Shown here: in pieces, positions 1-64,000 of the stretch
How the letters are laid out: each line of letters opens with the position of its first letter
How positions within the stretch are numbered: position 1 is the stretch's first letter
Source of the DNA: Rhodanobacteraceae bacterium
Lineage (GTDB): Bacteria; Pseudomonadota; Gammaproteobacteria; Xanthomonadales; Rhodanobacteraceae
DNA: 64,000 nt
Reading direction: 5' to 3'
Assembly: GCA_039923855.1 (NCBI GenBank)
Contig: JBDTBW010000014.1
Location: 15,522-79,521 of the forward strand
Notes under the pieces: generated by a model
Databases searched by the model: none
What the model was told of the DNA's origin: nothing
Seen by the model: the letters and a program-made list of their open reading frames with translations, nothing else
Position numbers and translations under genes: made by a program

Positions 1-1094
1 TTCTGTAGCTGCGCTTCCAGCCCTATCCACAGCGGCATGCGCACCAGCCGGTCGCTGATATCGTCGGTAATGGCCATCGTTGAAGCAACGCGGCCGAATT
101 TGATTCCCGCCGGTGCGGAATGCAGAGGGATGTAGTGAAACACCACGCCGATATCGGCAGCCTTCATCCCGGCGATAAAATGCGTTCGCTGCTCCAGATC
201 ATTGAGCAGCAGATAAAACATGTGCGCGTTGTTCGTGCAATCCGCGGGGAGGACCGGACGGCGAAGCAGGCCGCGTGATTCCGGCGCTCGAGCCCATTCA
301 TCATAACGCCGCCAGATCGCCAAACGCCGCTCGGTTATCTCGTCGGCTTGCTCCAGTTGCGCGGCGAGAAACGCAGCGAGAATGTCGCTCGGCAGATAAG
401 ACGAACCCAGATCGACCCAGGTGTACTTGTCGATCTGGCCACGAAAAAACTTGCTGCGGTTGGTGCCTTTTTCGCGGATCACCTCCGCGCGCTCGATGAA
501 ACGCGGGTCATTGAGCAACAGCGCGCCGCCTTCGCCGCAGATCACGTTCTTGGTTTCATGGAAGCTCAGTGCGGCGAGATGGCCGATGCTGCCAAGTGGC
601 CGGCCCTTGTACGTGGACAGAATGCCTTGCGCTGCGTCCTCGACCACGAACAGCCCGTGCTTGTCGGCAATCGCCATGATCGCGTCCATCTCGCAGCCTA
701 CGCCGGCATAATGCACCACGCAGATCGCTTTGGTCTTCGGTGTGATCGCCGCCTCGATCAGCGTTTCATCGAGATTGAGCGTGTCCGGCCGGATGTCCAC
801 GAACACCGGCACCGCGCCGCGCAGCACGAATGCGTTGGCGGTCGAGACAAAGGTGAAAGAGGGTATGATCACCTCGTCGCCCGGCTGCAGATCCAGCAGG
901 ATCGCCGCCATTTCCAGCGCCGCCGTGCACGAGTGCGTCAAAAGCGCTTTCTTGCAACCGATGCGCTGCTCCAGCCACGCGTGACAGCGTTTGGTGAACG
1001 GGCCGTCGCCCGAAAGATGGCCGTTGGCGTGCGCTTGCGCGATGTACTCGAGTTCGCGCCCGGTCATGTACGGTTTGTTGAAGGGGATCCGCAT
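1..1094 (-). CDS. DegT/DnrJ/EryC1-family PLP aminotransferase (WecE-like nucleotide-sugar 4-aminotransferase); 3' end cut by the window edge
   Basis: Own translation of the minus strand from the ATG at 1094: MRIPFNKPYMTGRELEYIAQAHANGHLSGDGPFTKRCHAWLEQRIGCKKALLTHSCTAALEMAAILLDLQPGDEVIIP... This is a typical WecE/DegT N-terminus. It is absent from the ORF track because it runs off the window. The 348..1274 + ORF is its antisense shadow. Confidence 0.85.
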   Translation of the reverse strand, partial: MRIPFNKPYMTGRELEYIAQAHANGHLSGDGPFTKRCHAWLEQRIGCKKALLTHSCTAALEMAAILLDLQPGDEVIIPSFTFVSTANAFVLRGAVPVFVDIRPDTLNLDETLIEAAITPKTKAICVVHYAGVGCEMDAIMAIADKHGLFVVEDAAQGILSTYKGRPLGSIGHLAALSFHETKNVICGEGGALLLNDPRFIERAEVIREKGTNRSKFFRGQIDKYTWVDLGSSYLPSDILAAFLAAQLEQADEITERRLAIWRRYDEWARAPESRGLLRRPVLPADCTNNAHMFYLLLNDLEQRTHFIAGMKAADIGVVFHYIPLHSAPAGIKFGRVASTMAITDDISDRLVRMPLWIGLEAQLQ

Positions 1095-1097
1095 GTC

Positions 1098-1961
1098 TCA
1101 GGAATCCTTGATGGCAACGACGAGACGGGAGCCGCCGACAGGAAGCTTCATTCCCGTGGACAGCAAGGCGTATTCGGCGCGCAGAACGGCGGCGAGGCCG
1201 GTATTGGCGGCAGCACCGACGCGCATTTCACGGAGCGGATCATCGCCGGTTTTACGCATGGTCCATCGAGATAAGGCCAGTAGCGGCAACAACAACGATA
1301 TGAAAGATGTCGTGTAAAGAATACGGAACCCGCAACCGCGCAACTTGCTCTCCAGCTCATGACGCCGATAGCGGCGCACATGACAGGCCATTTCGTCCTG
1401 ATGACTCCACAGGAACGGATGTTGCGGCACCGTCAGGATCGCGCCGCCGTCGATTTTAAGCGCGCGGTGGATTTCCTTCAGCACACCGACATCGTCCTCG
1501 ATGTGCTCGACCACATCGAAAGCGCCGATCAACTCGAATTCGTCCACGTAGGGGATGCGCGTGGCGTCCATTTGCATGAGATGCGCTTGCGGCAAGCGTT
1601 GCCGAGCGAATTCGAGACCTTCGACGAACAGTTCCGAGCCATGCAGCCGCGCATTCGGAAATGCTGCGCCCATGGCCCTCAAAACCTGGCCGGTACCACA
1701 GCCTATCTCGAGAAATGATTTGGCGTCCGGGAAATGGTTGCGCGTGGCGCGCACGATCAGGCGGTTTCGGGCCTGAAACCAAAAGTTGCGATCTTCCAGA
1801 CGCGCCAGTTCAGCGTAGATCTGCGGGTTATAGCCTTGGCCTTGTTGAGCACTACCGGGCGCGTACAGATCAAATCCGTCTTTCGTTTCGATTCGCGCGC
1901 CGCAAGCCACACATACAGAAGTGCTCTGCATCGGAGCGCAACAGCGCGGGCATAGCCTCAC
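1098..1961 (-). CDS. Class I SAM-dependent methyltransferase with an N-terminal zinc ribbon
   Basis: CPRCC...CVACG cysteine pairs at the N-terminus. SAM motif I LEIGCGTGQ, then DVVEHIEDD. 4-nt overlap with the upstream gene (1958-1961). Confidence 0.8.
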   Translation of the reverse strand: MRLCPRCCAPMQSTSVCVACGARIETKDGFDLYAPGSAQQGQGYNPQIYAELARLEDRNFWFQARNRLIVRATRNHFPDAKSFLEIGCGTGQVLRAMGAAFPNARLHGSELFVEGLEFARQRLPQAHLMQMDATRIPYVDEFELIGAFDVVEHIEDDVGVLKEIHRALKIDGGAILTVPQHPFLWSHQDEMACHVRRYRRHELESKLRGCGFRILYTTSFISLLLPLLALSRWTMRKTGDDPLREMRVGAAANTGLAAVLRAEYALLSTGMKLPVGGSRLVVAIKDS

Positions 1962-2323
1962 GCCATCCCTCCCACGATCAAACCGATAACGACCAATGTC
2001 AGTCCGGCAACTTTCGGCCAGGTGATCGCCTCACCGAAAAAAAGGTTGGCGAAGATCGCCACCAGGATGAAATTCAAAGCCATGAATGGATAAGCCTTGC
2101 TCAATTCCAGCCTAGTCATGGCCCCGATCCAGCATACGGCCGCAAGCAATGCCGCGAAAAGTGCGCTGATGACCCAAGGATTGAGCAACAAACGCAGTAC
2201 GAATACGAATTTCGCGGAGGGATCATGCGGCAGCGCGCCCGCTTGCAGCACCTGCCATTTGATCGCGATCTGGCCGTAGACGGTGAAAAGGATGGTCAAC
2301 AGCACCAACAAATAGCTCATCAT
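1958..2323 (-). CDS. Small 4-TM EamA/SMR-like membrane protein (ArnE/ArnF-like candidate flippase subunit for a polyprenyl-P-aminosugar)
   Basis: 121 aa, almost entirely hydrophobic helices. Its size and its position between sugar-modifying genes resemble ArnE/ArnF. Confidence 0.6.
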   Translation of the reverse strand: MMSYLLVLLTILFTVYGQIAIKWQVLQAGALPHDPSAKFVFVLRLLLNPWVISALFAALLAAVCWIGAMTRLELSKAYPFMALNFILVAIFANLFFGEAITWPKVAGLTLVVIGLIVGGMA

Positions 2324-2351
2324 GGAAGACGGTCTCCGCTATCGGGTTCGC

Positions 2352-3392
2352 TCATGGGGTGACGAACTGCGCCATACCGCAGATTTTCCCTGTCACATCA
2401 TGCAGTGTGGCGGAGCAAAACGCGTGGTCCGGAAGGTGCGCGCGCTCGTAGCGTCTGACGCGCACGAGGTATTCGGCCTCATTTTCCAGTTCATCGAGGA
2501 TCGTTGCGAAACATTCTTCGGTCCCGGTTTTGGTCGAGCCTTGCCGCTCACGTTGAGTCGAAAGAGCCACAGCCAGGAAACGTGTCATCGCCTGTCCGCG
2601 CAGGAGTTGGCCGCTGTCCGCATCGGATAGCGTCACCGTCTGCGTGGCACCTGTGCGGTCCAGGTCGAGGAGTGCGTTGACATGAAACGTATCGAAGACC
2701 TCGGCGAAAACGAATCCTTCGCGGACCCAGACGCGCTGTACCGGGAGATTGCCGATCTGGGTTGAAATTTTTAGGGTCCGGTAGCCGCGCTCGCAAAAAT
2801 AGCGCTGCGTATATCGGATCAGATCCGTGTAGATTCCGCTGCCCGAACAATCCGGATGCACACCGTGGAGCACGCCTTGGCAGACACGGGTCGCCGGATC
2901 GAACGTGCTGCAGGCAATTCCGGCGACGTGGCCGTTTGCGCGCGCGACCCACGCGATCTGGTGATCGCCTTCGAGGTGGTTCAAGGCCCATTCGCAATAG
3001 CCATCCAGCACGGCCGCGCGGTCGAGCATCGGATTGGCGTGATAGTGATTGGGATAGTCGGCAAACACCGCCTTGACCAGTTCGATGATTGCCTGGGTGT
3101 CGCTAGGACCCGCCGGGTCGATGGTTCGTAGCGGGTCCCTCAATGGCCGGGTTTCGCACTCCTGCAAGTGGCATTCATAACTGACCAGCGTATCCGCATG
3201 AATCGGATGCAGCCCGAAGCGCTGGATGCTTCTTATCTCCTCCGACTCGCGGGTTGGCAGACGCAGAATCGCCAAGTCGACGCGCTGGGCGACGATCTCC
3301 TCGAACAGCGCATTGACATTGATACCGGACAACACCGCGCGGAAGGTGCGCATGTCGAAGCGAGCCGATTCGCTCGGCGAAAAAGTCAGCAT
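2352..3392 (-). CDS. GNAT-family N-acyltransferase (WecD-like layout) with an unassigned ~100-aa C-terminal extension
   Basis: Central segment IAWVARANGHVAGIACS...GSGIYTDLIRYTQRYFCERGYRTLKISTQIGNLPVQRVWVREGF fits a GNAT acyl-CoA-binding core. It overlaps the GT2 gene by 7 nt. Confidence 0.6.
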   Translation of the reverse strand: MLTFSPSESARFDMRTFRAVLSGINVNALFEEIVAQRVDLAILRLPTRESEEIRSIQRFGLHPIHADTLVSYECHLQECETRPLRDPLRTIDPAGPSDTQAIIELVKAVFADYPNHYHANPMLDRAAVLDGYCEWALNHLEGDHQIAWVARANGHVAGIACSTFDPATRVCQGVLHGVHPDCSGSGIYTDLIRYTQRYFCERGYRTLKISTQIGNLPVQRVWVREGFVFAEVFDTFHVNALLDLDRTGATQTVTLSDADSGQLLRGQAMTRFLAVALSTQRERQGSTKTGTEECFATILDELENEAEYLVRVRRYERAHLPDHAFCSATLHDVTGKICGMAQFVTP

Positions 3393-4354
3393 GCGCTGCT
3401 GCCTTTTTCCTGTGCGCCGGCCTCCGGAAGATTCAGGTATTCATCTACCGCGTAGTAGGGGCGGCTCTTGATGTCGTTGAACACACGGCCGACGTACAAA
3501 CCGACCATGCCGACACAGGAAATGATAATGCCGCCCAGCAGCCAGATTGAGGCAATGATGCTGGTATAGCCTGCCACCGCCACATTTCCGTGCAGATAAC
3601 GGTAGAGACTGAACAAGACAAGACAAAAGGCCGCAACGGAAAATGCTAAACCCAGCTTGGCCAGAAGACGCAACGGTTTGTCTGAATAGGAAAGGACGAT
3701 TTCCAGCGCCATGCGCAGCAGTTTGCCGAACCGATAGGTGCTTTTGCCTACAGCACGTTGCGCATGCGCAGTGGGCAAGAGTGCGATGCGGTAGCCGGCC
3801 CATCGCACCATCAGCGGGAAAAAACGCACCCGTTCCGGCATGGCATTGACCTTGGCGATCGCGCGCGCGCTGAATATGCCGAAGTTGGCCGTGCTGGCGT
3901 CGTAAGCCGTGCCGGTCAGATAACCCAGCATCCAATAAAACCCTTTCGAGAAAAAGCGCTTTGTCCACGCGTCTTGCCGTTCTAGGCGCTGAGCGAACAC
4001 CAAGTCGTAACCTTCATTGGCCTTGGCGTATAGAGCGGCAATTTCCTCGGGGACATCCTGCAGATCGCAGTCCATCACCACAACCCACTCGCCATGAGCA
4101 TGTTCCAGTCCGGCGCTGATGGCGTAATGTTGCCCGAAATTTCGGGCCAACCGGATACCCAAGATACGCGGATCGCGACCGGCCAGTTCGCGGATGCGTT
4201 GCCAGGAGCGATCCGGGCTGGCATCGCAAACCAGAATGATTTCGGAGGTCTTGCCAAGCTTGGCGACTGCGCTCAAGACGCGGTCGCAAAGCTCTTCCAG
4301 ACAGCCTTCGCAGCCGTACACTGGCGAGACGATGGAGAAAAAAGGATGCGGCAT
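3386..4354 (-). CDS. Family-2 glycosyltransferase, polyprenyl-phosphate sugar transferase type (ArnC/GtrB/DPM1-like)
   Basis: SIVSPVYGCE N-terminus, DCDLQD (DxD) motif, two C-terminal TM helices. The ATG at 4354-4352 shares ATGA with the stop of the upstream synthetase. GTG at 4360 is the ORF-track alternative. Confidence 0.85.
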   Translation of the reverse strand: MPHPFFSIVSPVYGCEGCLEELCDRVLSAVAKLGKTSEIILVCDASPDRSWQRIRELAGRDPRILGIRLARNFGQHYAISAGLEHAHGEWVVVMDCDLQDVPEEIAALYAKANEGYDLVFAQRLERQDAWTKRFFSKGFYWMLGYLTGTAYDASTANFGIFSARAIAKVNAMPERVRFFPLMVRWAGYRIALLPTAHAQRAVGKSTYRFGKLLRMALEIVLSYSDKPLRLLAKLGLAFSVAAFCLVLFSLYRYLHGNVAVAGYTSIIASIWLLGGIIISCVGMVGLYVGRVFNDIKSRPYYAVDEYLNLPEAGAQEKGSSAC

Positions 4355-6312
4355 CAGCACGGATCCAATTCGTGGCGGCCATAAAAATGTGCCAGCGCCC
4401 CCGGATTCGCCAGCGCGTCGGCGTTCTTCACCGGCTCGCCGTGGATTGCCGCGCGCACGGCAAGTTCGCTGATCTTGCCGGAGATCGTGCGCGGGATGTC
4501 GGCAACTTGCAGGATAATTGCGGGCACGTGGCGCGGGGTGGTGTTGTCGCGGATTTGTTTTTTTATTCTTTCGCGCAGCGGATCATCCAGCGCCGCGTTC
4601 TCGCGCAGACGCACGAACAGCACGATGCGCTCATCATTTTGCCAACGCTGGCCGACCACGACCGATTCCAGCACTTCCGACAATTGCTCGACCTGGCGGT
4701 AGATTTCCGCGGTGCCGATGCGCACGCCGCCGGGATTGAGCGTGGCATCCGAGCGGCCGTAAATGATCACGCCGTCGTGGGCGGTGAGTTCCGCGCGGTC
4801 GCCGTGGCACCACACGCCCGGCACTTTCGAGAAATACGCGGCATGATATTTTTCGCCGTCCGGGTCGCTCCAGAACGCTACCGGCATCGACGGAAATGGC
4901 GCGGCGCAGGACAGTTCGCCGGGCTGTTCGCGCACCGGCTTGCCGTCCTCGCAGAGGATTTCGACCTTCATGCCGAGGCCGCGGCATTGCAGTTCGCCGC
5001 GATAAACGGGCAGCAACGGATTGCCCAGCGCGAAGCAGGAGACGATGTCGGTGCCGCCGGAGATCGACGACAGCAACACGCGCTCTTTCACGTCTCGGTA
5101 AACGTAGTCGAAACTCTCCGGCGACAGTGGCGAGCCGGTGGAGAGGATCGTCTTCAGCGCGGTGAGCTTGTGGGTCTCGCGCGGACGGACGCCCATTTTC
5201 GCCGTGGCGTCGATCCACTTGGCACTGGCGCCGAACACGCTGATGCCGACTTCATCGGCGAGATCCCACAGCGATTTGCCACCGGGCCACGTCGGCGAGC
5301 CGTCGTACAGCACCACCACGGCGCCCACCGCGAGTGATGAGACCAGCCAGTTCCACATCATCCATCCGCAAGTCGTGTAATAAAAAATCCGGTCTTCGCG
5401 TTTCAAATCCGTGTGCAGCACCAATTCCTTCAAATGCTGCAACAAGGTGCCGCCGGCGCCGTGCACGATGCACTTGGGTACGCCTGTGGTGCCGGACGAA
5501 TACATGATGTAGAGCGGATGCTCGAACGATGTTGACTCGAACTCGATCGCGTGTTCGCCGTCGCCGGCGAAATCGTGCCAGCTCACCGCATCGCGCAAGC
5601 CGTCCAGTTGCAGCGTGTCGCCGGAATAGGGGATCACCACGCAGCGCTCGATCGATGGGATCGCGTCGAGCACCTCGCGCATCTTGGCCTGACAATCATG
5701 ACGCTTGCCGCCGTAAGCGTAGGCGTCCGCGCAGAACAGCACCCTGGGTTCGATCTGGCCGAAACGGTCGAGTACGCCTTGCACGCCAAAATCCGGCGAA
5801 CACGAGGACCAGGTCGCGCCCAATGACGCCGCAGCCAGCATCGCAATCACGGTTTCCGGAATGTTGGGTAGAAAGCCGGCGACGCGATCGCCCTTGGTCA
5901 CGCCGCTTTGTTTCAGTGCGTACGCGATCCTGCCGACTTCGCTGCGCAATTGCGCGTAGGAATATTCGCGCGCGTGGCCCCATTCGTTGCGGAAGATCAG
6001 CGCGGGTTTGTCGTCCTTGAAGCGCAGCAGGTTCTGCGCGAAGTTGAGCCGCACGCCCGGAAACCATTGCGCGCCGGGCATCTTGTCGGCATCGACCAGC
6101 ACCGGCTCGAACTCACCGGTGGCGCGCACGCCGCAGAACTTCCACACCAGCGGCCAGAATTTTTCCGGATGGCAGGTCGAGAAGTCGTACAGCGACGGAT
6201 AATCCACGATCGATTCGTCGGCCTGCTCGCGCGCGAAACGCAGGAAGCGGCTCAAGTTGGCGCGCTCGATACGTTCGGGCGAAGGTTGCCAGAGCGGGGA
6301 GTCGACGGTCAT
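4354..6312 (-). CDS. aacS: Acetoacetyl-CoA synthetase (acetoacetate-CoA ligase, AMP-forming)
   Basis: About 650 aa. [27 protein letters not shown]-terminus and [17 protein letters not shown]-binding motif. The ORF-track extension up to 6417 runs into a REP element, so I start at the ATG at 6312. Confidence 0.85.
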
Positions 6313-6355
6313 GCGCGAAGACGATGAAAAACGATCGGCCGATTGTAACGGATGC

Positions 6356-6545
6356 CGCGAGTGACCCCCTCCCTGACACTCCCCCGCTGGGGGAGGGGAT
6401 TGTATTGGCGCTTTCACGGGGTGAAGTGCAATCGTGAATGGCTTTGTTTACTCCTTCCCCAGCGACATATCTGTCTCTGCGGAGTTGGATGCGGTTCTTT
6501 GCTCCTTCCCCCAGCGGGGGAAGGTTGGGATGGGGCGCTTTGGTA
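6356..6545. repeat. Two REP-like GC-rich palindromic units
   Basis: CTCCCCC-GCT-GGGGGAG at 6379-6395 and CCTTCCCCC-AGC-GGGGGAAGG at 6504-6524, followed by TTGGGATGGGG. Same family as 15293, 26168 and 26240. Confidence 0.75.
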
Positions 6546-6655
6546 TGCGCATCCGTATCCGTGGAAGCCAAATTCTTTCACGCGCATTCGGCCGCGTTCA
6601 CCCCGGCGCATCGCGTGCGATGCTATAAAGCGATGGATTCTTTCCGCGCCTTTCG

Positions 6656-8905
6656 ATGCCTTCCATGTCCAAACGTCTGCTCACCGCCGCGATGCTTCTG
6701 CTGACGGCCATCGTGCTTTCCGCTTCCGCCGCGACCAGCACCACGTCGTCTTCCGCCACCCCGACCCTGTTCAGCGTGGGCGGCGCGCCGCAGTCGCTGG
6801 CCGGCGGCGCGCAGAAACTGTATCCCGTCGCCATCGACGAGAACCAGGCGTTCAACGCGATCTTCAAGGGCGGCATGTGGTTGCCCAATCCCGATGGCGG
6901 CCGCGAATACGCGAAGTACGATCATCACCTCATCCACGACAACGGCGACTGGACCTGGGTCGGCAAGGTGCCGACCACGCACGGCGATCAATCGGTGGTG
7001 ATCACCTTCGGCAAGGATGCGGTGTTCGGCCTGATCCCGCAGGCGAGCGGTTATCCCTTGCGCGTGACAACAGCGCACGGACGCACGCTGCTGCTGCAGA
7101 CGTCTGGCGAGATGCTGGGCCGCTCGCCGACCGCGCTGTCATTGCGCGCGAACCAGGATTTCATGATTCCGCCCCGGCGCGCGCGTGGCGCGGCATTGTC
7201 GTCCGGAGTAGCGGTCACGGCTCAATCGTCGGCGCAACAACAAACCGCGTCGCCGACGATCGATGTCATGGTTGCTTACACCGCCGGATTCGTCAGCGAA
7301 TACGGCAACGTGTCAGCGGCGCTCACCCGCATCGACAATCTGATCGACGTCACCAATCAGGTGTACGTGGATAGCCAGGTCAACCAGCAGATCCGGCTGG
7401 TGCACACCGTGCAGGTGAATTATCCGGACAACACTTCCAATACCAGCGCGCTCGACGACATTACCGGCAGCGACGGCACCAACCCTGTGCCGATCCCGGC
7501 GTCGTTGCAGGCGATCGCGGGCCTGCGCACGCAATACGGCGCGGATCTGGTCAGCGTCGTGCGCCGTTTCGACAACGCCGCCGATGGCGGCTGCGGTATC
7601 GGCTGGCTGATCGGCGCCGGTCTGCAGCAGATCGTGCCCTCGCAGGACAACGCCTTCGGCTATTCGGAGGTCAGCGACGGCAGCGACGCGGGCTTCTACT
7701 GCCTTGATTCCACCTTCGCCCACGAACTGGGCCACAACATGGGCAATGCGCACGATCGCGCGCACGCCGACAAGGACAAGAACGGCAACCCGACAGCCGG
7801 CGCGTATTCGTATTCGTTCGGTTATCTGGGAAACGGCGTGGACGGATTCTCGACAATCATGGCCTACGGCAGTGCCTCGGATACCCCGTTGGATCTGTTT
7901 TCCAACCCGAACATCTCGATCTGCCAGAACTCGCCGTGTGGAGTGGCCGACAATTCACCCAGCTCCGCCGACAATGTTCACAGCATGAACAATACGGCCG
8001 CGTTGATCGCGCAGTTCGAGCCGACGAAGGTCGTATCGACTTACATCGTCCATAACGATGTCAATGGCGATGGAAAATCGGATCTCTTCTGGTACAACCA
8101 GAGTAATCTGATGACCTATTGGCTGATGAATGGGCCCAGCAGGTTGTCGTATCAGGCATTTACAGTCCCAAGCGGTTACCGGCCGATCGGGAGTGGGGAT
8201 TTCGATGGTAATGGCCATGCGGACATATTGTGGAAAGCTGCGTCTGGCGGTCTTGAAATGTGGCTGGATGATGGGCAGGCTTTCACGCCGCAATATGTTC
8301 GCCCTTATCCCAATGGTTGGGTGTTGATCGGAGTGGGTGACGAAAATGGCGATGGCAAAGCCGATTTATTCTGGTACAACCCGAGTACGGGACAGGTGAC
8401 CTGTTGGCTGATGAACGGAGCGACGCTATTACAGTACCTTTCGTTCTCGACCAGCCCCGGATTGCAACCGCTCGCGGTTGGAGATTTTGACGGAAACGGA
8501 AGCGCCGACATTTTGTGGAAGACGCCGTCCGGCGCCATGTATATTTGGCTGTTCAATGGCACGTCATTCACCTATTACAACATCGGGACGTATCCTTCGG
8601 GTTGGGTGCTGGCCGGGGTTGGCGACGAGGATGGCGATGGCAAGACGGATCTGTTCTGGTACAACCCGACGAGCGGGCAGATAACCTATTGGCTGATGAA
8701 TGGCGAAACCAGAATATTGTTCAGGGCATTTGTCACCAGCCCCGGACTCCAATCGCTTGGTACTGGTGACTACAATGGGGATGGACACTCGGATCTTCTT
8801 TGGAAGACTTCGTCCGGCGCCATGTATATGTGGCTGTTCAATGGAACGTCATATACGTATTACGGTATCGGTGCATATCCTGCAGGGTGGATACCGATTC
8901 CATGA
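6656..8905 (+). CDS. Secreted zinc metalloprotease (metzincin/reprolysin-like) with a C-terminal FG-GAP/VCBS repeat propeller
   Basis: Signal peptide MSKRLLTAAMLLLTAIVLSASA. HELGHNMGNAHD (HExxHxxGxxH). Six alternating repeats of type DxNGDGKxDLFWYN / GDFDGNGxADILWK. The start could be 6656 or 6665. Confidence 0.85.
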   Translation: MPSMSKRLLTAAMLLLTAIVLSASAATSTTSSSATPTLFSVGGAPQSLAGGAQKLYPVAIDENQAFNAIFKGGMWLPNPDGGREYAKYDHHLIHDNGDWTWVGKVPTTHGDQSVVITFGKDAVFGLIPQASGYPLRVTTAHGRTLLLQTSGEMLGRSPTALSLRANQDFMIPPRRARGAALSSGVAVTAQSSAQQQTASPTIDVMVAYTAGFVSEYGNVSAALTRIDNLIDVTNQVYVDSQVNQQIRLVHTVQVNYPDNTSNTSALDDITGSDGTNPVPIPASLQAIAGLRTQYGADLVSVVRRFDNAADGGCGIGWLIGAGLQQIVPSQDNAFGYSEVSDGSDAGFYCLDSTFAHELGHNMGNAHDRAHADKDKNGNPTAGAYSYSFGYLGNGVDGFSTIMAYGSASDTPLDLFSNPNISICQNSPCGVADNSPSSADNVHSMNNTAALIAQFEPTKVVSTYIVHNDVNGDGKSDLFWYNQSNLMTYWLMNGPSRLSYQAFTVPSGYRPIGSGDFDGNGHADILWKAASGGLEMWLDDGQAFTPQYVRPYPNGWVLIGVGDENGDGKADLFWYNPSTGQVTCWLMNGATLLQYLSFSTSPGLQPLAVGDFDGNGSADILWKTPSGAMYIWLFNGTSFTYYNIGTYPSGWVLAGVGDEDGDGKTDLFWYNPTSGQITYWLMNGETRILFRAFVTSPGLQSLGTGDYNGDGHSDLLWKTSSGAMYMWLFNGTSYTYYGIGAYPAGWIPIP

Positions 8906-8945
8906 GACGGACTACTCAATAATAGATTAAAGAGTAAGTATTTGA

Positions 8946-9659
8946 TTATAGAAAAATAAAATTGATATGGTGATTTGAATCGGCCGATGGGTCGTTGCAC
9001 TTGCGCAGCCGACCTTCATCGCAAACATGCGATATATATCCCATTGACGCCAGCCAATCATGTAGGGCAACGAATGACTCCGGCGTATGCCGCTGATGAT
9101 CGATCTCGACCAGCAGTTTTGGATGAGATGTTTCAATGGTTTTGTGCGCGCCCCGCAGCATGGCGGCTTCAAAACCCTCGACATCGATCTTGATGAAGTC
9201 AACACGGGGAAACGCAAAGCTATCCAATGTGCGCACCTTGATATCCCGCGATACGGACTCTCCAGATGGACGATCCAGCGATGCCCGGGTCAGCACCGCG
9301 TGGCCATGGATGATGGGGATATAAATACGCAGCAGACCCGACGTATCGGAGAGCGCGAAGCTATGCACGATAATCTTGTCTGACTTGTAGGCTTGGATAT
9401 ATCGGCAGCACTCGATAAGCGGTTCAAAGCAATGCACGCTCGTTGCGATATTCGCCAAGGCATAAGCATAGACGCCGCGATTCGCTCCCACGTCCAAAGC
9501 CACGTCGGACCGCTTTACGAGGTCCGCGAGCAACGCCATTTCTGGTTCGAGTCCGCCGACGAGGCGTTGTCCGTGATAGCGCACTGGCAACCGCCAGCGG
9601 GGTGGAACGATCCCTTCGGCGAATTGGATTTTTTTTGCAATTGAACTCAGCAATGGCAT
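8946..9659 (-). CDS. FkbM-family methyltransferase
   Basis: ALDVGANRGVYA motif and FIKIDVEGFE motif, typical of FkbM. The gene and its 3' flank are visibly AT-richer than the neighbours. Confidence 0.8.
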   Translation of the reverse strand: MPLLSSIAKKIQFAEGIVPPRWRLPVRYHGQRLVGGLEPEMALLADLVKRSDVALDVGANRGVYAYALANIATSVHCFEPLIECCRYIQAYKSDKIIVHSFALSDTSGLLRIYIPIIHGHAVLTRASLDRPSGESVSRDIKVRTLDSFAFPRVDFIKIDVEGFEAAMLRGAHKTIETSHPKLLVEIDHQRHTPESFVALHDWLASMGYISHVCDEGRLRKCNDPSADSNHHINFIFL

Positions 9660-9673
9660 TGGCAGTTGTCGTC

Positions 9674-10846
9674 TCAGTTTGATGATCCAGGTGCGCCTCG
9701 ATGGAGCGCAATCTGCCGCATATCATGAGCCATATCGACTAGGCTGTCAGCCAGCGAAGACCACGTGAATCGGGTCTTGTAAGCGCGTATGTAGACGTGC
9801 ATCTGGCCGAGTTCTTCTCTGCTCGTCGAGCGCAATCGCGCGGCCAGTTGTCCCGCTGAATCCGGATCGATCAGAAAACCGGTGCGCCCGTCTTCGATCA
9901 CATCGGGCAAACCGCCCACGCGCGTTGCCAGTAGCGGCCGATCATAATGATAAGCGACCGCCGCGACCGCACTGCCCGTGGCGGAACGATAGGGCAGCAC
10001 GACCAGATCCGCGCGTGCGAAAAAATTCGCCGCGTCGGTGGCCTCCACGTAATCCAGATGCAGTTCGACATTCGGCGCGCCGGTCGCACGTATGCGGTTG
10101 CGAAGCTCTTTGGGCGCACACCATGGTTCGCCGACCACCGTGAGATAAACCTCACGGTCGTTGAGTCTGGCGAGCGCGTCCGCCAGCACGTCGAGCCCCT
10201 TGTAGGGGCGGATGAATCCGAAGAACAAAAGCTCGAGGCGGCCACGCTTGGGCAGCAGCTTCGACGCATCGGGAAACCGGTCATGGGTTGGGTGCGGATG
10301 CGTCAGCACCGGTTTGTCCGGAAACAGGTTGCGTAGTTGGATGGCCTGATCTTGGCTGTGAACCAGATAGGCATTGGCCTGTGATAGAAGTTTTGTGCTG
10401 AGGGCGCGCTTGATCGCGCCGCTGTCGTGATCGAACAGGTTGTGGCAGATAAAAACGACGGGCACGCCACGCCTGCGCAACATTTGCGCGATCAGGGCGA
10501 AACCCGGCGCCCAGAACAGCGTCCACCAGTCGATCACGGCGAGGTCGCAACCTCGGGCGGCAATCGAACGCGCCGTTGCGGCCCATGTCGACGGATTCAA
10601 CGCATCGAGGATGTAATCGACGCCGTGTTCCACATGACCTTCCATGCCGGGTTCACGATCGCTTTTGCCGGGATAAAGCCATGCCGGATACTGTCGCCGG
10701 AACGACAGCGTTTGCAAATCGCAGCGCGTGGACAGTGCGCGATGGAGTTCGGTGGTGTATTGGGCGATCCCGCCACGAAAGGGCTTGACCGGCCCGACAA
10801 GGGCCAACCTGCAATCGGGATGTAGGCTTTGAGGGTTCGCTTTCAA
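9674..10846 (-). CDS. Family-4 (GT-B) glycosyltransferase
   Basis: C-terminal ADLVVLPYRSATGSAVAAVAYHYDRPLLATRVGGLPDVIEDGRTGFL matches the GT4 EX7E-type region. The annotated start codon is TTG, so the start is uncertain. Confidence 0.8.
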   Translation of the reverse strand: MKANPQSLHPDCRLALVGPVKPFRGGIAQYTTELHRALSTRCDLQTLSFRRQYPAWLYPGKSDREPGMEGHVEHGVDYILDALNPSTWAATARSIAARGCDLAVIDWWTLFWAPGFALIAQMLRRRGVPVVFICHNLFDHDSGAIKRALSTKLLSQANAYLVHSQDQAIQLRNLFPDKPVLTHPHPTHDRFPDASKLLPKRGRLELLFFGFIRPYKGLDVLADALARLNDREVYLTVVGEPWCAPKELRNRIRATGAPNVELHLDYVEATDAANFFARADLVVLPYRSATGSAVAAVAYHYDRPLLATRVGGLPDVIEDGRTGFLIDPDSAGQLAARLRSTSREELGQMHVYIRAYKTRFTWSSLADSLVDMAHDMRQIALHRGAPGSSN

Positions 10847-10903
10847 GTGAGAGTAATTCTCTTGAAGAACGGCGTGCTGATCACACGGCCGATCACATCT
10901 TTT

Positions 10904-11869
10904 TCACGCAAGCGACGAAGGAACGGCTGCGGGAGGCTGCGTTTTTTTCGGCAATAGAATCAGGCCGACGACAAAATTGATGGCATCGCCCAACGTGGTC
11001 GCAAGCCGCAATGCAATGATCAATATGCCCGCAAGCGCCGGGGTATAGATCGGCCCCAGCATCAACAGCAGCAAACCTTCGCGTACGCCAAGACCCGCAG
11101 GGGCGCCCGGTGTGACGAAACCGACCACCCAAGCTAGCGCGAAACTTGCGACCAGCAACCAGTTGTCGTGGGCCTGAGAGGGCAACAGCAGATGCGCCAA
11201 GGCAATGATGCCGATGCCGACCATGCAATACGTTGCGCAGTAGAACAGGAAGGCTCGGATCAGCGTAAGCCGCGGCGGCAACAAGCTGCCCTCCAGCAGA
11301 TGGGCGTGCTGCGGCGTGAAGCGTTGCAGTATGCGGGGCGCAAGGGTACGAAACAGGACCAACCCGATGATGGCTGCCACGAGCACGGCGCAGATCAAGG
11401 CGATTTGTTCATCCTTGCCGCGTGCCAGCGCGAACCCCACGTTCGAAAGAAGACCTGCTCCGATTCCGACCACGAGAGCCGCGCCCATCAGCGACACCAT
11501 TTCGATCACGACGGTTACGCCGAATGCGCGCAAACCGATTCCGCGGGAGAGCGACATCGCTGTCCGTCCGACATATTGGCCGATGTTGCCGGGGAGGTAT
11601 TTTGCGAATTGGGTAATCGCAAGGATCGCGGTCAACTCACGCCAGGATTTGAACACCGCCAAACCACGCAACAGATCGCGCCAAGCCCATGCGATCAGTG
11701 GCAGGCTGAGGCAATAGAAAAGGGCCGCCAATCCAATGCCGGCAAACGCGCGTGGTGTTACATAGGCGGCCAAATCATGGCCGCGGAGTGATCGTGCTAC
11801 ATAGGCAATGAATACAACGGTGACGACAAGGCCCGCGACCAGGCCAATCAAGTGATAGCGGCGTTTCAT
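10904..11869 (-). CDS. UPF0104 / lysylphosphatidylglycerol-synthase-TM-like integral membrane protein (flippase-like)
   Basis: 321 aa with about 8 hydrophobic helices and an ATG start. This family often accompanies glycosyltransferases. Confidence 0.65.
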   Translation of the reverse strand: MKRRYHLIGLVAGLVVTVVFIAYVARSLRGHDLAAYVTPRAFAGIGLAALFYCLSLPLIAWAWRDLLRGLAVFKSWRELTAILAITQFAKYLPGNIGQYVGRTAMSLSRGIGLRAFGVTVVIEMVSLMGAALVVGIGAGLLSNVGFALARGKDEQIALICAVLVAAIIGLVLFRTLAPRILQRFTPQHAHLLEGSLLPPRLTLIRAFLFYCATYCMVGIGIIALAHLLLPSQAHDNWLLVASFALAWVVGFVTPGAPAGLGVREGLLLLMLGPIYTPALAGILIIALRLATTLGDAINFVVGLILLPKKTQPPAAVPSSLA

Positions 11870-11881
11870 GGGATCAGCGAA

Positions 11882-12301
11882 TCATCGTAGCAATTGCACG
11901 CCGGCGCGCTTGGCAGCTTGGCGCAATTTATCGTTCAGCGTGGCTAGCGGCAGGCTTGAACGGAGCGCCAGTTCAAGATAGGCCGCATCGTAGGATGACA
12001 ACCGATAACGTCGAGCAAGCTGCAATGTGCCAACAAGCGATTGCGCAAACGTCGCGGTATCGGCTTCGATGCGTAGCCGATGCAGCAATGCGAGAAAGGA
12101 GGCGCTGCGGGCTTCGCTGATCAATCCGCGGTCTTCGGCGCGCGCCAGTACATTGGCGACCTCAAGACCCCAGATGACCGGCACCACTGCAGGGGTCTTG
12201 GCGAGAGCATCGAGAACCTTGGCGGCATAGGCGAGTTCGGTTGTCTTGCCGTCGCCGAAGCACCAGCGCATCGTCACCGAGTTGTCCAGGACCAGACTCA
12301 A
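11882..12301 (-). CDS. vapC: Type II toxin, PIN-domain VapC
   Basis: N-terminal LVLDNSV acidic motif and C-terminal SSYDAAYLELA motif. The TTG start overlaps the antitoxin stop (TTGA). Confidence 0.8.
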   Translation of the reverse strand: MSLVLDNSVTMRWCFGDGKTTELAYAAKVLDALAKTPAVVPVIWGLEVANVLARAEDRGLISEARSASFLALLHRLRIEADTATFAQSLVGTLQLARRYRLSSYDAAYLELALRSSLPLATLNDKLRQAAKRAGVQLLR

Positions 12302-12540
12302 GCGCGGCCTTCTTCGAGCAACGCCCTGATATCGACGCCCTTGACCGGATCCGTGCGCATGAAGGTTTTCATTGCCAGCGCAGCGCGCTCGGCATCCGCG
12401 GTCTTTTCCGGGTGAGCGGGCACCAGTTTGGCGACCGCCTCGCCGCGGTTGGTAATGGTGAAGACGGTGCCATTCCGGACTGCCCGCAACAACTCAGGCA
12501 GTCTGGTTTTCGCTTCGTAGGAGCCGATTTCCGTTTTCAT
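12298..12540 (-). CDS. Type II antitoxin, Phd/YefM-type
   Basis: MKTEIGSYEAKTRLPELLRAVRNGTVFTITNRGEAVAKLVP is a typical Phd/YefM N-terminus. Start taken at the ATG at 12540. Confidence 0.8.
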   Translation of the reverse strand: MKTEIGSYEAKTRLPELLRAVRNGTVFTITNRGEAVAKLVPAHPEKTADAERAALAMKTFMRTDPVKGVDIRALLEEGRA

Positions 12541-12685
12541 GCGGGATGATCCCGTTGTGGTCAATGCAGACTAGCATACAGACCAGTCCTGTGCATCGCT
12601 GATACGCTCCCTGCCGCGCGGACAGATCATTCGAGGGTTAGACACGGTTCGCGGAGAGTGGCTCCATGCGCATCCGCCGCCAGAT

Positions 12686-13630
12686 TCAGAGCGCTGCTTC
12701 CAACTCCGGCACGATCTTGAAGAGATCCCCGACCAGGCCGTAGTCGGCGATCTCGAAGATCGGAGCATCGGCGTCCTTGTTGATCGCGACGATGGTGCCG
12801 GCGTCCTTGATGCCGGTGAGGTGCTGGATCGCGCCGGAAATCCCAATCGCCATGTAGAGTTCCGGCGCGATGATCTTGCCGGTCTGGCCGACTTGCATGT
12901 CGTTGGGGCAATAGCCGGCGTCGACCGCCGCGCGCGAGGCGCCGACCGCGGCGCGCAACTTGTCGGCGAGTTTGTAGATGATCGCGAAGTTTTCCTCGGA
13001 ACCCACGCCGCGGCCGCCCGATACCACGCGCTGGGCGCTTTGCAGATCGGGTCTGTCGCTGGCTGCCTGCTTCAATTCGACAAAGCGCGTGTGCGTCGGC
13101 AATTCGACATCGAGTTGCAGGGCTTCGATCGGCGCGGCATTCGATGCTTCGCCTGATTGCGGCCACGAAGCGGTGCGCACGGTGCCGATCACGATCGTAT
13201 CGTCGGGTACCTCGACATCGACGATCGCGTTGCCGGCGTACACCGGCCGCTTGAAGGTGTGCGCGCCGTCCACCGCCATGATGTCGCTGACCTGGCCGAC
13301 GCCCAGCAGTGCAGCGACGCGCGGCGCGACATCTTTGCCGAAGGTGGTCGCCGGTGCGAGCACATGGGTGTAGCCATTGTTCGCGATGGACGCTATCTGT
13401 GGCGCCAGAATCGCCGCCAGCGGGTGCGCGTTCTCGGCGCGCGTGACGGTCAGCACTTTGGTGACGCCGTCGAGTTTCGCTGCTTGCGCTGCGATCGCAT
13501 CGGGCGCATCGGAAAGCACAAGCACGTCTATCGTGGCGGTCTTGATTTCGCGCGCGCAGCTCACGCAACGCGCGGTCGTGGCGTTGAGTTGGCCGTCCAG
13601 GTGTTCGGCGATGATCAGGATTTTGCTCAT
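12686..13630 (-). CDS. etfA: Electron transfer flavoprotein alpha subunit
   Basis: [37 protein letters not shown] signature; 314 aa. Confidence 0.95.
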
Positions 13631-13656
13631 GTGAACTCCAACCTATCCTGCTTGAA

Positions 13657-13782
13657 TCCCTCATCCCTTTGGGAGAGGGTGCCCGTAGGGCGGTGAGGGT
13701 GCGAATCTTGCGAGACATGGCAGCGATCCGGACCCTCATCCGGCGCTGCGCGCCACCTTCTCCCGGAGGGAGAAGGGTTCAC
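13657..13782. repeat. REP-like composite palindromic element between etfB and etfA
   Basis: CCCTTTGGGAGAGGGTGCCCGTAGGGCGGTGAGGGT ... GACCCTCATCC...CCTTCTCCCGGAGGGAGAAGGG. Same architecture as 56046-56165. Confidence 0.8.
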
Positions 13783-14540
13783 AGCAAGCCTTTCTGCTTC
13801 AGCGCAGCCACCAGTTCGCCGGCATCTTTCACCATCACCCCGCGCGAACGCTGCGGGGGCGGCGCGTAATGGGTGGTCTTGATCTCGCCGCCGTGCTCGA
13901 TGCCCAGCGAGGATAACTCGATCGTCTCGATCGGTTTGCTTTTGGCTTTCATGATGTCTGGCAGCTTGATGAAGCGCGGCTCGTTCAAGCGCAAGTCGGT
14001 CGTCACCACCGCGGGCAGATCGACCTCGATGGTTTCCAGACCCGCATCGACCTCGCGCGTCACGCGCGCGGTGTCGCCCTTCCCGCCGTTGGAAATTATG
14101 TCCAGTTTTGACGCGAACGTCGCCTGCGGGCGGTTCCACAACGCGGCCAGCATCTGTCCGGTCTGGTTGCAGTCGTCGTCGATCGCCTGTTTGCCGAGGA
14201 TCACCAAACCCGGTTGTTCGCGCTCGACCAATTTCAGGAACGTGCGCGCGACGCTGAGTGGCTGCACCGGATCGTTGGTGACGACATGGATCGCGCGATC
14301 GGCGCCCATCGCCAGGCCGTTGCGTTGGTGCGATCCGGCGTCGGGCGGCCCGATCATTGCGATGATGATTTCCTTGGCGATGCCTTTTTCGCGCAGTCGC
14401 AGCGCTTCTTCCAGCGCGATGTCGTCGAACGGATTTGCGGAAAGTTTGACGCCATCGGTGACCACGCCGGAGCCGTCGGGCTTCACCTGGATGCGCACGT
14501 TGTAATCCACCACGCGTTTGTAGCCGACCAGAATCTTCAT
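13779..14540 (-). CDS. etfB: Electron transfer flavoprotein beta subunit
   Basis: MKILVGYKRVVDYNVRIQVKPDGSGV N-terminus from the ATG at 14540. The ORF-track extension to 14720 is upstream read-through. Confidence 0.95.
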   Translation of the reverse strand: MKILVGYKRVVDYNVRIQVKPDGSGVVTDGVKLSANPFDDIALEEALRLREKGIAKEIIIAMIGPPDAGSHQRNGLAMGADRAIHVVTNDPVQPLSVARTFLKLVEREQPGLVILGKQAIDDDCNQTGQMLAALWNRPQATFASKLDIISNGGKGDTARVTREVDAGLETIEVDLPAVVTTDLRLNEPRFIKLPDIMKAKSKPIETIELSSLGIEHGGEIKTTHYAPPPQRSRGVMVKDAGELVAALKQKGLL

Positions 14541-14762
14541 GGAGTCTTCCGGGCAAACGAATACCAACCTCCATTCTAACCCACGCGGGCTTTCCTTCTC
14601 CGCTGGCGGGATCGGCGCAAGACGGACCGTCACGACAAAGCGGCGACTCAACATGCGCGTCATCCCGGCGCAGGCCATGATCCAGCGGCCTATCCGTCCA
14701 TGGCTCTGGATTCCGGCCAATCCATGGCTGGAATGTCGAGGAGAAATGCGCGTTGCTAGTCG

Positions 14763-15734
14763 TCAAACTTGGCTATTCAACCGCCGCAAGATCGCCGCGG
14801 CAAAACGCGCCGCGGCCGGCTTGTCATGCGCGAGAAACACCGATGGCTCGGTCAATTCCAATTCCAGCAGACGTGGCGCGCCATCGTCCTCCCGGATCAG
14901 ATCGATGCGCGCATAAAGCAACGGTTTTTCGAATGGCATCGCTTCCAATGCGCGTTGCGCGACTTCCAATTCTTGTTCGGACGGCGGGCGCGGCGTGATG
15001 TGTTCGGCGGCGAACAGAGCGCGGGTCGAACCTTCGCCGCGTTTCAATAACGGGCCCTTGCGGATCGCGTGCGAAAAAACCCCATCGAAAAACAGCAGCG
15101 CGGTTTCGCCGTGCTCGTCCACACTGTGCAGGTAAGGTTGCAGCAGCACGCTGCGGTTTGCATCGAGCAGGCGTTGCACATGCGCGATCGCATCGTCGCG
15201 TTGCGTGCTCGTATAGCGCTGCGCATCGCGGGAGCCCGCGCCGATCGCCGGCTTGACCACGAAATCACCAGCGCCTTCCATCGCGCAGAGAACTCCCGCC
15301 CCCAGCGGGGGAGGGTTGGGGAGGGGGATGCCGTTGTCGAGAAAACGAACCAGCGCGCTCTGCGCGTTCTCGCCCGGTTCGATAAATGCGCTGGGCACCG
15401 TCGGCACACCGGCTTGCGCCAACTCGCGCAGATAATGCTTGTCGGTGTTCCAGCGGATCACGTTCAACGGATTCAGCAGTTTCGTTTGCACCGCGACGCG
15501 TGGCGCCCATGACAGAAACTCCGGCAGACGCTCCGCGTAATCCCAGGTCGAACGCGGCAGCGCCAAATCGAAGCGCGACCAATCGACTTCCATATCGTCC
15601 CAGTCCACCACGGAAACCTTCGCGCCGGCCGTGCTCAGCGCCGCGTCGAGCGGGGCAAGATCTTCGTCCAGGTCGCGCGCGGCTCGCGCGGTGACGAGAG
15701 CGACGTGGAGCAGACGTTTCGTTTTGGCATCCAT
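14763..15734 (-). CDS. ATP-grasp domain protein (RimK/glutathione-synthetase-like ligase), function unknown
   Basis: FVVKPAIGAGSRD, LLQPYL and ARIDLIREDDGAPRLLELELTEPS are ATP-grasp core motifs. The ATG shares one base with the parE stop (TAATG). Confidence 0.7.
   Translation of the reverse strand: MDAKTKRLLHVALVTARAARDLDEDLAPLDAALSTAGAKVSVVDWDDMEVDWSRFDLALPRSTWDYAERLPEFLSWAPRVAVQTKLLNPLNVIRWNTDKHYLRELAQAGVPTVPSAFIEPGENAQSALVRFLDNGIPLPNPPPLGAGVLCAMEGAGDFVVKPAIGAGSRDAQRYTSTQRDDAIAHVQRLLDANRSVLLQPYLHSVDEHGETALLFFDGVFSHAIRKGPLLKRGEGSTRALFAAEHITPRPPSEQELEVAQRALEAMPFEKPLLYARIDLIREDDGAPRLLELELTEPSVFLAHDKPAAARFAAAILRRLNSQV
15293..15332. repeat. REP-like unit embedded in-frame inside the ATP-grasp CDS
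   Basis: CTCCCGCCCCCAGCGGGGGAGGGTTGGGGAGGGGGATGCC closely matches the intergenic units at 6504-6535 and 26170-26205. It is translated as ...IPLPNPPPLGAGV... Confidence 0.7.
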
Positions 15735-16027
15735 TATCGCGCGTAACCTGCTTCGCGCTGGCCGCGAATGGCAAGCACCAGCACCGTATCGAGTTCCGGA
15801 AGATAGCGATACAAGGAGATGTAGCCGCGTGCATCGCGCCCGATGATCAACTCGCGTATCTCGCGGACCGTCGGCCGGCCGATCAGCGGGTTGCGTTCCA
15901 GGATGTCAATGGCTGCGATGATCGCGCGCAACCGGGCGCCGATGTTCCTGGCTTCGTGTCGTTCAAGATGATCGATAATGCGGTCGAAATCTTCAATGAT
16001 TTCGGGCGCCAACTCGATCCGCGCCAT
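15734..16027 (-). CDS. parE: Type II toxin, RelE/ParE family
   Basis: 97 aa; ...RELIIGRDARGYISLYRYLPELDTVLVLAIRGQREAGY is a typical ParE C-terminus. Confidence 0.8.
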   Translation of the reverse strand: MARIELAPEIIEDFDRIIDHLERHEARNIGARLRAIIAAIDILERNPLIGRPTVREIRELIIGRDARGYISLYRYLPELDTVLVLAIRGQREAGYAR

Positions 16028-16028
16028 G

Positions 16029-16322
16029 TCAGAACTTGCCCGCGGCCATTTTCCTCGCAGCCGGACGCCGGGCGCGCTTGCCGGTCATGCGCTTCTCCAG
16101 GTAGCCGCGCAATTCCGGCCACGCGATCGTTCTGCCGGATGCCGCGATACCGGCATAACGCTGTTCCGCAGCCGCATCGAAATCGGCCCGCCGCTCCTGG
16201 GCTTCGGTTCGCTCGGCGATGGCATCGAGGATGAAGCCGTGCGGGCTGATCCCCGCGCGTTTGGCCGCGCGTGCGACGCGGACTTTCAAATCGTCCGTCA
16301 GACGGATCGTGGTGGTCGGCAT
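16029..16322 (-). CDS. Ribbon-helix-helix (CopG/ParD-like) antitoxin
   Basis: MPTTTIRLTDDLKVRVARAAKRAGISPHGFILDAI is an RHH N-terminus. There is a 1-nt gap to parE. Start taken at the ATG at 16322. Confidence 0.75.
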   Translation of the reverse strand: MPTTTIRLTDDLKVRVARAAKRAGISPHGFILDAIAERTEAQERRADFDAAAEQRYAGIAASGRTIAWPELRGYLEKRMTGKRARRPAARKMAAGKF

Positions 16323-16423
16323 GGCTAGCCCTCGAAGTCTCCGAATCATGGTAGCACAAACGTGCTACATGCATACCGTCTCGCGGATCCTGGTAATTCA
16401 GCTTGTTGGCGGCCTCCGGCGCA

Positions 16424-16987
16424 TCAGTAGACGCCAGGAACCAAACGCTTCGTACGGCGACAATAGCCCGCATACCGCTCACCCAGCGCCGCGTGCAGTG
16501 CCGCTTCCTCCTCGTGGATGCGGAACAGGTAAACGATCAGCGCCAGCAGCATGATGACGAGCAGGCTTAGCCAATTGCCCAAGGCCAAACCGAAACCGAA
16601 GAAGGCGATCAGCGCGCCGAGATAACTAGGATGGCGGATGTGCCGATACAGGCCTCGATCCATGACTTCGTGATCGGTCAGCACCGCGACGTTGGGTGTG
16701 TGGAAGCGTCCGAGCTGCGCGATGGCCACGGAGCGGATGGCCATACCAAGTCCCATTACGACAAGACCCGCGATTTGTACCGATGTCCCCGATCGGATCG
16801 CGCCGTAAGGCGTGTAGGCAAGCCAGATGGCGATAACCCAGGCGAGCAGGTTGCCCGCCGCAATGAAGCGCAGCGAAAAACGATCGCGGTTTTCGGCCTT
16901 GCCGCTCATACGGCGAAACACCACGACACCGTCGATTACCAGCCACAACACGAAAAGCGCAATGGCAATAGCACGCAACATAGTCAT
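16424..16987 (-). CDS. Isoprenylcysteine carboxyl methyltransferase (ICMT)/phospholipid methyltransferase-family membrane protein
   Basis: Five hydrophobic helices; RGLYRHIRHPSYLG...IHEEEAAL is the ICMT-family C-terminal motif. Confidence 0.75.
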   Translation of the reverse strand: MTMLRAIAIALFVLWLVIDGVVVFRRMSGKAENRDRFSLRFIAAGNLLAWVIAIWLAYTPYGAIRSGTSVQIAGLVVMGLGMAIRSVAIAQLGRFHTPNVAVLTDHEVMDRGLYRHIRHPSYLGALIAFFGFGLALGNWLSLLVIMLLALIVYLFRIHEEEAALHAALGERYAGYCRRTKRLVPGVY

Positions 16988-17017
16988 GCAAGGCGCCTGC
17001 GTTGAGTGTGCAGACGA

Positions 17018-18070
17018 TTATTCTGACATGGCGATGATCGGCGCGGGAATTTCGCCGGGGTGTCGCCAACGCGTCGGTTCGAACAACAACGCGCCGAGGG
17101 CGTCGTGGATCTGCCGGATCGGCTCGTCCCAGCAATTGGGCGAAGCCATGGTGTTGTTGAGGATATCCATCATCGCGTTGACCTCGAACACCAGCAGCCG
17201 GCCGTCAGGACGCAAATTGCAATCGATCCCGAAATAATCCATATCCACCGCATCGGCGATGGCGTGCAGTCTGTCGCGGAGTTCCGGAAGAATGCCGCCG
17301 CGGAAATCGGCCAGCGTCGCGGTTTCCTCTTGCAGATGTCCAAGCAACCGGTCGTGCACATGCACCAGCCAGCCATCGGCGATCACGAGATGCCGCAGAA
17401 AAACCTCGCCACCAACCACCACTACACGCAATTTGCGGTAATACCCGTCCTGGTCGCGGCACTCAACGTATTGCGTGAGATAGAGATCGTGGCCGCCCCA
17501 CGCCAGGCCGCGTAGCGCGGCCCTGATTTTCCCGGGCTCGTCGATCTTCACGGTGGCGGCGCCACGATGACTGCCGGCGACGCGGACGATCAATGGCCAC
17601 GCCAATCCCGATTCGTCCGCGATGCGATTGAGATCATCCGGTTCGTCGATGCGCACCCGGGCCGTGCGCGGCATGTGCACGCCCGCAAGATTCTTGAGTT
17701 TCGTCGCGATGCCATCGCGTCCCAATCCCAGCACCGCGACCGGATGATTGAAGCAACCCACGTCGGATTCGGCGATGAACTGCTCGAGCATCCGCAACGC
17801 GATGCTCGAGATATCCGGGTGCGCGACCGCGTTGATCAGCGGCAGACCGTGCGCGCCGTTCGGCAGGTGGATCGGCATGTCCGGTCCGAAAAAAATCCGC
17901 AGCAGCCGTTGCTTGAACCTCGGCGCGAGGTTGGTGGCGATGCGACTGTTGCCGAGAAAGTGGTACGCGAGCGGCGCCCCGGCGCCGCGCGAACTGACCG
18001 AGATCAGCCGGTTGTCCGGCACGCCCATCATCAATGGCAGCACGACAGCTTGTTCAGCGGAAACATTCAC
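17018..18070 (-). CDS. Hypothetical ATP-grasp-like ligase
   Basis: LIVRVAGSHRGAATVKI..., YYRKLRVVVVGGEVF, DYFGIDCNLRPDGRLLVFEVNAMM resemble an ATP-grasp C-terminal half. The N-terminal half is unassigned. Confidence 0.5.
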   Translation of the reverse strand: MNVSAEQAVVLPLMMGVPDNRLISVSSRGAGAPLAYHFLGNSRIATNLAPRFKQRLLRIFFGPDMPIHLPNGAHGLPLINAVAHPDISSIALRMLEQFIAESDVGCFNHPVAVLGLGRDGIATKLKNLAGVHMPRTARVRIDEPDDLNRIADESGLAWPLIVRVAGSHRGAATVKIDEPGKIRAALRGLAWGGHDLYLTQYVECRDQDGYYRKLRVVVVGGEVFLRHLVIADGWLVHVHDRLLGHLQEETATLADFRGGILPELRDRLHAIADAVDMDYFGIDCNLRPDGRLLVFEVNAMMDILNNTMASPNCWDEPIRQIHDALGALLFEPTRWRHPGEIPAPIIAMSE

Positions 18071-18103
18071 GGCTGATCGCCCTCGTCGAACGAAATGAGT
18101 CCG

Positions 18104-19717
18104 TCAAAGATTCTGGTAATTCGGGCCGCTGCCACCTTCCGGCGTCACCCAGTCGATGATCTGATAGGGGTCCTTGATGTCGCAGGTTTTGCAGTGCACA
18201 CAGTTGGCGGCGTTGATCTGCAGGCGTTTGCCGGCCGCGTCGTCGACGATTTCGTAGACGGACGCCGGGCAAAAGCGCGTGCACGGATTGGCGTATTCGC
18301 GGGTGCAACGATCGATGCAGATATTGGTGTCGCGCACATGCAGATGCACCGGTTGATCTTCGTCATATTCGGTGGCGGCGAAATACACGCCAGCCAGACG
18401 ATCGCGCGGCGGCAGATCGCGTTGCGCGTAGTCGCCCTGCTTGTAATCACTAGCGGGTGATTCGTAACCATCGAGCGTGCGCAGCGACGACCAGTCGGCG
18501 TGGTTCTTCAACGTCCATGGTGACAGGCCCGCGCTCGCGGTCTCCCACGCGGCGTTGGCGAGTCCGCGCCACAATCCGCCGTGGAAGCCGGGCCGGATAT
18601 TGCGCACCTTTTTCAGTTCCGCCATCACCGGCGAGGCGCGCAATTTCGCGTCGAAACCCAGCGCGGATTTCGCCTGCGCGTAATGTTCAGCGGCGAGCAT
18701 CCCGGAACGCATCGCCTGATGCGTGCCCTTGATCTTGGGCACGTTGAGCAATCCCGCCGTATCGCCGATCAAGATCGCGCCGGGCATTTCGACTTTGGGA
18801 AGCGATTGCCAGCCGCCCTCGACCAGCGCGCGCGCACCGGCCGAAAGGATCGTGCCGCCTTCCAGCAGTGGCTTGATCGCCGCATGCTGTTTCAGTTGCT
18901 GGAACGCTTCCCACGGTTTGAACATCGGAGCGATGTAGTCCAATCCCGCGACGAAACCGATCGCGACGCGATCCTTGTCGAGGTGATAGAGGAAACTGCC
19001 GCCGTAGGTTTTGTCGTCCAGTGGCCAGCCGATGGTGTGGGTGATCTTGCCCGGTTGCGTGCGCCCCGCCGGCACAGACCACAGTTCCTTGAGGCCGATG
19101 CCATAGGTTTGCGGATCGCAATCCTTGTCCAGCGCGAATTTCGCGATCAATGTTTTGGTGATATTGCCGCGGCAGCCTTCGGCCAGCACGGTGAGCCTGG
19201 CGTGGATGTCGATGCCCTGCGTGTAGTCCGGTTTGTGCGAGCCGTCTTTCGCCACGCCCATGTCGCCGATGCGCACGCCACGCACGCCGCCGGCATCGTC
19301 GAACACCGCTTCCGCGGCGGCATAGCCGGGGAACACATCCACACCCAGCGCCTCGGCCTGCGGCGCCAACCACGCGCACAGCGCGCCCAGCGAGACGATG
19401 AAGTTCCCCTTGTTGTACATCTGCGGCGGCGTCGGCAATGTTGTCGAATGTTGCGCGTCGCGCAGCAGCAGGAACTCATCGTGGCTCGCCGGCACGCAGA
19501 TCGGCGGCGGCTGGTCGCGCCAGCCCGGCAGCAGTTCGTCCAATGGCGCGGGTTCGATCACCGCGCCGGACAGGATTTGCGCGCCGATTGTCGATGCTTT
19601 CTCCAGCACGCACACCCGCGCGTCGGCCTGCAATTGTTTCAGGCGGATCGCGAACGCGAGCCCGGCCGGGCCGGCGCCGACCACGACCACGTCGTATTCC
19701 ATCACTTCGCGTTGCAT
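18104..19717 (-). CDS. Electron transfer flavoprotein-ubiquinone oxidoreductase
   Basis: YDVVVVGAGPAGLA FAD motif and C-terminal 4Fe-4S CPASVYE...CVHCKTCDIKDP. Start taken at the ATG at 19717 (MQREVMEYD...). Confidence 0.9.
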   Translation of the reverse strand: MQREVMEYDVVVVGAGPAGLAFAIRLKQLQADARVCVLEKASTIGAQILSGAVIEPAPLDELLPGWRDQPPPICVPASHDEFLLLRDAQHSTTLPTPPQMYNKGNFIVSLGALCAWLAPQAEALGVDVFPGYAAAEAVFDDAGGVRGVRIGDMGVAKDGSHKPDYTQGIDIHARLTVLAEGCRGNITKTLIAKFALDKDCDPQTYGIGLKELWSVPAGRTQPGKITHTIGWPLDDKTYGGSFLYHLDKDRVAIGFVAGLDYIAPMFKPWEAFQQLKQHAAIKPLLEGGTILSAGARALVEGGWQSLPKVEMPGAILIGDTAGLLNVPKIKGTHQAMRSGMLAAEHYAQAKSALGFDAKLRASPVMAELKKVRNIRPGFHGGLWRGLANAAWETASAGLSPWTLKNHADWSSLRTLDGYESPASDYKQGDYAQRDLPPRDRLAGVYFAATEYDEDQPVHLHVRDTNICIDRCTREYANPCTRFCPASVYEIVDDAAGKRLQINAANCVHCKTCDIKDPYQIIDWVTPEGGSGPNYQNL

Positions 19718-19809
19718 AAAGGCTGCTTCATAACGGCGACTGGGGAATTGTGCGTGTTCATCATCGCCCCGGCAATGCAATAATCCCGCACATACCCGGG
19801 GAAGGTACG

Positions 19810-21201
19810 ATGGAGACAACCGAAACACCACTTGCCGCGCCGGCGTTGCGCGGCGCCGGACTGTGCCAGACCCTGCATTGGCTGGCGGCCGGCCGCGTGA
19901 GCTCGCGCGAATTGAGCGAGATCCATCTCGAGGCGATTGCGCGGCTCGATCCCGCGCTGCATTGCTATCTCGACCTGCGCCCTGAGTTGGTGCGCGAGCA
20001 GGCCGATGCTGCGGAGCGCCGCCGCCGCGAGGGTCCGCTCCGCCGGCTGGATGGCATTCCGGTCGCGATCAAGGACAATTTCGATGTCGCAGGATTGCCG
20101 ACGACCGCGGGACTGATTTCCCGCAAGCAACACATCGCGCAGCACGACGCGCACGTGGTCGCGCGCTTGCGCGCGGCGGGCGCGGTGCTGATCGGCAAAA
20201 CCAATCTCGACGAAGGGGCGCTGGGCGCGGTCACCAATAATCCGCATTTCGGCGCGACCCACAATCCGCATCGGCACGGTTACAGCGCCGGCGGTTCGTC
20301 CGGCGGTTCCGCGGCCGCGGTGGCGGCCGGGTTGGCGACCGCAGCGCTCGGTTCCGATACGCTGGGTTCGGTGCGCATTCCGGCCAGTTATTGCGGCGTG
20401 TGCGCGTTGAAACCCACCCATGGCGAGATTTCCACGCGCGGGTTGGTACCCGCGGCAAGACGGCTGGACGCGGTGGGGATTCTCGCGCGCGAAGTCGGCG
20501 ATCTCACCGTGCTGTTGCACGTGCTGGCCGGCTACGACGCCGACGACCCGCGCTCGCGTCGCCGCCGCGTCGCGCTCTCTCCGCCGGATTGGGAGCCGGG
20601 CGCGCTGCGCGCGGGGTTGTTGCCCGATCTCGCCGCGATCGGCGTGCAGCCCGAGGTGGTAGCGGTGTTCGAAGCGGCGCTCGCCAAACTCGAACACGAA
20701 TTGGGGGATCGGCGCGCGCTGGATTTTTCCGACTGGCCGTGGCCAAGCATGCGCCGCGCCGGATTGTTGTTGATGGAAGCGGAGATGCGTCGAACTTTCG
20801 CCGATGATCTCGCTGCGGTATCTCCGGATTCCCGAGCGATGCTCGATTACGCCGCGCGCAAATCCGCCAGCGATTATGTAATTGCCGACCGCGCCATCGA
20901 TTTCGCGGTGTTGAAGGCGCGCCGGGTGTTCGCGCAGATCGACGTGCTGGTGACGCCGACCACGCCGCAAGGCGCGTTTCCACTGGACGCCAAGGCCCCG
21001 GATTCGCAGGCGGATCTCACCGCGTTCGCGAGTCTTTCCAGTTGCCCGGCGGTCTGCATCCCGATGGGCGCGCTGCCGGATGGAATGCCGATCGGGATGC
21101 AATTCGTCGGCGCGCCCGGCTCCGATCTGCGGCTGCTGGAACTGGCGGAAGTGTGCGCGTCCGCGCTGGATGCGGCGCCGCGTTATCCAGTGCGGGAGTA
21201 A
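19810..21201 (+). CDS. Amidase-signature family enzyme
   Basis: GGSSGGSAAAVAAG amidase signature; about 463 aa from METTETPL. The 19750 start is also possible. Confidence 0.85.
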   Translation: METTETPLAAPALRGAGLCQTLHWLAAGRVSSRELSEIHLEAIARLDPALHCYLDLRPELVREQADAAERRRREGPLRRLDGIPVAIKDNFDVAGLPTTAGLISRKQHIAQHDAHVVARLRAAGAVLIGKTNLDEGALGAVTNNPHFGATHNPHRHGYSAGGSSGGSAAAVAAGLATAALGSDTLGSVRIPASYCGVCALKPTHGEISTRGLVPAARRLDAVGILAREVGDLTVLLHVLAGYDADDPRSRRRRVALSPPDWEPGALRAGLLPDLAAIGVQPEVVAVFEAALAKLEHELGDRRALDFSDWPWPSMRRAGLLLMEAEMRRTFADDLAAVSPDSRAMLDYAARKSASDYVIADRAIDFAVLKARRVFAQIDVLVTPTTPQGAFPLDAKAPDSQADLTAFASLSSCPAVCIPMGALPDGMPIGMQFVGAPGSDLRLLELAEVCASALDAAPRYPVRE

Positions 21202-21229
21202 AACGCGCGCGTGGCGATCGGCGCGCGGA

Positions 21230-21895
21230 TCACTCCGACGTTCCGGCGGATTGCTCCGCGGGCGTTTGTGTCTGCCAATCCCGCTGCGCCTCGCCGAGCG
21301 TCCACGCGACGACTTGCGCGTCCAGTTGGTCGGCTGCCGCGCCGAACGCCTGCACCACTTGCGGCACCGTGACGCCGGAAGGCGCTTGCGTGACCTCGAA
21401 CGTGCGCGCGGCGAACAGGCGGCGCGAACCGCCGCGGCGCAATTGCGCGTCGTAACGGATCACCACCACCGGCGCGCCGTTGCGGTACTCGGACTGGAAC
21501 GCGCGCAGATCGCCGTCCAGCACGTAATCGCCGTGCAGCGAGTCATCCTCGCTGGTGACCGCCGACAGACGATGGCTGGCGAGGAAGGCATCGACCAGCC
21601 GCTGGCGCAGTAGTACCGGCACGCTGTCGCTCCAGCGCGCGCCCGTGTAAACCGTGATCCGGCCGGGCTCGGGCATCACCACGATGCCCGCGCCGGCGAG
21701 CATGCCGGTGGCCTCCGGCGTGTCAACCCGCAGTTGCCAGGGCAACGGTTGCGCATTGGCGTCGCTGTTTTGCGGCACCACGGTTGCCGATCCCGGCAGC
21801 ACGTAGATGTTCGGGCTTTCGTTGGGCGGCAGGATCCCGCAACTCGAAAGTGCCAGCGCAACGACGAGGCCGAAGGAACGTTGTCGATTGAACAT
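21230..21895 (-). CDS. ABC-type transport auxiliary lipoprotein (PqiC/YmbA-like, DUF330)
   Basis: MFNRQRSFGLVVALALSSCG lipobox from the ATG at 21895. It sits directly downstream of the MCE gene. Confidence 0.7.
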   Translation of the reverse strand: MFNRQRSFGLVVALALSSCGILPPNESPNIYVLPGSATVVPQNSDANAQPLPWQLRVDTPEATGMLAGAGIVVMPEPGRITVYTGARWSDSVPVLLRQRLVDAFLASHRLSAVTSEDDSLHGDYVLDGDLRAFQSEYRNGAPVVVIRYDAQLRRGGSRRLFAARTFEVTQAPSGVTVPQVVQAFGAAADQLDAQVVAWTLGEAQRDWQTQTPAEQSAGTSE

Positions 21896-22039
21896 GAAAG
21901 TTGTCTCGTCTTCAAAGTTCGTTCGTGGTGAGGTATCGAACCACGAATACATGCGGATGATCGTACTTCGATACCTAAGAGCCTGCCCCGGACTTGATCC
22001 GGGGACGAACAGAGTGAAAAATGTGGATGCCATCCGCGA

Positions 22040-22972
22040 TCATTTTCCTTTCCCCGGATCGAAGGTCTTCGGCTTGTCGCGCCCCAGGATGTAACCCGCC
22101 GGATTGCCCTGCAGCTTGTCGGTCAACGCGCGCACGTCGCGCAGCGTGCTGCGCAATTCGCGCAGGGCGGGGCCGAGTTCGGAAACGCCCTGCAAACCCG
22201 ATTGCAGCGAGCCGCGGTTCTCGGCCAGCAACTTGTCCAGCGTTTCCGACGTGCGTTGCAGGGACGCCATCGCCGCGCGCGCGCTGTCAAGCGTGGCCTT
22301 GCCCTGATTGTTGACCAGCGCGTTGGTGCTGTGCAGGGTGTCGTTCAATTGCTTGGCAGCCGCGGCCGCCTGTTGCAGCAGGCTGCGGATGTCGCCGCGC
22401 TCGTCCGCCAGCGCCGCGGTGGTCTGATCCAGATGATCCAGCGTTCGGTTGATCCGGCCGATGTTGTCCTGCGACACGATCTGGCCGACACGGTCGAGGA
22501 TGCCGTTCAAGCTGGTCACGATGTCCTCGCCGGAGGACAGGAGTTTCGAGAGCGCGGAATATTCGGCGGGGATCACCGGCACCGGATTGTCGGTCGTGGG
22601 CAGCAGCGGAGTGCTGCCGGGCTTGCCGCCGGTCAACTGGATGTAGGCCACGCCGGTCAGGCCCAGCAGACCAAGCTTGGCGCGCGTGTCGATTTTCACC
22701 GGTGTATCGGCGCCCACGCGAATGCGCGCCAGCACCTTGCGCGGATCGCGCCGGTCGAGTTTCAGATCGCTGACCTCGCCAACCTGGATGCCGTTGTATT
22801 GCACCTGCCCACCCTTGGAGAGTCCGGTCACCGATTCGGCGAACACGATGTCGTAATAGTGATACTGCTTGCTGACGCTGGTCTTGGCCAGCCACAACGC
22901 GAACAGCACGGCGGCCGCGATCACGATGAGCGTGAACGCGCCGATCAATACGTGGTGGGCTCGTGTTTCCAT
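22040..22972 (-). CDS. MlaD/MCE-domain protein
   Basis: N-terminal TM helix, then VTGLSKGGQVQYNGIQVGEVSDL (MCE core), then a long helical C-terminus. Confidence 0.85.
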   Translation of the reverse strand: METRAHHVLIGAFTLIVIAAAVLFALWLAKTSVSKQYHYYDIVFAESVTGLSKGGQVQYNGIQVGEVSDLKLDRRDPRKVLARIRVGADTPVKIDTRAKLGLLGLTGVAYIQLTGGKPGSTPLLPTTDNPVPVIPAEYSALSKLLSSGEDIVTSLNGILDRVGQIVSQDNIGRINRTLDHLDQTTAALADERGDIRSLLQQAAAAAKQLNDTLHSTNALVNNQGKATLDSARAAMASLQRTSETLDKLLAENRGSLQSGLQGVSELGPALRELRSTLRDVRALTDKLQGNPAGYILGRDKPKTFDPGKGK

Positions 22973-22986
22973 TCTCGCTTCCTATG

Positions 22987-23805
22987 CTATCCGCTCGCCG
23001 CATCCGCGTGCGCGCTTTCCGCGGCGCGTCCGCGCGGACCCTGAAAATAATCGCGCACCCACGGATCGTCGAAACGCTCCACGTTTTCCAGCGTATCGAC
23101 CACGATCACCCGCTTGTGCGCCAGTACCGCGACGCGGTCGCAGATGGTGTGCAGCGAATCCAGATCGTGGGTGTTCATCAGCACGGTGAGACCCAGCGCG
23201 TCGCGCAGTGTCTTGATCAAGGTGTCGAACGACGCCGCCGCGATCGGATCGAGACCCGAGGTCGGTTCGTCCAGGAACAGGATTTCCGGGTCCAGCGCCA
23301 GCGCACGCGCCAGGGCGGCGCGCTTGCGCATGCCGCCTGACAACTCTGATGGATATTTGTGCCGCACGTCCGCGGGCAGATCAGCCAGCGCGACCTTCAG
23401 CGCGGCCACCCGCTGGGCGTCGCGGAACGACAATTTCGTGTGTTCGAGCAATGGCACGCGCACGTTTTCCGCGACGGTGAGCGAGGAGAAAAGCGCGCCA
23501 TCCTGGAACAGCACGCCGAAGCGTTGCTCGATCGCCACGCGATCCTTCTCGTCCAGCGCGTGCAGATCCTTGCCGAACACCCGGATGGTGCCCGCGTCGG
23601 GGCGGCGCAGGCCGAGGGTTTCGCGCATCAGCACCGATTTGCCGGTGCCGGAACCGCCAACGACGCCGAGGATTTCACCGCGGTAAACATCCAGATCGAG
23701 ATTCTCGTGCACCACTTGATCGCCGAACTGCGAACGCAGCCCGCGCACCTCGATCACCACCTCGTGATCGCTATCCTTCGCGCGTTCGTTGACGGCCGCG
23801 TTCAC
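22987..23805 (-). CDS. ABC transporter ATP-binding protein (MlaF-like)
   Basis: Walker A GGSGTGKS, signature LSGGMRKR, Walker B ILFLDEPTSGLD. The GTG start at 23805 overlaps the permease stop (GTGA). The 644-aa ORF-track extension is a shadow over the permease gene. Confidence 0.9.
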   Translation of the reverse strand: MNAAVNERAKDSDHEVVIEVRGLRSQFGDQVVHENLDLDVYRGEILGVVGGSGTGKSVLMRETLGLRRPDAGTIRVFGKDLHALDEKDRVAIEQRFGVLFQDGALFSSLTVAENVRVPLLEHTKLSFRDAQRVAALKVALADLPADVRHKYPSELSGGMRKRAALARALALDPEILFLDEPTSGLDPIAAASFDTLIKTLRDALGLTVLMNTHDLDSLHTICDRVAVLAHKRVIVVDTLENVERFDDPWVRDYFQGPRGRAAESAHADAASG

Positions 23806-24980
23806 CAGCCCATCTCCACGAAGAACAGCGCGGCCATCGCGTCGATCAGGATCACCACGAAGATCGATTGCACCACGCTCGAGGTCGTGCGTTGCCCGAC
23901 CGATTCGGCGCTGCCTTCGACCTTGAAGCCCTCGAGACAGCCGATCACCGCGATCAGGAATGCGAACAGCGGCGCCTTGCCGATGCCGACCCAGAAATGC
24001 CGCATGCCGATGTCGGCCTGGAACGTGGACAGGAACATCGTCGGCGAGATGTCGAGAGATCCCCAGCACACCAGGCCGCCGCCCAGCAGGCCCGCCATCA
24101 TCGACAGAAAAGTCAGCAGCGGCATCACCGCGATCAACGCCAGTACCCGCGGCAGCACCAGCAGTTCGACCGGATCCAGACCCATCGTGCGCATCGCGTC
24201 GATTTCCTCGCCGACTTTCATCGAACCGATCTGCGCGGTGAAGGCGCTGGCGGTGCGGCCGGCCAGCAGGATCGCGGTGAGCAGCACGCCGAACTCGCGC
24301 AGGAACGAATAGCCCACCAGATCCACGGTGAAAACGGTCGCGCCGAACTGGCGCAGCGCGGTCGCGCCGAGAAAAGCGATCACCGCGCCGACCAGAAACG
24401 ACAGCAACACCACGATGGGCACCGCGTCCAGACCCGTCTGTTCCATATGGTAGAACAGCGACGTTACGCGCCAGCGCTTGGGCACGAACACGGTGCGCGC
24501 GAAGGTTTCCAGGGTCAGCCCGATAAAACCGAGCAATCCGAGCGCCAGCTGCCAGACGTGTTCCACGCCCACGCCGATGCGATCCAGCAGATCGACGAAT
24601 CCGAAATTGCGTTTGGGCGGCTCCGGATGCGCGAAGATTTCCGCGACCGCCTCGCTCACCGTGTCGAGCAACGCGCGCAGCTCGCGCGGCACATCGCGAT
24701 CGTGCTCGGCCAGCCATTGCAGGGATTCGGGGCCCAGCGCCACCGCGATCAGACCGGCTCCCGCGGTGTCGATGCGTCCGACATCGTTGAAATCGACGTC
24801 CGGACGCTTCGGCAAATCCGGTTTGATCGCGCCGAGCGTGGCCTCGAGCTCGGCGAAATGTGCCAGGGTCCAGTCGCCGGTGAAGCGCAACACCGGTTCG
24901 GCATTGCCCTCGCGCACCCATTCCGCGTTGCCAGCTTTTGACCCGCCCTGTTCCATGTCCGCAAAAGTACCAGCTTCCAA
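23802..24980 (-). CDS. MlaE-family ABC permease with an N-terminal STAS-like (MlaB-like) domain
   Basis: The C-terminal 260 aa is typical of MlaE (GRTASAFTAQIGSMKVGEEIDAMRTMG). The N-terminal ~110 aa (LRFTGDWTLAHFAELE...VGRIDTAGAGLI) looks like STAS. The exact start is uncertain. Confidence 0.85.
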   Translation of the reverse strand: MEAGTFADMEQGGSKAGNAEWVREGNAEPVLRFTGDWTLAHFAELEATLGAIKPDLPKRPDVDFNDVGRIDTAGAGLIAVALGPESLQWLAEHDRDVPRELRALLDTVSEAVAEIFAHPEPPKRNFGFVDLLDRIGVGVEHVWQLALGLLGFIGLTLETFARTVFVPKRWRVTSLFYHMEQTGLDAVPIVVLLSFLVGAVIAFLGATALRQFGATVFTVDLVGYSFLREFGVLLTAILLAGRTASAFTAQIGSMKVGEEIDAMRTMGLDPVELLVLPRVLALIAVMPLLTFLSMMAGLLGGGLVCWGSLDISPTMFLSTFQADIGMRHFWVGIGKAPLFAFLIAVIGCLEGFKVEGSAESVGQRTTSSVVQSIFVVILIDAMAALFFVEMGW

Positions 24981-25066
24981 TGGCGACGGCGCGTTATTCC
25001 TGTGTCATTTGGAGCATCGTGCCGGTGCGGCGATAATGCGGGACTGCCTCATCGATCCGCAAACTC

Positions 25067-26167
25067 ATGTCGAAACACACCATCTTGAATGCGACCCACC
25101 GCGCCGCCGGCGCCAGAATGGTGGACTTCGGCGGTTGGGACATGCCGCTCCATTACGGTTCGCAGATCGAGGAGCACCACGCGGTGCGCCGCGACGCCGG
25201 CATGTTCGATGTCTCGCACATGACCGTGGTCGATTTGCATGGCGCGCGCTGCCGCGATTTTCTGCGACTTCTGCTGGCCAACAATGTCGACAAGTTGAAG
25301 ACGCCCGGCAAGGCGCTGTACTCGTGCATGTTGAACGAGCGCGGCGGCGTGATCGACGATCTGATCGCATATTTCCTGGCCGCGGATTTTTTCCGCTTGA
25401 TAGTTAATGCGGCCACGCGCGAAAAGGATCTGGCATGGATCAATGCGCAAGCCGGGGCGTTCGGCGTCGCTGTCAAGGAGCGCGCGGAGCTCGCGATGAT
25501 CGCGGTGCAGGGCCCGAACGCGCGCGGCAAGGTGTTATCGCTCATGTCCGGCGAATCGCGCGATCGTGTTGCGGGCTTGGGTAAATTCGCCGCCTGCGCT
25601 GCGCAAGGCCCGGGTGGGATGGAGTTGTTCGTGGCGCGCACCGGCTATACCGGCGAGGACGGTTTCGAAATCATCGTGCCCGAATCGAACGCGGCGGGGC
25701 TGTGGAATGCGCTGGCCGAGGCAGGTGTCGCGCCGGCGGGCCTGGGTGCGCGCGACACGTTGCGGCTGGAGGCCGGCATGAATCTCTATGGTCAGGACAT
25801 GGACGAAAACGCCACGCCGTGGGAAGCGGGACTGGCGTGGACGGTCGCGCTGGATGCGGATCGCGATTTCATCGGTCGCGCCGCGCTTGAAAAACAAAAA
25901 GGCGACGGCGTGCCGCGCGAACTGGTCGGCGTGGCACTGGATGGCAAGGGCGTGTTGCGGCACGGCCAGCGCGTACTCACGGAGCGCGGTGATGGAGAAA
26001 TCCTGTCCGGCATTTTTTCGCCCACGCTCGGCAAGTCGATCGCGTTCGCGCGGGTACCGGTTGGCGCGAAGGAAAACCTGCGTGTGGACATGCGTGGCCG
26101 CGAGTTGCCGTTGCGGGCGGTGAAATACCCGTTTGTCCGCGATGGTAAAGCTTGTGATGGCATGTAG
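25067..26167 (+). CDS. gcvT: Glycine cleavage system aminomethyltransferase (T protein)
   Basis: [52 protein letters not shown] is a canonical GcvT N-terminus. Confidence 0.95.
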
Positions 26168-26262
26168 ATTCCCTCCCCCAGCGGGGAAGGGGTGGGGTGG
26201 GGGTATTCCACCAATGGTGGCCGCAAGATCCCATCCCAGCCTTCCCCGCTGGGGGAAGGAAA
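26168..26262. repeat. Pair of inverted REP-like units between gcvT and gcvH
   Basis: CCCTCCCCCAGCGGGGAAGGGGTGGGGTGGGGG and, inverted, CCCATCCCAGCCTTCCCCGCTGGGGGAAGG. Together they can form a long hairpin. Confidence 0.8.
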
Positions 26263-26354
26263 CGATCCAGAACGGCGGCAGCGGCGCATTGTTTCTGCAT
26301 CGCGCGTTGCGGCTAGAATCGCGTTTCCGGAATACCGACAGCAGGATCGGACCC

Positions 26355-26756
26355 ATGAGCGAGATACCCGGCGATCTTAAATTCCTGAAGTCCCATGAAT
26401 GGGTGCGCGTCGAGGACGCCGAGCAGGTGCGCATCGGCGTTTCCGATCACGCGCAGAGCCAGCTCGGTGATCTGGTTTATGTCGAGCTGCCCAATGTTGG
26501 CGATCACGTCGAAGCCGGCAACGCCTGCGCGGTGGTGGAATCGGTCAAGGCGGCCTCCGACGTGTACGCGCCGGTCAGCGGCGAAGTGATTGCGGTCAAC
26601 GAGATACTTTCGGACAAGCCCGAGACCATCAACGAGGACGCCTATGGCGACGGCTGGCTGTTCTTGATCAAACCGGATGCCGAATTGAAGGATGAACTGG
26701 CCGAGTTGCTCGACCCGGATGATTACGCCGAGTTGATCGAGGGCGACGAGGACTGA
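26355..26756 (+). CDS. gcvH: Glycine cleavage system H protein
   Basis: [21 protein letters not shown]... and lipoyl-lysine motif [18 protein letters not shown]. The ORF-track start at 26133 reads through the REP pair. Confidence 0.95.
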
Positions 26757-27184
26757 TCGCCGCGATCGGGGTTCGAGAATCGGAAACCGGAAACCGGAAG
26801 TCGAGAGAAAATGACCGCGTCGCGCAACAGGAAATTTTTCCGTTGCGCATACGTCGATCGAATACTTCGCGCGCAAAACCGATCGGTGGAATTGCACTTC
26901 TTGTGGAGCGGTTCCGGATCGGACGGTGTGCCGCGGATGCGCGCAGCGGGACCAAACGGGCGTGCGCATCGACTCTTTTCCCGCCGCGCCGACAAAAACT
27001 TGCAGCTCGGGTTTTACCGCTGTTCAGTCGGATTCGAGGCGCCTCGAACGGCGAAGCGCGGCGTGCATTCGCGCGGCTTGTTGTTTATCACGAGCGGCAC
27101 GACAAGACATTTGTCACCCGCGTGAAAGCCATACAGGAAAAGGCTTACGTGATGACGCCATGATTTTTGCAAAGCAATTTATTT

Positions 27185-27200
27185 GGACGTCTATCCGTCC
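27185..27200. promoter_or_regulatory. Weak candidate tandem met boxes upstream of the metJ-like gene
   Basis: GGACGTCT (7/8 to AGACGTCT) immediately followed by ATCCGTCC (5/8). They lie about 160 nt upstream of the ATG at 27358. Confidence 0.25.
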
Positions 27201-27298
27201 GAACGATCCCGTGTGGTGCGCACGACAATTACTTCGAAATGTGTTTATGGTCGAGTGTCGGAGTTCGCGCAAGGTCTTCATCCGCCGCAAAAAAACGA

Positions 27299-27327
27299 TT
27301 GACAGCGCGTATTGACAGGAATAGTTT
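27299..27327 (+). promoter_or_regulatory. Candidate sigma70 promoter for the metJ-like gene
   Basis: TTGACA, 17-nt spacer, TAGTTT, about 30 nt upstream of the ATG. Pattern match only. Confidence 0.3.
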
Positions 27328-27357
27328 TTGCGCCCGACGACATGCGTCGAAGGAAAT

Positions 27358-27864
27358 ATGCCGGCTGCCAAGTACATCGAGCCTTATATCGAGCATGGTC
27401 ACAAGTGTGACCGGGTGAGAAAAGTCACCGTCTCGATTCCGCTGCATGTGCTCCGGTTGCTTTCCGACGAACGTACACGTCGTCAGGTGTTGAATCTGCG
27501 GCACGCCAGCAACAGCGATCTTTTGTGCGAGGCGTTCCTGCATGCGTTTACTGGGCAACCACTGCCAACTGATGAGGAGCTGAGAAGAACCATGGCTATG
27601 AAAAAAGCTGCGAAGAAATCCGCCAAGAAGGCGGCGAAGAAATCCACCAAACGCGCCAAGGCCCGCAAACCGGCCCGCGCCAAGACCGCTTCGGCACGCA
27701 AGACCGCCAAGCGCAAGACCGCCCGCAAGGCCGCCAAGAAACCGGCGCGCAAGCGTGCGACCAAGAAGAAGGCCCGCAAGGCGCCTGCCAAGAAGGCCGT
27801 GATGGCGAAAGCCGCGCGCGCCAGCAAGGCATCGAAGTCGAAAGCGAAGTCGAAGAAGAAGTAA
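27358..27864 (+). CDS. metJ: MetJ (Met repressor) core domain fused to a ~90-aa histone-H1-like Lys/Ala-rich tail
   Basis: Residues 1-75 ([75 protein letters not shown]) align with E. coli MetJ, with most positions identical. The remainder is [28 protein letters not shown]... An AAGGAAAT SD-like sequence precedes the ATG at 27358. Confidence 0.85.
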
Positions 27865-27985
27865 GAGAAGGTCCACTGTCAAGCAACAGCAACAGCTGAC
27901 GCATACCATAACGATAAGCTTGGCTCTCCCTGCGGTTGCCCAGCGCAGGGGGAGCTAAGGCAAACTTCCATTGCAGCACTTCGTT

Positions 27986-28017
27986 AGCCCCGGTACTTAC
28001 CGGGGCTTTCCGTTTTC
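27986..28017 (+). terminator. Rho-independent terminator after the metJ-like gene
   Basis: AGCCCCGG-TACTTA-CCGGGGCT stem-loop followed by TTCCGTTTTC. Confidence 0.7.
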
Positions 28018-28054
28018 TAGGGAGCAGTTTGTAAAGCTACTGCGCTCGGCATCT

Positions 28055-28232
28055 TGCGCGCCGGCGGTGCTCGTTGCGCGCCGGCGGTGCTCGGATCAGG
28101 CCCGGTACATGGATGTACCGCTTTGGGGCCAAGGAATCCTCATGTATTGACATATACACTCCGGTTCCTGCGCTCCGGCGGCGCGCAACCTGCCTTCGCT
28201 CGCGACGCTTTTCAAATTGCTCTGGCGCGTTC
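28055..28232. repeat. Left copy of a ~160-bp repeat (inverted partner at 33807-33972)
   Basis: Hand alignment with the reverse complement of 33807-33972. The core GGATCAGGCCCGGTACATGGATGTACCGCTTTGGGGCCAAGGAATCCTCATGTA...GTTCCTGCGCTCCGGCGGCGCGCAACCTGCCTTCGCTCG differs at only a handful of positions. The left copy carries a 20-nt tandem duplication (TTGCGCGCCGGCGGTGCTCG x2). Confidence 0.85.
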
Positions 28233-28439
28233 ATCTCGTTCAAAGCGCCCAAATCGACAACGGCTTGGCATTTGCCCGCGCGGGATATTGGCGCTATGTT
28301 TCGGCCGTCGCGCGGGCGCGCGGCGGGGGCCGCGATCCCTTGCAAGGAAACCAGGCGCATTGCGTGCGCCGATGGAACGTTTCATGCAAGCAGATCCGGT
28401 GTGGCGCGGCTTTCGCGCAGTCCAGGTGAGCCCAGACCC

Positions 28440-29489
28440 ATGTCCACAACGATTCTTTCGGCCGATTCCGTTGTTTCCGCGCGCGCGCGATTGCGCCTCG
28501 CCGCCGCGACTTCGTTCGCGCTGTTGCTCTGCGCTTGCGGTGGCGGTAACGCGCCACCGAACGCCAACGCCCCGGTGCCGAAGCCGGCAGCGTCCGCGCC
28601 GGCGCCAGCCGTTCCCGCGGCGGCACCCGCGCCTTCGTCCACCGTTGCGGCGGCCGAACAAGCGGCGCAGGCGGCACAGGCCAGGATGGAAACGATGAGT
28701 GTCCAACAATTGCTGGCCGAGGCGCGCACCGCGTTCGGTCAGCAGCGGCTGCTCGCGCCAAAAGGTAACAATGCCTTCGAATATTATGAAAAGGCGCTGC
28801 AAAAAGATCCGAAGAACCAGGTCGCGCAGGACGCGTTGCGCGAAGCGTTCCCGGTCGGCGCCAACATGGTCGAGCAGACGATCGGCCAGAACAATTACGA
28901 CGAGGCGCAACGCGAAATCGATTTGCTGGCCAAGGCCGACCCCAGCAATTACACGTTGACGATCCTGCGTTCCAAGCTGGAGGCCGCGAAAAGGCAACAA
29001 CAGCGCGCGGACGCATTGAAAGCCAAGCAAGCCGCCGATCTCGCCGCCAAGCAAGCCGAGATCGCCAAGGCGGCCGCGGCTGCGGCAGCCAAGGCCGCCG
29101 CGCCCCCGCCCGCACCAGCGCCCGCGCCGGTCGTCCAGCAACCGGTGGTGGAGCAGCCCAAACCCGTGCCGGTGCAAGCGGCGCCTGAGCCGCCGCCGCC
29201 GAAACCGGCAGGCGAAACGCGCGGCGCGGAGCCGATCAGCCAGGCAGCGCCGAACTATCCGCTCGAGGCCGCGCGCAATCAGACCTCGGGTTACGCGGTG
29301 GTCGAGTTCACGGTAAATGCGGATGGCTCGGTCAGCGGTGCGCGCGTCACCGACTCGCAACCGCCGCGCGTCTTCAACAGCGCCGCGATTCAAGCGGTCT
29401 CGCGCTCGCGCTACCGCCCGGCACTTAAAGACGGCCAACCGGTCTCCAGCAGTTTGCAGCGGCGCGTCGACTTCAAATTCGGGGGGTGA
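28440..29489 (+). CDS. Probable lipoprotein with a Pro/Ala-rich linker and a C-terminal TonB domain
   Basis: FALLLCACGG lipobox-like signal, APPPAPAPAPVVQQP linker, and C-terminal YPLEAARNQTSGYAVVEFTVNADGSV...RYRPALKDGQPV (TonB_C). Start at the ATG at 28440, in frame with the 28074 ORF. Confidence 0.8.
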   Translation: MSTTILSADSVVSARARLRLAAATSFALLLCACGGGNAPPNANAPVPKPAASAPAPAVPAAAPAPSSTVAAAEQAAQAAQARMETMSVQQLLAEARTAFGQQRLLAPKGNNAFEYYEKALQKDPKNQVAQDALREAFPVGANMVEQTIGQNNYDEAQREIDLLAKADPSNYTLTILRSKLEAAKRQQQRADALKAKQAADLAAKQAEIAKAAAAAAAKAAAPPPAPAPAPVVQQPVVEQPKPVPVQAAPEPPPPKPAGETRGAEPISQAAPNYPLEAARNQTSGYAVVEFTVNADGSVSGARVTDSQPPRVFNSAAIQAVSRSRYRPALKDGQPVSSSLQRRVDFKFGG

Positions 29490-29705
29490 GGCGCAGCGTT
29501 TACGCGATGCGTTGAATCGCATCGCGTGCTGCGCCGAACGCACGGCCAGGGACGGCCGGGCCGGCGTCACGCACCAGGGATGGTTACTTGCCTCAACTCA
29601 AAAGCGCGTTTGCTATCTGCCTTGAATAGCCGCAGCGGCGCCACGCACCAGGGATGCTTGCTTGCGCGTTTTTGCTTTTCGCGCACTTACGAGTTGCGCT
29701 TCGGA

Positions 29706-31145
29706 TCAATGCCTCGCCGGCCGCAGGCTCTTGTGCACACGCCGGCTCTTGCTCGACGATTTTCTCGATGGCTTTGGCGCGACGCGCAGCGGTGCGTTCA
29801 ATCCTGCCCAGTCCTCGAAGGGAAGGCCCAGCATCTTGTCGAACACCATCGGCATCAACCCGGCCGGTTCCGCGCATTCGCAATTCCACAGGATCACCAT
29901 GCCGGCGTGGTATTTCGGAAAGAATCCGATCTCGGCCCGGTACCCCTGCACCGCGCCCGCGTGGAAGATCAGCGTTTCGCCGGCATAGGTGTAGACGCGC
30001 CAGCCCAGTGCGTATTTCGCGTCCGACAATCGCGCGCGCCGCCACGGTGACGCCACGCGCTCGCCGGGCGTGTCGATTACCGGCGCGTGCAACGTTTCCA
30101 GCAGCGATTGCGGCAGCACCGGCGGCCGCCCGCCCATCTGCGCGATCAACCATTGCTCCATGTCGCGCACGCTGGCATTGACGCCCGCCGCGGGCGGCAC
30201 ATGATAGAAACCCTCGCTGGGTTCGAACGGTGCCCAGCCGTTGGCGCGGCGGTAATGCGGGTGCGCCCAGCTCTTGCTCGATTCCAGTCCGTCGCGGCCA
30301 TAAGTCGCCGTGGTCATGCCCAGCGGCAGGAACAGCCGCTTGTCGACCAGGTGATAGAAGAAGTCCCCGGTCTTGGCGTAGATCACATCGCCGATAAGCG
30401 AAAAGGCGACGTTCTGGTAGCCGTAGCATTCGCCGACGTTGCAGGTCATGTCGACTTCGTCCAGCTTGCGTGCCAGTTCCTCGTATGGCACTTCGTCGGA
30501 AAGCAGGTTGTCGTAGGCATTGCGCGGCAGCCCAAGACGCTGGCCCAGAATGTCGCGCACCGTGGCCTGTTCGGTGGCGTGCGCATCCTTCAATTTGAAA
30601 AATGGCAGCACGTCCGCGAGCCGCGTGTCCCAGGACAAATACCCGTCGCGCACCAGCAGGCCCGTCAACGCGGTGGCGAACGCCTTGGACAGCGAGGCGA
30701 GACGGAAAACGGTATCGGGTTGCACCTTCTCGCCGGTTTGCGCGTCTGCGTAACCCAGCGTGCGCTCGAAACGCACCTTGTCGTCGACTACCACCGCGGT
30801 CGCCAAGCCCGCCACACGATTGGACGCGGCGACCTGGTCGAGCCAGCCGTCGTAACTCTTGATCGCGTCGCGCACCCGCACGGGCGGCAGTTGCGCCACC
30901 GGGCCCGTGTGCACCACGTTGGGTTCCTGCGGTGGCCGCGCCAACGCAGATGTCGCGCAAGACATCGCACATATGAGGAGCAGCGCGAACGCGATGCGAA
31001 CGCAACGGGGCCGCGTGTTAAGCTCGGCGTCGGGTTGGTTGGATGACCGCGCGCGTCGCGTGCGGATGAACGAGGAGAAGAATGTGATAGGCATGATCCT
31101 GGTGCTGGTCGTCATCGTGGTGATTGTGCTGTACTTCGTCAGCAT
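29706..31145 (-). CDS. Serine hydrolase of the beta-lactamase/transpeptidase-like family (class C/esterase-like)
   Basis: SxxK motif in FRLASLSKAF; signal-like RIAFALLLICAMSCATSALA. The start is uncertain: M at 31145, 31115 or 31094, and each overlaps the divergent lemA 5' end. Confidence 0.75.
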   Translation of the reverse strand: MLTKYSTITTMTTSTRIMPITFFSSFIRTRRARSSNQPDAELNTRPRCVRIAFALLLICAMSCATSALARPPQEPNVVHTGPVAQLPPVRVRDAIKSYDGWLDQVAASNRVAGLATAVVVDDKVRFERTLGYADAQTGEKVQPDTVFRLASLSKAFATALTGLLVRDGYLSWDTRLADVLPFFKLKDAHATEQATVRDILGQRLGLPRNAYDNLLSDEVPYEELARKLDEVDMTCNVGECYGYQNVAFSLIGDVIYAKTGDFFYHLVDKRLFLPLGMTTATYGRDGLESSKSWAHPHYRRANGWAPFEPSEGFYHVPPAAGVNASVRDMEQWLIAQMGGRPPVLPQSLLETLHAPVIDTPGERVASPWRRARLSDAKYALGWRVYTYAGETLIFHAGAVQGYRAEIGFFPKYHAGMVILWNCECAEPAGLMPMVFDKMLGLPFEDWAGLNAPLRVAPKPSRKSSSKSRRVHKSLRPARH

Positions 31146-31668
31146 CTACAACGGACTCGTCACCGCGCGCAATAGTTTCAAGAACGCCTTTGCGCAAATC
31201 GACGTGCAGTTGACAAGACGCCACGATCTGATTCCGAATCTGGTCGAGACGGTCAAGGCCTACATGGGGCACGAGCGTGGCACGCTGGAAGCCGTGACCG
31301 CCGCGCGCACCGCCGCGGTCAGCGGGCTCGCGGCCGCCAAGGCGCAACCGGGCGACGCGCAGGCGATGCAGCAGCTCGCGGGCAGCGAGAACCAGTTGAC
31401 GCAGGCATTGGGCCGATTGTTCGCGGTCAGCGAGGCGTATCCGGATCTGAAAGCCAACCAGAACATGATGCAGTTGTCGGAGGAACTGAGCTCCACCGAA
31501 AACCGTGTTGCGTTCGCGCGGCAGGCGTTCAACGACGCCGTGATGAACTACAACAACCGCCGTGAAACGTTCCCCGGTTCGCTGCTGGCGTCCAGCTTCG
31601 CCGCGGCCGAGCCGCTGGCGATCGACGATCCGGTCAAGCGCGAAGCGCCGAAGGTTAGTTTTCAATAG
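31066..31668 (+). CDS. lemA: LemA family protein
   Basis: N-terminal TM helix, then YNGLVTARNSFKNAFAQIDVQLTRRHDLIPNLVETVKAYMGHE, a canonical LemA sequence. Confidence 0.9.
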   Translation: MNEEKNVIGMILVLVVIVVIVLYFVSIYNGLVTARNSFKNAFAQIDVQLTRRHDLIPNLVETVKAYMGHERGTLEAVTAARTAAVSGLAAAKAQPGDAQAMQQLAGSENQLTQALGRLFAVSEAYPDLKANQNMMQLSEELSSTENRVAFARQAFNDAVMNYNNRRETFPGSLLASSFAAAEPLAIDDPVKREAPKVSFQ

Positions 31669-31781
31669 GAGCGGCGGGAGCAGGTAGTAGGAAGTAGGAA
31701 GTAGGAAATAGAAGAAAGCGAATGCATCGCGAAGGCGACTACCCTACTTTCCACTCACTACCTCCCACTTCCGCTCCTGCC
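31668..31781. other. Long imperfect hairpin filling the lemA-M48 intergenic gap, with a GTAGGAA x3 heptad repeat in the 5' arm
   Basis: The purine-rich arm GGAGCGGCGGGAGCAGGTAGTAGGAAGTAGGAAGTAGG (31668-31706) is largely complementary to the pyrimidine-rich arm CCTACTTTCCACTCACTACCTCCCACTTCCGCTCC (31743-31777). Confidence 0.6.
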
Positions 31782-31783
31782 TT

Positions 31784-33790
31784 ATGGAATTCTTCGCCCA
31801 ACAAGCGCGCGTCCGGCGCAACGGCCGCACCCTGGTGGTGTTGTTCGTGCTGGCGGTGCTGGCGATCGTTCTTGCGGTCGATGTGATCTGCGCAGTGGTG
31901 CTGCGCATCGGCCCGCGGCCGCTACCGCTGCTGGGTATCTCGATGGCGGTGATCGCGCTGATCGCGTTGTGTTCGGCCTATCGGGTGGCGAGTCTCTCCA
32001 GCGGCGGCGCGGCGGTCGCGCAGGGGCTGAAAGCAACGCCGGTGCCGGCCGACACGACCAATCCTGCGTGGAAACGCCTGCGCAATGTCATTGAAGAGGT
32101 TGCGATTGCGTCGGGCGTGCCCGTCCCGGAAATATTCGTGCTGGAAAACGAACCGGGCATCAACGCGTTCGCGGCGGGTTACACGCCGGCCGACGCCGCG
32201 GTGTGCGTGACGCAGGGGTGTCTGGACAAACTCACCCGCGACGAATTGCAGGGCGTGATCGCGCATGAGTTCAGCCATGTGCTGAACGGCGACATGCGTT
32301 TGAACATCCGCCTTATCGGCTTGCTGTTCGGGATTCTGGCAATCGGCATCGTCGGACGGATTTTGATGTACAGCGGCAGCGGACGCAGCCGTCGCAACGG
32401 CGGCAACGTCGCGTTGGCGGGATTGGCGTTATTCGTGATCGGCTCCATCGGATTGTTCTTCGGCAAATTGATCCAGGCGGCCGTCGCGCGCACGCGCGAG
32501 TCGCTTGCGGACGCCTCGGCGGTGCAGTTCACGCGGCAGACGTCGGGCATCGCTGGCGCGTTGAAGAAGATCGCAGCATTGGTGGACGGTTCGCAATTGC
32601 AGGCGAGCGGCCGCGACGAAGTACGGCATATGCTGTTCGGCGACGCCGATCGATCGTCCTTGTTCGCCACTCATCCGCCGATCCTCGAGCGCATCCGCGC
32701 GCTGGAGCCGCAATTCGATCCGAAGGAGCTGGACAAGATCGTCCACGATTGGACGCGGGCCGGCGGCGATCCGGACTCGATCCATTTGCAGCACGACTCG
32801 GAAGGCTCGCGCAAATTCGCGCATGATTTCGCCCGCGCGGACGGAGATGTGCTGGGCAACGAGTTGCATGGCTTCCCGCCCGCTCGTCCCGCGCCCGCGG
32901 GAACGAATGCCGGAGCGGCTTCAGCCGGCGCAATGCGCGGAATACTGCCCATGCGGGGTGCCGCGTTCGCGATCACGGCCGCGGCGGTCGCTGCCCAGGT
33001 CGGCACCCCGGGCGTCGATGATTATCGCGCCGCGGCGTCGCTGCACGCGCGCATCCCCGACGTGCTCGCGGCACAGGCGCGCGACGCGCGCGGCGCACTG
33101 GCGATCGTGTTCGCGCTGGCCTTGTCGGATCAAGCCGATTTGCGACAGCGCCAGTTGCTTGTCATCACGCAGTCATTCGATGCCTCGCTGACCGACGCGG
33201 TGCGCAACGCGGCGATGCACATGAGCGAATTGCATCCGATGTTGCGGTTGCCGCTGGCGCAGCTTGCGTTTCCCGCGCTGAAGCGCCGGCCACGGCCGGA
33301 ACTGGAGCGCTTCGTCGCCACGCTGGATGCGCTGATCCGCGCCGATGGCAGCGTCGAGCTGGACGAATACTGTCTGGCGAAGCTGGTGCAGGTTCAGGTG
33401 ATCGCCGCGCTCGACCCCGCCGCGAATTTCAAGGCCGGGAATGTGCGGTTGACCGATGCGCGGGATTCCCTGTGCGACCTGTGCGCGCTCCTCGCGCACT
33501 TCGGCAACGACGACGAGGACGCCGCGCGCCGCGCGTTCCTGCTGGCGATGCAAGAAGCGCTGCCCGATTCGACGTCGTTGTATGCGATCCCGGAAGACTG
33601 GCAAACCTCGCTGGATGGAGCGTTGGCGCAGCTCGCGCGGCTTTCCCCTGAGGGCAAGGAATTGACGGTGCGCGCGCTGACCCGCGCGATCGCCGAGGAT
33701 GGCGTGGTCAGCGTCGCCGAATCGGAACTGCTGCGCGTGGTGTGCGCGGTGCTGGCGTGTCCGTTGCCGCCGTTGCTGAGTGGCGAGTAG
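31784..33790 (+). CDS. M48-family zinc metallopeptidase (HtpX-like) with a ~350-aa uncharacterised C-terminal domain
   Basis: MEFFAQQARVRRNGRTLVV N-terminus, TM helices, HEFSHVLNGD (HExxH). Confidence 0.85.
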   Translation: MEFFAQQARVRRNGRTLVVLFVLAVLAIVLAVDVICAVVLRIGPRPLPLLGISMAVIALIALCSAYRVASLSSGGAAVAQGLKATPVPADTTNPAWKRLRNVIEEVAIASGVPVPEIFVLENEPGINAFAAGYTPADAAVCVTQGCLDKLTRDELQGVIAHEFSHVLNGDMRLNIRLIGLLFGILAIGIVGRILMYSGSGRSRRNGGNVALAGLALFVIGSIGLFFGKLIQAAVARTRESLADASAVQFTRQTSGIAGALKKIAALVDGSQLQASGRDEVRHMLFGDADRSSLFATHPPILERIRALEPQFDPKELDKIVHDWTRAGGDPDSIHLQHDSEGSRKFAHDFARADGDVLGNELHGFPPARPAPAGTNAGAASAGAMRGILPMRGAAFAITAAAVAAQVGTPGVDDYRAAASLHARIPDVLAAQARDARGALAIVFALALSDQADLRQRQLLVITQSFDASLTDAVRNAAMHMSELHPMLRLPLAQLAFPALKRRPRPELERFVATLDALIRADGSVELDEYCLAKLVQVQVIAALDPAANFKAGNVRLTDARDSLCDLCALLAHFGNDDEDAARRAFLLAMQEALPDSTSLYAIPEDWQTSLDGALAQLARLSPEGKELTVRALTRAIAEDGVVSVAESELLRVVCAVLACPLPPLLSGE

Positions 33791-33806
33791 TGCGCACAGG
33801 TATCGG

Positions 33807-33972
33807 ACTGAGCGATTTGAAAGCGTGACGAGCGAAGGCAGGTTGCGCGCCGCCGGAGCGCCGGAGCGCCGGAGCGCAGGAACAGGAGTGTACACGTCAG
33901 TACATGAGGATTCCTTGGTCCCAAAGCGGTACATCCATGTACCGGGCCTGATCCGAGCGCCGCCGGCGCGCT
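33807..33972. repeat. Right, inverted copy of the ~160-bp repeat
   Basis: Reverse complement aligns with 28075-28232. It carries a GCTCCGGC x3 microsatellite expansion relative to the left copy. Confidence 0.85.
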
Positions 33973-34014
33973 ACACATCGATTGAATCAGGCCGAGCGCG
34001 AGCTTTCAAACCGC

Positions 34015-34443
34015 TCAGCCAGCGATGTAGCGTTGCAGGTGATCGATCTCGACGGCTTGATCGTCGATCACCGCCTTGACCAGATCGCCGATCGAAACCA
34101 CGCCGGTCACGCGGCCGTCCTCTGTCACCGGCAGATGACGCACGCGCTGGTCGGTGCAAAGCCGCATGCATTCGTCCACCGTCGCGGCCGGGTCCACGCT
34201 GATCGGCGCGGCGTTCATGATCTCGGATACCGCGGTATCTTTCGAGGAGCGGCCTTTCAGGATCACCTTGCGCGCGTAATCGCGCTCGGTGACGATGCCG
34301 AGCAGCTCGCCGTCGCGCATCACCAGCAGCGCGCCGATGCCGCGTTCGGCCATGCTGCGGATCGCGTCCAGCACCGGCGATTCCGCCGCGATCGTATACA
34401 CCGCGTTGCCCTTGGCTTCCAGCAGATGTTTGACCTGTCGCAT
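34015..34443 (-). CDS. CBS-pair domain protein
   Basis: 142 aa; two CBS motifs (GIGALLVMRDGELLGIVTERD; HLPVTEDGRVTGVVSIGD). Confidence 0.85.
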   Translation of the reverse strand: MRQVKHLLEAKGNAVYTIAAESPVLDAIRSMAERGIGALLVMRDGELLGIVTERDYARKVILKGRSSKDTAVSEIMNAAPISVDPAATVDECMRLCTDQRVRHLPVTEDGRVTGVVSIGDLVKAVIDDQAVEIDHLQRYIAG

Positions 34444-34540
34444 GATGGGTATCTCCGTGCGAGCGATCCCTGATCGCGAAGATCGAAAGCGCCATCCATG
34501 GCCACATTGAATTCGCCACCAGCATATTCTAGCGCGGCCG

Positions 34541-35338
34541 TCAGTGATGGCGGCGTGTGGTGTCGCGCGGCCTCGGTGGATGCGGCTCGAGCACGTACGA
34601 CACGCCGCCCAATTGCGTCATTTGCCGTTCGATCCACGCCGCGCGCCGCTGCACATAGGCCGAGGGACGCCCGGCATGCAGACGGCGCGGATCGGGCAGC
34701 ACGGCGGCGAGCAGCGCGGCCTGGTGCGCGCTCAACTGCGAGGCGTGTTCGCCAAAATACGCTTGTGATGCGGCTTCCACACCATAGATGCCGTCGCCAA
34801 GTTCGGCGATGTTGGCGTACACCTCAAGGATTCGGCGCTTGGGCCAGGTCGCTTCGATCAGCACGGTGAACCACGCCTCGATGCCCTTGCGCACAAAGCT
34901 GCGGCCATTCCACAGGAACAGATTCTTGGCGGTCTGCTGGCTGATGGTACTGGCCCCGCGCAGGCGCATGCCCTGATCCGCCTTGTCGATCGCCTGGTGG
35001 ATCGATTCGAAATCGAAACCGTGATGGAACGGGAATTTCTGGTCCTCACTGGCGACCATCGCCAAGGGCGCTGTCGGCGCGATCCGCGACCACGGCACCC
35101 ATTGATAGCGCAGATGAAAACCATGTTCGCCGTGCACCGCCGCGCCAATGCGGCGCTCGATCATGAAAGCGCTGATGGCCGGCGGCACGAAACGCAACAC
35201 CAGCACCGGCAGCCAGCTCGCGACGATGAAAACGACGATCGCGATCAGCAGTGCGCGCAGGATGCGCCGCCAGTGGGCCAGCGTGGAGACGGGTTGCTTT
35301 CCCTGCTCTACTTCGAGAAGAAGGTTGGTGCGGCGCAT
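34541..35338 (-). CDS. mtgA: Monofunctional biosynthetic peptidoglycan transglycosylase
   Basis: ASEDQKFPFHHGFD, RGASTISQQTAKN and RKGIEAW GT51 motifs. ATG at 35338; the ORF-track TTG at 35353 abuts the upstream stop. Confidence 0.9.
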   Translation of the reverse strand: MRRTNLLLEVEQGKQPVSTLAHWRRILRALLIAIVVFIVASWLPVLVLRFVPPAISAFMIERRIGAAVHGEHGFHLRYQWVPWSRIAPTAPLAMVASEDQKFPFHHGFDFESIHQAIDKADQGMRLRGASTISQQTAKNLFLWNGRSFVRKGIEAWFTVLIEATWPKRRILEVYANIAELGDGIYGVEAASQAYFGEHASQLSAHQAALLAAVLPDPRRLHAGRPSAYVQRRAAWIERQMTQLGGVSYVLEPHPPRPRDTTRRHH

Positions 35339-35353
35339 GTTCAAGCCCAGCAA

Positions 35354-38242
35354 CTACGCCGCCGTTTTCTGCCACGCCGCCGCCGGCAGGGCATGCGAGA
35401 ACAAGAATCCCTGACCATATTCGCAGCCGAGTTTGCGCAGCACGTCGCGTTGCATCTCCGTCTCGATACCTTCCGCGATCACCTGCATCGACAAGGTTTC
35501 CGCCAGCGCCAGGATCGCGCGCACTACAGCCACGCTGCCGCCCTCGTCGCCCTCGGCCAGGCTCGCCACGAACGACTGGTCGATCTTCAGCGATTGCAGC
35601 GGGTACTGGTGCAGATAGGAGAGTGACGAATAGCCGGTGCCGAAATCGTCCAGCGCCACCCGGATCCCGTGCGCGCGCAAGGTCTGCAGCGTGCGTTTCA
35701 CATCGGGCGGATTTTCCAGCAGCGCGCGCTCGGTCACCTCGATGCGCAATCGCTGCGCGGGCATGCCGTGACGCGCCAGCAAGCCGAGCAGGCGGCGATC
35801 CAGATCCTCGGTGCGGAAATGGCGCCCGGACAGGTTGATGCTGATGAACGTGTTGTCACTGGTCAATGCCTGCGCGTCATCGAACACCTGATTGAAAATC
35901 TGCCAATCGATTGCTTCCGACGAGCCGCTCTCCTCGGCGACGGTGAGGAATTCGCCCGGTAAAAGCAGGCCGCGCTCGGGATGGCGCCAGCGCATCAGCG
36001 CCTCGTAACCGATCGTGCTGCCATCGTCGAGGCGCACGATCGGCTGGTAATGCGGTTCGAATTCGCCACGGGTCAACGCGCGGCGCAGATCGTTCTCCAC
36101 TTCAAGCAGGGTCACCGCCTGCTGGCGCAGGCCGTCGTCGAACAGCGCATAACGATGGCGCCCGTCCGCCTTGGCGCGATACATCGCAGAATCCGCGTCG
36201 CGCAGCAATTCCTCCGGACGCCGGTATTGCGGCGCGGCGATCGCGATGCCGATCGAGGTCGAGGTGAACAATTCCTTGGCGGCGAGCCGGAACGGCGCGT
36301 TCAATTCGTTGATGATGCGGCCGGCGATATGGCAGGCAGCGTCGGCGTCAGCGATGTTTTCCAGCAATACGCCGAATTCGTCGCCGCCAAAACGCGCGAC
36401 CACATCCTGCGATTTCAGGCAGGCGCGCACCCGGCCGCCGGCCTGGAACAGAAGGTCGTCGCCGATCAGATGCCCGACCGAATCGTTGATGACCTTGAAG
36501 CGGTCGAGATCCAGAAACAGCACCGCGAACAATTTCGACGGATCGGCCTGATAGCGCTCCAGCGCCTGTTCGAGCCGTTGCATCAGCAGCGAACGATTCG
36601 GCAAACCCGTTAGCGAATCGTGCAGGGTTTCGTATTTCAGCCGCGCCTCGACGCGCTCGCGCTCTGCGATCTGCTCGCGCAGATCGCGGTTCGCCAAGGC
36701 AAGTGCGCGGGTGCGCTCGCCAACGCGGCGTTCCATGCCCGTGTAGGCCTGTTTCAGCGATTCCGCGGCGCGTACGCGTTCCAGCGCGTTGGCGATGTGA
36801 TAGGAGACGAAAGTCAGCAACTCCTGATCGCGCAGTGTGTAACGGTGCTCCGGCGAATAACTCTGCACCGCCAGCGCACCGACCGTGCGCTCGGCGCAGA
36901 TCAGCGGCACGCCCAGCCAGCACACCGAACTGTGGCCGTGTTGCACCACCTCGCCGCTGCCGCGCAGTTGCTGGATCTCCGGCGCGTTGGCCAAGAGCGC
37001 GGTGCCGTGGCGCAGCACGTATTCGGTGAGGCCGGTGCCGAGTTTGCGCGGCTGCCGGTCCGAATCGCGCTCGTCGACCGAATAGGGAAAGGTCAATTCG
37101 CCTTGATCGTCCGACAGCAGCGAGATGTAGAAATTGCGCGCGTACAGCAAACCGCCGACCACGCGATGCACCGCCGCATAAAACGCTTCGATGGTTTCCG
37201 AGGTGTTGGCCAGTTCCGCGATCCGGAACAACGCCGCCTGCAGGCGCTCTCCGCGTTGGCGCTCCAGCACCTGCTGTTGCAGAACGCGGTTGGCTTCGCG
37301 CAGCGCTTCGGTGCGTTCGACCACACGCTGTTCCAGTTCCTCGTGCGCGAAGCGCCGTTCCAGCGCGGTCTGGATATGCTGCGCGACATAAATCAGCAGC
37401 GATTTGTCGCGCTCGCTGTAACGCGCGCTTTCGGTATAGCTCTGCACCACCACGCCGCCGACCACCTGGTTGCCGCGCAGCAGCGGCACGCCCAGCCAGT
37501 CCACGCAGTCGGGGCCGGTTCCCTGATACGGGCCGCCTACCTGCGAGGCGATGTAATCCAGCGGGCCCATCAGCGGCTCGCCCTTGCGCAGCAGATACCA
37601 GGTCGGCCCGTACTTGATCTCGTCCATCGGCTGATCGCGCCGCGGATCGGGCGGATCGGGATCGGCGACGTCGGCAAAATAGGCGAAGCGAATGGAATCG
37701 TGCTGCGCATCGAACAGCGCGATGAAGAAATTTTCCGCGTACATCAGCGTGCCGACGATGCCGTGCAGCGCACGCAGGGTTTGGTCGATGTCCTGGTTGG
37801 CGCTGGCCTGATCGGCGATGGCGTACAGCGCGCGTTGCAGGCGCTCGGCCTCTTCCAGCCGCGCCAACGAATCGGTCAGACTCTGATGACGCGCGAAGGC
37901 GGCGAGGCGCACACCGATCATGCGGCTTGCGGCGTCCAGCAGGCGCTTGTCGGTTGCCGGCGGAGACGGCCGCAGTTCAAGCAGCCAGGTGTCGTCCAGG
38001 GGTAGCCGCAGCACGCGCTCGCCCCCGTCCACGCCGGCGGGTTCGGTCGTGTTCGCGTCGAGCAAACGCGCCCGCGCGCCCGGAAACAAGACGCCGATCA
38101 GGGTGTCGGCGGCTTCCCCGATGCTTGCGAAATCCTGCGCGGCCCACAGCTGCTGGCAATGATCCAGCAGCGCGGGTTCCAGCGGGGCATCGCCGGTGGC
38201 GCTGGCGAGTGGATGAACGTGGCCGCCCATTCTATTGTCCAA
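35354..38242 (-). CDS. Multi-GAF sensor diguanylate cyclase/phosphodiesterase (GGDEF-EAL)
   Basis: RFGGDEFGVLL (GGDEF); EAL-domain motifs EVTERALL, DDFGTGYSSLSYL, LKIDQSFV. Two or three GAF-like segments separated by coiled coils lie N-terminal. Confidence 0.9.
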   Translation of the reverse strand: MDNRMGGHVHPLASATGDAPLEPALLDHCQQLWAAQDFASIGEAADTLIGVLFPGARARLLDANTTEPAGVDGGERVLRLPLDDTWLLELRPSPPATDKRLLDAASRMIGVRLAAFARHQSLTDSLARLEEAERLQRALYAIADQASANQDIDQTLRALHGIVGTLMYAENFFIALFDAQHDSIRFAYFADVADPDPPDPRRDQPMDEIKYGPTWYLLRKGEPLMGPLDYIASQVGGPYQGTGPDCVDWLGVPLLRGNQVVGGVVVQSYTESARYSERDKSLLIYVAQHIQTALERRFAHEELEQRVVERTEALREANRVLQQQVLERQRGERLQAALFRIAELANTSETIEAFYAAVHRVVGGLLYARNFYISLLSDDQGELTFPYSVDERDSDRQPRKLGTGLTEYVLRHGTALLANAPEIQQLRGSGEVVQHGHSSVCWLGVPLICAERTVGALAVQSYSPEHRYTLRDQELLTFVSYHIANALERVRAAESLKQAYTGMERRVGERTRALALANRDLREQIAERERVEARLKYETLHDSLTGLPNRSLLMQRLEQALERYQADPSKLFAVLFLDLDRFKVINDSVGHLIGDDLLFQAGGRVRACLKSQDVVARFGGDEFGVLLENIADADAACHIAGRIINELNAPFRLAAKELFTSTSIGIAIAAPQYRRPEELLRDADSAMYRAKADGRHRYALFDDGLRQQAVTLLEVENDLRRALTRGEFEPHYQPIVRLDDGSTIGYEALMRWRHPERGLLLPGEFLTVAEESGSSEAIDWQIFNQVFDDAQALTSDNTFISINLSGRHFRTEDLDRRLLGLLARHGMPAQRLRIEVTERALLENPPDVKRTLQTLRAHGIRVALDDFGTGYSSLSYLHQYPLQSLKIDQSFVASLAEGDEGGSVAVVRAILALAETLSMQVIAEGIETEMQRDVLRKLGCEYGQGFLFSHALPAAAWQKTAA

Positions 38243-38425
38243 TCCCCTGTCAGTGGTCAGTGTAGCGCCAATAAATCTGCACGAAACATGCCGGTAAGGG
38301 ACATATAGAGCGGTTGGGGGCAGCGTTAACGATTGTTAGCAAAACGTAAGAATTTCGCTGTATACTTGCCCCAAAGAAGCGGACACCCCGACGGGTGACC
38401 GACAGCTTGTACCATCCCATCAGAC

Positions 38426-39424
38426 ATGCGCATCCTCACAGCCAGCCTACTGACCGCCAGCTTGGCGCTGCTTTCGCCGTTGACCGCTCTTGGTCAGACG
38501 ACGCGGCATCCGGCGCGGGCGCCCGCCCAAGTAGCGCCAGTAGTGGCGCCTTCGAGCTTTGCGGGCAGCGAAGCCGATAGCGCATTGCCGGTGTGGCAAT
38601 CGCCGGACGGCCGCACCCTGACCCTGATCGCGGGCGGCGAGAGTTCGGGTTCCGCGCCCGCCTCGGGATTGCGGCTGATCGACGCGAAATCCGCCGCGGC
38701 AACGACCGGGCTGCAATTCAATCTGTCGCCGCACGTCTACGCGCGTGCCGGCGTTGGACAGCGCAGTTGGACGGCCGGCAATCCGGGCTGCCAACCCGCA
38801 CAACCGAGCGTCAAGAATGCGGTGTGTCTGGATAGCGCGCCGCTGGCGAACATGCAAAACGGCGAAGTCGGTGCGGGCTACGCCAATGATGCGCTGAAGC
38901 TCGACCTTTCGGTCGGACAGGCGCAGGTCAATGCCGAGACCACCGCGCCCGCGCTGCCGCGCGTGCTGCCGCCCGGCGCCGGCGCCGCCGCCGCCGCGCC
39001 GCTGTGGTTCCCGAACAGCACCACCAATAGCGTCAACGCGCGTGGCCAGTTGCGCGTGCTGCCCGGCACGCAACTCGATCTTGGCGCCAGCCGCGGCCGG
39101 GTGCATTTCCTGCCGGGCGCCGGCCTCATTGGCGATAACGATCTCGATCAGACCACCGTCAGCGTCGGTCTCGAACACGGGCCGATCAGCGGCGCGATCG
39201 TCGGCCACACGCTGGAGCCCGTGCTGCCCGGTGCGTCGCTCAATTCCAGCCAGCGTTGGAGCGGGGTGGATCTCGGTGTCAGCGTGCGCCTCCCGTGGCA
39301 AGGCGAGCTGAGCTTCGGCGCGCAGAACGTGTGGTCTTCCGGCAGGCAGCCGCTGATCAATCCGCAGGACCTGAGTCCCGACCAGTCGCGCGTGCCTTAC
39401 GTGCAGTATCACCAGGATCTTTGA
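38426..39424 (+). CDS. Hypothetical secreted protein, possibly an outer-membrane beta-barrel
   Basis: Signal peptide MRILTASLLTASLALLSPLTALG and alternating-polarity strands near the C-terminus. I recognise no family. Confidence 0.5.
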   Translation: MRILTASLLTASLALLSPLTALGQTTRHPARAPAQVAPVVAPSSFAGSEADSALPVWQSPDGRTLTLIAGGESSGSAPASGLRLIDAKSAAATTGLQFNLSPHVYARAGVGQRSWTAGNPGCQPAQPSVKNAVCLDSAPLANMQNGEVGAGYANDALKLDLSVGQAQVNAETTAPALPRVLPPGAGAAAAAPLWFPNSTTNSVNARGQLRVLPGTQLDLGASRGRVHFLPGAGLIGDNDLDQTTVSVGLEHGPISGAIVGHTLEPVLPGASLNSSQRWSGVDLGVSVRLPWQGELSFGAQNVWSSGRQPLINPQDLSPDQSRVPYVQYHQDL

Positions 39425-39953
39425 TCACTACAGGCTTGCTGGCGTCCACATTCAACCAGGGTGCCACAAATCACAGTGGCTGAAACCATGGCAGGTCGAT
39501 GCTTGCGACGAGCATGCAATGCTGCCGACCCGACAAAATTGTCTCGCGTCGCATTCGATCAGATTCCTCGCCGGTTATCCGTTAATTTGATCAGTCAAGC
39601 TCCATTCATTTATTCGCGCGACATACGATTTCGTCGCTTGCAATTAACACCGGTTTCACGTATTTAGGAGTCTGTCCGCTGCGGGGCGGCGATGTCCTGA
39701 ACGCACTTGGGTCCCCGCAAACACACAAGAAAACAAAGGACGGTACAGCTCAATTCTCGATATCCGGTGGGCAGTGGCGTATCGCGCCACGGGCTTGTGG
39801 CATACGCAGGCGTATGTTACAGGGGTATTCCCAAAGGGTTAGGAAGTTGTTAGCATCCGTCCCTGCCGAGGGTTATAGGTGGGCCTCGCTGGCTATTCCA
39901 GGGCGGAGCACTTGTCCCGAAACTGTGTCACACATCAGACGTTGGAGAGTGTA

Positions 39954-42953
39954 ATGAGACTTGACCGCAACGAACTTTCCAAGGCCGTGCGTATGGCTCT
40001 TTCGCTGGGTGCCGTTGCCGCCGTGGGTGCGGTGGGGACTGCCTATGCGCAAGACCAGAACACCAGCCAAGGGACCAACAACAGCCAGCCCCAGACCCTG
40101 CAGACCATCGTGGTCACCGGTTCGCACATCCGCCGCGTGGATCTGGAGACTGCAAACCCCGTCGTCGTCGTCGATGCCGCCAAGATCAAGCAAAGCGGTG
40201 CGGTGACGGTGGGTGATCTCATCAACCAACTGCCAGCCATCACGGGTTCGCCGCAAAACACCCGTGTCAACAACGGCGGCGGTACCGGGGGCACCTTCGC
40301 CAACCTGCGCGGCCTGGGTTCGGGCCGCACACTGGTACTGGTCGACGGCCATCGCGTCGTCAACAACGATCTCAACACGATCCCGACCGAAATGATCGAG
40401 CGCGTTGAGGTACTGACCGACGGCGGCGCCGTAACCTATGGTTCCGAAGCGATCGGCGGCGTCATCAACTTCATCCTGAAGAAGAATTATCAGGGCGCCG
40501 AAGCCACCATCAACTACGGCATTTCCGACCACGATGACGCCGAGCGCAAGGCCGCCAGCTTCATCTTCGGTCAGACCACCGACAAGGGCAGCATCCTTGC
40601 CGGTGTGGACTACAACAAGTTCGCCCCGGTCGGTGCGGGCAACCGCAAGTTTTCCAAGGACGCGCTGTATCTATACTACGGCAACGTCTATGCGTTCGGC
40701 TCCAGCCGTACGTTGCAGCCGCACCCTTACATCACGACCAAGGTAGTCACCCCCGACAAGATGTCGCATACGATCATCGCGCCCGGTGGCGCCGGTTTCG
40801 GTTGCGGCAGCGTGATTGGCACCATGGGCGATGGCAGTTCGACCGCCGACTATCGGTGCTATACCGGCTCGGACGCCTACAACTATCAGACCCTCAACTT
40901 CGATCTGACCCCGCAGGAGCGCACCAATGCGTTCTTCAAGGCCGATTACCAGTTGACCGACAACGTGCAGGCGTACATGGACGTGTTCCACAACAAGACC
41001 ACGTCTGCGTTCGCGATCGCGCCGATCCCGTTCGACACCAACAGCGACTTGGTCACCATTTCCAAGAACAGCCTGTACAACCCGTTCGGGGTGGATTTCG
41101 GGCCGCCGACCGCCAACAACGCGACCTCGTTCCTGGGCCCTGACGGCAAGCCGCTGCTGGCCCAGTTCAACTACCGCACCCGCTTCACCAGCCTCGGTCA
41201 GCGCCTAGGCGAGTACACGTCGGTTACCGATCAGGGCCTCTTGGGCCTGAAGGGCAACATCGGCCAGAGCAGTTGGCAGTGGGATGCCAGCTACAACTAC
41301 GGCCATTTCAGCATAGAGAAAAGGACCGTGGGTGATCCGGTGTACAACGCGGCCTTCCGCAATGCGATCGGGCCCTCCATGATCGACCCGGTCAGCGGTG
41401 CACCGATCTGCGTTGGCACCGCTGGCGATCCGGCCTCGGTGATCACGGGTTGTACGCCGATCAATATTTTCAACCAGGCGAACCCGGCCACCGCGGCACA
41501 GTTGAGACCCTTTCTGGCGACGTTCTTCGCCAATTCGTTCACCACCTTCCGCGCCTACAACCTCAGCGTCAACGGCAACCTGTTCGATCTGCCGGCGGGT
41601 TCGGTTCAGTTGGCCGCGGGCGTGGACTACCGCAAGGTGTACTCGCACGCGCAGAACGACTTTCCGACCACCATCGACCAGGATCCGAACAGCCCGGGCT
41701 TCGGTGGCTGTCAGGCGCCGCAGTCGGCTTGTACGGCTGCATTGCAGGGCGGCTTCAACGTGAAAGAGGTCTACGCCGAGTTGTTCGTGCCGATCCTGAA
41801 GGACATCCCGTTCGCGCGTTCCTTGAACGTGACCCTGGGCGATCGCTACTCCAAGTACTCGCTGGCGGGCAGCACCAACAACTACAAGGTGGCGGTGGAA
41901 TGGAAGCCGATCGATGACTTGTTGCTGCGCGGCACGGTGCAGAAGATCTTCCGCGCCCCAACCATCGGCCAGTTGTTCGCCACCCCGACCGGCAACGCGC
42001 CGGCCTTCAACGATCCCTGCATCGGCTTGTCCGCGGCCGTCTTGGCGGCACACTCCAACGCCTGCCAGAACGTCGCGCCCAACTCCACGTTCCAGGATCT
42101 GCAGGGCGGCTTGTCGCAGACCACCGGCGTGGTTTCCGGCTCGGTGTTCGCCAACTATCCGCTGAAGCCCGAGTTCGGCAAGTCGTTCGACTTTGGCTTC
42201 GTGTATGACCCGCATTACATTCCGGGCCTCTCGGTCAACGTGGACTTGTGGCGTATCTATCTGAACGACACGATCACGGTCCTCGGCGCCAACACGGTCG
42301 GGAATGTTTGCTTCGCCAACAACAGCAGCCCGTTGTGCAACTTCATCCATCGTTTCCCGAATGGTCAGGTGCACTTCATCAATCAGCCGACGGTCAATCT
42401 GGGGCGCCTGGATACCCACGGTGTCGATCTGGGCTTGGCTTACCGGGTTCCGCAGGTTAGGTTCCTGCCCGGTCAGTTCACCCTGACCGCGAACGGCACC
42501 TACGTGGCCCAGTACACCAATGACACCACGCCGGGCCAGACCGGCAGCCAGGTCGTGCATGCCGCAGGTCACTTCTACAAGGATTACGGCTCGCACCCGC
42601 GGGTACAGGGTACGGTCGGTCTGGCGTGGAAGGATGGCCCATGGGATGCTTCCTGGCGTACCCAGTACATCAGCCACGAGGAGGTCGGCAGCTTCAATCC
42701 GGCCGAAAACGAGAACGGTGAGAGCGGCGGGCAACTGTTTGCTTTCCGTGTGCCGAGTATCATCTACAACTACGCGCAGGTGGGCTATACCATCGAACCG
42801 ATCAACACGCACATCGCCTTCGGCGTGGACAACGTGTTCGACAAGCAGCCGCCGATCTTCACCCAGAGCAACGTAACCAACGCCAATACCGACGTGAGCA
42901 CCTACGACACGATCGGCCGCTTCTACTACATGCAGGCTTCGATCAAGTTCTGA
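39954..42953 (+). CDS. TonB-dependent outer-membrane receptor
   Basis: Signal peptide, TonB box/plug (TLQTIVVTGSHIRR...VLVDGHRV...IERVEVLTDGGAVTYGSEAIGGVINFILK), about 1000 aa, C-terminal ...YYMQASIKF. GGAGAG SD before the ATG at 39954. Confidence 0.95.
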   Translation: MRLDRNELSKAVRMALSLGAVAAVGAVGTAYAQDQNTSQGTNNSQPQTLQTIVVTGSHIRRVDLETANPVVVVDAAKIKQSGAVTVGDLINQLPAITGSPQNTRVNNGGGTGGTFANLRGLGSGRTLVLVDGHRVVNNDLNTIPTEMIERVEVLTDGGAVTYGSEAIGGVINFILKKNYQGAEATINYGISDHDDAERKAASFIFGQTTDKGSILAGVDYNKFAPVGAGNRKFSKDALYLYYGNVYAFGSSRTLQPHPYITTKVVTPDKMSHTIIAPGGAGFGCGSVIGTMGDGSSTADYRCYTGSDAYNYQTLNFDLTPQERTNAFFKADYQLTDNVQAYMDVFHNKTTSAFAIAPIPFDTNSDLVTISKNSLYNPFGVDFGPPTANNATSFLGPDGKPLLAQFNYRTRFTSLGQRLGEYTSVTDQGLLGLKGNIGQSSWQWDASYNYGHFSIEKRTVGDPVYNAAFRNAIGPSMIDPVSGAPICVGTAGDPASVITGCTPINIFNQANPATAAQLRPFLATFFANSFTTFRAYNLSVNGNLFDLPAGSVQLAAGVDYRKVYSHAQNDFPTTIDQDPNSPGFGGCQAPQSACTAALQGGFNVKEVYAELFVPILKDIPFARSLNVTLGDRYSKYSLAGSTNNYKVAVEWKPIDDLLLRGTVQKIFRAPTIGQLFATPTGNAPAFNDPCIGLSAAVLAAHSNACQNVAPNSTFQDLQGGLSQTTGVVSGSVFANYPLKPEFGKSFDFGFVYDPHYIPGLSVNVDLWRIYLNDTITVLGANTVGNVCFANNSSPLCNFIHRFPNGQVHFINQPTVNLGRLDTHGVDLGLAYRVPQVRFLPGQFTLTANGTYVAQYTNDTTPGQTGSQVVHAAGHFYKDYGSHPRVQGTVGLAWKDGPWDASWRTQYISHEEVGSFNPAENENGESGGQLFAFRVPSIIYNYAQVGYTIEPINTHIAFGVDNVFDKQPPIFTQSNVTNANTDVSTYDTIGRFYYMQASIKF

Positions 42954-42980
42954 TCGAGCCCGCGCAAGCGGAAACTCTCC

Positions 42981-43013
42981 AAGCCGCGCGGTGCAAGCCG
43001 CGCGGCTTTTTTC
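42981..43013 (+). terminator. Rho-independent terminator of the receptor gene
   Basis: AAGCCGCGCGG-TGCAAG-CCGCGCGGCTT, a perfect 11-bp stem followed by a T-run. Confidence 0.85.
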
Positions 43014-43059
43014 TTGTCACTCATGTTGGATGGGTGAGCAGGGCGCCAGCGTTGCAGAA

Positions 43060-44880
43060 TCAGGCAGGCACCACATCGAAAGCGATGGTCAGGCGGAAAT
43101 CCTGCTCGTCGCCGGAGAAAGGCACGGTGCCGTGCCACATCCACGATGGGAACAGCACCAGCAGCCCCGGTTCCGGGCGCACGAAATATTCGGGGGCCAA
43201 TGGCGGCCTGGTCGGGAAAGCCGGTTCGCCGAACTGCAGCCAACCTTCGCGTCCCTTGCTGGTTACTGCGGGCGGAATGCTGATGTAACAGGCCGAAGAC
43301 AGCCAGCCGTCGGGATGAAAATGGTTGAAATGATAGCCACCAGGGCGCAGATTGACCGACCACATGCCTTCGATACGATAACGGCCAGTGTTGCGGCGCC
43401 TCAACACGTCCGTGCCGTGTCCGATCGCCTGCATGTAGCGCCCAATCGGGCCGTCGATGGCCTGCGTAAAGGCGCGGATCGCTGGCGTGGTTGATTGGTC
43501 TGGCACCAGATCCGTTTGCGCGCCGTGGCGTAACGACTGACCGACCGGATGCGTGTACAGGATGCGCCGCTGCAAAAGTTCCTTGGCGAGATCATCGAGG
43601 TATGCGGCAAGGTCCGGCCATCCTTCAGGCGTGTCGATCAAACCGGGTCGCACGAATTGGCCGTAATCCGCCAGCTCTTGATAGTGCGGGTCTTCAAGCA
43701 TGCGCCATGCGGTGGCACGCATGGCGATGCCGAGGCCGTCGTCGGGATCGATCGCCAGCAAGCGCGAGGCGAACGTTTGCGCCTGTTTGGGGCGGCCCGA
43801 AGCCAGCAAAGCGTTGCCATAGAGGGTGATTGTCAACGGATTGTCGGCGACCAGAGCGCGTGCGCGTTCGGCATGCGCCAATGCCCGCTCGGCATCGCAT
43901 TTCAATGCGATTTGCGAGACGGCAATGTGCAGATCGACATTGTGCTCATCACGGGCCAAGCCCGCGTCGAGTTCCGCCAGCGCGCCCTCGGGATCGTCCG
44001 CCGCTTCCAGCAGCCGGGCCTTCACGGCGTGCAACGCGACTGCGTCCGGCGCGCGACTGAGGGCTGCATCCAGTTCACGCGCCGCAGCGTCCACATCGCC
44101 GGTACGCATCCAGATCAGCTCCATCAGATTCGTTTGTGCAGCCACGTAACCGGGAGCCAGCGCGACTGCACCGCGAAACGTGTCTTCCGCTTCGTCCAAA
44201 CGCCCCAGCGCCAGCAGTGAACGGGCCAATACAAAATGCGTTTCGGGATCGCTTGCGCCTTTGGCGATGGCTCGTCGCGCCGCCGATTCCGCTGCGGCTG
44301 GCTGCGCGCATCCGGCCAGCGCGACGGCCAGTCCGAATTCCGCGGCGCCCAGAGTCGGCGCTGCATCGAGCGTATGTTGGAAAGCCACAGCCGCGTCCGC
44401 ATGGTTGCCAAGTGCCAGCAGCGCTTGTGCACGCAGCAGAAGCAAGGGCGGCGCAAGTTGGATGCGCGTGCCGAGATCGTCGATCAAGATCATGGCGTCT
44501 TGCGCGCGCTGCTGCGCGAGCATCACCTTGGCGAGGCTCGCAATCGCCGGCACGAAAGCAGAATCGTGCCGCAACGCCTGTCGCAACGCGGCGTCTGCTT
44601 CCTGCATACGACCTTGCGAAGCCAATGCATCACCCAACAAACCATGCAAGGCGGGTACGCCGGACGCGTTGCCGATCGCAGTGCGCGCCTCACGTTCGGC
44701 GCCGGCAAAATCGCCTGTGTTCAACAATGCGCCGCCGAGCAGCCAGCGGGCCTGCACCATGCCCGGATTGACGTGCAACAGTTGCCGCAGCACGTCGCGT
44801 GCCGGCACGAACAAACCGGCCTGCATCATTTGCGTGGCGGTTTGCAACTGTTGGTGGGAAGACGGCGAAATGGTCGTCAC
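43060..44880 (-). CDS. TPR-repeat protein with a C-terminal putative 2OG-Fe(II) oxygenase domain (2OG-FeII_Oxy_5-like)
   Basis: About 400 aa of Ala/Leu-rich TPR-like repeats, then NHFHPDGWLSSACYI...LVLFPSWMWHGTVPF (HxH/D...H cupin-type motif). Confidence 0.7.
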   Translation of the reverse strand: MTTISPSSHQQLQTATQMMQAGLFVPARDVLRQLLHVNPGMVQARWLLGGALLNTGDFAGAEREARTAIGNASGVPALHGLLGDALASQGRMQEADAALRQALRHDSAFVPAIASLAKVMLAQQRAQDAMILIDDLGTRIQLAPPLLLLRAQALLALGNHADAAVAFQHTLDAAPTLGAAEFGLAVALAGCAQPAAAESAARRAIAKGASDPETHFVLARSLLALGRLDEAEDTFRGAVALAPGYVAAQTNLMELIWMRTGDVDAAARELDAALSRAPDAVALHAVKARLLEAADDPEGALAELDAGLARDEHNVDLHIAVSQIALKCDAERALAHAERARALVADNPLTITLYGNALLASGRPKQAQTFASRLLAIDPDDGLGIAMRATAWRMLEDPHYQELADYGQFVRPGLIDTPEGWPDLAAYLDDLAKELLQRRILYTHPVGQSLRHGAQTDLVPDQSTTPAIRAFTQAIDGPIGRYMQAIGHGTDVLRRRNTGRYRIEGMWSVNLRPGGYHFNHFHPDGWLSSACYISIPPAVTSKGREGWLQFGEPAFPTRPPLAPEYFVRPEPGLLVLFPSWMWHGTVPFSGDEQDFRLTIAFDVVPA

Positions 44881-44942
44881 GACGGGATGAAGGGAAATGC
44901 GATAACCATTGCGGTGGCGGTATAGTCTAGCGCCTCAATCCA

Positions 44943-46802
44943 ATGCGCACCGAGCCCATGCCAGAACCGCAAACCACCCTCGCGTCGATCCAGCAGATGC
45001 TCGCGGCGGTCGAGCAGGGGCACTTCGCGGCAGCCGAGCGCATGGTGCGTCCTTACCTCGATCTTTACCCCGAAGACGAGACGGCCTTGAGCATCCTGGG
45101 TCTGAGCCTGTTCGAGCAGGAACGTCTGAGCGAGGCAACGGAAGTTTACCAACTTGCGGCGTCACGTTTCCCGACGAATCCCGGGAATTGGGATAACCTC
45201 GGCACGACTGCGCGCAAAGCCGGACAGTTTCAGGAGGCGGAAGCCGCCTACGCCAAAGCGCTGCAAATGCAACCGGATGACCCGCGGTTTCTCTCCCACA
45301 TGGGTCTTCTGTACATCGAGTGGAAGCGGATCACCGTAGCGAAGGAGTATCTGTGGCGCGCGTACCAGCTCGATCCATCGGATTTCGAGACACGCATCTT
45401 CGGCGCCCAGATGGCACTGGAATGCGGTGATGATGCGCGCGCCAGGCAGATGCTGGACGATTGGAAACGATGGGCCGCAACGTTGGGGAGCGCATTGCAG
45501 GTGGAGCTCGCTGCGCTGTTGATCCGGCTGGGCGACAATGCGGAATGCGAAGCGTTGTTGCGCCGGCATCTGGACGATCCGGAAAGCGGCAATGCGGCGC
45601 GCGCTCGCCTGATCGTGGTTTTGGAACGATTCAATCGACTGGAGGAAGCACAGGCAATGTTGGCGCAATTGCCACCGATCGAATCTGTCACGGATACCGC
45701 ACTGGGCAACGAAATCTGCGAAGCTCAAGCAGTGGTCGCAGCGCGCGACAGCGATGTGTCACACGCCACAAGTGTGCTGAAGAGGCTACTGGATCGATCC
45801 GACGACGATCGTTGGCAGACCACGGTGTGCTTTCTCCTAGCCAAGCTTTGCGATAAGCAAAACGATTACGACGCTTGCGTGGAGTACTTGCGCAAGGCAC
45901 ACGCAAGCCAGATGGAACACACCAGCCGGTTGGTGCCGGATCTGGTTGAGCCCAGCTCCAACCCGCTCAACATCGCCAATTTCCGCGTCACCCACGAACT
46001 GTTCGAGCGCTGGAAGCCGGTCGAGGCTCCGCCGCTTGAGGACTCTCCTGTCTTCGTGGTCGGCTTTCCGCGTTCCGGCACGACCATGCTCGAACAAATG
46101 CTGGACGCGCATCCGGGCATGCGTTCGATGGACGAGCGTCCTTTCCTGCAGCGCTCGGTGGAGCGCATGCAGCAGATCGGTTTGCAATATCCGGAACAAC
46201 TCGGCGAATTGGATACCGCACAGTGCTCGACGCTGCGCGACGTTTACTGGAGCGCAGTGGCGAAGGTCTCGCAGTTGCGGCCCGGTCAGCGGCTGGTGGA
46301 TAAGAATCCATTGAGCATGTTGCGTGTCCCGATGATCTTCAGACTGTTCCCGAACGCGAAGATCATCTTCGTGATGCGTCATCCTTGCGATGTAGTGCTC
46401 AGTTGCTACATGCAGCATTTCAACGCGCCTGCGTTCACCGCGATGTGCTCGACGTTGCCGCGGCTTGCCGACGGCTATGCCCACGCGATGCGCTTCTGGC
46501 TCGATCAAGTCGCGTTGCTCAAACCACAGATATTCGAATGGCGATACGAAAGTGCGATCGAGGATTTCGACGGCAATGTAGAAAGAGTGGGGGCATTCCT
46601 CGATCTCGAAGATATCTCGCCGCTGCACCGCTTCAGCGAACACGCCCGCACCAAGGGTTATATCGGGACGCCGAGTTACGCGCAGGTCATCCAGCCGGTC
46701 TACAAGGGCGCGATGGGCCGTTGGCGGCGTTACCGCAAATACTTCGAGCCAATCCTGCCGCTGCTGGAACCGGCCTTGGAGCACTGGGGTTATGACGCCT
46801 GA
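44943..46802 (+). CDS. TPR-repeat sulfotransferase (paralog 1)
   Basis: TPR N-terminal half; PAPS 5'-PSB motif VVGFPRSGTTMLEQML; 3'-PB-like MRHPCDVVLSCY. The ATG at 44958 is an alternative start. Confidence 0.8.
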   Translation: MRTEPMPEPQTTLASIQQMLAAVEQGHFAAAERMVRPYLDLYPEDETALSILGLSLFEQERLSEATEVYQLAASRFPTNPGNWDNLGTTARKAGQFQEAEAAYAKALQMQPDDPRFLSHMGLLYIEWKRITVAKEYLWRAYQLDPSDFETRIFGAQMALECGDDARARQMLDDWKRWAATLGSALQVELAALLIRLGDNAECEALLRRHLDDPESGNAARARLIVVLERFNRLEEAQAMLAQLPPIESVTDTALGNEICEAQAVVAARDSDVSHATSVLKRLLDRSDDDRWQTTVCFLLAKLCDKQNDYDACVEYLRKAHASQMEHTSRLVPDLVEPSSNPLNIANFRVTHELFERWKPVEAPPLEDSPVFVVGFPRSGTTMLEQMLDAHPGMRSMDERPFLQRSVERMQQIGLQYPEQLGELDTAQCSTLRDVYWSAVAKVSQLRPGQRLVDKNPLSMLRVPMIFRLFPNAKIIFVMRHPCDVVLSCYMQHFNAPAFTAMCSTLPRLADGYAHAMRFWLDQVALLKPQIFEWRYESAIEDFDGNVERVGAFLDLEDISPLHRFSEHARTKGYIGTPSYAQVIQPVYKGAMGRWRRYRKYFEPILPLLEPALEHWGYDA

Positions 46803-47409
46803 TCCCCTAGAAGCTGCAACTTCCGCATCGCCTTGCACCAGGGTTGCCGATTATGTGCGCTGGTACGACGACGCCCTGCCGCGCAGCTTCTGCGAGCAAT
46901 TGATTGCGTCGTTCCGGCAGACGAGCACAAAGCAGATCAAGCGCGAGCGGGGCTGGCGCGCCGGCCTCGATGCGAGCGCGTGGACCGAACTGGACATCAC
47001 GCCATTAGCCGATCTGGCCTTGAAGGGATTTTTTTACCAGAAGATGGATGAGTACCTGGCACGCTACAACGGCGATGTGCACCTCGACATTCCGATCCCG
47101 CAGTCCACCTTGCTTGCCCCATTGCGGATCAAGCGCTATCAACCTGATGCCGGCGAGGAGTTTCAGTTGCACTTCGATTCGATTGGTGAGGTGGCCAACC
47201 GTTATCTCGTTTATCTGTGGTATCTGAACGACGTCGAGGAAGGCGGTGAAACGGAATTCGGCGGTCTCGGCATCAAGGTGCGTCCGCGCGCGGGCAGGTT
47301 GCTGATGTTCCCGCCATATTGGATGTATCAGCATGCGGGGCGGCCACCACTTACAGGAGAAAAATACATCCTGTCGACCTATATGCTGTTCCCCCCGGAG
47401 GGACGTTGA
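46792..47409 (+). CDS. Prolyl-4-hydroxylase-like 2OG-Fe(II) oxygenase (paralog A)
   Basis: RIKRYQPDAGEEFQLHFD...LWYLNDVEEGGETEF...RLLMFPPYWMYQHAGRPPLTGEKYILSTY (HxD...H...K/R). It overlaps the upstream sulfotransferase by 11 nt. Confidence 0.75.
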   Translation: MTPDPLEAATSASPCTRVADYVRWYDDALPRSFCEQLIASFRQTSTKQIKRERGWRAGLDASAWTELDITPLADLALKGFFYQKMDEYLARYNGDVHLDIPIPQSTLLAPLRIKRYQPDAGEEFQLHFDSIGEVANRYLVYLWYLNDVEEGGETEFGGLGIKVRPRAGRLLMFPPYWMYQHAGRPPLTGEKYILSTYMLFPPEGR

Positions 47410-48977
47410 TCGCTGCTGTGCGATGGTCGGTCCATTGGGAATTTCACAAGCTCGGGCAGATACGCAACGTAATGGCGCCAGCGTTCCACCGAGCGTCCAT
47501 ATACAGGTTGACGGGCCTGCCAGAGGCTGGCGGTGCCGATGCCCCTGGGTGATATGTCCGTGGCTGCTGATGCATCGAGTCGCGGCAATTCCAGCCACTC
47601 CGCCAGCTCCGCGATGACGGCCTCGGGCCTCGCGACGAATTTCTCGTAATGCACCGTGCAGATCGAGTTTGCATGCGACTTTCGCCAGTGTGTCATAAGA
47701 CGTTCGCAATCGTTCATCACGATCGCGATGTCGGCGAAATCGTAAACGTAACCTTGCACTTCTTCGGAGAATGACTGTACCCATAACGATAGCGCGTTGT
47801 CGCGTAAGTTACGCTGGCAATGGATGATCTTCGCATTGGTGAAGAGTGCCAGCATCAGATCCACGTAGCGGAAATTCAATGGCTGCTTATCGATGAACCA
47901 CTGCGCACCATCGGCGTCATCCTGCCGCAATTGCGCGTGGTATGTTGCCGCGGCGCGTTGCATCGAGATGCGCTTTGGATTACCGGCCAATTCCGGTTGC
48001 TGCGCCAGTGTCGCCAGCCAAGGCGATTCGCCGCGGTTGCACACACGTGGATAACGCGCCAGCAGTTCAGCGATCAGGGTGGTGCCCGAACGCGGCATGC
48101 CTACGATGAGGATCGGGACAAAATCAGGCGTTTGGTCGGGTCGGGAACCGATTGGCTTGGCGGCCAGCCGGGCTTCGACCGCGCGCCGCCAATGCTTGCG
48201 CGACCACCTGGTCAAGGCATGCGCCAGCGCATTGGCCTGACGAAAATACTGCGCGGCTTGCGCGTAATCGCCTATATCGTCGTGTGCCTTGCCTAGCGCA
48301 AACAGCAGGGTAGAGCGGGCCTGTTCACTCAAGTCTTTGCGTTGCAGGTGATTGCGAAATCGCCCGAAGTCGGGATGCTCCGCATCGGGGTAGCGCTGCA
48401 TCGAAGCCAGTCCAAGCGGCACGTGCCATTCGCACGCTTGGAGACTTTGCTCGAGCGCGAGTACACAATGTTCCCTTGCGCGTTCGAATTCACCAAGCTG
48501 GGATTCCAACATTCCGGCGTAGGCGTGCAGACGCGGATCGCCGGGATGCGTGGTGATCGCCGCTTCAGCAATGGCAGCGGCATCGCGTTTGCGATCGCAA
48601 TCGTCGAGCAACTCAATTGCCCGGATCGCCTCTTCCGCATCGTGCTGTCCGTGTTCGAAGCAAGTACGCATCACCGCAGCGGCGCTGCTCATGTTGCCCT
48701 GCTCCTTGAGCATCTGCGCGAGCAGGAAGGCCGAGGCGGTATCCCCCGGGTTATCCGCGAGCAAACCGCACAGGAGACTTTGGGCTTGCGCGTCACGCTG
48801 TGTCTGGCGGTAAACACCAGCCAGCGTGCGACGCAGATCGATCGACTGCGGATATTCTGTCAATCCATTGGCCAGCAGCGATTCCGCAACCGCGGATTTG
48901 CCGCGCAACATCCATTCGCGGGTTTGCTTCAGCCATTGTTGCTCGGTTTGCATATCACCCGGAAGCGTCGGGCTCAT
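47379..48977 (-). CDS. TPR-repeat sulfotransferase (paralog 2)
   Basis: ILIVGMPRSGTTLIAELL 5'-PSB; CQRNLRDNALSLW 3'-PB-like; TPR N-terminal half. Confidence 0.8.
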   Translation of the reverse strand: MSPTLPGDMQTEQQWLKQTREWMLRGKSAVAESLLANGLTEYPQSIDLRRTLAGVYRQTQRDAQAQSLLCGLLADNPGDTASAFLLAQMLKEQGNMSSAAAVMRTCFEHGQHDAEEAIRAIELLDDCDRKRDAAAIAEAAITTHPGDPRLHAYAGMLESQLGEFERAREHCVLALEQSLQACEWHVPLGLASMQRYPDAEHPDFGRFRNHLQRKDLSEQARSTLLFALGKAHDDIGDYAQAAQYFRQANALAHALTRWSRKHWRRAVEARLAAKPIGSRPDQTPDFVPILIVGMPRSGTTLIAELLARYPRVCNRGESPWLATLAQQPELAGNPKRISMQRAAATYHAQLRQDDADGAQWFIDKQPLNFRYVDLMLALFTNAKIIHCQRNLRDNALSLWVQSFSEEVQGYVYDFADIAIVMNDCERLMTHWRKSHANSICTVHYEKFVARPEAVIAELAEWLELPRLDASAATDISPRGIGTASLWQARQPVYGRSVERWRHYVAYLPELVKFPMDRPSHSSDQRPSGGNSI

Positions 48978-50554
48978 CCGGAAAATGGCGGCATATCCAA
49001 TGCCGTGCGCAAAGGATCGAGCAGCGCGCCGTAACCGGGGGCGCGCGCAGTATCGGGGCGCAACGGTTGGCGCACTTGTGTCGCGCTAGGTGAGAACACG
49101 TTTCGTTTGTTTTGATAAAAGCGCAGGCAAGCCCCTTCGAATGGCAGCTCACAAAACTCAAGCAATCCGCGGATGCTTGTCTCCGGATCGGCGATCAGGT
49201 CCTCATAGATGTGCTCATGCACATGCGAAGAATGCTCTGCGCGCCAGTAATGGATGCTGCGATCGAAGTCGCGCCAATATGCTGCGAGATCATCAAAAGT
49301 GCGTGTGTATTCGTTGCTGGCCAGATGCTGACGGTAACAGGCGAAACAGGTTTCCAGCGGATCGCGGCGGCAGCAGATGATTTTTGCTGCGGGAAGCATT
49401 GCCCGGATAGCGCCGATGTACATCCAGTTGCTCGGCAATTTGTCGACAAACATGGGTCGCTGGCTGCGCCAACGGGCAGTTCTTTGCAGGTAACGCTCGC
49501 CAAGATGTTGCCAATCTTCGGCGTGCATTTTGTCAACCCAAAGCGGAAACGGCACGAGGCGTTGATAAGATTCCTCCGTCAATGTCAATGGCAGATCAGG
49601 TAGCTCGCCCGCGCCTTGCACGCTGGAATGCGAAGTCAGAATCTGCTCCACCAACGTCGAGCCTGAACGCGGCAGGCTGACGACGAATATCGCATCGTGA
49701 CCAAGGTTTGCGTCAGGTGAATGCCGCGGTGGCGGATTGAACGAGTCGAGAAGGCCGGTGACAACAGCGGAAAATCCCTGCGCGTTCCATGTCTTTCTAC
49801 GGCGCGCAATTGCGTTGGCTTGCGCAAGCGCGGTCAGCGATTCGCTATAGCGACATTCGTCGTCCAGCCCCTTGGCCAACGCAAATCCGAGTGCGATCAG
49901 ATCGTCATCGCCCGCGCGCGGATCCCGCAAGGCACGACGGATATGTTCGATGTCGCTGACGGCCAAGCGCAGGGATTTGAGGTCGGCCAACCCCAACCAC
50001 GCGACTCCCGCCCACGGTCGTTCTGCGATCACGCGACGGTATTCGGTCTCGGCCTCTTCTATGCGATTCTCGGCCCGCAGCATGTCGCCCAGCAGGGATC
50101 GTGCGTCCATATGTCTCGGATTGATCGCTACCGCTCGTTGCAGAGCATCGATGGCTTCGGCGCGTCGCACGCAATGCGTCAGCATCACGCCGAGGTTGTA
50201 CCAGGCGTCCGCGAGGGTGGGTTGCAACTCGCAGGCACGTTTCAGCGCGGTGATTGCGCCGTCGAGATCGTTGCCAGTCCCGAGAATGCTGCCAAGTGTG
50301 TTGTGGTACAGAGGGTCATCCGGCCGCTGTGCGAGTGCGCGCCGCATCGTCGCAACAGCGGCGGCATAATCGCCACGAAGATTCAGAATGCTGGCATGCA
50401 GGCGCAAGATTTCCGGATGATCCGGATTGGACGCCAGCGCTGGAATGAGTTGCGCAGTGGCCGCATCGGCCCGGCCCGCTTCAAGCGCTTGTGCAGCCGC
50501 CACAACGTTTTGAATCGTGGCCGGACTCAAGCCCTGCAATCGCGGCGTCACCAT
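48974..50554 (-). CDS. TPR-repeat sulfotransferase (paralog 3)
   Basis: IFVVSLPRSGSTLVEQIL 5'-PSB; CRRDPLETCFACY. The ATG at 50554 is preceded by GGAGAG (the ORF-track TTG at 50593 is less likely). The stop overlaps the next start (ATGA-type 4-nt overlap). Confidence 0.8.
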   Translation of the reverse strand: MVTPRLQGLSPATIQNVVAAAQALEAGRADAATAQLIPALASNPDHPEILRLHASILNLRGDYAAAVATMRRALAQRPDDPLYHNTLGSILGTGNDLDGAITALKRACELQPTLADAWYNLGVMLTHCVRRAEAIDALQRAVAINPRHMDARSLLGDMLRAENRIEEAETEYRRVIAERPWAGVAWLGLADLKSLRLAVSDIEHIRRALRDPRAGDDDLIALGFALAKGLDDECRYSESLTALAQANAIARRRKTWNAQGFSAVVTGLLDSFNPPPRHSPDANLGHDAIFVVSLPRSGSTLVEQILTSHSSVQGAGELPDLPLTLTEESYQRLVPFPLWVDKMHAEDWQHLGERYLQRTARWRSQRPMFVDKLPSNWMYIGAIRAMLPAAKIICCRRDPLETCFACYRQHLASNEYTRTFDDLAAYWRDFDRSIHYWRAEHSSHVHEHIYEDLIADPETSIRGLLEFCELPFEGACLRFYQNKRNVFSPSATQVRQPLRPDTARAPGYGALLDPLRTALDMPPFSG

Positions 50555-50701
50555 TAATCTCTCCGAACGTTTTGCTTTCTGATTTAAATGCAAAGCGATT
50601 GTGTCATGGTTGCTGAAATCCGGGCACAGCCACCGCTAACCAAAAGGGCCGATGAGATGCACCTGCTTGGCGCCGGGAGCACCCAAAACTCAACAGCTTG
50701 G

Positions 50702-51328
50702 TCAGAACAACAAATAAGTGGAAATAATGTATTTGTCGTTGGAGCGGGGCGGCAAACCAGCATGCTGGAACATCCAGTACGGCGGAAACATGAGCAGTCG
50801 CCCCGCCCGCGCCTGGATGCGCAGGCCGAGATCGCAAAACTCCGTCTCACCTCCATCCTGCACGTCGTTGAGGTACCAGATGAATACCATATAACGATTC
50901 GAACTGTAGTCGAGCGCATCGAAATGCGGCTGGAACTGATCGCTTGCTTCTGCCGAGTAGCGCTTGATGCGAAAATTTTCCAGGCGGGATCGCAGTGGAA
51001 CCGGGATCGTCAGCGCGACCTGTTCGTTATACACGGCGAGATAATGCAATGCCCGTTCGCGGAAGTATGCATCGAAGGAGGGATCGGCCAGTTTGGTCAC
51101 ATTGAGTTCGGTCCACGCGCTTTTCCCGAGCTGGGCCATGACGCCGCGAGCGCTGCGGGTGTGAAAGCGTGAAAGATGATCGAAGGATTCGATCATGCGC
51201 TGACAGAAATCGACTTCCAGTGCGTTATCGAAGCACTGCACAAAACGGGCAAGATCGCGTGTTGCCGGCCGCCGGTCCTTGGCTGCATCCGTGGCCGAAG
51301 GCTCAGGCAAGGTCTTGCAACCGTGCAT
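50702..51328 (-). CDS. Prolyl-4-hydroxylase-like 2OG-Fe(II) oxygenase (paralog B)
   Basis: Collinear with 46792..47409: RIKRYSAEASDQFQPHFD...IWYLNDVQDGGETEF...RLLMFPPYWMFQHAGLPPRSNDKYIISTY. Confidence 0.75.
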   Translation of the reverse strand: MHGCKTLPEPSATDAAKDRRPATRDLARFVQCFDNALEVDFCQRMIESFDHLSRFHTRSARGVMAQLGKSAWTELNVTKLADPSFDAYFRERALHYLAVYNEQVALTIPVPLRSRLENFRIKRYSAEASDQFQPHFDALDYSSNRYMVFIWYLNDVQDGGETEFCDLGLRIQARAGRLLMFPPYWMFQHAGLPPRSNDKYIISTYLLF

Positions 51329-52622
51329 CGAAATCCAGGACCGCGAGAGTCAAGGCTGTCAAGGCGTCTCGTTCCTGCGGCGAAATGTCCGGGTGCCAGA
51401 CATCGAAGATCAAGGCAAGCGCTTGCCCATCGCTTGCGGCAGCGTATTCGTACTCGAAACTCGGGTCGAATATAAAGGACTCGCCCGCCCTCAATTCGCG
51501 TGACTCCCCGCCCACGGTGACTTGCAAAGGTGCGCTACCGGAAAAAGCAACAACGATGCTGCAAAAAGCATTGGTGCGACCGCGGCGTGGGGTTGAGCGG
51601 GCACCCGATTGCAGCGCGATGATGACGGCGTCGGGGCCGTAGCCGGGGATATGTATCAGCGGTGTCGAGTCGATTGACGCGAGCAAGTGGGGAGCGTGAC
51701 GACGAACTGTGTCGTGCAATAAACCGCGCTGGTACAAAAAGACATATTGCTCCTTTGCCCGCAGTGCGTTGGCGCTGTCGTTCGCGGTCATCGCTTCCAG
51801 GCTGAAAAGCGACGGTCCGGAAGGGCCCTCGCTGGCGGACAGACAGGAAAGCGCTTCCTTGTCCTGCAACGACATGCGTGCAGCGCAATCATCCAGCCAA
51901 TCGAAAGACTGGGGGTCGTGAAAACATGTTGCGCCCAGTTCGGGGAGATAGAGAAATGTCGGCCGCTGACGCAGATCGGCTGGCGGTTCGGTTCGGTCGA
52001 GCAGATAAGTCGCCAAGGCGGCATCGACACGGCCCATACGCACCGCATTGATGCCGCGGCGAAAAGGCGCCAGCGGGGCTTCGAACAGATTGCGTCTGCC
52101 AGTCGCCACGTATTGCATCGCATGCTGCACGAGACGGTGCAGACCAGGTTCGGTGGTTTGATCGCTCAGCCATTGCCCGGTTGACTGCGCATCGAGAATG
52201 GCGCGGAAGTAATGCAGTAGCGCGGCTTCCGGTCGATCATCCAATTCGAACACGTTGGCGAGCAGCAGACGCGCCGTCGTATTGCGGCCTTGGGTCAGCT
52301 CCAAGGCGCGAATGAGTACATAACGCGCCTCATCCATGCGGTCTCCACTACGATAGGCAACCCCCAATTCCAGCAACACCCCTATGTCGTTGCGGTCGGC
52401 TTGGGCGGCGCGGCTGAGCAAGGCCACCGCTTCGCCCGGATCGCCGCGCGAAAGCGCGGCATTGGCAAGAAACCGCAGTGCTTCGACCTGATCGGGCTCG
52501 ACAGCGGCAACGTTGCGGTAAGCCTGCTCGGCCTCGACCAGACGGCCTTGTTTAAGGTGCGTACGCGCGGCTCCGAGCTCGCGATTTGTCGATTCGAAAG
52601 AGAAAGAAGTATCCGAGGGCAT
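51303..52622 (-). CDS. TPR-repeat protein with a C-terminal aspartyl/asparaginyl beta-hydroxylase-like domain (catalytic residues apparently degenerate)
   Basis: The C-terminus ...LQSGARSTPRRGRTNAF...ESFIFDPSFEYEYAA...LALIFDVWHPDISPQERDAL aligns with the AspH/LpxO fold (PHTGPTN...FDDSFEHE...RLIFIVDVWHP). It overlaps the next gene by 26 nt. Confidence 0.7.
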   Translation of the reverse strand: MPSDTSFSFESTNRELGAARTHLKQGRLVEAEQAYRNVAAVEPDQVEALRFLANAALSRGDPGEAVALLSRAAQADRNDIGVLLELGVAYRSGDRMDEARYVLIRALELTQGRNTTARLLLANVFELDDRPEAALLHYFRAILDAQSTGQWLSDQTTEPGLHRLVQHAMQYVATGRRNLFEAPLAPFRRGINAVRMGRVDAALATYLLDRTEPPADLRQRPTFLYLPELGATCFHDPQSFDWLDDCAARMSLQDKEALSCLSASEGPSGPSLFSLEAMTANDSANALRAKEQYVFLYQRGLLHDTVRRHAPHLLASIDSTPLIHIPGYGPDAVIIALQSGARSTPRRGRTNAFCSIVVAFSGSAPLQVTVGGESRELRAGESFIFDPSFEYEYAAASDGQALALIFDVWHPDISPQERDALTALTLAVLDFDARLQDLA

Positions 52623-52662
52623 GGTGGCGCAGGAATGAGTGGGTGAAAGAGTCGGCGATCCT

Positions 52663-54447
52663 TCAAGACGCCGCCGCTTTGCGCGCCGGAACAGACTCAG
52701 TACCCAGCGCGGCCGCCACGCGCTGCTGTTCGTCCTTCAATGCCTGCGGCATGCGCGCATCGTAACCATCGAGATATTCGCCGATCGCCGCGAGTTCGCC
52801 TTTCCAACCCTCGACATCGATGTCGAGCAGGGTGTCCAGCGCGCCGTCGGTCAGGCGCAATCCCTCGACATCCAGATTTTCCTTCCTCGGCAACAATCCG
52901 ATCGGGGTTTCCACGGCGTCCACTTCGCCCGCAATGCGCTGCAACATCCACTCCAGCACGCGCAGATTGTCGCCGAAGCCGGGCCACAGGAACTTGCCGT
53001 CCTTGTTCTTGCGAAACCAGTTGACGTGAAAGATCTTCGGCAGCTTGGCGTCAGGCTGATCGAACGACAGCCAGTGCGCGAAATAATCGCCGTAGTTGTA
53101 ACCGCAGAAAGGTTTCATCGCCATCGGGTCGCGACGCACCACGCCGACCTGGCCGGCCGCTGCGGCGGTGGTTTCGGACGCCATCGACGCGCCGACCAGT
53201 ACGCCGTGGCTCCAGTCGCGCGCCTCGAACACCAGCGGGATGAGCGATTCGCGGCGACCGCCGAACACGATCGCGTCGATCGGCACGCCGTCCGGGTTCT
53301 CCGCCTCCGGCGACCAACTCGGGCATTGCGTGGCGCGCACGGTGAAGCGCGAATTGGGATGCGCGGCGGGGCCATTTGCAGGATCAAAGTCCCGGCCCTG
53401 CCAATCCTTGACCGGCTTGCGGTCGTCCAGACCTTCCCACCACGGCTCGTTGTCGGCGGTGACTGCGACGTTGGTGAACAACGCGTCGTGGTTCAACATC
53501 GTCAGTGCGTTCGGATTGGTTTTGGAAGACGTGCCTGGCGCCACGCCGAAATAACCCGCCTCCGGATTGATCGCATAAAGGCGTCCGTCCTTGCCGGGCG
53601 TCATCCAGCAAATGTCGTCGCCGACCGTCCACACTTTCCAGCCGTCACGGGCAAAACCTTCCGGCGGAATCAACATCGCCAGATTGGTCTTGCCGCACGC
53701 CGACGGAAACGCCGCGGCGATGTATTTGATTTCGCCCCGCGGATTCTGGACACCGACGATCAACATGTGTTCGGCTAGCCAGCCTTCGCTGCGCGCCTGC
53801 CACGAGGCGATCCGCAGCGCATGACACTTCTTGCCGAGCAACGCGTTGCCGCCGTAACCCGAGCCATAGGACTTGATCGAGAGTTCTTCCGGAAAATGCA
53901 TGATCCAGCGGCGCTCGGGATCGAGCGTGCCGGTCGAATGCTGACCCTTGACGAAGCGCCCCTCGCGTTCGACGCGTTCCAATGCAGCGGTGCCCATGCG
54001 GGTCATGATGCGCATGTTGGCGACCACATACGGCGAATCGGTGATCTCCACGCCGCAGCGCGAAATCGGCGAACCCAGGGGGCCCATGCAATAGGGCACC
54101 ACGTACATTGTGCGGCCCTTCATGCAGTCGGCGAACAGCGCGTCGATTTTGGCGTGCGCCTGTGTCGGAGCCATCCATTGATTGTTGGGACCGGCATCGT
54201 CCTGGTTTTTGGTGCAGATCAGCGTGAGCTTCTCGACCCGCGCGACGTCTTTCGGGTCGGAGCGGTGCAGATAGCAGCCCGGATGCGTGTGCTGGTTGAG
54301 TTCGATCAGATCGCCGGTTTGCAGCATCGATTCGGTCAGGGCCTTGGTCTCGGCTTCCGAACCATCGCACCAGTGGATGCGATCAGGCTGGGTGAGCTTG
54401 GCGACCTCGTCCACCCACCGGTTCAGCGCTTCCAGCTTGCTTGCCAT
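52663..54447 (-). CDS. pckG: Phosphoenolpyruvate carboxykinase (GTP)
   Basis: 594 aa. ...CYLHRSDPKDVARVE..., FPSACGKTNLAML (kinase-1a) and WMTPGKDGRLYAINPE are typical of GTP-PEPCK. Confidence 0.95.
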   Translation of the reverse strand: MASKLEALNRWVDEVAKLTQPDRIHWCDGSEAETKALTESMLQTGDLIELNQHTHPGCYLHRSDPKDVARVEKLTLICTKNQDDAGPNNQWMAPTQAHAKIDALFADCMKGRTMYVVPYCMGPLGSPISRCGVEITDSPYVVANMRIMTRMGTAALERVEREGRFVKGQHSTGTLDPERRWIMHFPEELSIKSYGSGYGGNALLGKKCHALRIASWQARSEGWLAEHMLIVGVQNPRGEIKYIAAAFPSACGKTNLAMLIPPEGFARDGWKVWTVGDDICWMTPGKDGRLYAINPEAGYFGVAPGTSSKTNPNALTMLNHDALFTNVAVTADNEPWWEGLDDRKPVKDWQGRDFDPANGPAAHPNSRFTVRATQCPSWSPEAENPDGVPIDAIVFGGRRESLIPLVFEARDWSHGVLVGASMASETTAAAAGQVGVVRRDPMAMKPFCGYNYGDYFAHWLSFDQPDAKLPKIFHVNWFRKNKDGKFLWPGFGDNLRVLEWMLQRIAGEVDAVETPIGLLPRKENLDVEGLRLTDGALDTLLDIDVEGWKGELAAIGEYLDGYDARMPQALKDEQQRVAAALGTESVPARKAAAS

Positions 54448-54530
54448 GAAAGTCCTCAGGCCACCGGCACGTCAGGAGGAAAGGCATGACGGTAGCCCCG
54501 CGCGGGCGGGTTTGCAACAAAAGCGCACGT

Positions 54531-55109
54531 TCAGACCGGCACCAGCGTCGCGATTACATGCTCCACATAGGCATCGAACTCATCCTGCGAAAGGCGGGGC
54601 AGATCCAGCGTCAGGTTCAACTGCAGGAATCCGACGTAGGCCGCATAGGCCAGGCGCGCGCGGTTCAACGCCTCAGCGCGCTCCAGACCGCTCTGGCGAT
54701 AGGCAATGCTCAAGAAATCGATGCGCCGCTGCGACACCCGGCTCATCAGTGGGCGTACCTGCGGATGATCCAGCGCCTGCAATAGCGCGGCGTAGATCCG
54801 GTGCGGCTGCACTTCGCGCGCGACCCAGTGGAACAGTTCACGCAGGCGCGCGCGCGGTTTGTCGTGACTGCCGACGCGAGTCATGAGATGCCGCTCGTCG
54901 TGGGCTTCCCAGCGTTCCAGTGCCGCTTCAAGCAGGGACTCGCGGGTGCGGAAATGCCAGTAGAAACTGCCCTTGGTGACGCCCAGCCGGCGCGCCAGCG
55001 CCTCTACCGCCAGCGCATCGACACCTTCCTCGGCGATCATCTCCAGTGCACCGAGTTCCCAATCCTCGGCGGACAGGCGGTTGCGTTCCTTGGTTGGGGC
55101 TGGGGTCAT
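54531..55109 (-). CDS. TetR/AcrR-family transcriptional regulator
   Basis: HTH region GVDALAVEALARRLGVTKGSFYWHFRTRESLL. Start taken at the ATG at 55109 (MTPAPTKERN). Confidence 0.85.
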   Translation of the reverse strand: MTPAPTKERNRLSAEDWELGALEMIAEEGVDALAVEALARRLGVTKGSFYWHFRTRESLLEAALERWEAHDERHLMTRVGSHDKPRARLRELFHWVAREVQPHRIYAALLQALDHPQVRPLMSRVSQRRIDFLSIAYRQSGLERAEALNRARLAYAAYVGFLQLNLTLDLPRLSQDEFDAYVEHVIATLVPV

Positions 55110-55159
55110 GGGGCGATGGTAGCCGCTTCCCGTGGCCATTGACTTGGGTGTGCGACAAG

Positions 55160-55179
55160 ACCATACTTTAGCGTATGGT
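55160..55179. promoter_or_regulatory. Candidate TetR operator palindrome
   Basis: ACCATAC-TTTAGC-GTATGGT lies in the divergent TetR/hydrolase intergenic region and overlaps the hydrolase ATG (55175). Confidence 0.4.
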
Positions 55180-56044
55180 AGCGATTCCGCAAGCGATTTC
55201 TTCATCGTCCACGGTGCGACAGGTGCGCGCGGCCGGCAGCGTGGCGCTGACGGTTGAAATTCGAGGCGAGCCGGAAGCGCCGGCGATCCTGTTCGCGCAT
55301 GGTTTCGGCCAGACCCGTCACGCTTGGACGCGCAGCGCGCAACGCTTGGCCGATGACGGCTGGCAGACGATCACTTTCGATGCCCGCGGGCATGGGACCA
55401 GCGGGCGTGTCGCCGACGGCGGCTATCACCTGCAGCAATTCCTCGACGACTTGCTTGGCGTGGCGCGCGCGCTGCCGCAACCGCCGGTGCTGGTCGGCGC
55501 CTCGATGGGCGGCCTGCTCGGCTTGGCCTTGGCCGGCGAGATCGCGCCGCCGCCATTCCGTGCGTTGGTGCTGGCCGATATCACCCCGCGCTGGGAATCC
55601 GCGGGCGTCGTGCGCATGCTCGGCTTCATGCGCGCGCATCCGGATGGCTTTGCCGGTTTCGACGAAGGATCGAACGCGATCGCCGCCTATCTCCCGCACC
55701 GTTCGCGGCGCAAGAGTGAAGACGAACTCACATCGTTGCTGCGTCGCTGCGACGACGGCCGTTTGCGCTGGCATTGGGATCCGGCATTGCTGGACACCAT
55801 CGCGGCGGAAGCCGAGCGTTATCAGCCGCGTCTGCTGGCCGCCGCGCGCCGCGTCACCATTCCCACGCTGCTGTTATCCGGTGGCCGCAGCGATGTGGTG
55901 TCGCGCGATACTGTTAGCGAATTTCTGGTGTTGCTGCCGCATGCGCGTCACGTCGAACTGCCGCAGGCGACGCACATGCTTGCGGGTGACGCCAACGAGG
56001 CGTTTACCGATGAGATCGGGAAGTTTGTCGTAGCGTTACCATGA
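55175..56044 (+). CDS. Alpha/beta-fold hydrolase
   Basis: ILFAHGFGQT...; nucleophile elbow VGASMGG; C-terminal ...ATHMLAGD (catalytic His region). Confidence 0.85.
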   Translation: MVAIPQAISSSSTVRQVRAAGSVALTVEIRGEPEAPAILFAHGFGQTRHAWTRSAQRLADDGWQTITFDARGHGTSGRVADGGYHLQQFLDDLLGVARALPQPPVLVGASMGGLLGLALAGEIAPPPFRALVLADITPRWESAGVVRMLGFMRAHPDGFAGFDEGSNAIAAYLPHRSRRKSEDELTSLLRRCDDGRLRWHWDPALLDTIAAEAERYQPRLLAAARRVTIPTLLLSGGRSDVVSRDTVSEFLVLLPHARHVELPQATHMLAGDANEAFTDEIGKFVVALP

Positions 56045-56045
56045 G

Positions 56046-56165
56046 TTTTCCCCTCTCCCTTCGGGAGAGGGTGGCGCGAAGCGCCGGGTGAGGGTCCGGC
56101 GACACGCAGCGGTGGCGGGTACCGAACCCTCACCCCAACCCCTCTCCCGGCGGGAGAGGGGCTTA
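56046..56165. repeat. REP-like composite palindromic element
   Basis: CCCCTCTCCCTTCGGGAGAGGGTGGCGCGAAGCGCCGGGTGAGGGTCC ... GAACCCTCACCCCAACCCCTCTCCCGGCGGGAGAGGGG. Same family as 13657-13782. Confidence 0.8.
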
Positions 56166-56182
56166 CTCACCAGAGGTGAAGC

Positions 56183-58657
56183 ATGGCCGTTGTCAGCGTA
56201 TTGATCGCCGCATTTATCGTCACCGCCGCTTGCGCGTATTTCCGCAGCCGGTTGTGGCTGTGGACGTTGCTCGCCGCGGCGGCGATCGTGATCGCCGGCC
56301 TGTTGCTGCGCGTGTGGTTGCCGATGGAGATCGTGCTGGCGGTTTTCGCTATCGTGTTCGCGCTGCCGCTGAATCTGTTGCCGTTGCGGCGCGCCTTGAT
56401 CTCCAAACCCCTGTTGCGCGTGTTCCGCCGTGTGTTGCCAAAATTGTCCGACACCGAACAGACCGCGCTGGATGCGGGCACGGTCGGTTTCGAGGGCGAA
56501 TTGTTCTCCGGCAAACCGGACTGGTCGCAACTGTTGGCGCAACCCAGGCCGCAATTGTCGGCGGAAGAGCAGGCGTTTCTCGACGGCCCCTGCGAGCAGC
56601 TTTGCCGGATGACCGACGACTGGCAGATCACCCATGAATTGGCCGATCTGCCGCCGGAAGTGTGGGATTTCGTCAAGTGTGAGAAGTTCTTCGGCATGAT
56701 CATCCCGAAGCGCTACGGCGGGCTGCAGTTCTCCGCGCTGGCGCACTCGGCGGTGCTGCAAAAACTCTCCAGCATTTCCTCGACCTTGGCGTCGAATGTC
56801 TCGGTGCCCAATTCGCTCGGCCCCGCGGAACTGCTGCTGCATTACGGCAGCGAAGAACAGAAGAATCATTTCCTGCCGCGCTTGGCCGATGGCCGCGAGA
56901 TTCCGTGCTTTGCCTTGACCGGGCCTTACGCGGGATCGGATGCGACGTCGATTCCCGATTACGGCATCGTTTGCAAACAGATGATTGATGGCGTGGAGAC
57001 GCTCGGCATCGCGCTCACCTTCGACAAGCGTTACATCACGCTGGCGCCGGTGGCGACGATCATTGGTCTGGCGTTCCGGATGTACGACCCGCAACACCTG
57101 CTGGGCGGCCAGGACGATCTTGGCATCACCTTGGCGCTGATCTCGCGCGACACGCCGGGGCTGCATATCGGCCGGCGGCATCTGCCGTTGAACGTGCCTT
57201 TCCAGAACGGGCCGCTGCATGGCAAGGATGTGTTCGTGCCGTTGTCGGTGCTGATCGGCGGCGCGCAAATGGCGGGTCAAGGCTGGCGCATGCTGGTCGA
57301 GGTTCTTTCTGTCGGACGCGCGATCTCGCTGCCGTCCAATGCCACCGGCTTCGTGAGGATGGCCGCGGCCGCGACCGGCGCCTACGCGCGTATCCGCAAA
57401 CAATTCGGGTTGGCGATCGGGCGCTTCGAGGGCGTCGAGGACGCGCTCGCGCGCATCGGCGGTTATGCTTACGCGATCGCCGCGTTGTCGCGCGCAACGG
57501 CAGCGGCGGTCGATCGTGGCGAAAAACCCGCGGTGCCATCGGCCATTGCCAAATATCACGCCACCGAACTGGGCCGCGAAGTCGCGCGCGACGCGATGGA
57601 CGTGCACGGTGGCAAGGGCGTGCAGCTCGGGCCGTCCAATTATCTGGGGCGAAGCTGGGAGGGCGCGCCGATCACGATCACGGTGGAAGGCGCCAACATC
57701 ATGACGCGCAGCCTCATGATCTTCGGCCAGGGCGCGATCCGCTGTCATCCGTGGGTGTTGAAGGAAATGCGCGCCGCGCAGGAATCCGATCGGGTCAAAG
57801 CCGTGCGCGAATTCGACATCGCGTTATTCGGGCATCTGGGTTTCGGCATTTCCAACGCGGTCCGCAGTTTGGTGCTTGGGTTGATGTTCTCCAGGATCGG
57901 CCGCGCGCCTGGAGATGCTTACACCCGACGCTATTACCGCAAATTGAACCGCTACGCTGCGGCGCTGGCCTTGGTCGCCGACACCGCGATGGGCGTGCTG
58001 GGCGGCAGGCTCAAGTTCAAGGAGAAATTGTCGGCGCGCCTGGGTGACGTGTTGTCGTATTTGTACATCGCGTCCGCGATGTTGAAACGTTACGAGGACG
58101 AAGGCCGTCCGGAAGCCGAACGCCCGTTGTTGGCGTGGGCGTTCCACGACAGCGTGTGGCGGATGCAGATGGCGCTGGACGGTGTCATCCGCAATTTCCC
58201 GGTGCGGCCGGTCGCATGGCTGTTGCGCGTTCTGGTGTTTCCGTTCGGCCGCCGCGAAGTGCCACCGTCGGATCGCCTCGGCCGCCGCGTTGCGGCAACG
58301 CTGACCGCGCCGAACGCCGCGCGCGACGCGCTGGTGCACGGCATTTATCTCACGCCCGCGGGCAACAATCCGGTCGGACGGATGCACGCGCTGCTGCCGG
58401 AAGTGGTTGCCGCAGAGCCCGTCGAGCGCAAATTCCTCAAGGTTCTGAAAACCGGCCAGATCACCGCGCACGATTATTTCGAGCAGTTACTCGAAGCAGA
58501 AACACTCGGCGCGATCAACGCAATCGAACGAGCGCAACTGGAGCGGTTGCGCCGCGCAACCGCGGAGTTCATCGCGGTGGACGATTTCGATTCGAAGGAA
58601 CTGGAAGCGGCGGTCAAACGCGAATCGACGCCGGCGTCATTGCGTTCGGTGGCTTAG
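56183..58657 (+). CDS. fadE: Large acyl-CoA dehydrogenase (FadE type)
   Basis: 824 aa with N-terminal TM helices. Its length and motifs (GMIIPKRYGGLQFS..., TGPYAGSDA..., EGANIMTRSLMIFGQGAIRCHP) match E. coli-type FadE. Confidence 0.9.
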   Translation: MAVVSVLIAAFIVTAACAYFRSRLWLWTLLAAAAIVIAGLLLRVWLPMEIVLAVFAIVFALPLNLLPLRRALISKPLLRVFRRVLPKLSDTEQTALDAGTVGFEGELFSGKPDWSQLLAQPRPQLSAEEQAFLDGPCEQLCRMTDDWQITHELADLPPEVWDFVKCEKFFGMIIPKRYGGLQFSALAHSAVLQKLSSISSTLASNVSVPNSLGPAELLLHYGSEEQKNHFLPRLADGREIPCFALTGPYAGSDATSIPDYGIVCKQMIDGVETLGIALTFDKRYITLAPVATIIGLAFRMYDPQHLLGGQDDLGITLALISRDTPGLHIGRRHLPLNVPFQNGPLHGKDVFVPLSVLIGGAQMAGQGWRMLVEVLSVGRAISLPSNATGFVRMAAAATGAYARIRKQFGLAIGRFEGVEDALARIGGYAYAIAALSRATAAAVDRGEKPAVPSAIAKYHATELGREVARDAMDVHGGKGVQLGPSNYLGRSWEGAPITITVEGANIMTRSLMIFGQGAIRCHPWVLKEMRAAQESDRVKAVREFDIALFGHLGFGISNAVRSLVLGLMFSRIGRAPGDAYTRRYYRKLNRYAAALALVADTAMGVLGGRLKFKEKLSARLGDVLSYLYIASAMLKRYEDEGRPEAERPLLAWAFHDSVWRMQMALDGVIRNFPVRPVAWLLRVLVFPFGRREVPPSDRLGRRVAATLTAPNAARDALVHGIYLTPAGNNPVGRMHALLPEVVAAEPVERKFLKVLKTGQITAHDYFEQLLEAETLGAINAIERAQLERLRRATAEFIAVDDFDSKELEAAVKRESTPASLRSVA

Positions 58658-58684
58658 CCCTTCCTTGGGATCAGGAGGTGAAGC

Positions 58685-59062
58685 ATGCGCAGCGAAATCC
58701 TGGTTTACCTGTGTGGCTTGCATAGTCTTGGCTTTGCCTTTTTCCATGCGGGATTTTGGAAACTATTCGATTGGCCTGGCGCGTTACGGCAGACCAATGT
58801 AGCGACGCGCGCGGTCACGCAAATTCTCAATTTGCGGATGATATACGTGTTCCTCGGTGTTGCCGCCTTATGTTTTCTGTTACCCGGTGAGCTGCTTGGC
58901 ACACGATTGGGTCGCGTTATTCTTGGCGGCATGTCGCTGTTCTGGGTCGGCCGCACGATCGAGCAGTTCGTATTTCTGCGGATCAATCGACCTATGGTGC
59001 ACACACTGACTGCATTATTCGTCATTGGCGCATTGCTGTTCGCGCTGCCGCTGTTCGGCTGA
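58685..59062 (+). CDS. Small hypothetical 4-TM membrane protein
   Basis: 125 aa, hydrophobic. A strong SD (AGGAGGTGAAGC) precedes the ATG, and the gene is 27 nt downstream of fadE. Confidence 0.6.
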   Translation: MRSEILVYLCGLHSLGFAFFHAGFWKLFDWPGALRQTNVATRAVTQILNLRMIYVFLGVAALCFLLPGELLGTRLGRVILGGMSLFWVGRTIEQFVFLRINRPMVHTLTALFVIGALLFALPLFG

Positions 59063-59103
59063 TGCCGTGATGCTGACGGTCGGGTCGGATGTCCTCGCCG
59101 TGC

Positions 59104-60213
59104 TCAGTACACCACCACGCTGCGGATCGACTCGCCCGCGTGCATCAATTCGAAGCCGCGGTTGATGTCGGCGAGTTCCAGCGTATGCGTGATCAGCGGA
59201 TCGATTTCGATCTTGCCCTCCATGTACCAGTCCACGATCTTCGGCACATCGGTGCGTCCGCGCGCGCCGCCGAAGGCGCTGCCTTTCCAGACGCGCCCCG
59301 TGACGAGCTGGAACGGCCGCGTGGAAATCTCCTGGCCGGCGCCGGCGACGCCGATGATCACCGACACGCCCCAGCCCTTATGGCAGCACTCCAGCGCCTG
59401 GCGCATGGTCTTGACATTGCCGATGCATTCGAACGAATAGTCGGCGCCGCCGCGGGTCAATGACACCAGATACTTCACCAGGTCCTCGCCGGCCTCGTTG
59501 GGGTTGACGAAGTGGGTCATGCCGAAGCGTTCGGCCAACACTTTGCGTGCCGGATTGATGTCGACACCGACGATCATGATTGCACCGGCCAGCCGCGCGC
59601 CCTGGATCACGTTCAAGCCGATGCCGCCGAGTCCGAACACGACCACTTTGGAACCGGGCTCGACTTTTGCGGTATTGATCACCGCGCCCACGCCGGTGGT
59701 GACGCCGCAGCCGATGTAGCAGACCTTGTCGAACGGTGCGTCCTCGCGGATCTTCGCCAGCGCGATTTCCGTCAGCACGGTGCATTGCGCGAAGGTCGAG
59801 GTACCCATGTAGTGATGCAGCGGTTTGCCGTCCAGCGAAAACCGGCTGCTGCCGTCGGGCATCACGCCTTTGCCTTGCGTCTCGCGGATCGCCTGGCACA
59901 GATTGGTCTTAGGGTTGAGGCAGTATTCGCACTCGCGGCATTCCGGTGTGTACAGCGGAATGACGTGATCGCCGCGGCGCACCGATTTCACCCCGGCGCC
60001 GACTTCGACCACGATGCCCGCGCCCTCATGGCCCAGAATCGCCGGAAACAGCCCTTCCGGATCATCGCCCGACAAGGTGTAGGCGTCGGTGTGACAGATG
60101 CCGGTGGCTTTCAGCTCGACCAGTACTTCGCCCGCGCGCGGGTCTTCGAGATCCACGGTCTCGATGCGCAGCGGCGCCCCAGCATGGTGCGCGACGGCTG
60201 CTTTGACTTTCAT
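59104..60213 (-). CDS. frmA: S-(hydroxymethyl)glutathione dehydrogenase / class III alcohol dehydrogenase
   Basis: [68 protein letters not shown]... is canonical. Start at the ATG at 60213; the ORF-track extension to 60444 overlaps prfC. Confidence 0.95.
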
Positions 60214-60262
60214 CCGATGCCCTCGCCAGGTTCGAGCAAACGTCGAGTGTAATGCCGCGCGC

Positions 60263-61870
60263 TTAGCCGGGCGTCGCCACCGCGCCGGCGTGCTCGCGCG
60301 TGGCCGCGAACGACACCTTGGGCCAACGTTCCTGCGCCAGTTGCAGATTGACGCGGGTAGGCGCGAGGTAAACCAGTTCGCCGGCCGCGTCCAGCGCCAG
60401 ATTCGACGCGTTGCGCTCGCGGAATTCCGCCAGCATTTTCGCATCCTCGCAATGGATCCAGCGCGCGGTGGCGACGGCTACGTTCTCGAATCCGCAGTCG
60501 ACGCCGTATTCGTCCTTCAGCCGGTACGCAACCACCTCGAATTGCAGCACGCCGACCGCGCCGAGGATCAAATCGTTCGACATCAGCGGTCGGAAGAACT
60601 GGGTGGCGCCTTCTTCGGATAATTGCGCAAGGCCTTTTTGCAGTGCCTTCATCTTCAGCGGATCGCGCAGTCGCGCGCGACGAAACAGTTCCGGCGCGAA
60701 GTTGGGAATGCCGGTGAAGAACAGCGCCTCGCCTTCGGTGAATGCGTCGCCGATCGAAATGGTGCCGTGGTTATGCAGCCCGATCACATCGCCGGGGTAG
60801 GCCGCGTCCACGATCTCGCGGTCGGATGCCATGAAGGTCAAGGCATTGGCGAGTTTGGTCTCCTTGCCGGTGCGCACCTGCAGCGCTTTCATGCCACTGC
60901 GGTAATTGCCCGAGCAGATGCGCAGGAACGCGACGCGGTCGCGGTGCTGCGGATCCATATTGGCCTGGATCTTGAACACGAAACCGGCGAGTTTGTCCTC
61001 GTCGGGTGTCACCTCGCGCGTGCTGGTCGCGCGCGGTTTCGGCGATGGCGCGTGTTCGACGAAAAAATCCAGCAGCGGCTGCACGCCGAAATTGTTGACC
61101 GCCGAGCCGAAGAACACTGGCGTCTGTTTGCCGGCGAGATAGGCCTGTGCGTCGAACGGGTGCGAGGCGCCGCGCACCAGTTCCAGTTCCCCGCGCAGTT
61201 CGTCGAAGGCTTGCACGCCGATCCGCTCGTGCAATTGGGGATCGTCGAGACCTTTGAAAATCGTTGAGTCCTGCCGGGTGAAATTGCGGCCCGGCGTGTA
61301 AAGGTGCACTTCGTCGTCGAGCAGGTGGTAAACGCCACGCAAGCGCTGGCCCATGCCGAGCGGCCATGTGACCGGCGCGCACTGAATCTTGAGCACCGAC
61401 TCCACTTCGTCCAGCAGATCGATCGGCGCGTGGCCTTCGCGGTCTAGCTTGTTGATGAAGGTCATGATCGGCGTGTCGCGCAACCGGCACACGTCCATCA
61501 GCTTGATGGTGCGTTCCTCCACGCCCTTGGCGCAGTCGATCACCATCAGCGCGGAATCGACCGCGGTCAGTACGCGGTAGGTGTCCTCGGAAAAATCCGC
61601 GTGGCCGGGGGTGTCGAGCAGGTTGACGATGCGGCCTTCGTAAGGAAACTGCATCACCGAGCTGGTGACGGAAATCCCGCGCTCCTTTTCCAGCGCCATC
61701 CAGTCGGAGGTCGCATGACGTGCGGCCTTGCGCGACTTCACCGAGCCCGCCATCTGGATCGCGCCGCCGAACAGCAACAGCTTCTCGGTCAGCGTGGTCT
61801 TGCCGGCATCCGGATGCGAAATGATCGCGAAGGTGCGCCGGCGCGCGGTTTCGGTTTGATGGTTCGCCAT
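60263..61870 (-). CDS. prfC: Peptide chain release factor 3
   Basis: [43 protein letters not shown]-domain from the ATG at 61870. The upstream ORF-track extension overlaps the neighbouring gene. Confidence 0.95.
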
Positions 61871-61950
61871 GAATAAGCACCGATTGGCAAGCATACTGGC
61901 AACAAACCGGTCATTATAGAGCGTAGGTGAGGTTGCCAGCGGCGTTGCGG

Positions 61951-63087
61951 TCAAGCCGGCGCGCTGGCCTCGATAAATAGTGAATAGTGCGCATCGCCAT
62001 GCCTGGCGCTGGCGGAATGACTGGCGCGATCCACTCGAAGTTCGGGAACGGCGCTGGCGTCGAAGTCCGAGCGCACGATATCGACGAATCCAGCGCGGCC
62101 CAGGGTCGCCGACAGGGTTTCGTAGTCGTAACCGAATTTGTGGCTCATCAACAACCACGCCGGGTGCGGCCCGGCGCCAGCGTAGGCAAGGAAATGTTCG
62201 ATGCGCGTGGTCAGTGCGATATCGCCGCCCCAATTGGGCACGCGTCCCGCGAACCAGTCTAGATCGTTGCGAACATAAGCATCGATCGCCTGCCCGATAT
62301 CGGGGACCACGATGCGGAGGCGGCCACGGGGTGTCAGCACCCGCCGCAATTCACCGATGAAGTTATCGACTTCGCCCGGGTACCAGAGATGTTCGAGAAA
62401 ATGCGCGAGATAAATGAAATCCGTGCTGCCATCCGCGAAAGGAAGCCCCCACAACAGATTGAGCGCCAGCGGAGACGGATGACGGTCGATATTGATCCAG
62501 CCAGGCAAGTGCTGATCGCCGCAACCGATATGCAATTTCAATCCCCGGCTTTGCCGATCCAGTCCGAGCTTCGTCAGTTGACCGCGCAGATATTCCGCGC
62601 GTTGTGATGCCAGTTCCCAGCGGATGGCGTTCAACGCCGCGCGCAGGTTGTCCAATCGGTCCTCGATGGCGACCCCGGTCGTGTCCAGAGCCTCCAGCAC
62701 AGTTGCACCCATGCCATTCAGATCGCCGGCAAGCGCGTAAACATCCTGGGCCAGTGCCTTCAGCGCGTTGTTTGCGTGTTCGATGCGACGATCGGCATCT
62801 GTCGGCTTTTCATTCCCGGCCGCAATCAGCACGCCGTGCAGGAGCAAATGCCGCAGCAATGCTTCGGCTTGCGCGCGCTCGCCCGATGGCAAATCGGCAA
62901 GGACGTTCGCCACGTTCCGGGTCTTGGCGAAGTCCAGCAACCAGGCAAGCAAGCTTGAATTATCTGTATGCAAAGCAACGAGGCTTTCTCCGGTCTGCAT
63001 GAATATGCGACCCCCACGTGCGCGTATCGTGGCGTCAGGCGCGAGCATCAGCGCTGCGGGGAGCGGCGTGGAGCTTTGCGTATTCAT
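61951..63087 (-). CDS. Class I SAM-dependent methyltransferase domain protein with an unassigned N-terminal domain
   Basis: [19 protein letters not shown]...[12 protein letters not shown]...[16 protein letters not shown] (Methyltransf_11/23-like). Start probably at the ATG at 63087 (MNTQSS); the ORF runs to 63183. Confidence 0.7.
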
Positions 63088-63216
63088 TCTCCGAGGCAGT
63101 CTATCGCGGTTACGGACTCTGGATGCTGCGCGGGAAGAATGTCGCCGGACGAGGATCATGCCGGGACGGTTTGTGGTTGGCATTTTCGCTTGCTGCTCGT
63201 GGCTACTTAAATGTCT

Positions 63217-63240
63217 GGGCGTATAGACGTCTAAACGTCT
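63217..63240. promoter_or_regulatory. Tandem MetJ operator (met boxes) upstream of metB
   Basis: Three in-phase 8-mers: GGGCGTAT (5/8), AGACGTCT (8/8), AAACGTCT (7/8), scored against the AGACGTCT consensus. They end 1 nt before the putative -35. Confidence 0.65.
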
Positions 63241-63241
63241 A

Positions 63242-63270
63242 TTGACGTATAAACTGAAGCGCGCTAGAGT
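63242..63270 (+). promoter_or_regulatory. Candidate sigma70 promoter of metB
   Basis: TTGACG, 17-nt spacer, TAGAGT. The predicted start site is a few nt before the riboswitch P1 helix. Confidence 0.5.
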
Positions 63271-63281
63271 GTGTCCAACAA

Positions 63282-63400
63282 CCCATCATGACCGGCTGAG
63301 GGACAGGCCCTTTGAAGCCGGGGCAACCCGCGCGGAATCGCCCGCGCAAGGTGCCAAGTCCTGCGGAGATCCGGTTCAGGGCCGGATCGCCGGGAGATGG
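63282..63400 (+). promoter_or_regulatory. SAM-I (S-box) riboswitch in the metB leader
   Basis: CCATCATGACCGGCTGAGGGACAGGCCCTTTGAAGCCGGGGCAACC[P3 hairpin CGCGCGG-AATC-GCCCGCGC]AAGGTGCCAAGTCCTGC...GAGATGG matches the S-box core (ATCA.GA..GG..GAGGGA..GGCCC..TGAA.CC..GCAACC...GGTGC.AA.TCC...AGATG). P1 pairs CCATC with GATGG. Confidence 0.8.
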
Positions 63401-63497
63401 TTCGAAGCGTGGGCGCGCGGGCACTCCTCCCTTCGCGCGTCCGCGCCGAGACCTCCGACCGCCGCATGGACGCCGATGCCACGGGCCGGAGATCGCG

Positions 63498-64000
63498 ATG
63501 AGCCTCGACATACATTTCGCCAAATCCACGCCACGTGCATCGTGTACCCGCGCGGTGCGTGCGGGTATCGAAACCGACACCCAGCACGGCGCGGTGGTGC
63601 CGCCGCTACACCTTTCCAGCAATTTTGCCTTCGCCGGCTTCAATGGGAAGCGCAATTACGACTACACCCGCAGCGGCAATCCGACCCGCGATTTACTCGC
63701 CGATGCCTTGTGCGAACTGGAAGGCGGCGCCGGCGCGGTGGTGACGGGGAGCGGCATGGCGGCTGTCGCGCTGGTACTGGAATTGGTGCCGCCCGATGCC
63801 ACGATCGTCGTCGCGCACGATTGCTACGGTGGCACCTGGCGATTGCTGGATGCGTGGGCGAAGAAGGGGCGTTTCAAGGCGTTGTTCGTCGATCTCACCG
63901 ATACGCGCGCATTGGCCACGGCATTGGCGCAAAGGCCGGCGCTGGTGTGGGTGGAAACGCCCTCCAATCCGCTGCTGCGGATCACCGATATCCGCCACGT
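63498..64000 (+). CDS. metB: Cystathionine gamma-synthase / O-succinylhomoserine (thiol)-lyase family, 5' part (runs off the window)
   Basis: Own translation from the ATG at 63498: MSLDIHFAKSTPRASCTRAVRAGIETDTQHGAVVPPLHLSSNFAFAGFNGKRNYDYTRSGNPTRDLLADALCELEGGAGAVVTGSGMAAV...HDCYGGTWRLL...ETPSNPLLRITDI. It is collinear with E. coli MetB. GGAGA SD lies 6 nt upstream. Confidence 0.9.
   Translation, partial: MSLDIHFAKSTPRASCTRAVRAGIETDTQHGAVVPPLHLSSNFAFAGFNGKRNYDYTRSGNPTRDLLADALCELEGGAGAVVTGSGMAAVALVLELVPPDATIVVAHDCYGGTWRLLDAWAKKGRFKALFVDLTDTRALATALAQRPALVWVETPSNPLLRITDIRH

Follow-up and report, generated by a model that had tools for sequence, protein, structure and literature searches.

We found that throughout the Rhodanobacteraceae, a family of soil bacteria, the standard form of the methionine repressor MetJ carries a polycationic tail of 30-135 residues in place of the classical C-terminus. 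In the 64,000-nucleotide stretch of DNA analysed here (the window), this protein is encoded by an uninterrupted open reading frame of 168 codons on the plus strand (27358-27864; ATG at 27358, TAA at 27862-27864), with a ribosome binding site, AAGGA, at 27350-27354. We estimate at roughly 60% the probability that the protein is a MetJ with a disordered tail that binds DNA non-specifically, that this form evolved in the ancestor of the family and that it regulates metJ itself and metX-metB/Z.

A MetJ core joined in frame to a basic tail

The core (residues 1-78; 27358..27591, plus strand) has the ribbon-helix-helix organisation of MetJ, with strand RKVTVSIP, helix A and a helix B bearing the SAM-contact residues. 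The sequence-only reading had assigned the first ~75 residues to MetJ and proposed a PF01340 search as a check. This search matches residues 4-87 (131.1 bits, E=1.5e-38, cutoff 25), and the other comparisons agree with it: the NCBIfam MetJ equivalog NF003622 scores 134.9 bits against a cutoff of 110, the PDB MetJ chains 1CMA/1MJ2 match at E=3e-33, and BLASTP gives 57/93 identities (61%) with E. coli MetJ. The DNA-reading beta-strand and a 31-residue segment, both singled out as conserved in that reading, are present as it gave them. RKVTVSIP occupies residues 21-28, of which K22, T24, V25, S26 and P28 are invariant among 48 homologues, and the met-box-reading residues Lys23 and Thr25 of E. coli (KKITVSIP) are both kept. 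The equivalents of Lys23/Thr25, Glu39, Arg40, Arg42, Arg43 and residues 59-67 are all invariant in the 48-homologue alignment, and those involved in SAM contact or signalling (Glu39, Arg40, Arg42, Arg43 and, at the end of helix B, 59-67) match E. coli at every position; PMC2775130 is the source for the roles given here, in met-box reading and in SAM contact and signal transmission. Judged by its sequence, this is a genuine metJ, orthologous in the Rhodanobacteraceae to the gene for the SAM-dependent methionine repressor.

Past residue ~78 the alignment to E. coli MetJ is no longer meaningful and the basic tail begins. Helix C (E. coli residues 86-94) and the acidic C-terminus of the ~105-aa classical MetJ are absent from the window protein. 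Several classical MetJ lineages likewise have no clear helix C, so the family can apparently dispense with it. In its place, as had been proposed, stands a basic tail of 90 aa joined in frame (residues 79-168; 27592..27861, plus strand), encoded by imperfect in-frame repeats of 12, 15 and 24 nt.

No stop codon or frameshift separates core and tail in the window, and the tailed reading frame is uninterrupted in 28 complete orthologues, in which indels are always in-frame. Because the same continuous architecture recurs in this way, the fusion is not an assembly artefact. An origin by sequencing frameshift, missed stop or mis-assembly of two genes is effectively refuted by these 28 independent complete genomes or MAGs and by 118 database clusters; nothing about the window gene speaks for it, and what precedent there is comes from several enteric "long MetJ" entries that are indeed such artefacts. 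The other long MetJ representatives (P0126-P0153), considered as independent fusions, were rejected: they come from enteric bacteria and have frameshifted ends or starts called too far upstream.

The tailed form is family-wide

Tailed MetJ was found in 30/30 of the species-level Rhodanobacteraceae-type genomes retrieved, a sample covering Dyella, Luteibacter, Frateuria, Rudaea, Dokdonella, Pinirhizobacter and MAGs, which answers the question whether relatives carry a short MetJ instead. At least 118 database clusters contain a tailed MetJ, and the databases annotate these proteins simply as "MetJ"; an exact look-up of the window protein itself returned no entry. Their cores form one monophyletic clade with fixed synteny, the order gcvT-gcvH-metJ-tonB-like being common to all relatives (with gcvPA upstream in some genomes). 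We found no description of a tailed MetJ in the literature searched. The suggestion that a MetJ-H1 chimera is undescribed holds within that literature, but the architecture is no one-off and is common across the Rhodanobacteraceae. A survey of MetJ regulons found MetJ limited to six other groups of Gammaproteobacteria and assigned SamR to the Xanthomonadales (PMC4239095). The present distribution corrects this picture in two respects, as MetJ also occurs outside the Enterobacterales-Vibrionales-Alteromonadales radiation and the Xanthomonadales are not uniformly SamR organisms.

The surroundings of metJ had been described as a lower-GC stretch in which the gene sits alone between gcvH and a repeat, with its own terminator. 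All these elements are present: GC is 0.50-0.54 at 27000-27600 compared to 0.62-0.72 in the flanks, gcvH lies upstream, a 2x20-bp tandem repeat lies at 28054-28093, and the predicted intrinsic terminator (27986..28017, plus strand) consists of the hairpin AGCCCCGGTA CT TACCGGGGCT at 27986-28007 followed by the T-run TTCCGTTTTC. The lower-GC stretch is however not an island, since the gcvT-gcvH / tonB-like synteny is conserved in all relatives.

Charge, not sequence, is conserved in the tail

The window tail contains 33 Lys, 10 Arg, 28 Ala and no Asp or Glu (37% K, 11% R, 31% A, 3% P, 0% D/E), giving a net charge of +43 and a pI of 12; in E. coli MetJ the equivalent 26 residues carry a net charge of -5. 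The motifs of the window tail are AKKA, ARKT and KRAK, with just 3 Pro per 90 residues, and it shows neither the regular KPAA/AAKP periodicity of AlgP and PhaF, having no KPAA array, nor that of S/TPKK. Orthologous tails range from 30 to 133 aa, a more than four-fold variation in length, with 45% basic residues, 32% Ala and a charge of +16 to +53 per monomer. Acidic residues are absent across 28 genomes and from all 9,615 tail residues of 118 database proteins, ~12,000 residues altogether. A single transition turns AAG into GAG, yet the tails stay acid-free. With length varying from 30 to 133 aa and composition constant, we conclude that selection acts on the charge of the tail rather than on its sequence. 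Furthermore, this is not a general habit of the proteome, as 29/31 matches to K/A-rich acid-free segments in 930 kb scanned were MetJ.

These observations bear on whether the tail is a neutral low-complexity expansion, tolerated because the C-terminus of MetJ is dispensable. Classical MetJ C-termini are indeed variable, with some lineages at 90-102 aa (L031, L037, L065), and the spread of tail lengths would suit such a view. Neutral drift is nonetheless not expected to leave tails free of acidic residues, constant in composition and retained in 30/30 genomes with none lost via a stop codon, and we regard this explanation as highly improbable.

The likeness of the tail to H1, Hc2 and AlgP is, as far as sequence searches reach, compositional and without detectable homology. 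Pfam returned no family for the window tail even at E<=10 (including linker histone PF00538, Hc1 PF07432 and HC2 PF07382), and the orthologous tails of L006 and L019 scored 25.3 and 18.6 bits on HC2 PF07382, below the cutoff of 40. A tail-only search of 5.8 billion proteins gave two matches, both long MetJs, and nothing beyond. Because these searches returned only long MetJs and sub-threshold HC2 matches, we make no claim of homology; the earlier comparison with H1/AlgP-type proteins is upheld as one of composition. An AlphaFold2 model built on a 48-sequence alignment predicts residues 72-100 as helical at pLDDT ~55-65 and the remainder at <50. The model is poor (mean pLDDT 54, pTM 0.26), MetJ being an intertwined dimer and the alignment shallow, and the placement of the tail relative to DNA or the SAM pocket is therefore not inferable from it.

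Operators at metJ and at the met operon

Tandem 8-bp met boxes are present both at met genes and at metJ, and their positions are conserved (29/30 metJ loci, at least 24 met-operon loci). Upstream of metJ, the pair GGACGTCT ATCCGTCC (27185..27200; 12/16 matches to two copies of AGACGTCT) is presumed to be an autoregulatory MetJ operator. In 29 of 30 related loci the best pair in the 400 bp preceding metJ is found at -169 to -192 from its ATG, and in 25 of these 29 it is the best pair of the whole ~8-kb locus. No divergent gene accompanies these boxes, as the upstream gcvH (gcvPA in some genomes) is co-directional. Conservation also points to a proximal metJ promoter (27299..27327, plus strand) with a -35 TTGACA at 27299-27304, a 17-nt spacer and a -10-like TAGTTT at 27322-27327. 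A 19-genome alignment shows no or almost no variation in TTGACA, in the A-tract on its 5' side and in TA...T; a simple promoter scanner missed this promoter because its -10 matches at only 3/6 positions. The metJ operator lies ~98 bp upstream of this -35, and the mode of repression from such a distance is left unexplained by a DNA-binding arm.

The second target lies at 63209..63240, where four tandem met boxes, AAATGTCT GGGCGTAT AGACGTCT AAACGTCT, match the consensus at 26/32 positions. The two-box consensus at <=3 mismatches gave only two matches in the 64 kb, overlapping at 63217 and 63225, compared to 0.03 expected by chance. The boxes adjoin a predicted met-gene promoter, TTGACG-17-TAGAGT (63242-63270), whose -35 follows them directly. 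Downstream, a SAM-I riboswitch aptamer (63280..63403, plus strand; RF00162, 71.8 bits, gathering score 44.4) belongs to the leader of an O-succinylhomoserine (thiol)-lyase / cystathionine gamma-synthase gene with its CDS start at 63498. Met boxes beside the -35 of the met operon were also found in at least 24 metagenomic relatives, the SAM-I aptamer follows them in 17/20 related loci tested, and one 220-kb contig holds both the tailed MetJ and the met-box/met operon. From this sequence conservation, the met boxes at the met operon are a regulon target and met-box recognition is retained. With DNA- and SAM-contact residues and operators kept, the repressor function of MetJ appears intact. SAM would thus be sensed twice in succession at the met operon, first through the MetJ operator of its promoter and then through the SAM-I riboswitch of its leader.

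The system is thus close to that of E. coli (PDB 1CMA/1CMB/1CMC) in its core, base-reading Lys/Thr and SAM-contact residues, in its tandem AGACGTCT met boxes, and in having an operator at its own gene and targets in methionine biosynthesis. It differs in that E. coli residues 79-104 (helix C and an acidic end, net -5) correspond to 30-133 acid-free basic residues, with a pI of 11.6 in the tailed MetJ and 5.4 in E. coli MetJ. Unlike in E. coli, the operator of the met operon directly precedes the -35, and the same leader bears a SAM-I riboswitch; metJ follows the gcv operon, whereas E. coli metJ is divergent to metBL. The host, in the Rhodanobacteraceae (Lysobacterales/Xanthomonadales), falls outside the six groups with described MetJ regulons.

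The tail as a putative DNA-binding arm

We hypothesize that the ribbon-helix-helix core dimerises, binds SAM and reads tandem met boxes, so that MetJ would repress metJ itself as well as the metX-metB/Z operon. In the family ancestor, helix C and the acidic end (net -5) would have been swapped for a disordered or nascent-helical K/R/A tail, later lengthened and shortened by slippage of the in-frame repeats. The tail may act as a non-specific electrostatic DNA-binding arm that holds the repressor on the nucleoid, speeds the target search via sliding or intersegment transfer, and raises and extends occupancy at operators located just upstream of the -35 and not over it. By analogy with other Lys-rich tails, a non-specific affinity for DNA is plausible, and with it an effect of the tail on repression.

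Lys-rich tails that bind DNA or modulate DNA binding are known from the PAKKA repeats of Ku (PMC3553676), the H1-like domain of CarD (PMC2919716) and DdbA (PMC3643593). One of the closest known systems is CarD of Anaeromyxobacter dehalogenans (CarD_Ad), which, according to the citation of Garcia-Heras et al. 2009 in PMC2919716, has an H1-like C-terminal domain. As cited there, CarD_Ad is likewise a transcriptional regulator with a Lys/Ala/Pro-rich, H1-like C-terminal DNA-binding domain, functionally interchangeable with the HMGA type; its N-terminal domain, however, binds RNA polymerase and CarG and not a specific operator, and it has no small-molecule corepressor and belongs to an unrelated protein family and phylum. 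Mycobacterial Ku and Hlp/HupB (PMC3553676) share with the tailed MetJ a lineage-limited, low-complexity Lys/Ala extension at the C-terminus of a conserved DNA-binding fold, and the authors of that study hold that PAKKA-type tails evolved repeatedly, modulating unrelated DNA-binding proteins. In contrast to MetJ, these are non-specific binders of DNA ends or of the nucleoid and not operator-specific repressors, and their PAKKA units contain Pro. The Ku tail lowered simple DNA affinity and promoted end-bridging: M. smegmatis Ku without its Lys-rich tail has a higher DNA affinity (PMC3553676), and since removal of the tail increased binding, Lys-rich tails do not always add affinity.

AlgP and PhaF of Pseudomonas, Hc2 of Chlamydia (PF07382) and DdbA of Streptomyces share the Lys/Ala-rich composition of the tail. 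Hc2 also varies between strains in repeat number and length (PMC2848022), and DdbA has its H1-like region fused to a regulatory domain (PMC3643593). They differ in being without detectable homology to the tail (19-25 bits for orthologous tails on HC2, cutoff 40) and in having no core that both binds specific DNA sequences and senses a metabolite. The targets of AlgP are polyP granules, those of PhaF are RNA and PHA granules, and the binding of such similar tails to polyphosphate granules (AlgP, PMC9239181) or RNA (PhaF, PMC12818456) counts against DNA as the ligand. The tail could instead engage another polyanion, polyphosphate or RNA, and thereby localise or sequester MetJ or take on an RNA-binding role; MetJ on polyP granules in starvation, for instance, would tie methionine and SAM control to phosphate or stress status. 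The association of AlgP with polyP granules, which it also spaces, the activation of translation by the RNA-binding disordered region of PhaF and the RNA-level features of the metJ mRNA described below (a conserved 3'UTR hairpin and an internal island) are all consistent with this. We nevertheless consider it unlikely, as the tail is joined to a DNA-bound repressor with conserved operators, the KPAA periodicity of AlgP is absent (3 Pro in 90 residues) and nothing at the metJ locus indicates polyP metabolism.

MetJ is a textbook repressor that is activated by SAM and not by uncharged SAH, without visible conformational change, and for this reason its activation has been argued to be electrostatic. 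The proposal is cited in PMC2775130. Also cited there is the observation that positive charges added to E. coli MetJ did not replace SAM, which speaks against the arm model. If activation is electrostatic, a DNA-binding tail emerging beside the SAM pocket could possibly alter the SAM dependence of binding. In a related reading, of low probability, the +43 tail would replace the electrostatic activation by SAM, repression being partly SAM-independent and SAM being sensed by the SAM-I riboswitch. The exchange, throughout a family, of the acidic C-terminus for +16 to +53 charges beside the SAM pocket is a natural experiment on electrostatic activation, and one that bears equally on how polycationic disordered tails affect target search and operator occupancy of a simple bacterial repressor.

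An RNA-level signature brackets the tail-coding segment

The end of the core is encoded by an island of invariant synonymous sites, codons 63-76 (27544..27585, plus strand; GCT TTT ACT GGG CAA CCA CTG CCA ACT GAY GAG GAG CTR AGA). Codon entropy in the island is ~0 compared to 1-2 bits elsewhere in the core (29 genomes), a stretch of 33 nt is identical across 17 genomes, and 50 classical metJ genes show ordinary variation at these codons. Several of these codons are rare in neighbouring genes (ACT 3%, AGA 3%, CCA 10%; joint P ~3e-12). The island holds CTGGGCAACC at 27551-27560 and reads, at the end of the core, CUGGGCAAC, then the Shine-Dalgarno (SD)-like GAGGAG, which precedes the invariant Met79 ATG (27592-27594) by 12 nt.

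Past the gene, a conserved 3'UTR hairpin (27924..27954, plus strand) has an 11-bp stem (27924-27934/27944-27954) and a 9-nt loop, GTTGCCCAG (27935-27943), carrying an invariant GCCCAG. The hairpin lies 42-184 nt past the stop codon in 28/28 complete loci and is also present in L161; it is single-copy in the window and per locus. We found 96.8% of its alignment cells paired and compensatory changes in 6/11 pairs, a result matched by 0/500 shuffles and with slid controls far lower. The best duplex partner of the loop in the metJ mRNA is the island sequence CUGGGCA(AC), in 27/28 loci at -12 to -16.6 kcal/mol, and this complementarity brackets exactly the tail-coding segment. Taken together, island and hairpin place the tail-coding region under constraints that a DNA-binding arm leaves unaccounted for.

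Other identities of the island were examined and rejected. It has a GG-to-GC spacing of N8/N9 and not the N10 of a sigma-54 promoter, no acceptable sigma-70 -10 on either strand, and a hammerhead CUGAUGA core that is broken in 15 genomes with GAC; with a single copy in the window, it is no genome-wide repeat. A programmed frameshift is unlikely, with no slippery heptamer, a variable codon 75 and unconserved out-of-frame products. Its local RNA structure is weak (-5.2 kcal/mol, RNAalifold). In Rfam the 3'UTR matched only anti-hemB (RF02837), at 23-30 bits and thus below the gathering score of 49.5, and does not belong to that family.

One reading of this signature, to which we give a low but appreciable probability, is that metJ is composite, the half that encodes the tail having an RNA-level control of its own via island-loop pairing. 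The pairing could gate internal initiation, releasing a free H1-like nucleoid protein beside the tailed MetJ; alternatively, it could control translation or stability of the tail segment. If this were true, the SAM-sensing repressor would also serve as a nucleoid-associated protein that is itself regulated.

In its specific form, an internal start at codon 79 would yield a free ~9.7-kDa H1-like protein beside full-length MetJ, with GAGGAG, ATG79 and the unstructured, rare A/T-ending codons serving as the initiation region and island-loop pairing tuning it. Met79 does not vary across 29 genomes and 48 database homologues, the synonymous freezing of codons 63-76 is found solely in tailed metJ genes, and predicted accessibility at ATG79 is 0.59, compared to 0.50 for the CDS mean and 0.53 at the true start. 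This accessibility, however, ranks just within the top 10-25%, and the 12 nt between SD-like motif and ATG barely fall within the functional range, the real starts of these genes using 3-5 nt. Moreover, Met directly follows L-R-[RK] (E-L-R-R/E-L-R-K) also in P0124 and P0125, which have a different K/A tail or none, and on this ground a structural role for Met79 is favoured. Two products from one gene are in our view quite unlikely.

In E. coli, polyP-Lon degrades basic proteins during amino-acid starvation. The tail might by analogy be a handle for turnover, a degron-like basic region for polyP-Lon-type degradation in amino-acid starvation, or else a site of isoform control at the RNA level, its translation being governed by long-range RNA pairing. 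The bracketing of precisely the tail-coding segment by island and loop would suit the latter, and the rare AGA-CGA codons with the SD-like motif suggest that translation is programmed to pause where core and tail meet. We hold either to be very unlikely, given that the case is purely inferential, that a degron needs no 30-133 strictly acid-free residues and that no slippery heptamer for frameshifting was found. Whatever its role, pairing between island and hairpin would, if functional, be unusual for bacteria as a long-range contact of coding sequence with 3'UTR.

A family-wide MetJ variant with a polycationic tail

The metJ gene is a single 168-codon open reading frame on the + strand (27358-27864), with a TAA stop and an AAGGA ribosome-binding site 3 bases 5' of its ATG. 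The MetJ strings quoted in the sequence-only reading are found in its translation, and the MetJ identity proposed there was borne out by profile searches. Residues 4-87 score 131 bits with Pfam MetJ (PF01340; E=1.5e-38) and 134.9 bits with the MetJ equivalog model of NCBIfam, whose cutoff is 110. They also align with crystal-structure chains of the E. coli repressor (1CMA and others; E=3e-33), and BLASTP against E. coli MetJ gives 57/93 identities. Across 48 homologues there is no variation in the residues that read met-box bases, nor in Glu39, Arg40, Arg42, Arg43 and 59-67, which have reported roles in contacting SAM or transmitting its effect (PMC2775130).

By the membership tests the protein is a MetJ, the classical C-terminal module excepted: from residue 79 the sequence changes completely and, as first proposed, a long Lys/Ala tail takes its place. 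Among these final 90 residues Lys (33), Ala (28) and Arg (10) predominate, with 3 Pro and neither Asp nor Glu (pI 12); their net charge is +43, whereas the E. coli counterpart (helix C and the C-terminus) carries -5. The AlphaFold model is poor overall; it places a helix across the core/tail junction (residues 72-100, pLDDT about 55-65) and gives nothing confident past residue 100.

Next we examined how widespread the tail is. A search of 5.8 billion protein sequences found 2,047 relatives; almost all of the best 120 are 150-240 aa long, and those with a name are annotated "met regulon transcriptional regulator MetJ" and come from Rhodanobacteraceae or Xanthomonadales MAGs. Scanning one genome per GTDB species gave at least 80 metJ loci, and the ORF was re-extracted from each. 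We found a basic tail in 30/30 of the best loci (Dyella, Luteibacter, Frateuria, Rudaea, Dokdonella, Pinirhizobacter and MAGs, the named genera all belonging to the family Rhodanobacteraceae), which rules out a one-off fusion; the idea that the fusion is an artefact is refuted. The sequence-only reading had asked whether related genomes carry a short MetJ instead; the remaining 50 of the 80 loci, including Enterobacterales, Alteromonadales, Vibrio, Kangiella and Marinicella, encode the classical form, 90-113 aa long with an acidic C-terminus.

In a neighbour-joining tree of the core only, the tailed genes form one clade, and all share the neighbourhood gcvT-gcvH-(gcvPA)-metJ-tonB-like-beta-lactamase-like. 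Together, these two observations point to a tail that arose once and was then inherited vertically. Among 1.84 billion cluster representatives, searched exhaustively with HMMER, only 68 are MetJ. Most other long MetJ representatives, considered as fusions, proved to be frameshifted or mis-started enteric sequences. Two further database proteins have other forms: P0124 (118 aa) has an N-terminal extension and a short, about 40-aa Arg/Ser/Ala-rich basic tail, and the divergent P0159 (211 aa, 54% identity) has a different, long, non-basic and apparently helical C-terminal extension.

A comparative study of methionine regulation described MetJ in six gammaproteobacterial groups, none of them the present one, attributed SamR to Xanthomonadales and reported no MetJ spread to other lineages (PMC4239095). 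Our literature search found no paper that names MetJ alongside a genus of Rhodanobacteraceae, and none that mentions it with a tail of Lys-rich or histone-like type, in agreement with the initial suspicion that no MetJ-H1 chimera had been described. Given this and the membership tests, the tailed MetJ is a known repressor in a family-wide variant that had not been described; Lys-rich tails are a theme already familiar from DNA-binding proteins, and the tailed MetJ is no new kind of system.

Conservation of tail charge

The tails of the 28 complete genomic orthologues span 30-133 aa (median 84.5); 45% of their residues are basic, 32% are Ala and none is acidic, and 118 database proteins have 0 Asp/Glu among 9,615 tail residues. 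Because AAG to GAG is a single transition, and yet no acidic residue is found, the tail charge is under strong purifying selection, while length and exact sequence drift. The tail DNA consists of imperfect 12, 15 and 24 nt repeats, consistent with slippage; that the tail is a neutral expansion is contradicted by the conservation of its charge, and we regard it as highly improbable.

The tail had been likened to H1 and AlgP. The composition is indeed common to the tail and the H1/Hc2/AlgP families, but the homology tests failed: a tail-only protein search found no significant relatives except long MetJs, the window tail has no Pfam match, and two longer orthologous tails score merely 19-25 bits against the HC2 model (cutoff 40). 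"H1-like" therefore describes composition, not ancestry.

K/A-rich acid-free segments are not a general feature of these genomes: of the 31 present in 930 kb of fetched DNA, 29 belong to MetJ. The sole others are beta-lactamase-like ORFs on the - strand, two genes 3' of metJ, in two tailed loci (L006, ORF ending near 1; L008, ORF from 941). This neighbour also bears a short Lys/Ala-rich, acid-poor C-terminal tail in Luteibacter and Pinirhizobacter.

Met boxes and a SAM-I riboswitch

A two-box consensus scan of the 64 kb matched only at 63209-63240 (0.03 matches expected by chance), where four tandem met boxes stop one base 5' of the -35 hexamer of the met-operon promoter (TTGACG-17-TAGAGT, 63242-63270). 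A SAM-I riboswitch (RF00162, 63280-63403, 71.8 bits) begins at about the transcription start, with a gene for O-succinylhomoserine (thiol)-lyase / cystathionine gamma-synthase 3' of it. Boxes, TTGACA and a SAM-I aptamer are arranged likewise ahead of metX-metB in at least 24 of the closest metagenomic loci; operators there and in the window have three or four tandem boxes. On one 220-kb contig, such an operon occurs together with a tailed MetJ that has the window synteny. The methionine-biosynthesis operon is predicted to carry two SAM sensors in series, MetJ boxes and the riboswitch. Because the aptamer in the window has no terminator after it, SAM-I control may be translational.

Upstream of metJ itself lies a met-box pair (27185-27200). 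Within the 400 bp upstream of metJ, 29 of 30 related loci have their best pair at -169 to -192, and in 25 of those 29 it is the best of the whole ~8-kb locus. Together with the invariant reading residues, the boxes conserved at the met operon and at metJ suggest that the tailed MetJ retains specific recognition and autoregulation. The one metJ promoter with strong conservation, whose -35 TTGACA (27299-27304) is invariant, lies ~98 bp downstream of the metJ operator, and no divergent gene is present beside this operator (27185-27327); either a second, weaker promoter overlaps the operator or repression acts at a distance.

A proposed role for the tail

In the best-supported account, to which we give a probability of about 60%, a MetJ that responds to SAM in the normal way has gained a disordered polycationic arm. 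Judging by the analogous Lys-rich extensions of Ku, Hlp, Anaeromyxobacter CarD and DdbA, the arm would most likely bind DNA non-specifically. It could keep the repressor on the nucleoid, aid its target search, and strengthen or widen occupancy where operators abut a promoter instead of covering it. Polyphosphate or RNA as the tail ligand, for which AlgP and PhaF offer parallels, is unlikely.

Activation of MetJ by SAM has been proposed to be electrostatic (PMC2775130). As the tail begins a few residues past the end of helix B, the site of SAM's charge, it may alter SAM dependence; for E. coli MetJ, the same source describes point-charge substitutions that failed to replace SAM.

A synonymous-site island and a 3'UTR hairpin

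At the core/tail junction, codons 63-76 (27544-27585) have nearly invariant synonymous sites in 29 genomes, against a codon entropy of 1-2 bits elsewhere in the core. This island is frozen in the tailed clade only and varies normally in 50 classical metJ genes. Its codons ACT, CCA, AGA, GGG and GCT are rare in neighbouring genes (joint probability about 3e-12), and 33 consecutive bases of the region are identical in 17 genomes. The island uses rare codons ending in A/T, and ACT-GAY and CTR-AGA create conserved out-of-frame stop codons. We tested and rejected the island as a sigma-54 or sigma-70 promoter, hammerhead core, programmed frameshifting site, local RNA structure or genome-wide repeat.

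Three codons 3' of the island is an invariant ATG (Met79), with a Shine-Dalgarno-like GAGGAG 12 nt 5' of it (27544-27594). Internal translation initiation here is a weak possibility: GAGGAG is far from the ATG, the gain in accessibility is moderate, and a Met directly after Leu-Arg-Arg/Lys also occurs in variants without a K/A tail. That one metJ gene gives two products is accordingly rated as quite improbable.

Past the stop codon by 42-184 nt, all 28 complete loci have a single-copy 3'UTR hairpin (27924-27954) with an 11-bp stem and a loop (27935-27943) of invariant core GCCCAG. The stem is well supported by covariation (96.8% of cells paired, compensatory changes at 6/11 pairs), a level reached by 0/500 shuffles, with slid controls far lower. 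The only Rfam matches of the region are weak, sub-threshold ones to anti-hemB RF02837 (23-30 bits vs 49.5). The window loop GUUGCCCAG is exactly complementary to the island start CUGGGCAAC, at CUGGGCA(AC) (27551-27560), and in 27/28 loci no other site in the mRNA forms a better duplex with the loop than the island does (-12 to -16.6 kcal/mol). This co-conservation among related genomes suggests, as a strong lead only since covariation cannot prove a pairing of two invariant partners, a long-range interaction that would bracket the tail-coding region. We consider it very unlikely that the tail is a handle for turnover or RNA-level control.

Genomic setting

The upstream gcvH, the GC dip, the terminator of metJ (27986-28007) and the downstream repeat, a perfect 2x20-bp tandem duplication (TTGCGCGCCGGCGGTGCTCG, 28054-28093) just 3' of the terminator, all agree with the initial description. 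The dip (0.50-0.54) is real, but because the neighbourhood is common to all tailed loci, it is a trait of a conserved locus and not of a recent island. In the window (25067-29489) and the tailed relatives, metJ always lies directly 3' of glycine-cleavage genes (gcvT-gcvH, with gcvPA in some) and before a TonB-C-domain protein, and this link to a one-carbon-supplying operon may be functional. The terminator stem arm AGGCCCGGTAC has a second copy at 28098-28108, and the gcvT-gcvH intergenic region contains a 22-nt inverted repeat (TTCCCTCCCCCAGCGGGGAAGG / CCTTCCCCGCTGGGGGAAGGAA, 26169-26261), 95% complementary with its arms 49 nt apart.

Follow-up and report, generated by a model that had tools for sequence, protein, structure and literature searches.

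What would enzymes resembling animal protein-tyrosine sulfotransferases and prolyl/aspartyl hydroxylases act upon when they are encoded behind the receptor gene of a soil bacterium? The locus that raises this question lies at positions 39954-52622 of a 64,000-nucleotide stretch (‘the window’) of a Rhodanobacteraceae MAG, and consists of eight genes: a TonB-dependent receptor (TBDR) and seven enzymes, here called A to G (Table 1). All are present where the initial annotation placed seven packed genes behind a TBDR and a strong terminator. The tight, operon-like packing that it described also holds, with overlaps of 11 nt at 46792-46802 (B/C), 4 nt at 48974-48977 (D/E) and 26 nt at 51303-51328 (F/G), though the divergent gap at 44881-44942 measures 62 bp and not the 77 bp first given. 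The impression that the block is slightly GC-poorer than its flanks is borne out, both in 2-kb windows (58-60% versus 62-65% elsewhere) and at third codon positions (GC3 of 0.63-0.73 versus 0.74-0.83 in the flanks); the regional maximum, 0.83, is that of the TBDR gene. As previously claimed, none of the seven enzymes carries a signal peptide, nor do we see a transmembrane segment: their N-terminal 12-residue hydropathy maxima are at most 1.26, whereas the TBDR reaches 2.15 and the secreted protein encoded upstream 1.88, and all seven are predicted to be cytoplasmic.

Table 1. Features of the locus and its upstream flank (window coordinates).
Feature	Coordinates	Strand	Evidence or remark
up332, secreted protein of unknown function	38426-39424	+	signal-peptide-like N-terminus
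Promoter-like element and roughly 100-nt 5' leader of TBDR gene	39819-39953	+	conserved sequence
TBDR, 999 aa, signal peptide and TonB box	39954-42953	+	Pfam Plug 4.7e-23, TonB_dep_Rec_b-barrel 7.8e-30
Intrinsic terminator after TBDR	42981-43017	+	terminator scan; self-complementary octamer CCGCGCGG twice, forming the stem, then T-run
A, TPR + 2OG-FeII_Oxy_5 oxygenase, 606 aa, accessory	43060-44880	-	PF13759 1.2e-21, TPR families
B, TPR + TPST-like sulfotransferase, 619 aa, core	44943-46802	+	Sulfotransfer_3 4e-34
C, peptidyl-prolyl-4-hydroxylase-like 2OG oxygenase, 205 aa, core	46792-47409	+	2OG-FeII_Oxy_3 (PF13640) 3e-11
D, TPR + TPST-like sulfotransferase, 532 aa, accessory	47379-48977	-	Sulfotransfer_3 2e-32
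E, TPR + TPST-like sulfotransferase, 539 aa (counted from TTG at 50593; alternative start, ATG 13 codons downstream), accessory	48974-50593	-	Sulfotransfer_3 2e-39
F, second P4H-like oxygenase, 208 aa, accessory	50702-51328	-	2OG-FeII_Oxy_3 (PF13640) 3e-11
G, TPR + AspH-like domain, 439 aa, accessory	51303-52622	-	Asp_Arg_Hydrox 2e-11

Pfam searches uphold the sulfotransferase assignments of B, D and E, each of which has an N-terminal TPR array and intact PAPS-binding and catalytic motifs; the PAPS loops read PRSGTT (B and D) or PRSGST (E), as described before, and D, at 23% identity to B, retains the catalytic motifs. The catalytic domains of all three match protein-tyrosine sulfotransferase (TPST) along their full length, that of B with 8w5z (residues 62-299, 1e-12) in an alignment that takes in PRSGTT, a Glu, DKxP, an Arg and the S..QV.QP..GA..W motif. 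Sulfotransfer_3 also holds non-protein sulfotransferases, one of which, CurM, is a weaker match in the same comparison.

The oxygenase assignments stand too, with the 2OG-FeII_Oxy_3 domain found in C and F and a TPR array joined to 2OG-FeII_Oxy_5 in A. Within the family of C the residues HxD...H...K are invariant; a profile comparison matches the B. anthracis prolyl-4-hydroxylase (P4H) to C at 2e-9, and the AF2 model of C (pLDDT 81) has viral, bacterial, algal and human P4Hs together with PHD2 as its best folds; peptidyl prolyl hydroxylases make up almost the whole of its 50 best PDB matches. F is 49% identical to C, shares with it the HFD...QHAG motif noted earlier, and the HxD...H...K sites of both are intact. 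Each of these two genes overlaps the end of a gene for a TPR protein (B to C by 11 nt, G to F by 26 nt), suggesting that C is translationally coupled to B and F to G. The match of A to TIGR02466 scores 39 bits, under the cut-off of 62.5; its nearest PDB sequences, 3bvc and 2rg4, are uncharacterised, and an HxD-like motif with a distal His can be picked out by eye only. For G, the call of an AspH-like domain joined to TPRs is confirmed, but the iron-binding residues of AspH are gone: alignment with the human enzyme places Arg at His679, Tyr at His725 and Ala at Arg735, positions that vary among the orthologues of G, and with neither iron-binding histidine nor the 2OG arginine left, we consider G probably a catalytically inactive pseudoenzyme. 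A second, canonical TPR-AspH type, found in other loci, retains PH..N and F.HEAWN.

Looking across related genomes, we see a conserved core in the order TBDR, hairpin terminator, TPR-sulfotransferase, P4H; B corresponds to the gene that comes after the TBDR, and A, found in a subset of loci only, is inserted here between the two. A TBDR lies near the enzymes (<9 kb) in 38 of 41 evaluable related loci and directly before a co-oriented TPR-sulfotransferase in 33, the 11-nt overlap of sulfotransferase and P4H genes being the modal value (21/41), though these counts come mostly from one order and are inflated by relatedness. A, D, E, F and G vary between loci and are thus accessory, and the additions seen in about 80 loci are limited to oxygenases, a weak hit to a methyltransferase, and more sulfotransferases (PF00685, PF03567 and a weak PF13469 match under the Pfam cut-off). 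What relatives keep is therefore the TBDR-sulfotransferase-P4H core; the seven-gene set proposed at the outset is not a conserved unit. In three loci the sulfotransferase-P4H pair occurs with no TBDR nearby, and in one genome with three paralogous TBDRs, equally similar to that of the window, the enzymes accompany one only; both observations count against the reading that we favour below.

The TBDR-less loci would suit an explanation in which the enzymes modify unrelated cytoplasmic proteins, such as translation factors, with the receptor adjacent only through shared regulation or inherited synteny. P4Hs of Pseudomonas and Bacillus act on EF-Tu, and the fold neighbours of C include such EF-Tu-hydroxylating enzymes (4iw3, 5v7y); the dominance of one order in our synteny counts points the same way. 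We nonetheless hold this improbable: adjacency of TBDR and sulfotransferase outlasts rearrangement in Steroidobacteraceae- and Hydrocarboniphaga-type loci and spans different orders, being conserved in Xanthomonadales and recurring with unrelated TBDRs in Alphaproteobacteria (Caulobacterales and Sphingomonadales) and Alteromonadales.

The terminator bears on the same point. Its stem-loop (42981-43008) is paired over 12 bp, 9 of them GC, ahead of the T-run, and the window has a single instance of the arrangement CCGCGCGG-N3-8-CCGCGCGG, where 0.03 are expected; of 80 related loci, 51 carry exactly one copy, each time immediately 3' of the TBDR gene, and compensatory stem variants are seen in L041, L062 and L077. 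In relatives it lies only tens of bases ahead of the called sulfotransferase start (starts are those of the gene caller and sometimes over-extended), leaving little room for a separate promoter; a conserved terminator in this position argues for co-transcription and so against mere inherited adjacency. On the other side of the receptor gene, the promoter-like part (TTCCCA-17 nt-TAGCAT) and leader are kept in 27 loci of several genera, and the leader contains a conserved UGUCCCGAA able to pair with the Shine-Dalgarno UUGGAGAG, although the energy is weak and covariation is absent. Further upstream, up332 has no Pfam match; its homologues immediately precede the TBDR in about 25 loci and all end in PY[VI]QY[HR]Q[DV]L (with QDL in 18 of 19 aligned), but are absent from Rhodanobacter/Dyella and Steroidobacter-type loci. 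Since related loci often, though not invariably, have it ahead of the TBDR, we doubt that up332 belongs to the system.

The initial annotation knew of no function for this gene combination. Iyer et al. 2010 (PMC2938197), however, described neighbourhoods in which classical 2OG dioxygenases occur with sulfotransferases and TonB-like receptors, and put forward, as a prediction only, that these modify peptides or metabolites. This matches our main rival explanation, possible though doubtful, by which the enzymes tailor a secreted peptide- or amino-acid-derived metabolite (siderophore-like, a metallophore or a RiPP), its scaffold or precursor encoded elsewhere, and the TBDR re-imports the finished compound. 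Methanobactin operons, in which a TonB-dependent transporter and the sulfotransferase MbnS accompany a modified peptide (PMC3621798), offer a real precedent, and the variable sets of tailoring enzymes recall the diversification of siderophore clusters. The window holds no precursor ORF, dedicated exporter or PAPS-synthesis gene, as noted from the start. Against this explanation, about 80 loci yield no conserved precursor or other small ORF, scaffold-biosynthesis gene, NRPS/PKS, MbnB/C-like enzyme, exporter or peptidase. Upstream of the receptor, the leader matches no Rfam family, and so no known riboswitch, and there is no Fur box (the best match, 10/19, equals that of shuffled sequence).

The TPR-sulfotransferase relatives found further afield also fit poorly with metabolite tailoring. 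In 17 plasmid contexts from 17 genera (a small survey, not blind-chosen, drawn from incomplete annotation tables and with no formal background rate), 11-12 of these relatives adjoin genes for exported surface proteins. Such neighbours include TBDRs of unrelated subfamilies in Asticcacaulis, Pseudoalteromonas and Novosphingobium, and autotransporters in Thalassospira, Kluyvera, Enterobacter sp. 638, Pacificitalea and Azospirillum. In Comamonas the neighbour is a giant cadherin-domain protein, together with its type I secretion system and cysC; in Sulfitobacter it is a calcium-binding protein with a type I secretion system, and in Paroceanicella flagellin. Re-import of a metabolite leaves the autotransporters, type I secretion adhesins and flagellin unexplained. 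Among the contexts examined, E is nearest to the TBDR-linked sulfotransferases of Asticcacaulis and Novosphingobium (31-37% identity). Some neighbours elsewhere (Sulfotransfer_1, Sulfotransfer_2 and sterol-desaturase family enzymes) belong to what are usually small-molecule, glycan or lipid families, and these, like the non-protein members of Sulfotransfer_3, are counted against our preferred reading.

In Xanthomonadales, TBDR genes frequently cluster with genes for the enzymes that process what the receptor imports (CUT loci), and this Xanthomonas pattern is the model for a further explanation, which we rate as quite improbable: that the receptor imports an external compound, hydroxylated and sulfated in the cytoplasm for catabolism, detoxification or retention. 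It would accommodate the recurrence of hydroxylase and sulfotransferase behind a TBDR with three hydroxylase families (P4H-like here, AspH-like in Asticcacaulis, sterol-desaturase in Novosphingobium). It is opposed by the lack, in related loci, of a conserved inner-membrane transporter, periplasmic binding protein or regulator; by the nearest relatives of the enzymes, which work on polypeptides; and by the TPR arrays, unusual in small-molecule enzymes. PAPS-dependent sulfation is, moreover, costly and has no known role in catabolism.

The best explanation, in our view, is that the enzymes form a battery that modifies polypeptides in the cytoplasm and has a genetic link to an outer-membrane TBDR; we tentatively favour sulfation and hydroxylation of an export-bound polypeptide, the adjacent receptor being the likeliest one, before it leaves the cell interior. 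The earlier argument for a macromolecular substrate is strengthened by the affinities to polypeptide-modifying families (the TPST alignment, and C as a P4H by sequence and fold). The proposed order, hydroxylation followed by sulfation, is pure conjecture and not implied by the enzymes, because TPST-like enzymes act on the tyrosine phenol without prior hydroxylation. The statement that no substrate is visible may likewise be wrong, as the adjacent TBDR is a candidate by analogy with contexts elsewhere, an argument that is guilt by association throughout. The TBDR matches no specific NCBIfam subfamily at or above cut-off, its alignment reveals only ordinary TBDR conservation, with no modified residue or recognition motif, and the literature searched contains no report of a sulfated or hydroxylated TBDR. 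The layout, as first stated, differs from RaxX/RaxST. One precedent is given in PMC4892823, by which RaxST reportedly sulfates the outer-membrane protein Omp1X besides RaxX.

A second precedent is cytoplasmic glycosylation: autotransporter and HMW1 adhesins receive their sugars from enzymes of neighbouring genes (Aah, TibC, HMW1C). Here, read-through of the terminator behind an abundant receptor transcript would give low-level enzyme synthesis, an arrangement that the inserted gene A would interrupt in this window. The TPR arrays would hold an unfolded, export-bound polypeptide, most likely the receptor itself, and the TPR-less P4Hs could use the TPRs of their coupled partners, a proposed parallel to collagen P4H with its TPR-like peptide-binding domain. 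Tyrosines would be sulfated, and prolines (perhaps other residues) hydroxylated, before Sec export, in what would be the sole compartment with PAPS, and the variable accessory enzymes might give strain-specific decoration of a surface-exposed protein. The pairing of receptor and enzymes may mark an unstudied chemical decoration of bacterial surface proteins.

Both the ORF listing and the Pfam scans bear out the gene map and domain calls of the initial annotation: behind the gene for a TonB-dependent receptor (TBDR) lie seven enzyme genes, here called A to G, with the gene for PEPCK next after G. Protein C is 100% identical to an NCBI protein assigned to a Rhodanobacteraceae bacterium, the window being part of a metagenome-assembled genome from this family. 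The overlaps of 11, 4 and 26 nt that it recorded are all correct; the divergent gap between A and B is 62 bp, and not 77 bp as first given. It had also described a strong terminator behind the receptor gene, which we find to have a 12-bp stem with nine GC pairs, a lack of signal peptides in the seven enzymes, which have no membrane helix either, and a block slightly lower in GC than its flanks (58–60% versus 62–65%). GC3 is 0.63–0.73 in the block and 0.74–0.83 in its flanks; the receptor gene has 0.83.

Features of the window, centred on the receptor gene and the enzyme genes behind it
Feature	Position	Strand	Content
Surface-glycan/lipid modification cluster	3–11869	-/+	DegT-family aminotransferase, several methyltransferases (one FkbM-type), GNAT, GT2 and GT4 glycosyltransferases, AMP-binding enzyme, LPG_synthase_TM protein
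Metallopeptidase breaking this cluster	6656–8905		Reprolysin-like M12B, 749 aa, FG-GAP repeats
Toxin-antitoxin-type genes flanking ETF alpha/beta	11882–12301, 15734–16027	-	PIN-domain protein, ParE-family toxin
MetJ-family repressor	27328–27864
TonB-domain protein	28074–29489	+	471 aa; C-terminal TonB domain, 3e-19
Upstream secreted protein	38426–39424	+	No Pfam match
Receptor leader	39819–39953	+	Promoter-like element and leader
TBDR	39954–42953	+	Plug 4.7e-23, barrel 7.8e-30
Terminator	42981–43008		Hairpin
Octamer pair in terminator	42984–43005	+	Two copies of CCGCGCGG
A	43060–44880	-	TPR + 2OG-FeII_Oxy_5, 1.2e-21
B	44943–46802	+	TPR + Sulfotransfer_3, 4e-34
C	46792–47409	+	2OG-FeII_Oxy_3, 3e-11
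D	47379–48977	-	TPR + Sulfotransfer_3, 2e-32
E	48974–50593	-	TPR + Sulfotransfer_3, 2e-39
F	50702–51328	-	2OG-FeII_Oxy_3, 3e-11
G	51303–52622	-	TPR + Asp_Arg_Hydrox, 2e-11
SAM riboswitch RF00162	63280–63403	+	71.8 bits, E=8e-15
Cys/Met-metabolism PLP enzyme ORF	63312–63998		As called

Two of the neighbouring entries need qualification. The frame of the TonB-domain protein, ~10 kb upstream of the receptor, needs checking, the composition-based gene caller having favoured an overlapping antisense ORF; and the SAM riboswitch lies just upstream of the Cys/Met-metabolism PLP enzyme, the true start of which must be downstream of the aptamer.

Looking at the sulfotransferases, residues 366–597 of B align with residues 62–299 of the protein-tyrosine sulfotransferase structure 8w5z (E=1e-12), a span that takes in the whole catalytic domain, with human TPST1 and TPST2 as the next matches (1e-11 to 1e-9). 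The PRSGTT loop, the catalytic Glu, the lysine of DKxP, an Arg and the C-terminal S..QV.QP..GA..W all align, the motif pairs of B and 8w5z reading DER/GEET, DKNP/NKDP and SYAQVIQP/STDQVIKP. The 5'-phosphosulfate-binding loop (PRSGTT in B and D, PRSGST in E) aligns with the TPST loops and, across the three proteins, both the PAPS-binding residues (P376, R377, S378, G379, T381 and R479) and E398, K454, S578, Q581, Q584 and P585 are invariant. As the catalytic residues are unchanged despite a mutual identity of 23–25%, B, D and E are old paralogues, all of them apparently active. The acceptor for TPST-like enzymes is the phenol of tyrosine; the idea put forward initially, that the hydroxylases create the hydroxyl group to be sulfated, is thus neither required nor indicated.

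To our knowledge, protein tyrosine sulfation in bacteria amounts to essentially one enzyme, RaxST of Xanthomonas oryzae. B, D and E share with RaxST and the TPSTs their fold and family (PF13469), the aligned PAPS loop, the Glu/Lys/Arg set and the S..QV.QP motif and, like RaxST, are predicted to be cytoplasmic and would act before export; unlike either, they carry an N-terminal TPR array of 280–360 residues, and here there are three divergent paralogues with oxygenase partners and a link to a TBDR. For RaxST itself, sulfation of an outer-membrane protein has been reported (PMC4892823), a precedent for a surface protein as substrate. The view that the layout is not that of RaxX/RaxST stands: in the window and 80 related loci there is neither a raxX-like precursor nor RaxA/RaxB peptidase-containing type I secretion. 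In sequence searches the TPR arrays of B and of G, the AspH-like protein, are similar to those of OGT and of XcOGT from Xanthomonas, both TPR-fused O-GlcNAc transferases.

The two oxygenases without TPR, C and F, have 49% identity to each other and both retain HxD...H...K; the iron triad (H127, D129, H181) and K191 of the 2OG site are invariant in 16/16 family members, C and F included. A profile of the C family matches the prolyl 4-hydroxylase (P4H) of Bacillus anthracis at 2e-9, and protein prolyl hydroxylases make up nearly all of the top 50 matches when an AlphaFold (AF2) model of C (pLDDT 81.3, pTM 0.82) is compared with the PDB using Foldseek. The best of these are the P4Hs of PBCV-1 (a viral collagen P4H), B. 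anthracis, Chlamydomonas, human (collagen P4H) and Pseudomonas, together with PHD2, at E-values of 2e-11 to 4e-7 and with only moderate TM-scores (0.5–0.66); the Pseudomonas enzyme is the one that modifies EF-Tu. Alignment, profile and model argue for a P4H fold and site in C and F, with prolyl hydroxylation of a polypeptide as their predicted activity; we know of few cases of protein prolyl hydroxylation in bacteria.

With human AspH, which it matches at ~1e-7, G shares the TPR-then-oxygenase architecture (TPR matches at residues 17–140, Asp_Arg_Hydrox at 292–411). Both iron histidines and the 2OG arginine are replaced, however (His679 to Arg, His725 to Tyr, Arg735 to Ala in human numbering), and since orthologues of G vary at these positions, whereas a second, canonical type of TPR-AspH at other loci keeps its iron and 2OG residues, G is most likely a non-catalytic TPR protein. 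In A, judged by eye only, HPD resembles HxD and is accompanied by a distal His; A scores 77.4 bits against Pfam PF13759 (cut-off 27) and 39.1 bits against NCBIfam TIGR02466 (cut-off 62.5), and its closest solved structures are uncharacterised proteins.

Collagen P4H has a TPR-like peptide-binding domain. C and F share its fold and iron/2OG site but neither includes a peptide-binding domain and, whilst AspH and collagen P4H are luminal, C, F and G are all cytoplasmic. Both TPR-less P4H genes overlap a neighbour that encodes a TPR protein (B in the case of C, the probably inactive G in that of F); this suggests that each P4H is paired with a TPR protein, which would bind the substrate for it.

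A scan with the C family, limited to a single genome for each species, gave 335 relatives, and the best 80 of these, all from Xanthomonadales and neighbouring orders, served as loci for comparison. The seven genes together do not form the conserved unit; the recurrent core runs from TBDR to B-like TPR-sulfotransferase to P4H, and is joined in many lineages by the canonical TPR-AspH. Accessory enzymes vary in number: further TPR-sulfotransferases, TPR-less sulfotransferases (PF00685, PF03567 and a weak PF13469 match under the Pfam cut-off), AspH-like and other PF13640 oxygenases, and a weak methyltransferase match. Among the 41 evaluable loci, those with at least 6 kb on either side of the P4H gene, 38 have the receptor no more than 9 kb away, and the adjacency to a receptor is kept in 33, where a co-oriented TPR-sulfotransferase follows it immediately. 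This adjacency outlasts strand flips of the P4H, seen in metagenome contigs as well as in loci of the Steroidobacteraceae and Hydrocarboniphaga types, and the commonest junction between sulfotransferase and P4H is the 11-nt overlap seen in the window. That the enzymes serve cytoplasmic targets unrelated to the receptor we consider improbable.

Attempts to carry P4H-anchored synteny into distant taxa ended at stand-alone genes of T4-like phages, to which the relatives of C below ~40% identity belong; the receptor-linked P4H clade is therefore confined to Xanthomonadales-like Gammaproteobacteria. Relatives of such dioxygenases in T4-like phages are an earlier observation, matched here (PMC2938197). 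On metagenome contigs L081–L085, each relative of C (~35% identity) stands alone within the genome of a T4-like phage, located between phoH and gp59/gp32 or directly 3' of the RecA-like uvsX.

Nor does the receptor subfamily alone predict the module, since one genome has three paralogous receptors, equally similar to the TBDR of the window, with enzymes beside only one. Before each of two enzyme-free receptor paralogues (L184 and L185; contig_21163, MAG MFD05442.bin.1.13) comes an AraC-type regulator, with a Trans_reg_C/Tricorn/PD40-type protein further upstream and a peptidase M2 gene adjoining one of the paralogues; a weak hint that this subfamily deals with peptides. A trio of ECF sigma factor, anti-sigma factor and DUF4097 protein adjoins the module in many related loci; absent from the window, where the receptor has no signalling domain, it was judged to be synteny of the PEPCK side. 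The secreted protein encoded before the receptor in many genera was discarded as a general substrate, being absent from whole clades that retain the module; it has a beta-strand-like repeat pattern by eye, and all homologues share a striking and nearly invariant C-terminus, PY[VI]QY[HR]Q[DV]L (QDL in 18/19 aligned).

A further conserved element of the core is the terminator, the hairpin of which consists of two copies of a self-complementary octamer. This pattern is observed once in the 64-kb window against 0.03 expected and exactly once in 51/80 loci, always just 3' of the receptor gene; the octamer sequence is conserved across family-level divergence and found nowhere else in window or loci, with compensatory variants of the stem in L041, L062 and L077. 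A plain terminator would not usually show such conservation at the level of sequence. Past the T-run, the called start of the sulfotransferase gene mostly comes within a few tens of bases (the caller sometimes over-extends it), and transcription from the receptor promoter would normally read through into the enzyme genes, giving them a level of expression below that of the receptor. In the window and its closest relatives A is inserted, in the opposite orientation, between receptor and B; here B–C and G–F–E–D must consequently be transcribed separately.

The leader of the receptor gene, seen also in 26 related loci (e.g. L018:395–504, L050:1106–1218), comprises a promoter-like TTCCCA-17 nt-TAGCAT and ~100 nt of leader with invariant blocks CUGCCGAGG and UGUCCCGAA and the Shine-Dalgarno sequence UUGGAGAG, with which UCCCGA is able to pair. 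The pairing is invariant and shows no covariation, and a regulatory role, judged from such patterns, is only a possibility; an Rfam search of 39300–40100, including the 530-bp upstream region, returned nothing at either threshold.

Considered together, the enzyme families, TPR arrays and recurrent neighbours fit best with a system that modifies polypeptides in the cytoplasm prior to export, the substrate being the adjoining surface protein, here the receptor; we regard this as plausible, if somewhat short of an even chance. Adhesins such as AIDA-I, TibA and HMW1 are glycosylated in the cytoplasm by enzymes of adjacent genes, and the pairs Aah/AIDA-I, TibC/TibA and HMW1C/HMW1 would offer a parallel, drawn from gene order and general knowledge, in which a neighbour-encoded enzyme modifies a surface protein before export; the present case differs in that the modifications would be sulfation and hydroxylation and the neighbour is a TBDR.

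The main rival reading, in which the enzymes tailor a siderophore-like or peptide metabolite that the receptor then takes up, is the one published for such neighbourhoods (PMC2938197), though we think it unlikely here. Iyer, Abhiman, de Souza and Aravind (2010) predicted neighbourhoods of 2OG dioxygenases (some of them TPR-fused and with relatives in T4-like cyanophages), sulfotransferases and TonB-like receptors, typically with tryptophan halogenases, SapC, JmjC proteins, prenyltransferases or NRPS in addition, acting on a siderophore-like metabolite or on co-encoded collagen-like/tail-collar proteins (PMC2938197). The block resembles these in its classical 2OG-Fe(II) dioxygenases, sulfotransferases and TonB-type receptor, and in that the distant relatives of C are phage genes; it differs in that neither proposed substrate is encoded and in that halogenase, SapC, JmjC, prenyltransferase and NRPS are all missing from the annotated ORFs of the window, none being recognised either among recurrent ORF clusters of the related loci (by eye, eight HMM-tested). 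A real case of receptor, sulfotransferase and modified peptide is provided by methanobactin, a ribosomal peptide whose TonB-dependent transporter (MbnT) and sulfotransferase (MbnS) are co-encoded (PMC3621798). MbnS, however, belongs to PF00685 and has no TPR, and the MbnA, MbnB, MbnC, MATE exporter and regulators that define the operon are all missing from the block; we find no conserved small ORF for an MbnA precursor, and no MbnB/MbnC domains.

The metabolite reading is further weakened by a lack of scaffold, precursor or exporter genes. ORFs of at least 20 aa upstream of the receptor look random, and the 1,897 small ORFs surveyed across the loci yielded only out-of-frame or antisense shadows of coding genes. 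As had been annotated, neither a PAPS-synthesis gene nor a block-linked exporter or peptidase is found among the remaining ORFs of the window by Pfam, and no NRPS, exporter, inner-membrane transporter or regulator recurs in the related loci. Processing of an imported compound by the enzymes has, in our estimate, little probability. Iron regulation, too, is missing: the best match to the 19-bp Fur consensus is 10/19 in the window and 8–12/19 in 37 other loci, against a shuffled mean of 11.0. The Fiu-YbiX and PiuA-PiuC pairs likewise have a TBDR adjoining a small 2OG-FeII_Oxy_3 (PF13640) oxygenase, and Dokdonella-type loci have a PF13640 oxygenase that is PiuC-like by eye; the block, in contrast, has no Fur box, a sulfotransferase always stands between receptor and oxygenase, and 3dkq, a PiuC-like structure, is more distant from C and F than the P4Hs are. 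As to the reading of the receptor as substrate, an alignment of 35 sulfotransferase-linked receptors displays ordinary TBDR conservation only, with no tell-tale motif.

Searching B against annotated plasmids, we read 17 genus-level contexts, and in 11–12 of them an exported surface-protein gene lies beside the TPR-sulfotransferase relative; a figure from a small survey, not chosen blind, with incomplete gene tables and no background rate behind it. Five contexts have no such neighbour, and Komagataeibacter is marginal. TBDRs, of subfamilies other than that of the window, are followed by sulfotransferase in two species of Pseudoalteromonas, by sterol-desaturase-family protein and sulfotransferase in Novosphingobium capsulatum, and by sulfotransferase-2, AspH-domain protein and TPR-sulfotransferase in Asticcacaulis. 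The sulfotransferase lies beside an autotransporter in Thalassospira and Pacificitalea and two genes from one in Azospirillum, and Kluyvera and Enterobacter sp. 638 combine TPR-sulfotransferase, autotransporter and GT8 glycosyltransferase; in Sulfitobacter the neighbouring genes encode a calcium-binding protein and type I secretion, and in Paroceanicella flagellin. On a Comamonas endophytica plasmid (NZ_CP106882.1, 508472–524013; L168) a giant cadherin-domain protein, an 878-aa TPR-sulfotransferase, TolC, an ABC transporter, HlyD and CysC, an adenylyl-sulfate kinase, form an operon-like row, with the look of a stand-alone system in which an adhesin would be sulfated and secreted.

We tentatively extend the surface-protein reading, as a somewhat unlikely proposal, to a widespread and so far unrecognised Gram-negative system for post-translational modification of the cell surface, in which TPR-guided TPST-like sulfotransferases, here with P4H-like oxygenases, would act in the cytoplasm on the products of adjacent genes ahead of their secretion; among the targets would be TBDRs, autotransporters, type I secretion adhesins and flagellin. 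The searchable literature holds no characterised orthologue of the module, only the 2010 prediction. The general kind of neighbourhood is already known from that work; what appears to be new is the defined core of TBDR, terminator, TPR-sulfotransferase and P4H, the probably inactive AspH relative, and a sulfotransferase family that recurs beside diverse surface-protein genes.

Should an imported ligand be tailored instead, the module would point to a new family of sulfated, hydroxylated peptide-like compounds. If the neighbouring surface proteins are the substrates, it would represent a new layer of bacterial surface chemistry, with possible consequences for adhesion, for the function of nutrient receptors and for recognition by phage, bacteriocin or host. 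The wider system, if real, would be a bacterial counterpart of the extracellular sulfotyrosine and hydroxyproline marks of animals and plants, its variable enzyme sets generating a strain-specific surface chemistry with a bearing on ligand binding and on phage and bacteriocin recognition.

Follow-up and report, generated by a model that had tools for sequence, protein, structure and literature searches.

Probable dual control of metB by a MetJ operator and a SAM-I riboswitch in a soil Rhodanobacteraceae bacterium

The metB transcript encoded at the end of the 64,000-nucleotide stretch of DNA analyzed here (the window) carries the elements of two successive sensors of S-adenosylmethionine (SAM), and it is probable, judging from these elements, that SAM shuts off the metB transcript (probably metB-hom) of this soil Rhodanobacteraceae bacterium in two steps. 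In the first step, SAM-loaded MetJ dimers would bind two strong met boxes cooperatively at 63225–63240, with the two weaker upstream boxes perhaps bound as well, and because the boxes immediately adjoin the −35 hexamer, bound MetJ is assumed to block RNA polymerase from the promoter. In the second step, for which the sequence and structure are established and the function is deduced from them, transcripts that escape repression would start about 3–6 nt before a SAM-I aptamer. Since a conserved anti-SD, CUCCG, sequesters the Shine-Dalgarno (SD) sequence in a hairpin and no terminator is found, the riboswitch would act on translation initiation, and Rho-dependent polarity may be a secondary effect. 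Dual SAM control of metB by a MetJ operator and a riboswitch was the core of the original prediction, and its elements are borne out by the sequence, from which we infer the control itself.

The metB product (cystathionine gamma-synthase/O-succinylhomoserine thiol-lyase) matches PF01053 with 141 bits, has PRK08776 as its best NCBIfam match and is at most 81% identical to Rhodanobacteraceae MetB. The usual operon in relatives is riboswitch-metX-metB-hom, and the window probably has the rarer form without metX, metB-hom. The read-archive runs with the sequence are five DNA runs (metagenome) and no RNA run. The features are listed in Table 1.

Table 1. Features of the metB leader and of the metJ region in the window.
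Feature	Position	Strand	Basis or remark
metJ tandem met boxes GGACGTCT ATCCGTCC, candidate autoregulatory operator	27185–27200	+	14.98 bits, met-box matrix
Candidate proximal metJ promoter TTGACA-17-TAGTTT	27299–27327	+	conserved block; 99 nt downstream of metJ boxes
metJ	27358–27864	+	MetJ core (residues 1 to ~80) and Lys/Ala/Arg-rich tail of ~85 residues
Distal met box AAATGTCT	63209–63216	+	6/8 consensus matches, 9.34 bits; phased with the other three
Weak met box GGGCGTAT	63217–63224	+	5/8, 2.99 bits
Met box AGACGTCT	63225–63232	+	perfect consensus, 12.58 bits
Proximal met box AAACGTCT	63233–63240	+	7/8, 10.73 bits; followed by one A, then the −35 hexamer
Sigma-70-type promoter TTGACG-17-TAGAGT	−35 63242–63247, −10 63265–63270	+	promoter scan
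SAM-I (S-box) riboswitch aptamer	63280–63403	+	RF00162, 71.8 bits
P1 (CCAUC/GAUGG)	63283–87/63396–400	+	fold
P2	63292–302/63308–321	+	fold
P3	63322–335/63342–355	+	fold
P4	63359–376/63380–395	+	fold
15-bp G+C-rich hairpin	63407–63446 (63407–21/63432–46)	+	folds; between aptamer and sequestor
Anti-SD CUCCG	63453–63457	+	pairs with SD in minimum-free-energy and centroid folds
Ribosome-binding site CGGAG	63487–91 (GGAG 63488–91)	+	6-nt spacer; ATG 63498–63500
metB	63498–64000, cut by window end	+	Pfam PF01053

Met boxes, promoter and MetJ

Three in-phase 8-mers ending 1 nt before the −35 hexamer and a TTGACG-17-TAGAGT promoter (63242–63270) had been proposed originally, and all are present as described. 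A fourth in-phase box, AAATGTCT, had been overlooked. The promoter is the sole promoter-like match within 62900–64000, and its position predicts a metB transcription start near 63277. With the Augustus-Spicer met-box matrix, the metB operator scores 23.3 bits, and its two strong boxes (12.58 and 10.73 bits) lie above the published site and per-box thresholds (12.58 and 3.15 bits, respectively, in the matrix and rule of PMC3228920). Within the 64-kb window, two sites pass the matrix against a shuffle mean of 0.46, and, in line with the original expectation for met genes, both precede genes of the met regulon, metB and metJ. The 16-mer AGACGTCTAGACGTCT, allowing up to three mismatches, has one match in the 64 kb, at the metB promoter, against 0.03 expected. 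Membership of the operator class is indicated by boxes that adjoin the −35 hexamer of a methionine gene promoter and by metJ being encoded in the same window.

The upstream ORF at 61951–63183, which has a weak Methyltransf_11 match, has no homologue beside the promoter in loci L001–L040. Since conservation does not extend to the gene preceding the promoter, the boxes are assigned to the met promoter, and control of this divergent neighbor by the boxes is unlikely. The boxes stand upstream of the −35 hexamer, not over the core promoter, so that repression by occlusion is an assumption.

Tandem AGACGTCT boxes abut the −35 hexamer of the riboswitch-driving promoter in 27 related Rhodanobacteraceae-type loci, and because they are kept amid unconserved flanks, the arrangement of operator and riboswitch is not a chance match. 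Across 28 met-box promoters (the 27 related loci and the window), the consensus of the two proximal boxes is AGACGTCTAGACGTCT, and they carry 1.45 (63225–63232 block) and 1.47 (63233–63240 block) bits per column, compared with 0.16–0.18 in the flanks and spacer. Their register relative to the −35 hexamer is constant, and the hexamer itself has 1.9 bits per column against 0.18 in the spacer. The position of the distal box is weakly conserved among relatives (0.49 bits per column), and the weak 8-mer GGGCGTAT also occurs in L011 and L018. The distance from the −35 hexamer to the aptamer start is fixed at 34–39 nt in 36 leaders (35 loci and the window).

The succession of box, −35 hexamer and S-box was matched in at least 120 metagenome stretches, and it is followed by metX-metB-hom or, in four among the matches listed, by metB-hom. 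The cultivable relative R. denitrificans likewise has box, S-box and metX-metB-hom in this order. Two other metagenome matches do not point to new target genes, since L162 looks like a short or frameshifted contig and L200 is possibly a chimeric contig. The riboswitch loci of distant taxa (L032, L034–L038 and L040) have promoter and aptamer and no met boxes. In 643 kb of compared DNA, tandem matches of at least 13/16 fall at S-box promoters, in classical metJ-metB intergenic regions (the Aeromonas, Photobacterium, Shewanella and Arsukibacterium controls were recovered) and upstream of Rhodanobacteraceae metJ, with one exception, a second 13/16 match at L065:4550. The arrangement of operator and riboswitch is ancestral to the family, not peculiar to this genome.

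The gene noted originally as MetJ-like encodes a real MetJ, which scores 131.1 bits with Pfam (PF01340, cut-off 25) and 134.9 with the NCBIfam equivalog (NF003622, cut-off 110) and matches PDB 1cma with E = 3e-33. Over 74 residues it shares 72% identity with E. coli MetJ. Residues K22, T24, R39, Q43, N52, S53 and F64 align to K23, T25, R40, Q44, N53, S54 and F65 of E. coli, and helix B is the same as in E. coli MetJ from L56 to P71. We take Lys23 and Thr25 to be the base contacts of the beta-ribbon and the Phe65 region to be helix B (1CMA and 1CMC structures). The profile match stops at position 89 of 97 and the canonical architecture of ~105 residues is absent; residues ~80 to 168 form a tail with 45% Lys+Arg, and the E. 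coli C-terminal segment is missing. The tail is present in 121 of 121 homologues (120 among the matches listed and one cluster member). By its sequence, the window protein is a member of the MetJ family in its core and a variant in its architecture. A tblastn search of MetJ against 80 metB loci gave matches in the controls only (Aeromonas, Photobacterium, Shewanella and Arsukibacterium).

The boxes upstream of metJ are an invariant island when the upstream regions of four metJ genes are aligned, identity elsewhere being 59%, and the sites in L081–L085 match at 13–14 of 16 positions. MetJ probably represses its own gene through these boxes. The promoter downstream of them (Table 1) is a weak candidate because the consensus scan did not call it. 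As would be expected of the operator in the original prediction, the metB and metJ sites stand out as islands of conservation when orthologous loci are compared, and the DNA-reading residues corresponding to Lys23 and Thr25 are kept. Sequence-specific binding by the tailed MetJ is predicted from the boxes and these residues.

The best surviving alternative is that the SAM-I riboswitch is the sole working sensor, the tailed MetJ being a non-specific binder of the nucleoid-associated type and the boxes being unused. This is unlikely. A 2026 DAP-seq preprint describes the R. thiooxydans FW510-R12 protein as a 'truncated homolog of MetJ' with more than 600 peaks and no discernible motif, a result that would suit non-specific binding, as would the lost C-terminal segment and the Lys- and Arg-rich tail, and methionine has no effect on the met-operon promoter of X. 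campestris (PMC6230763). However, unused boxes would not keep such information content, the 8-bp register and the E. coli consensus in 28 promoters, nor would a second conserved met-box site be expected upstream of metJ or the base-reading residues be intact. The DAP-seq text nowhere mentions S-adenosylmethionine, and Xanthomonas is not a fair comparison because it has no metJ.

The aptamer and its expression platform

The SAM-I identity of the element downstream of the promoter is given by the covariance model and the four-helix fold, and SAM binding itself is predicted. A well-formed S-box had been proposed after the −10 hexamer from short sequence elements, every one of which is present, and the RF00162 scan places its score far above the gathering score (71.8 against 44.4 bits; E = 7.9e-15). 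The alignment covers model positions 1–108 of 108 and is not truncated. The minimum-free-energy fold gives all four helices, P1–P4, and the alignment to the RF00162 consensus has the conserved junction core (GAGGGA, GGCCC, GCAACC, GGUGCCAA and AGAU). The aptamer lies in the metB 5′ leader, on the sense strand and 94 nt upstream of the ATG, and it is similarly placed in 35 related loci.

A terminator scan called none downstream of the aptamer, as had been noted from the lack of a U-tract; the 15-bp hairpin there has no such tract, and compensatory changes preserve its stem in seven window-type leaders. The GGAG of the SD has an unpaired probability of at most 0.11 in the fold ensemble. The SD had been read as GGAGA at 63487–63491; the motif is present, and it lies at 63488–63492, the former positions being CGGAG. 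The anti-SD equivalent, CUCC(G), is kept in relatives with covarying flanks. In 31 leaders, sequestration of the SD has a mean duplex z-score of −2.0, and 21 of them contain CTCC, where 10 would be expected; z-scores of duplexes were used instead of column-wise pair counts, since the anti-SDs in alignment A2 are out of register with one another by one column.

How P1 would be coupled to the SD is less evident from the folds. When P1 is enforced or blocked in constrained folds of the window, the unpaired probability of the SD moves from 0.00 to 0.01, and with P1 blocked the SD opens in two of the seven window-type leaders (L016 and L188). A candidate anti-sequestor appears in the alignment fold, in which the P1 3′ strand at 63399–403 together with 63391–94 pairs with 63450–54 and 63458–61; it overlaps the anti-SD and has two mismatches in the window.

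The original prediction had a different anti-SD, CTCCTCCC at 63424–63431, holding GGAG when SAM is bound. We regard this variant as improbable, a little more so than a riboswitch acting alone. Complementary to the SD and similar to the 16S rRNA 3′ end, the tract recurs in the hairpin loop of four of the seven window-type leaders (the window, L010, L156 and L188), and the element after the hairpin in L156 has no CUCC. Against this, the tract is missing from L016, L018, L100 and the metX-type leaders, and every fold of the window pairs the SD with 63453–57 and leaves CTCCTCCC as the unpaired loop of the 15-bp hairpin. As the main sequestor it was rejected, and it is a minor rival only to the CUCCG element, with which the SD pairs in the folds.

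A wider reading and its significance

It is very improbable that the conserved block is no MetJ operator and serves instead as an A/T-rich enhancer like an UP element or binds a different regulator, such as one of the SamR type. The block does span about −37 to −68, the usual region of UP elements and activator sites, the related Lysobacterales promoters L034 and L036 have a different palindrome at the equal position, and a study of Xanthomonadales predicted SamR sites for metB, metX2 and hom (PMC4239095), but the AGACGTCT consensus with its CG core at 8-bp spacing is that of a met box and not of an UP element or an ATC...GAT palindrome, the same motif stands upstream of metJ, and the same tandem scan finds the classical metJ-metB operators (Aeromonas, Vibrionaceae) and otherwise only L065:4550.

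Beyond two-step control by MetJ and the riboswitch, a wider reading is offered tentatively, with slightly more doubt than conviction. MetJ at the promoter and SAM-I at the ribosome-binding site would form a conserved 'double lock' of the Rhodanobacteraceae that reads SAM twice on one operon; the MetJ architecture of the clade would be a previously undescribed variant with a polycationic tail like that of histone H1, and the protein could be part specific repressor and part nucleoid-associated. The latter role would explain why DAP-seq, apparently performed without SAM, gave hundreds of peaks and no motif. The corresponding promoter position in the sister family seems to be taken by a SamR-like palindrome, so that the order would document how the protein sensor was swapped while the RNA sensor behind it stayed in place.

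MetJ was previously thought to belong to enteric-type gammaproteobacteria and the S-box to Firmicutes and Xanthomonas, and here both are found conserved on one operon across a family. This places MetJ outside the five orders from which it had been reported and draws attention to a form of the protein that has a polycationic tail. A motif and targets are supplied for a Rhodanobacter transcription factor that had been set aside in the recent DAP-seq study. The system offers a natural case of a protein and an RNA sensor of one ligand in series, and it makes questions about duplicated sensors testable, such as the setting of thresholds, the suppression of leak, speed and the replacement of regulatory layers in evolution.

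Comparison with known systems

A MetJ operator and a SAM-I riboswitch on one gene were not found described in the literature searched; both parts are known, and their pairing on one operon appears, from that literature, to be new. MetJ has been reported in only five gammaproteobacterial orders (PMC3228920), in none of four Xanthomonadales (PMC4239095), and Xanthomonas has no metJ (PMC6230763). The enterobacterial MetJ-metB system, as in E. coli, has the same repressor family, the same tandem AGACGTCT consensus (at least two boxes) and the same target, MetB, and the metJ gene of E. coli is autoregulated by met boxes of its own, which is probable for the window metJ too. Unlike that system, the window comes from a host order outside the five reported ones, metJ lies 35 kb from metB instead of in a divergent metJ-metBL arrangement, the protein has lost the C-terminus and gained the polycationic tail of ~85 residues, and the operator is followed by a riboswitch, a stacking that the E. 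coli system does not have.

The SAM-I(Xcc) riboswitch of the X. campestris metA-metB-hom operon (PMC7270179, PMC6230763) belongs to the same aptamer class, and the operon to the same family, relatives of the window having metX-metB-hom. SAM-I(Xcc) acts on translation and has no terminator (PMC7270179). The window matches these Xanthomonas-type platform traits, as it has no intrinsic terminator and its SD lies in an anti-SD hairpin in the folds, and in both systems this hairpin persists even in SAM-free models. Binding of uncharged tRNAfMet to the anti-SD is described for X. campestris only (PMC7270179). The window differs in that its promoter has met boxes, whereas Xanthomonas has no metJ and a promoter that does not respond to methionine, and in that its operon is without the first gene, metX. 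In the Xanthomonadales, the SamR regulon places a protein regulator, by prediction, on metB/metX2/hom of the sister family (PMC4239095), so that the pairing of a transcription factor with an S-box may be general in the order; SamR is of a SahR-like family and has a motif that differs from MetJ and the met box. In that study (Leyn et al.), SAM-I riboswitches were not scanned and Rhodanobacteraceae were not sampled.

A similar order of elements is found in Yersinia btuB, where met boxes at the promoter are followed by a cobalamin riboswitch on one transcript (PMC3228920). The same study notes that the met boxes must precede the riboswitch and thus stand far from the start codon, and that no other gene in it combined the two. 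The Yersinia btuB sensors read SAM and B12, whereas both sensors of the window metB would read SAM. Sensing of one ligand twice is found in E. coli mntP, where the Mn-sensing regulator MntR acts at the promoter. MntR is there combined with the yybP-ykoY Mn riboswitch, which lies in the leader and is translational, with a contribution from Rho (PMC11647493). The mntP circuit is activating, of the ON type, and serves an exporter, whereas that of the window would be a double OFF circuit on a biosynthetic operon.

Met boxes, promoter and riboswitch at metB

A predicted MetJ operator and a SAM-I riboswitch are both present at metB, and every element that the original prediction described there was found within 62900-64000. 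Two tandem consensus boxes with at most three mismatches have a sole match in the 64 kb, the metB site, where 0.03 are expected. Scored with the half-box matrix that Augustus and Spicer published (PMC3228920) and at their thresholds, exactly two sites in the 64-kb window pass, at 63225 (23.3 bits) and at 27185, compared with a mean of 0.46 in composition-matched shuffles of the window. Enrichment of tandem boxes before methionine genes had been proposed as a test, and within this one window both passing sites do precede met-regulon genes. RF00162 is the single above-threshold match in an Rfam scan of the whole window, its score bears out the proposed S-box as a well-formed aptamer, and P1 (CCAUC/GAUGG) and P2-P4 are recovered in the minimum-free-energy fold. 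The best match of the downstream gene is the Xanthomonas-type MetB model. The window sequence was detected in soil and rhizosphere metagenomes.

A divergent ORF of 410 codons (61951-63183, minus strand), with a weak Methyltransf_11 match only, is annotated as starting 26 nt short of the first met box; no homologue of it adjoins the promoter in the first 40 compared loci (L001-L040).

Features of the metB leader and of the metJ region
Feature	Position	Strand	Remarks
In-phase 8-mer AAATGTCT	63209-16	+	sequence reading of 62900-64000
In-phase 8-mer GGGCGTAT	63217-24	+	sequence reading
In-phase 8-mer AGACGTCT	63225-32	+	sequence reading
In-phase 8-mer AAACGTCT	63233-40	+	sequence reading; one A after
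Promoter TTGACG-17 nt-TAGAGT	63242-47 / 63265-70	+	sole promoter-like match in 62900-64000
SAM-I riboswitch RF00162	63280-63403	+	71.8 bits, gathering score 44.4; full model covered
15-bp hairpin	63407-21 / 63432-46	+	loop contains CTCCTCCC (63424-31)
metB, Cys/Met PLP enzyme	ATG 63498, running off window end	+	best NCBIfam match PRK08776
Tandem met boxes upstream of metJ	27185-27200	+	158 nt 5' of metJ start codon; matrix 15.0 bits
metJ	27358-27864	+	Pfam MetJ 131 bits; NCBIfam equivalog 134.9, cut-off 110
MetJ tail	27595-27861	+	~85 residues, Lys/Ala/Arg-rich, histone-H1-like; C-terminal half of metJ
metJ-upstream tandem boxes in relatives	L081, L082, L083, L085 at 9828-9843; L084 at 1133-1148		

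Conservation of the composite leader

Comparison of the window MetB fragment with one genome per species gave 80 loci, the closest (74-81% identity) from Rhodanobacter, Frateuria, Fulvimonas, Dokdonella, Luteibacter, Tahibacter and Rhodanobacteraceae/Lysobacterales metagenome-assembled genomes (MAGs). Of the first 40 loci, 35 contain a SAM-I aptamer according to Rfam, mostly about 1.25 kb upstream of metB and before an alpha/beta-hydrolase gene for a MetX-type homoserine acyltransferase, so that most relatives have the riboswitch-metX-metB order of the operon known from Xanthomonas. In three loci (L010, L016 and L018) the aptamer immediately precedes metB, as in the window, and in L010 hom follows metB.

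With the leaders aligned on the -35 hexamer, 27 loci and the window carry tandem met boxes in constant register, a single nucleotide separating them from TTGACA; L018, which has a short deletion, is an exception. Across this set, information rises from 0.16 bits per column far upstream through 0.49 in the distal box 3, 0.83 in box 2 and 1.45 in box 1 to 1.47 in the proximal box 0 and 1.9 in the -35 hexamer, and is 0.18 in the spacer. The two proximal boxes have AGACGTCTAGACGTCT as their exact consensus, and in R. thiooxydans (L004) AGACGTTTAGACGTCT abuts the -35 of the S-box promoter. The gene 5' of the promoter shows no conservation across the compared loci, which argues that the boxes belong to the met promoter. 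More distant riboswitch loci (Thermomonas, Woeseia and others: L032, L034-L038, L040) keep promoter and aptamer and lack the boxes.

In the 643 kb scanned, all tandem matches of at least 13/16 but one fall in three contexts: these S-box met promoters, the divergent metJ-metB region of classical type in the controls (Aeromonas, Photobacterium, Shewanella, Arsukibacterium), and the sequence ahead of metJ in Rhodanobacteraceae. The remaining one is a second 13/16 match, AGACATATGGACGTCT, which lies 3' of metB in a locus of an uncultured Photobacterium (L065, ~4550-4565).

The exact pattern of box, -35 and S-box core has at least 120 metagenome contig matches. Among the matches listed, those with enough DNA downstream carry metX-metB-hom, complete or truncated, and four (L100, L119, L156, L188) have the order metB-hom; the leaders of L100 and L119 are identical, leaving three distinct sequences. 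The riboswitch thus stands directly before metB in the window, L010, L016, L018, L100, L119, L156 and L188, while metX intervenes in most relatives. Two short contigs differ: the aptamer of L200 (1537 nt) is interrupted beyond P3/J3-4, where a type IV pilin-like ORF takes over, which may reflect a chimeric contig or a rearrangement, and in L162 (1075 nt) the ORF after the riboswitch matches MetX at its N-terminus only.

In Thermomonas alba (L034, ~1655-1683) and a Pseudomonadota MAG (L036, ~1666-1694), a 24-bp palindrome, ATCGCTTTAT-N4-ATAAAGCGAT, abuts the -35 upstream of the S-box at the position of the Rhodanobacteraceae met boxes. It may be a SamR-type site, in which case a different protein sensor would stand ahead of the same riboswitch.

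Expression platform

No terminator-like site was found 3' of the aptamer in the window. The original prediction suggested that CTCCTCCC (63424-31) could pair with the Shine-Dalgarno sequence (SD) of metB; this assignment had to be corrected, since the tract lies in the loop of the 15-bp hairpin and the SD pairs with another element, CGGAG (63487-91) with CUCCG (63453-57) in all folds of the window, with an unpaired probability of GGAG of at most 0.11. The CTCCTCCC loop motif is found in 4/7 window-type leaders and is absent from the remaining three and from metX-type leaders. The loop itself, CACUCCUCCCUU (63422-63433), resembles the 3' end of 16S rRNA, as an anti-SD mimic, and recurs in the same four leaders (window, L010, L156, L188).

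In a set of 31 leaders, an element that contains CUCC lies 5' of the SD region and is complementary to it, with covarying flanks (for example CCTCTCCGG/ACGGAGAGA, CGTTCTCCGC/ACGGAGAACC, GACTCCGGCC/AGCCGGAG); the duplex energies have a mean z of -2.0 relative to shuffles, and 21 of the leaders contain CTCC where 10 would be expected. Folding the seven window-type platforms as an alignment predicts pairing of the P1 3' strand GGGUC (63399-403) and CGGG (63391-94) with GAC(U/C)C (63450-54) and 63458-61. This would be a plausible anti-sequestor, because it shares positions with the anti-SD, so that the SD would stay free; the candidate has two mismatches in the window, and in constrained partition-function folds the SD opens in L016 and L188 only, not in the window.

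The fold predictions for the window are in line with the experimentally studied SAM-I riboswitch of X. campestris, which likewise lacks a terminator and works chiefly at the level of translation; there the SD is sequestered even without SAM, and opening requires uncharged tRNAfMet (PMC7270179). Given the absent terminator, the predicted SD pairing and this resemblance, we commit to a model in which the window riboswitch would repress translation through SD sequestration. Rho-dependent polarity is possible as well, since 63421-63470 contains 24 C and 13 G.

MetJ and comparison with known systems

The gene originally termed MetJ-like proves to be a true metJ, above the equivalog cut-off. Its product matches E. 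coli MetJ structures (E = 3e-33), shares 72% identity with the E. coli protein across 74 core residues, and conserves Lys23, Thr25, Arg40, Gln44, Asn53, Ser54 and Phe65 (E. coli numbering). The neighbourhood gcvT-gcvH-metJ-(RodZ_C)-TonB is common to the window (25067-29489) and three long-contig homologues (L081, L083, L085), implying that metJ is a stable chromosomal resident; ahead of gcvT in the window, no glycine riboswitch passes the Rfam cut-off. Four aligned metJ upstream regions share only 59% identity, yet within them the block TT(T/C)(G/A)GACGTCTAT(C/A)CGTC(C/T), which is the boxed site of the window, is nearly invariant. A proximal TTGACA-17-TAG(T/C)TT block, about 100 nt downstream of the boxes, is also conserved. 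This arrangement suggests autoregulation of metJ from a distal promoter and a second, proximal, possibly constitutive one, a likeness to E. coli metJ, for which autoregulation combined with a second promoter has been described (PMC3228920).

Instead of the acidic C-terminus found in E. coli MetJ, the window protein and its homologues carry a polycationic tail. All 121 MetJ homologues (120 matches listed and one cluster member) have a tail after the FTGQPLP motif, with a median of 90 residues, 73% Lys+Ala+Arg+Pro and 45% Lys+Arg. One preprint calls Rhodanobacter MetJ a putative repressor. The DAP-seq preprint set aside a 'truncated homolog of MetJ' from R. thiooxydans, the species of L004, which had given over 600 peaks but yielded no motif; this is a real caveat to the reading of MetJ regulation. 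Its authors warn of missing cofactors, and S-adenosylmethionine is mentioned nowhere in its text. The tail is likely why the protein was termed truncated, and a basic tail and absent SAM may together have given a non-specific signal.

Dual MetJ and SAM-I control of metB, a function that we infer throughout, is supported by the comparative evidence. Augustus and Spicer (PMC3228920) reported MetJ homologues in five gammaproteobacterial orders only, and the one riboswitch that they found to follow met boxes was the B12 riboswitch of btuB. Leyn et al. (PMC4239095), whose scan did not extend to SAM-I riboswitches, found MetJ in 0/4 Xanthomonadales genomes and proposed SamR there, and X. campestris is reported to lack metJ and to have a met promoter that does not react to methionine (PMC6230763). 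A term search of the examined papers that mention both returned no MetJ operator and SAM-I riboswitch on one gene. MetJ with its met boxes and SAM-I are known families; as far as the literature can be searched, what is new is their combination on one operon, a putative Rhodanobacteraceae MetJ regulon and a MetJ with a tailed architecture.
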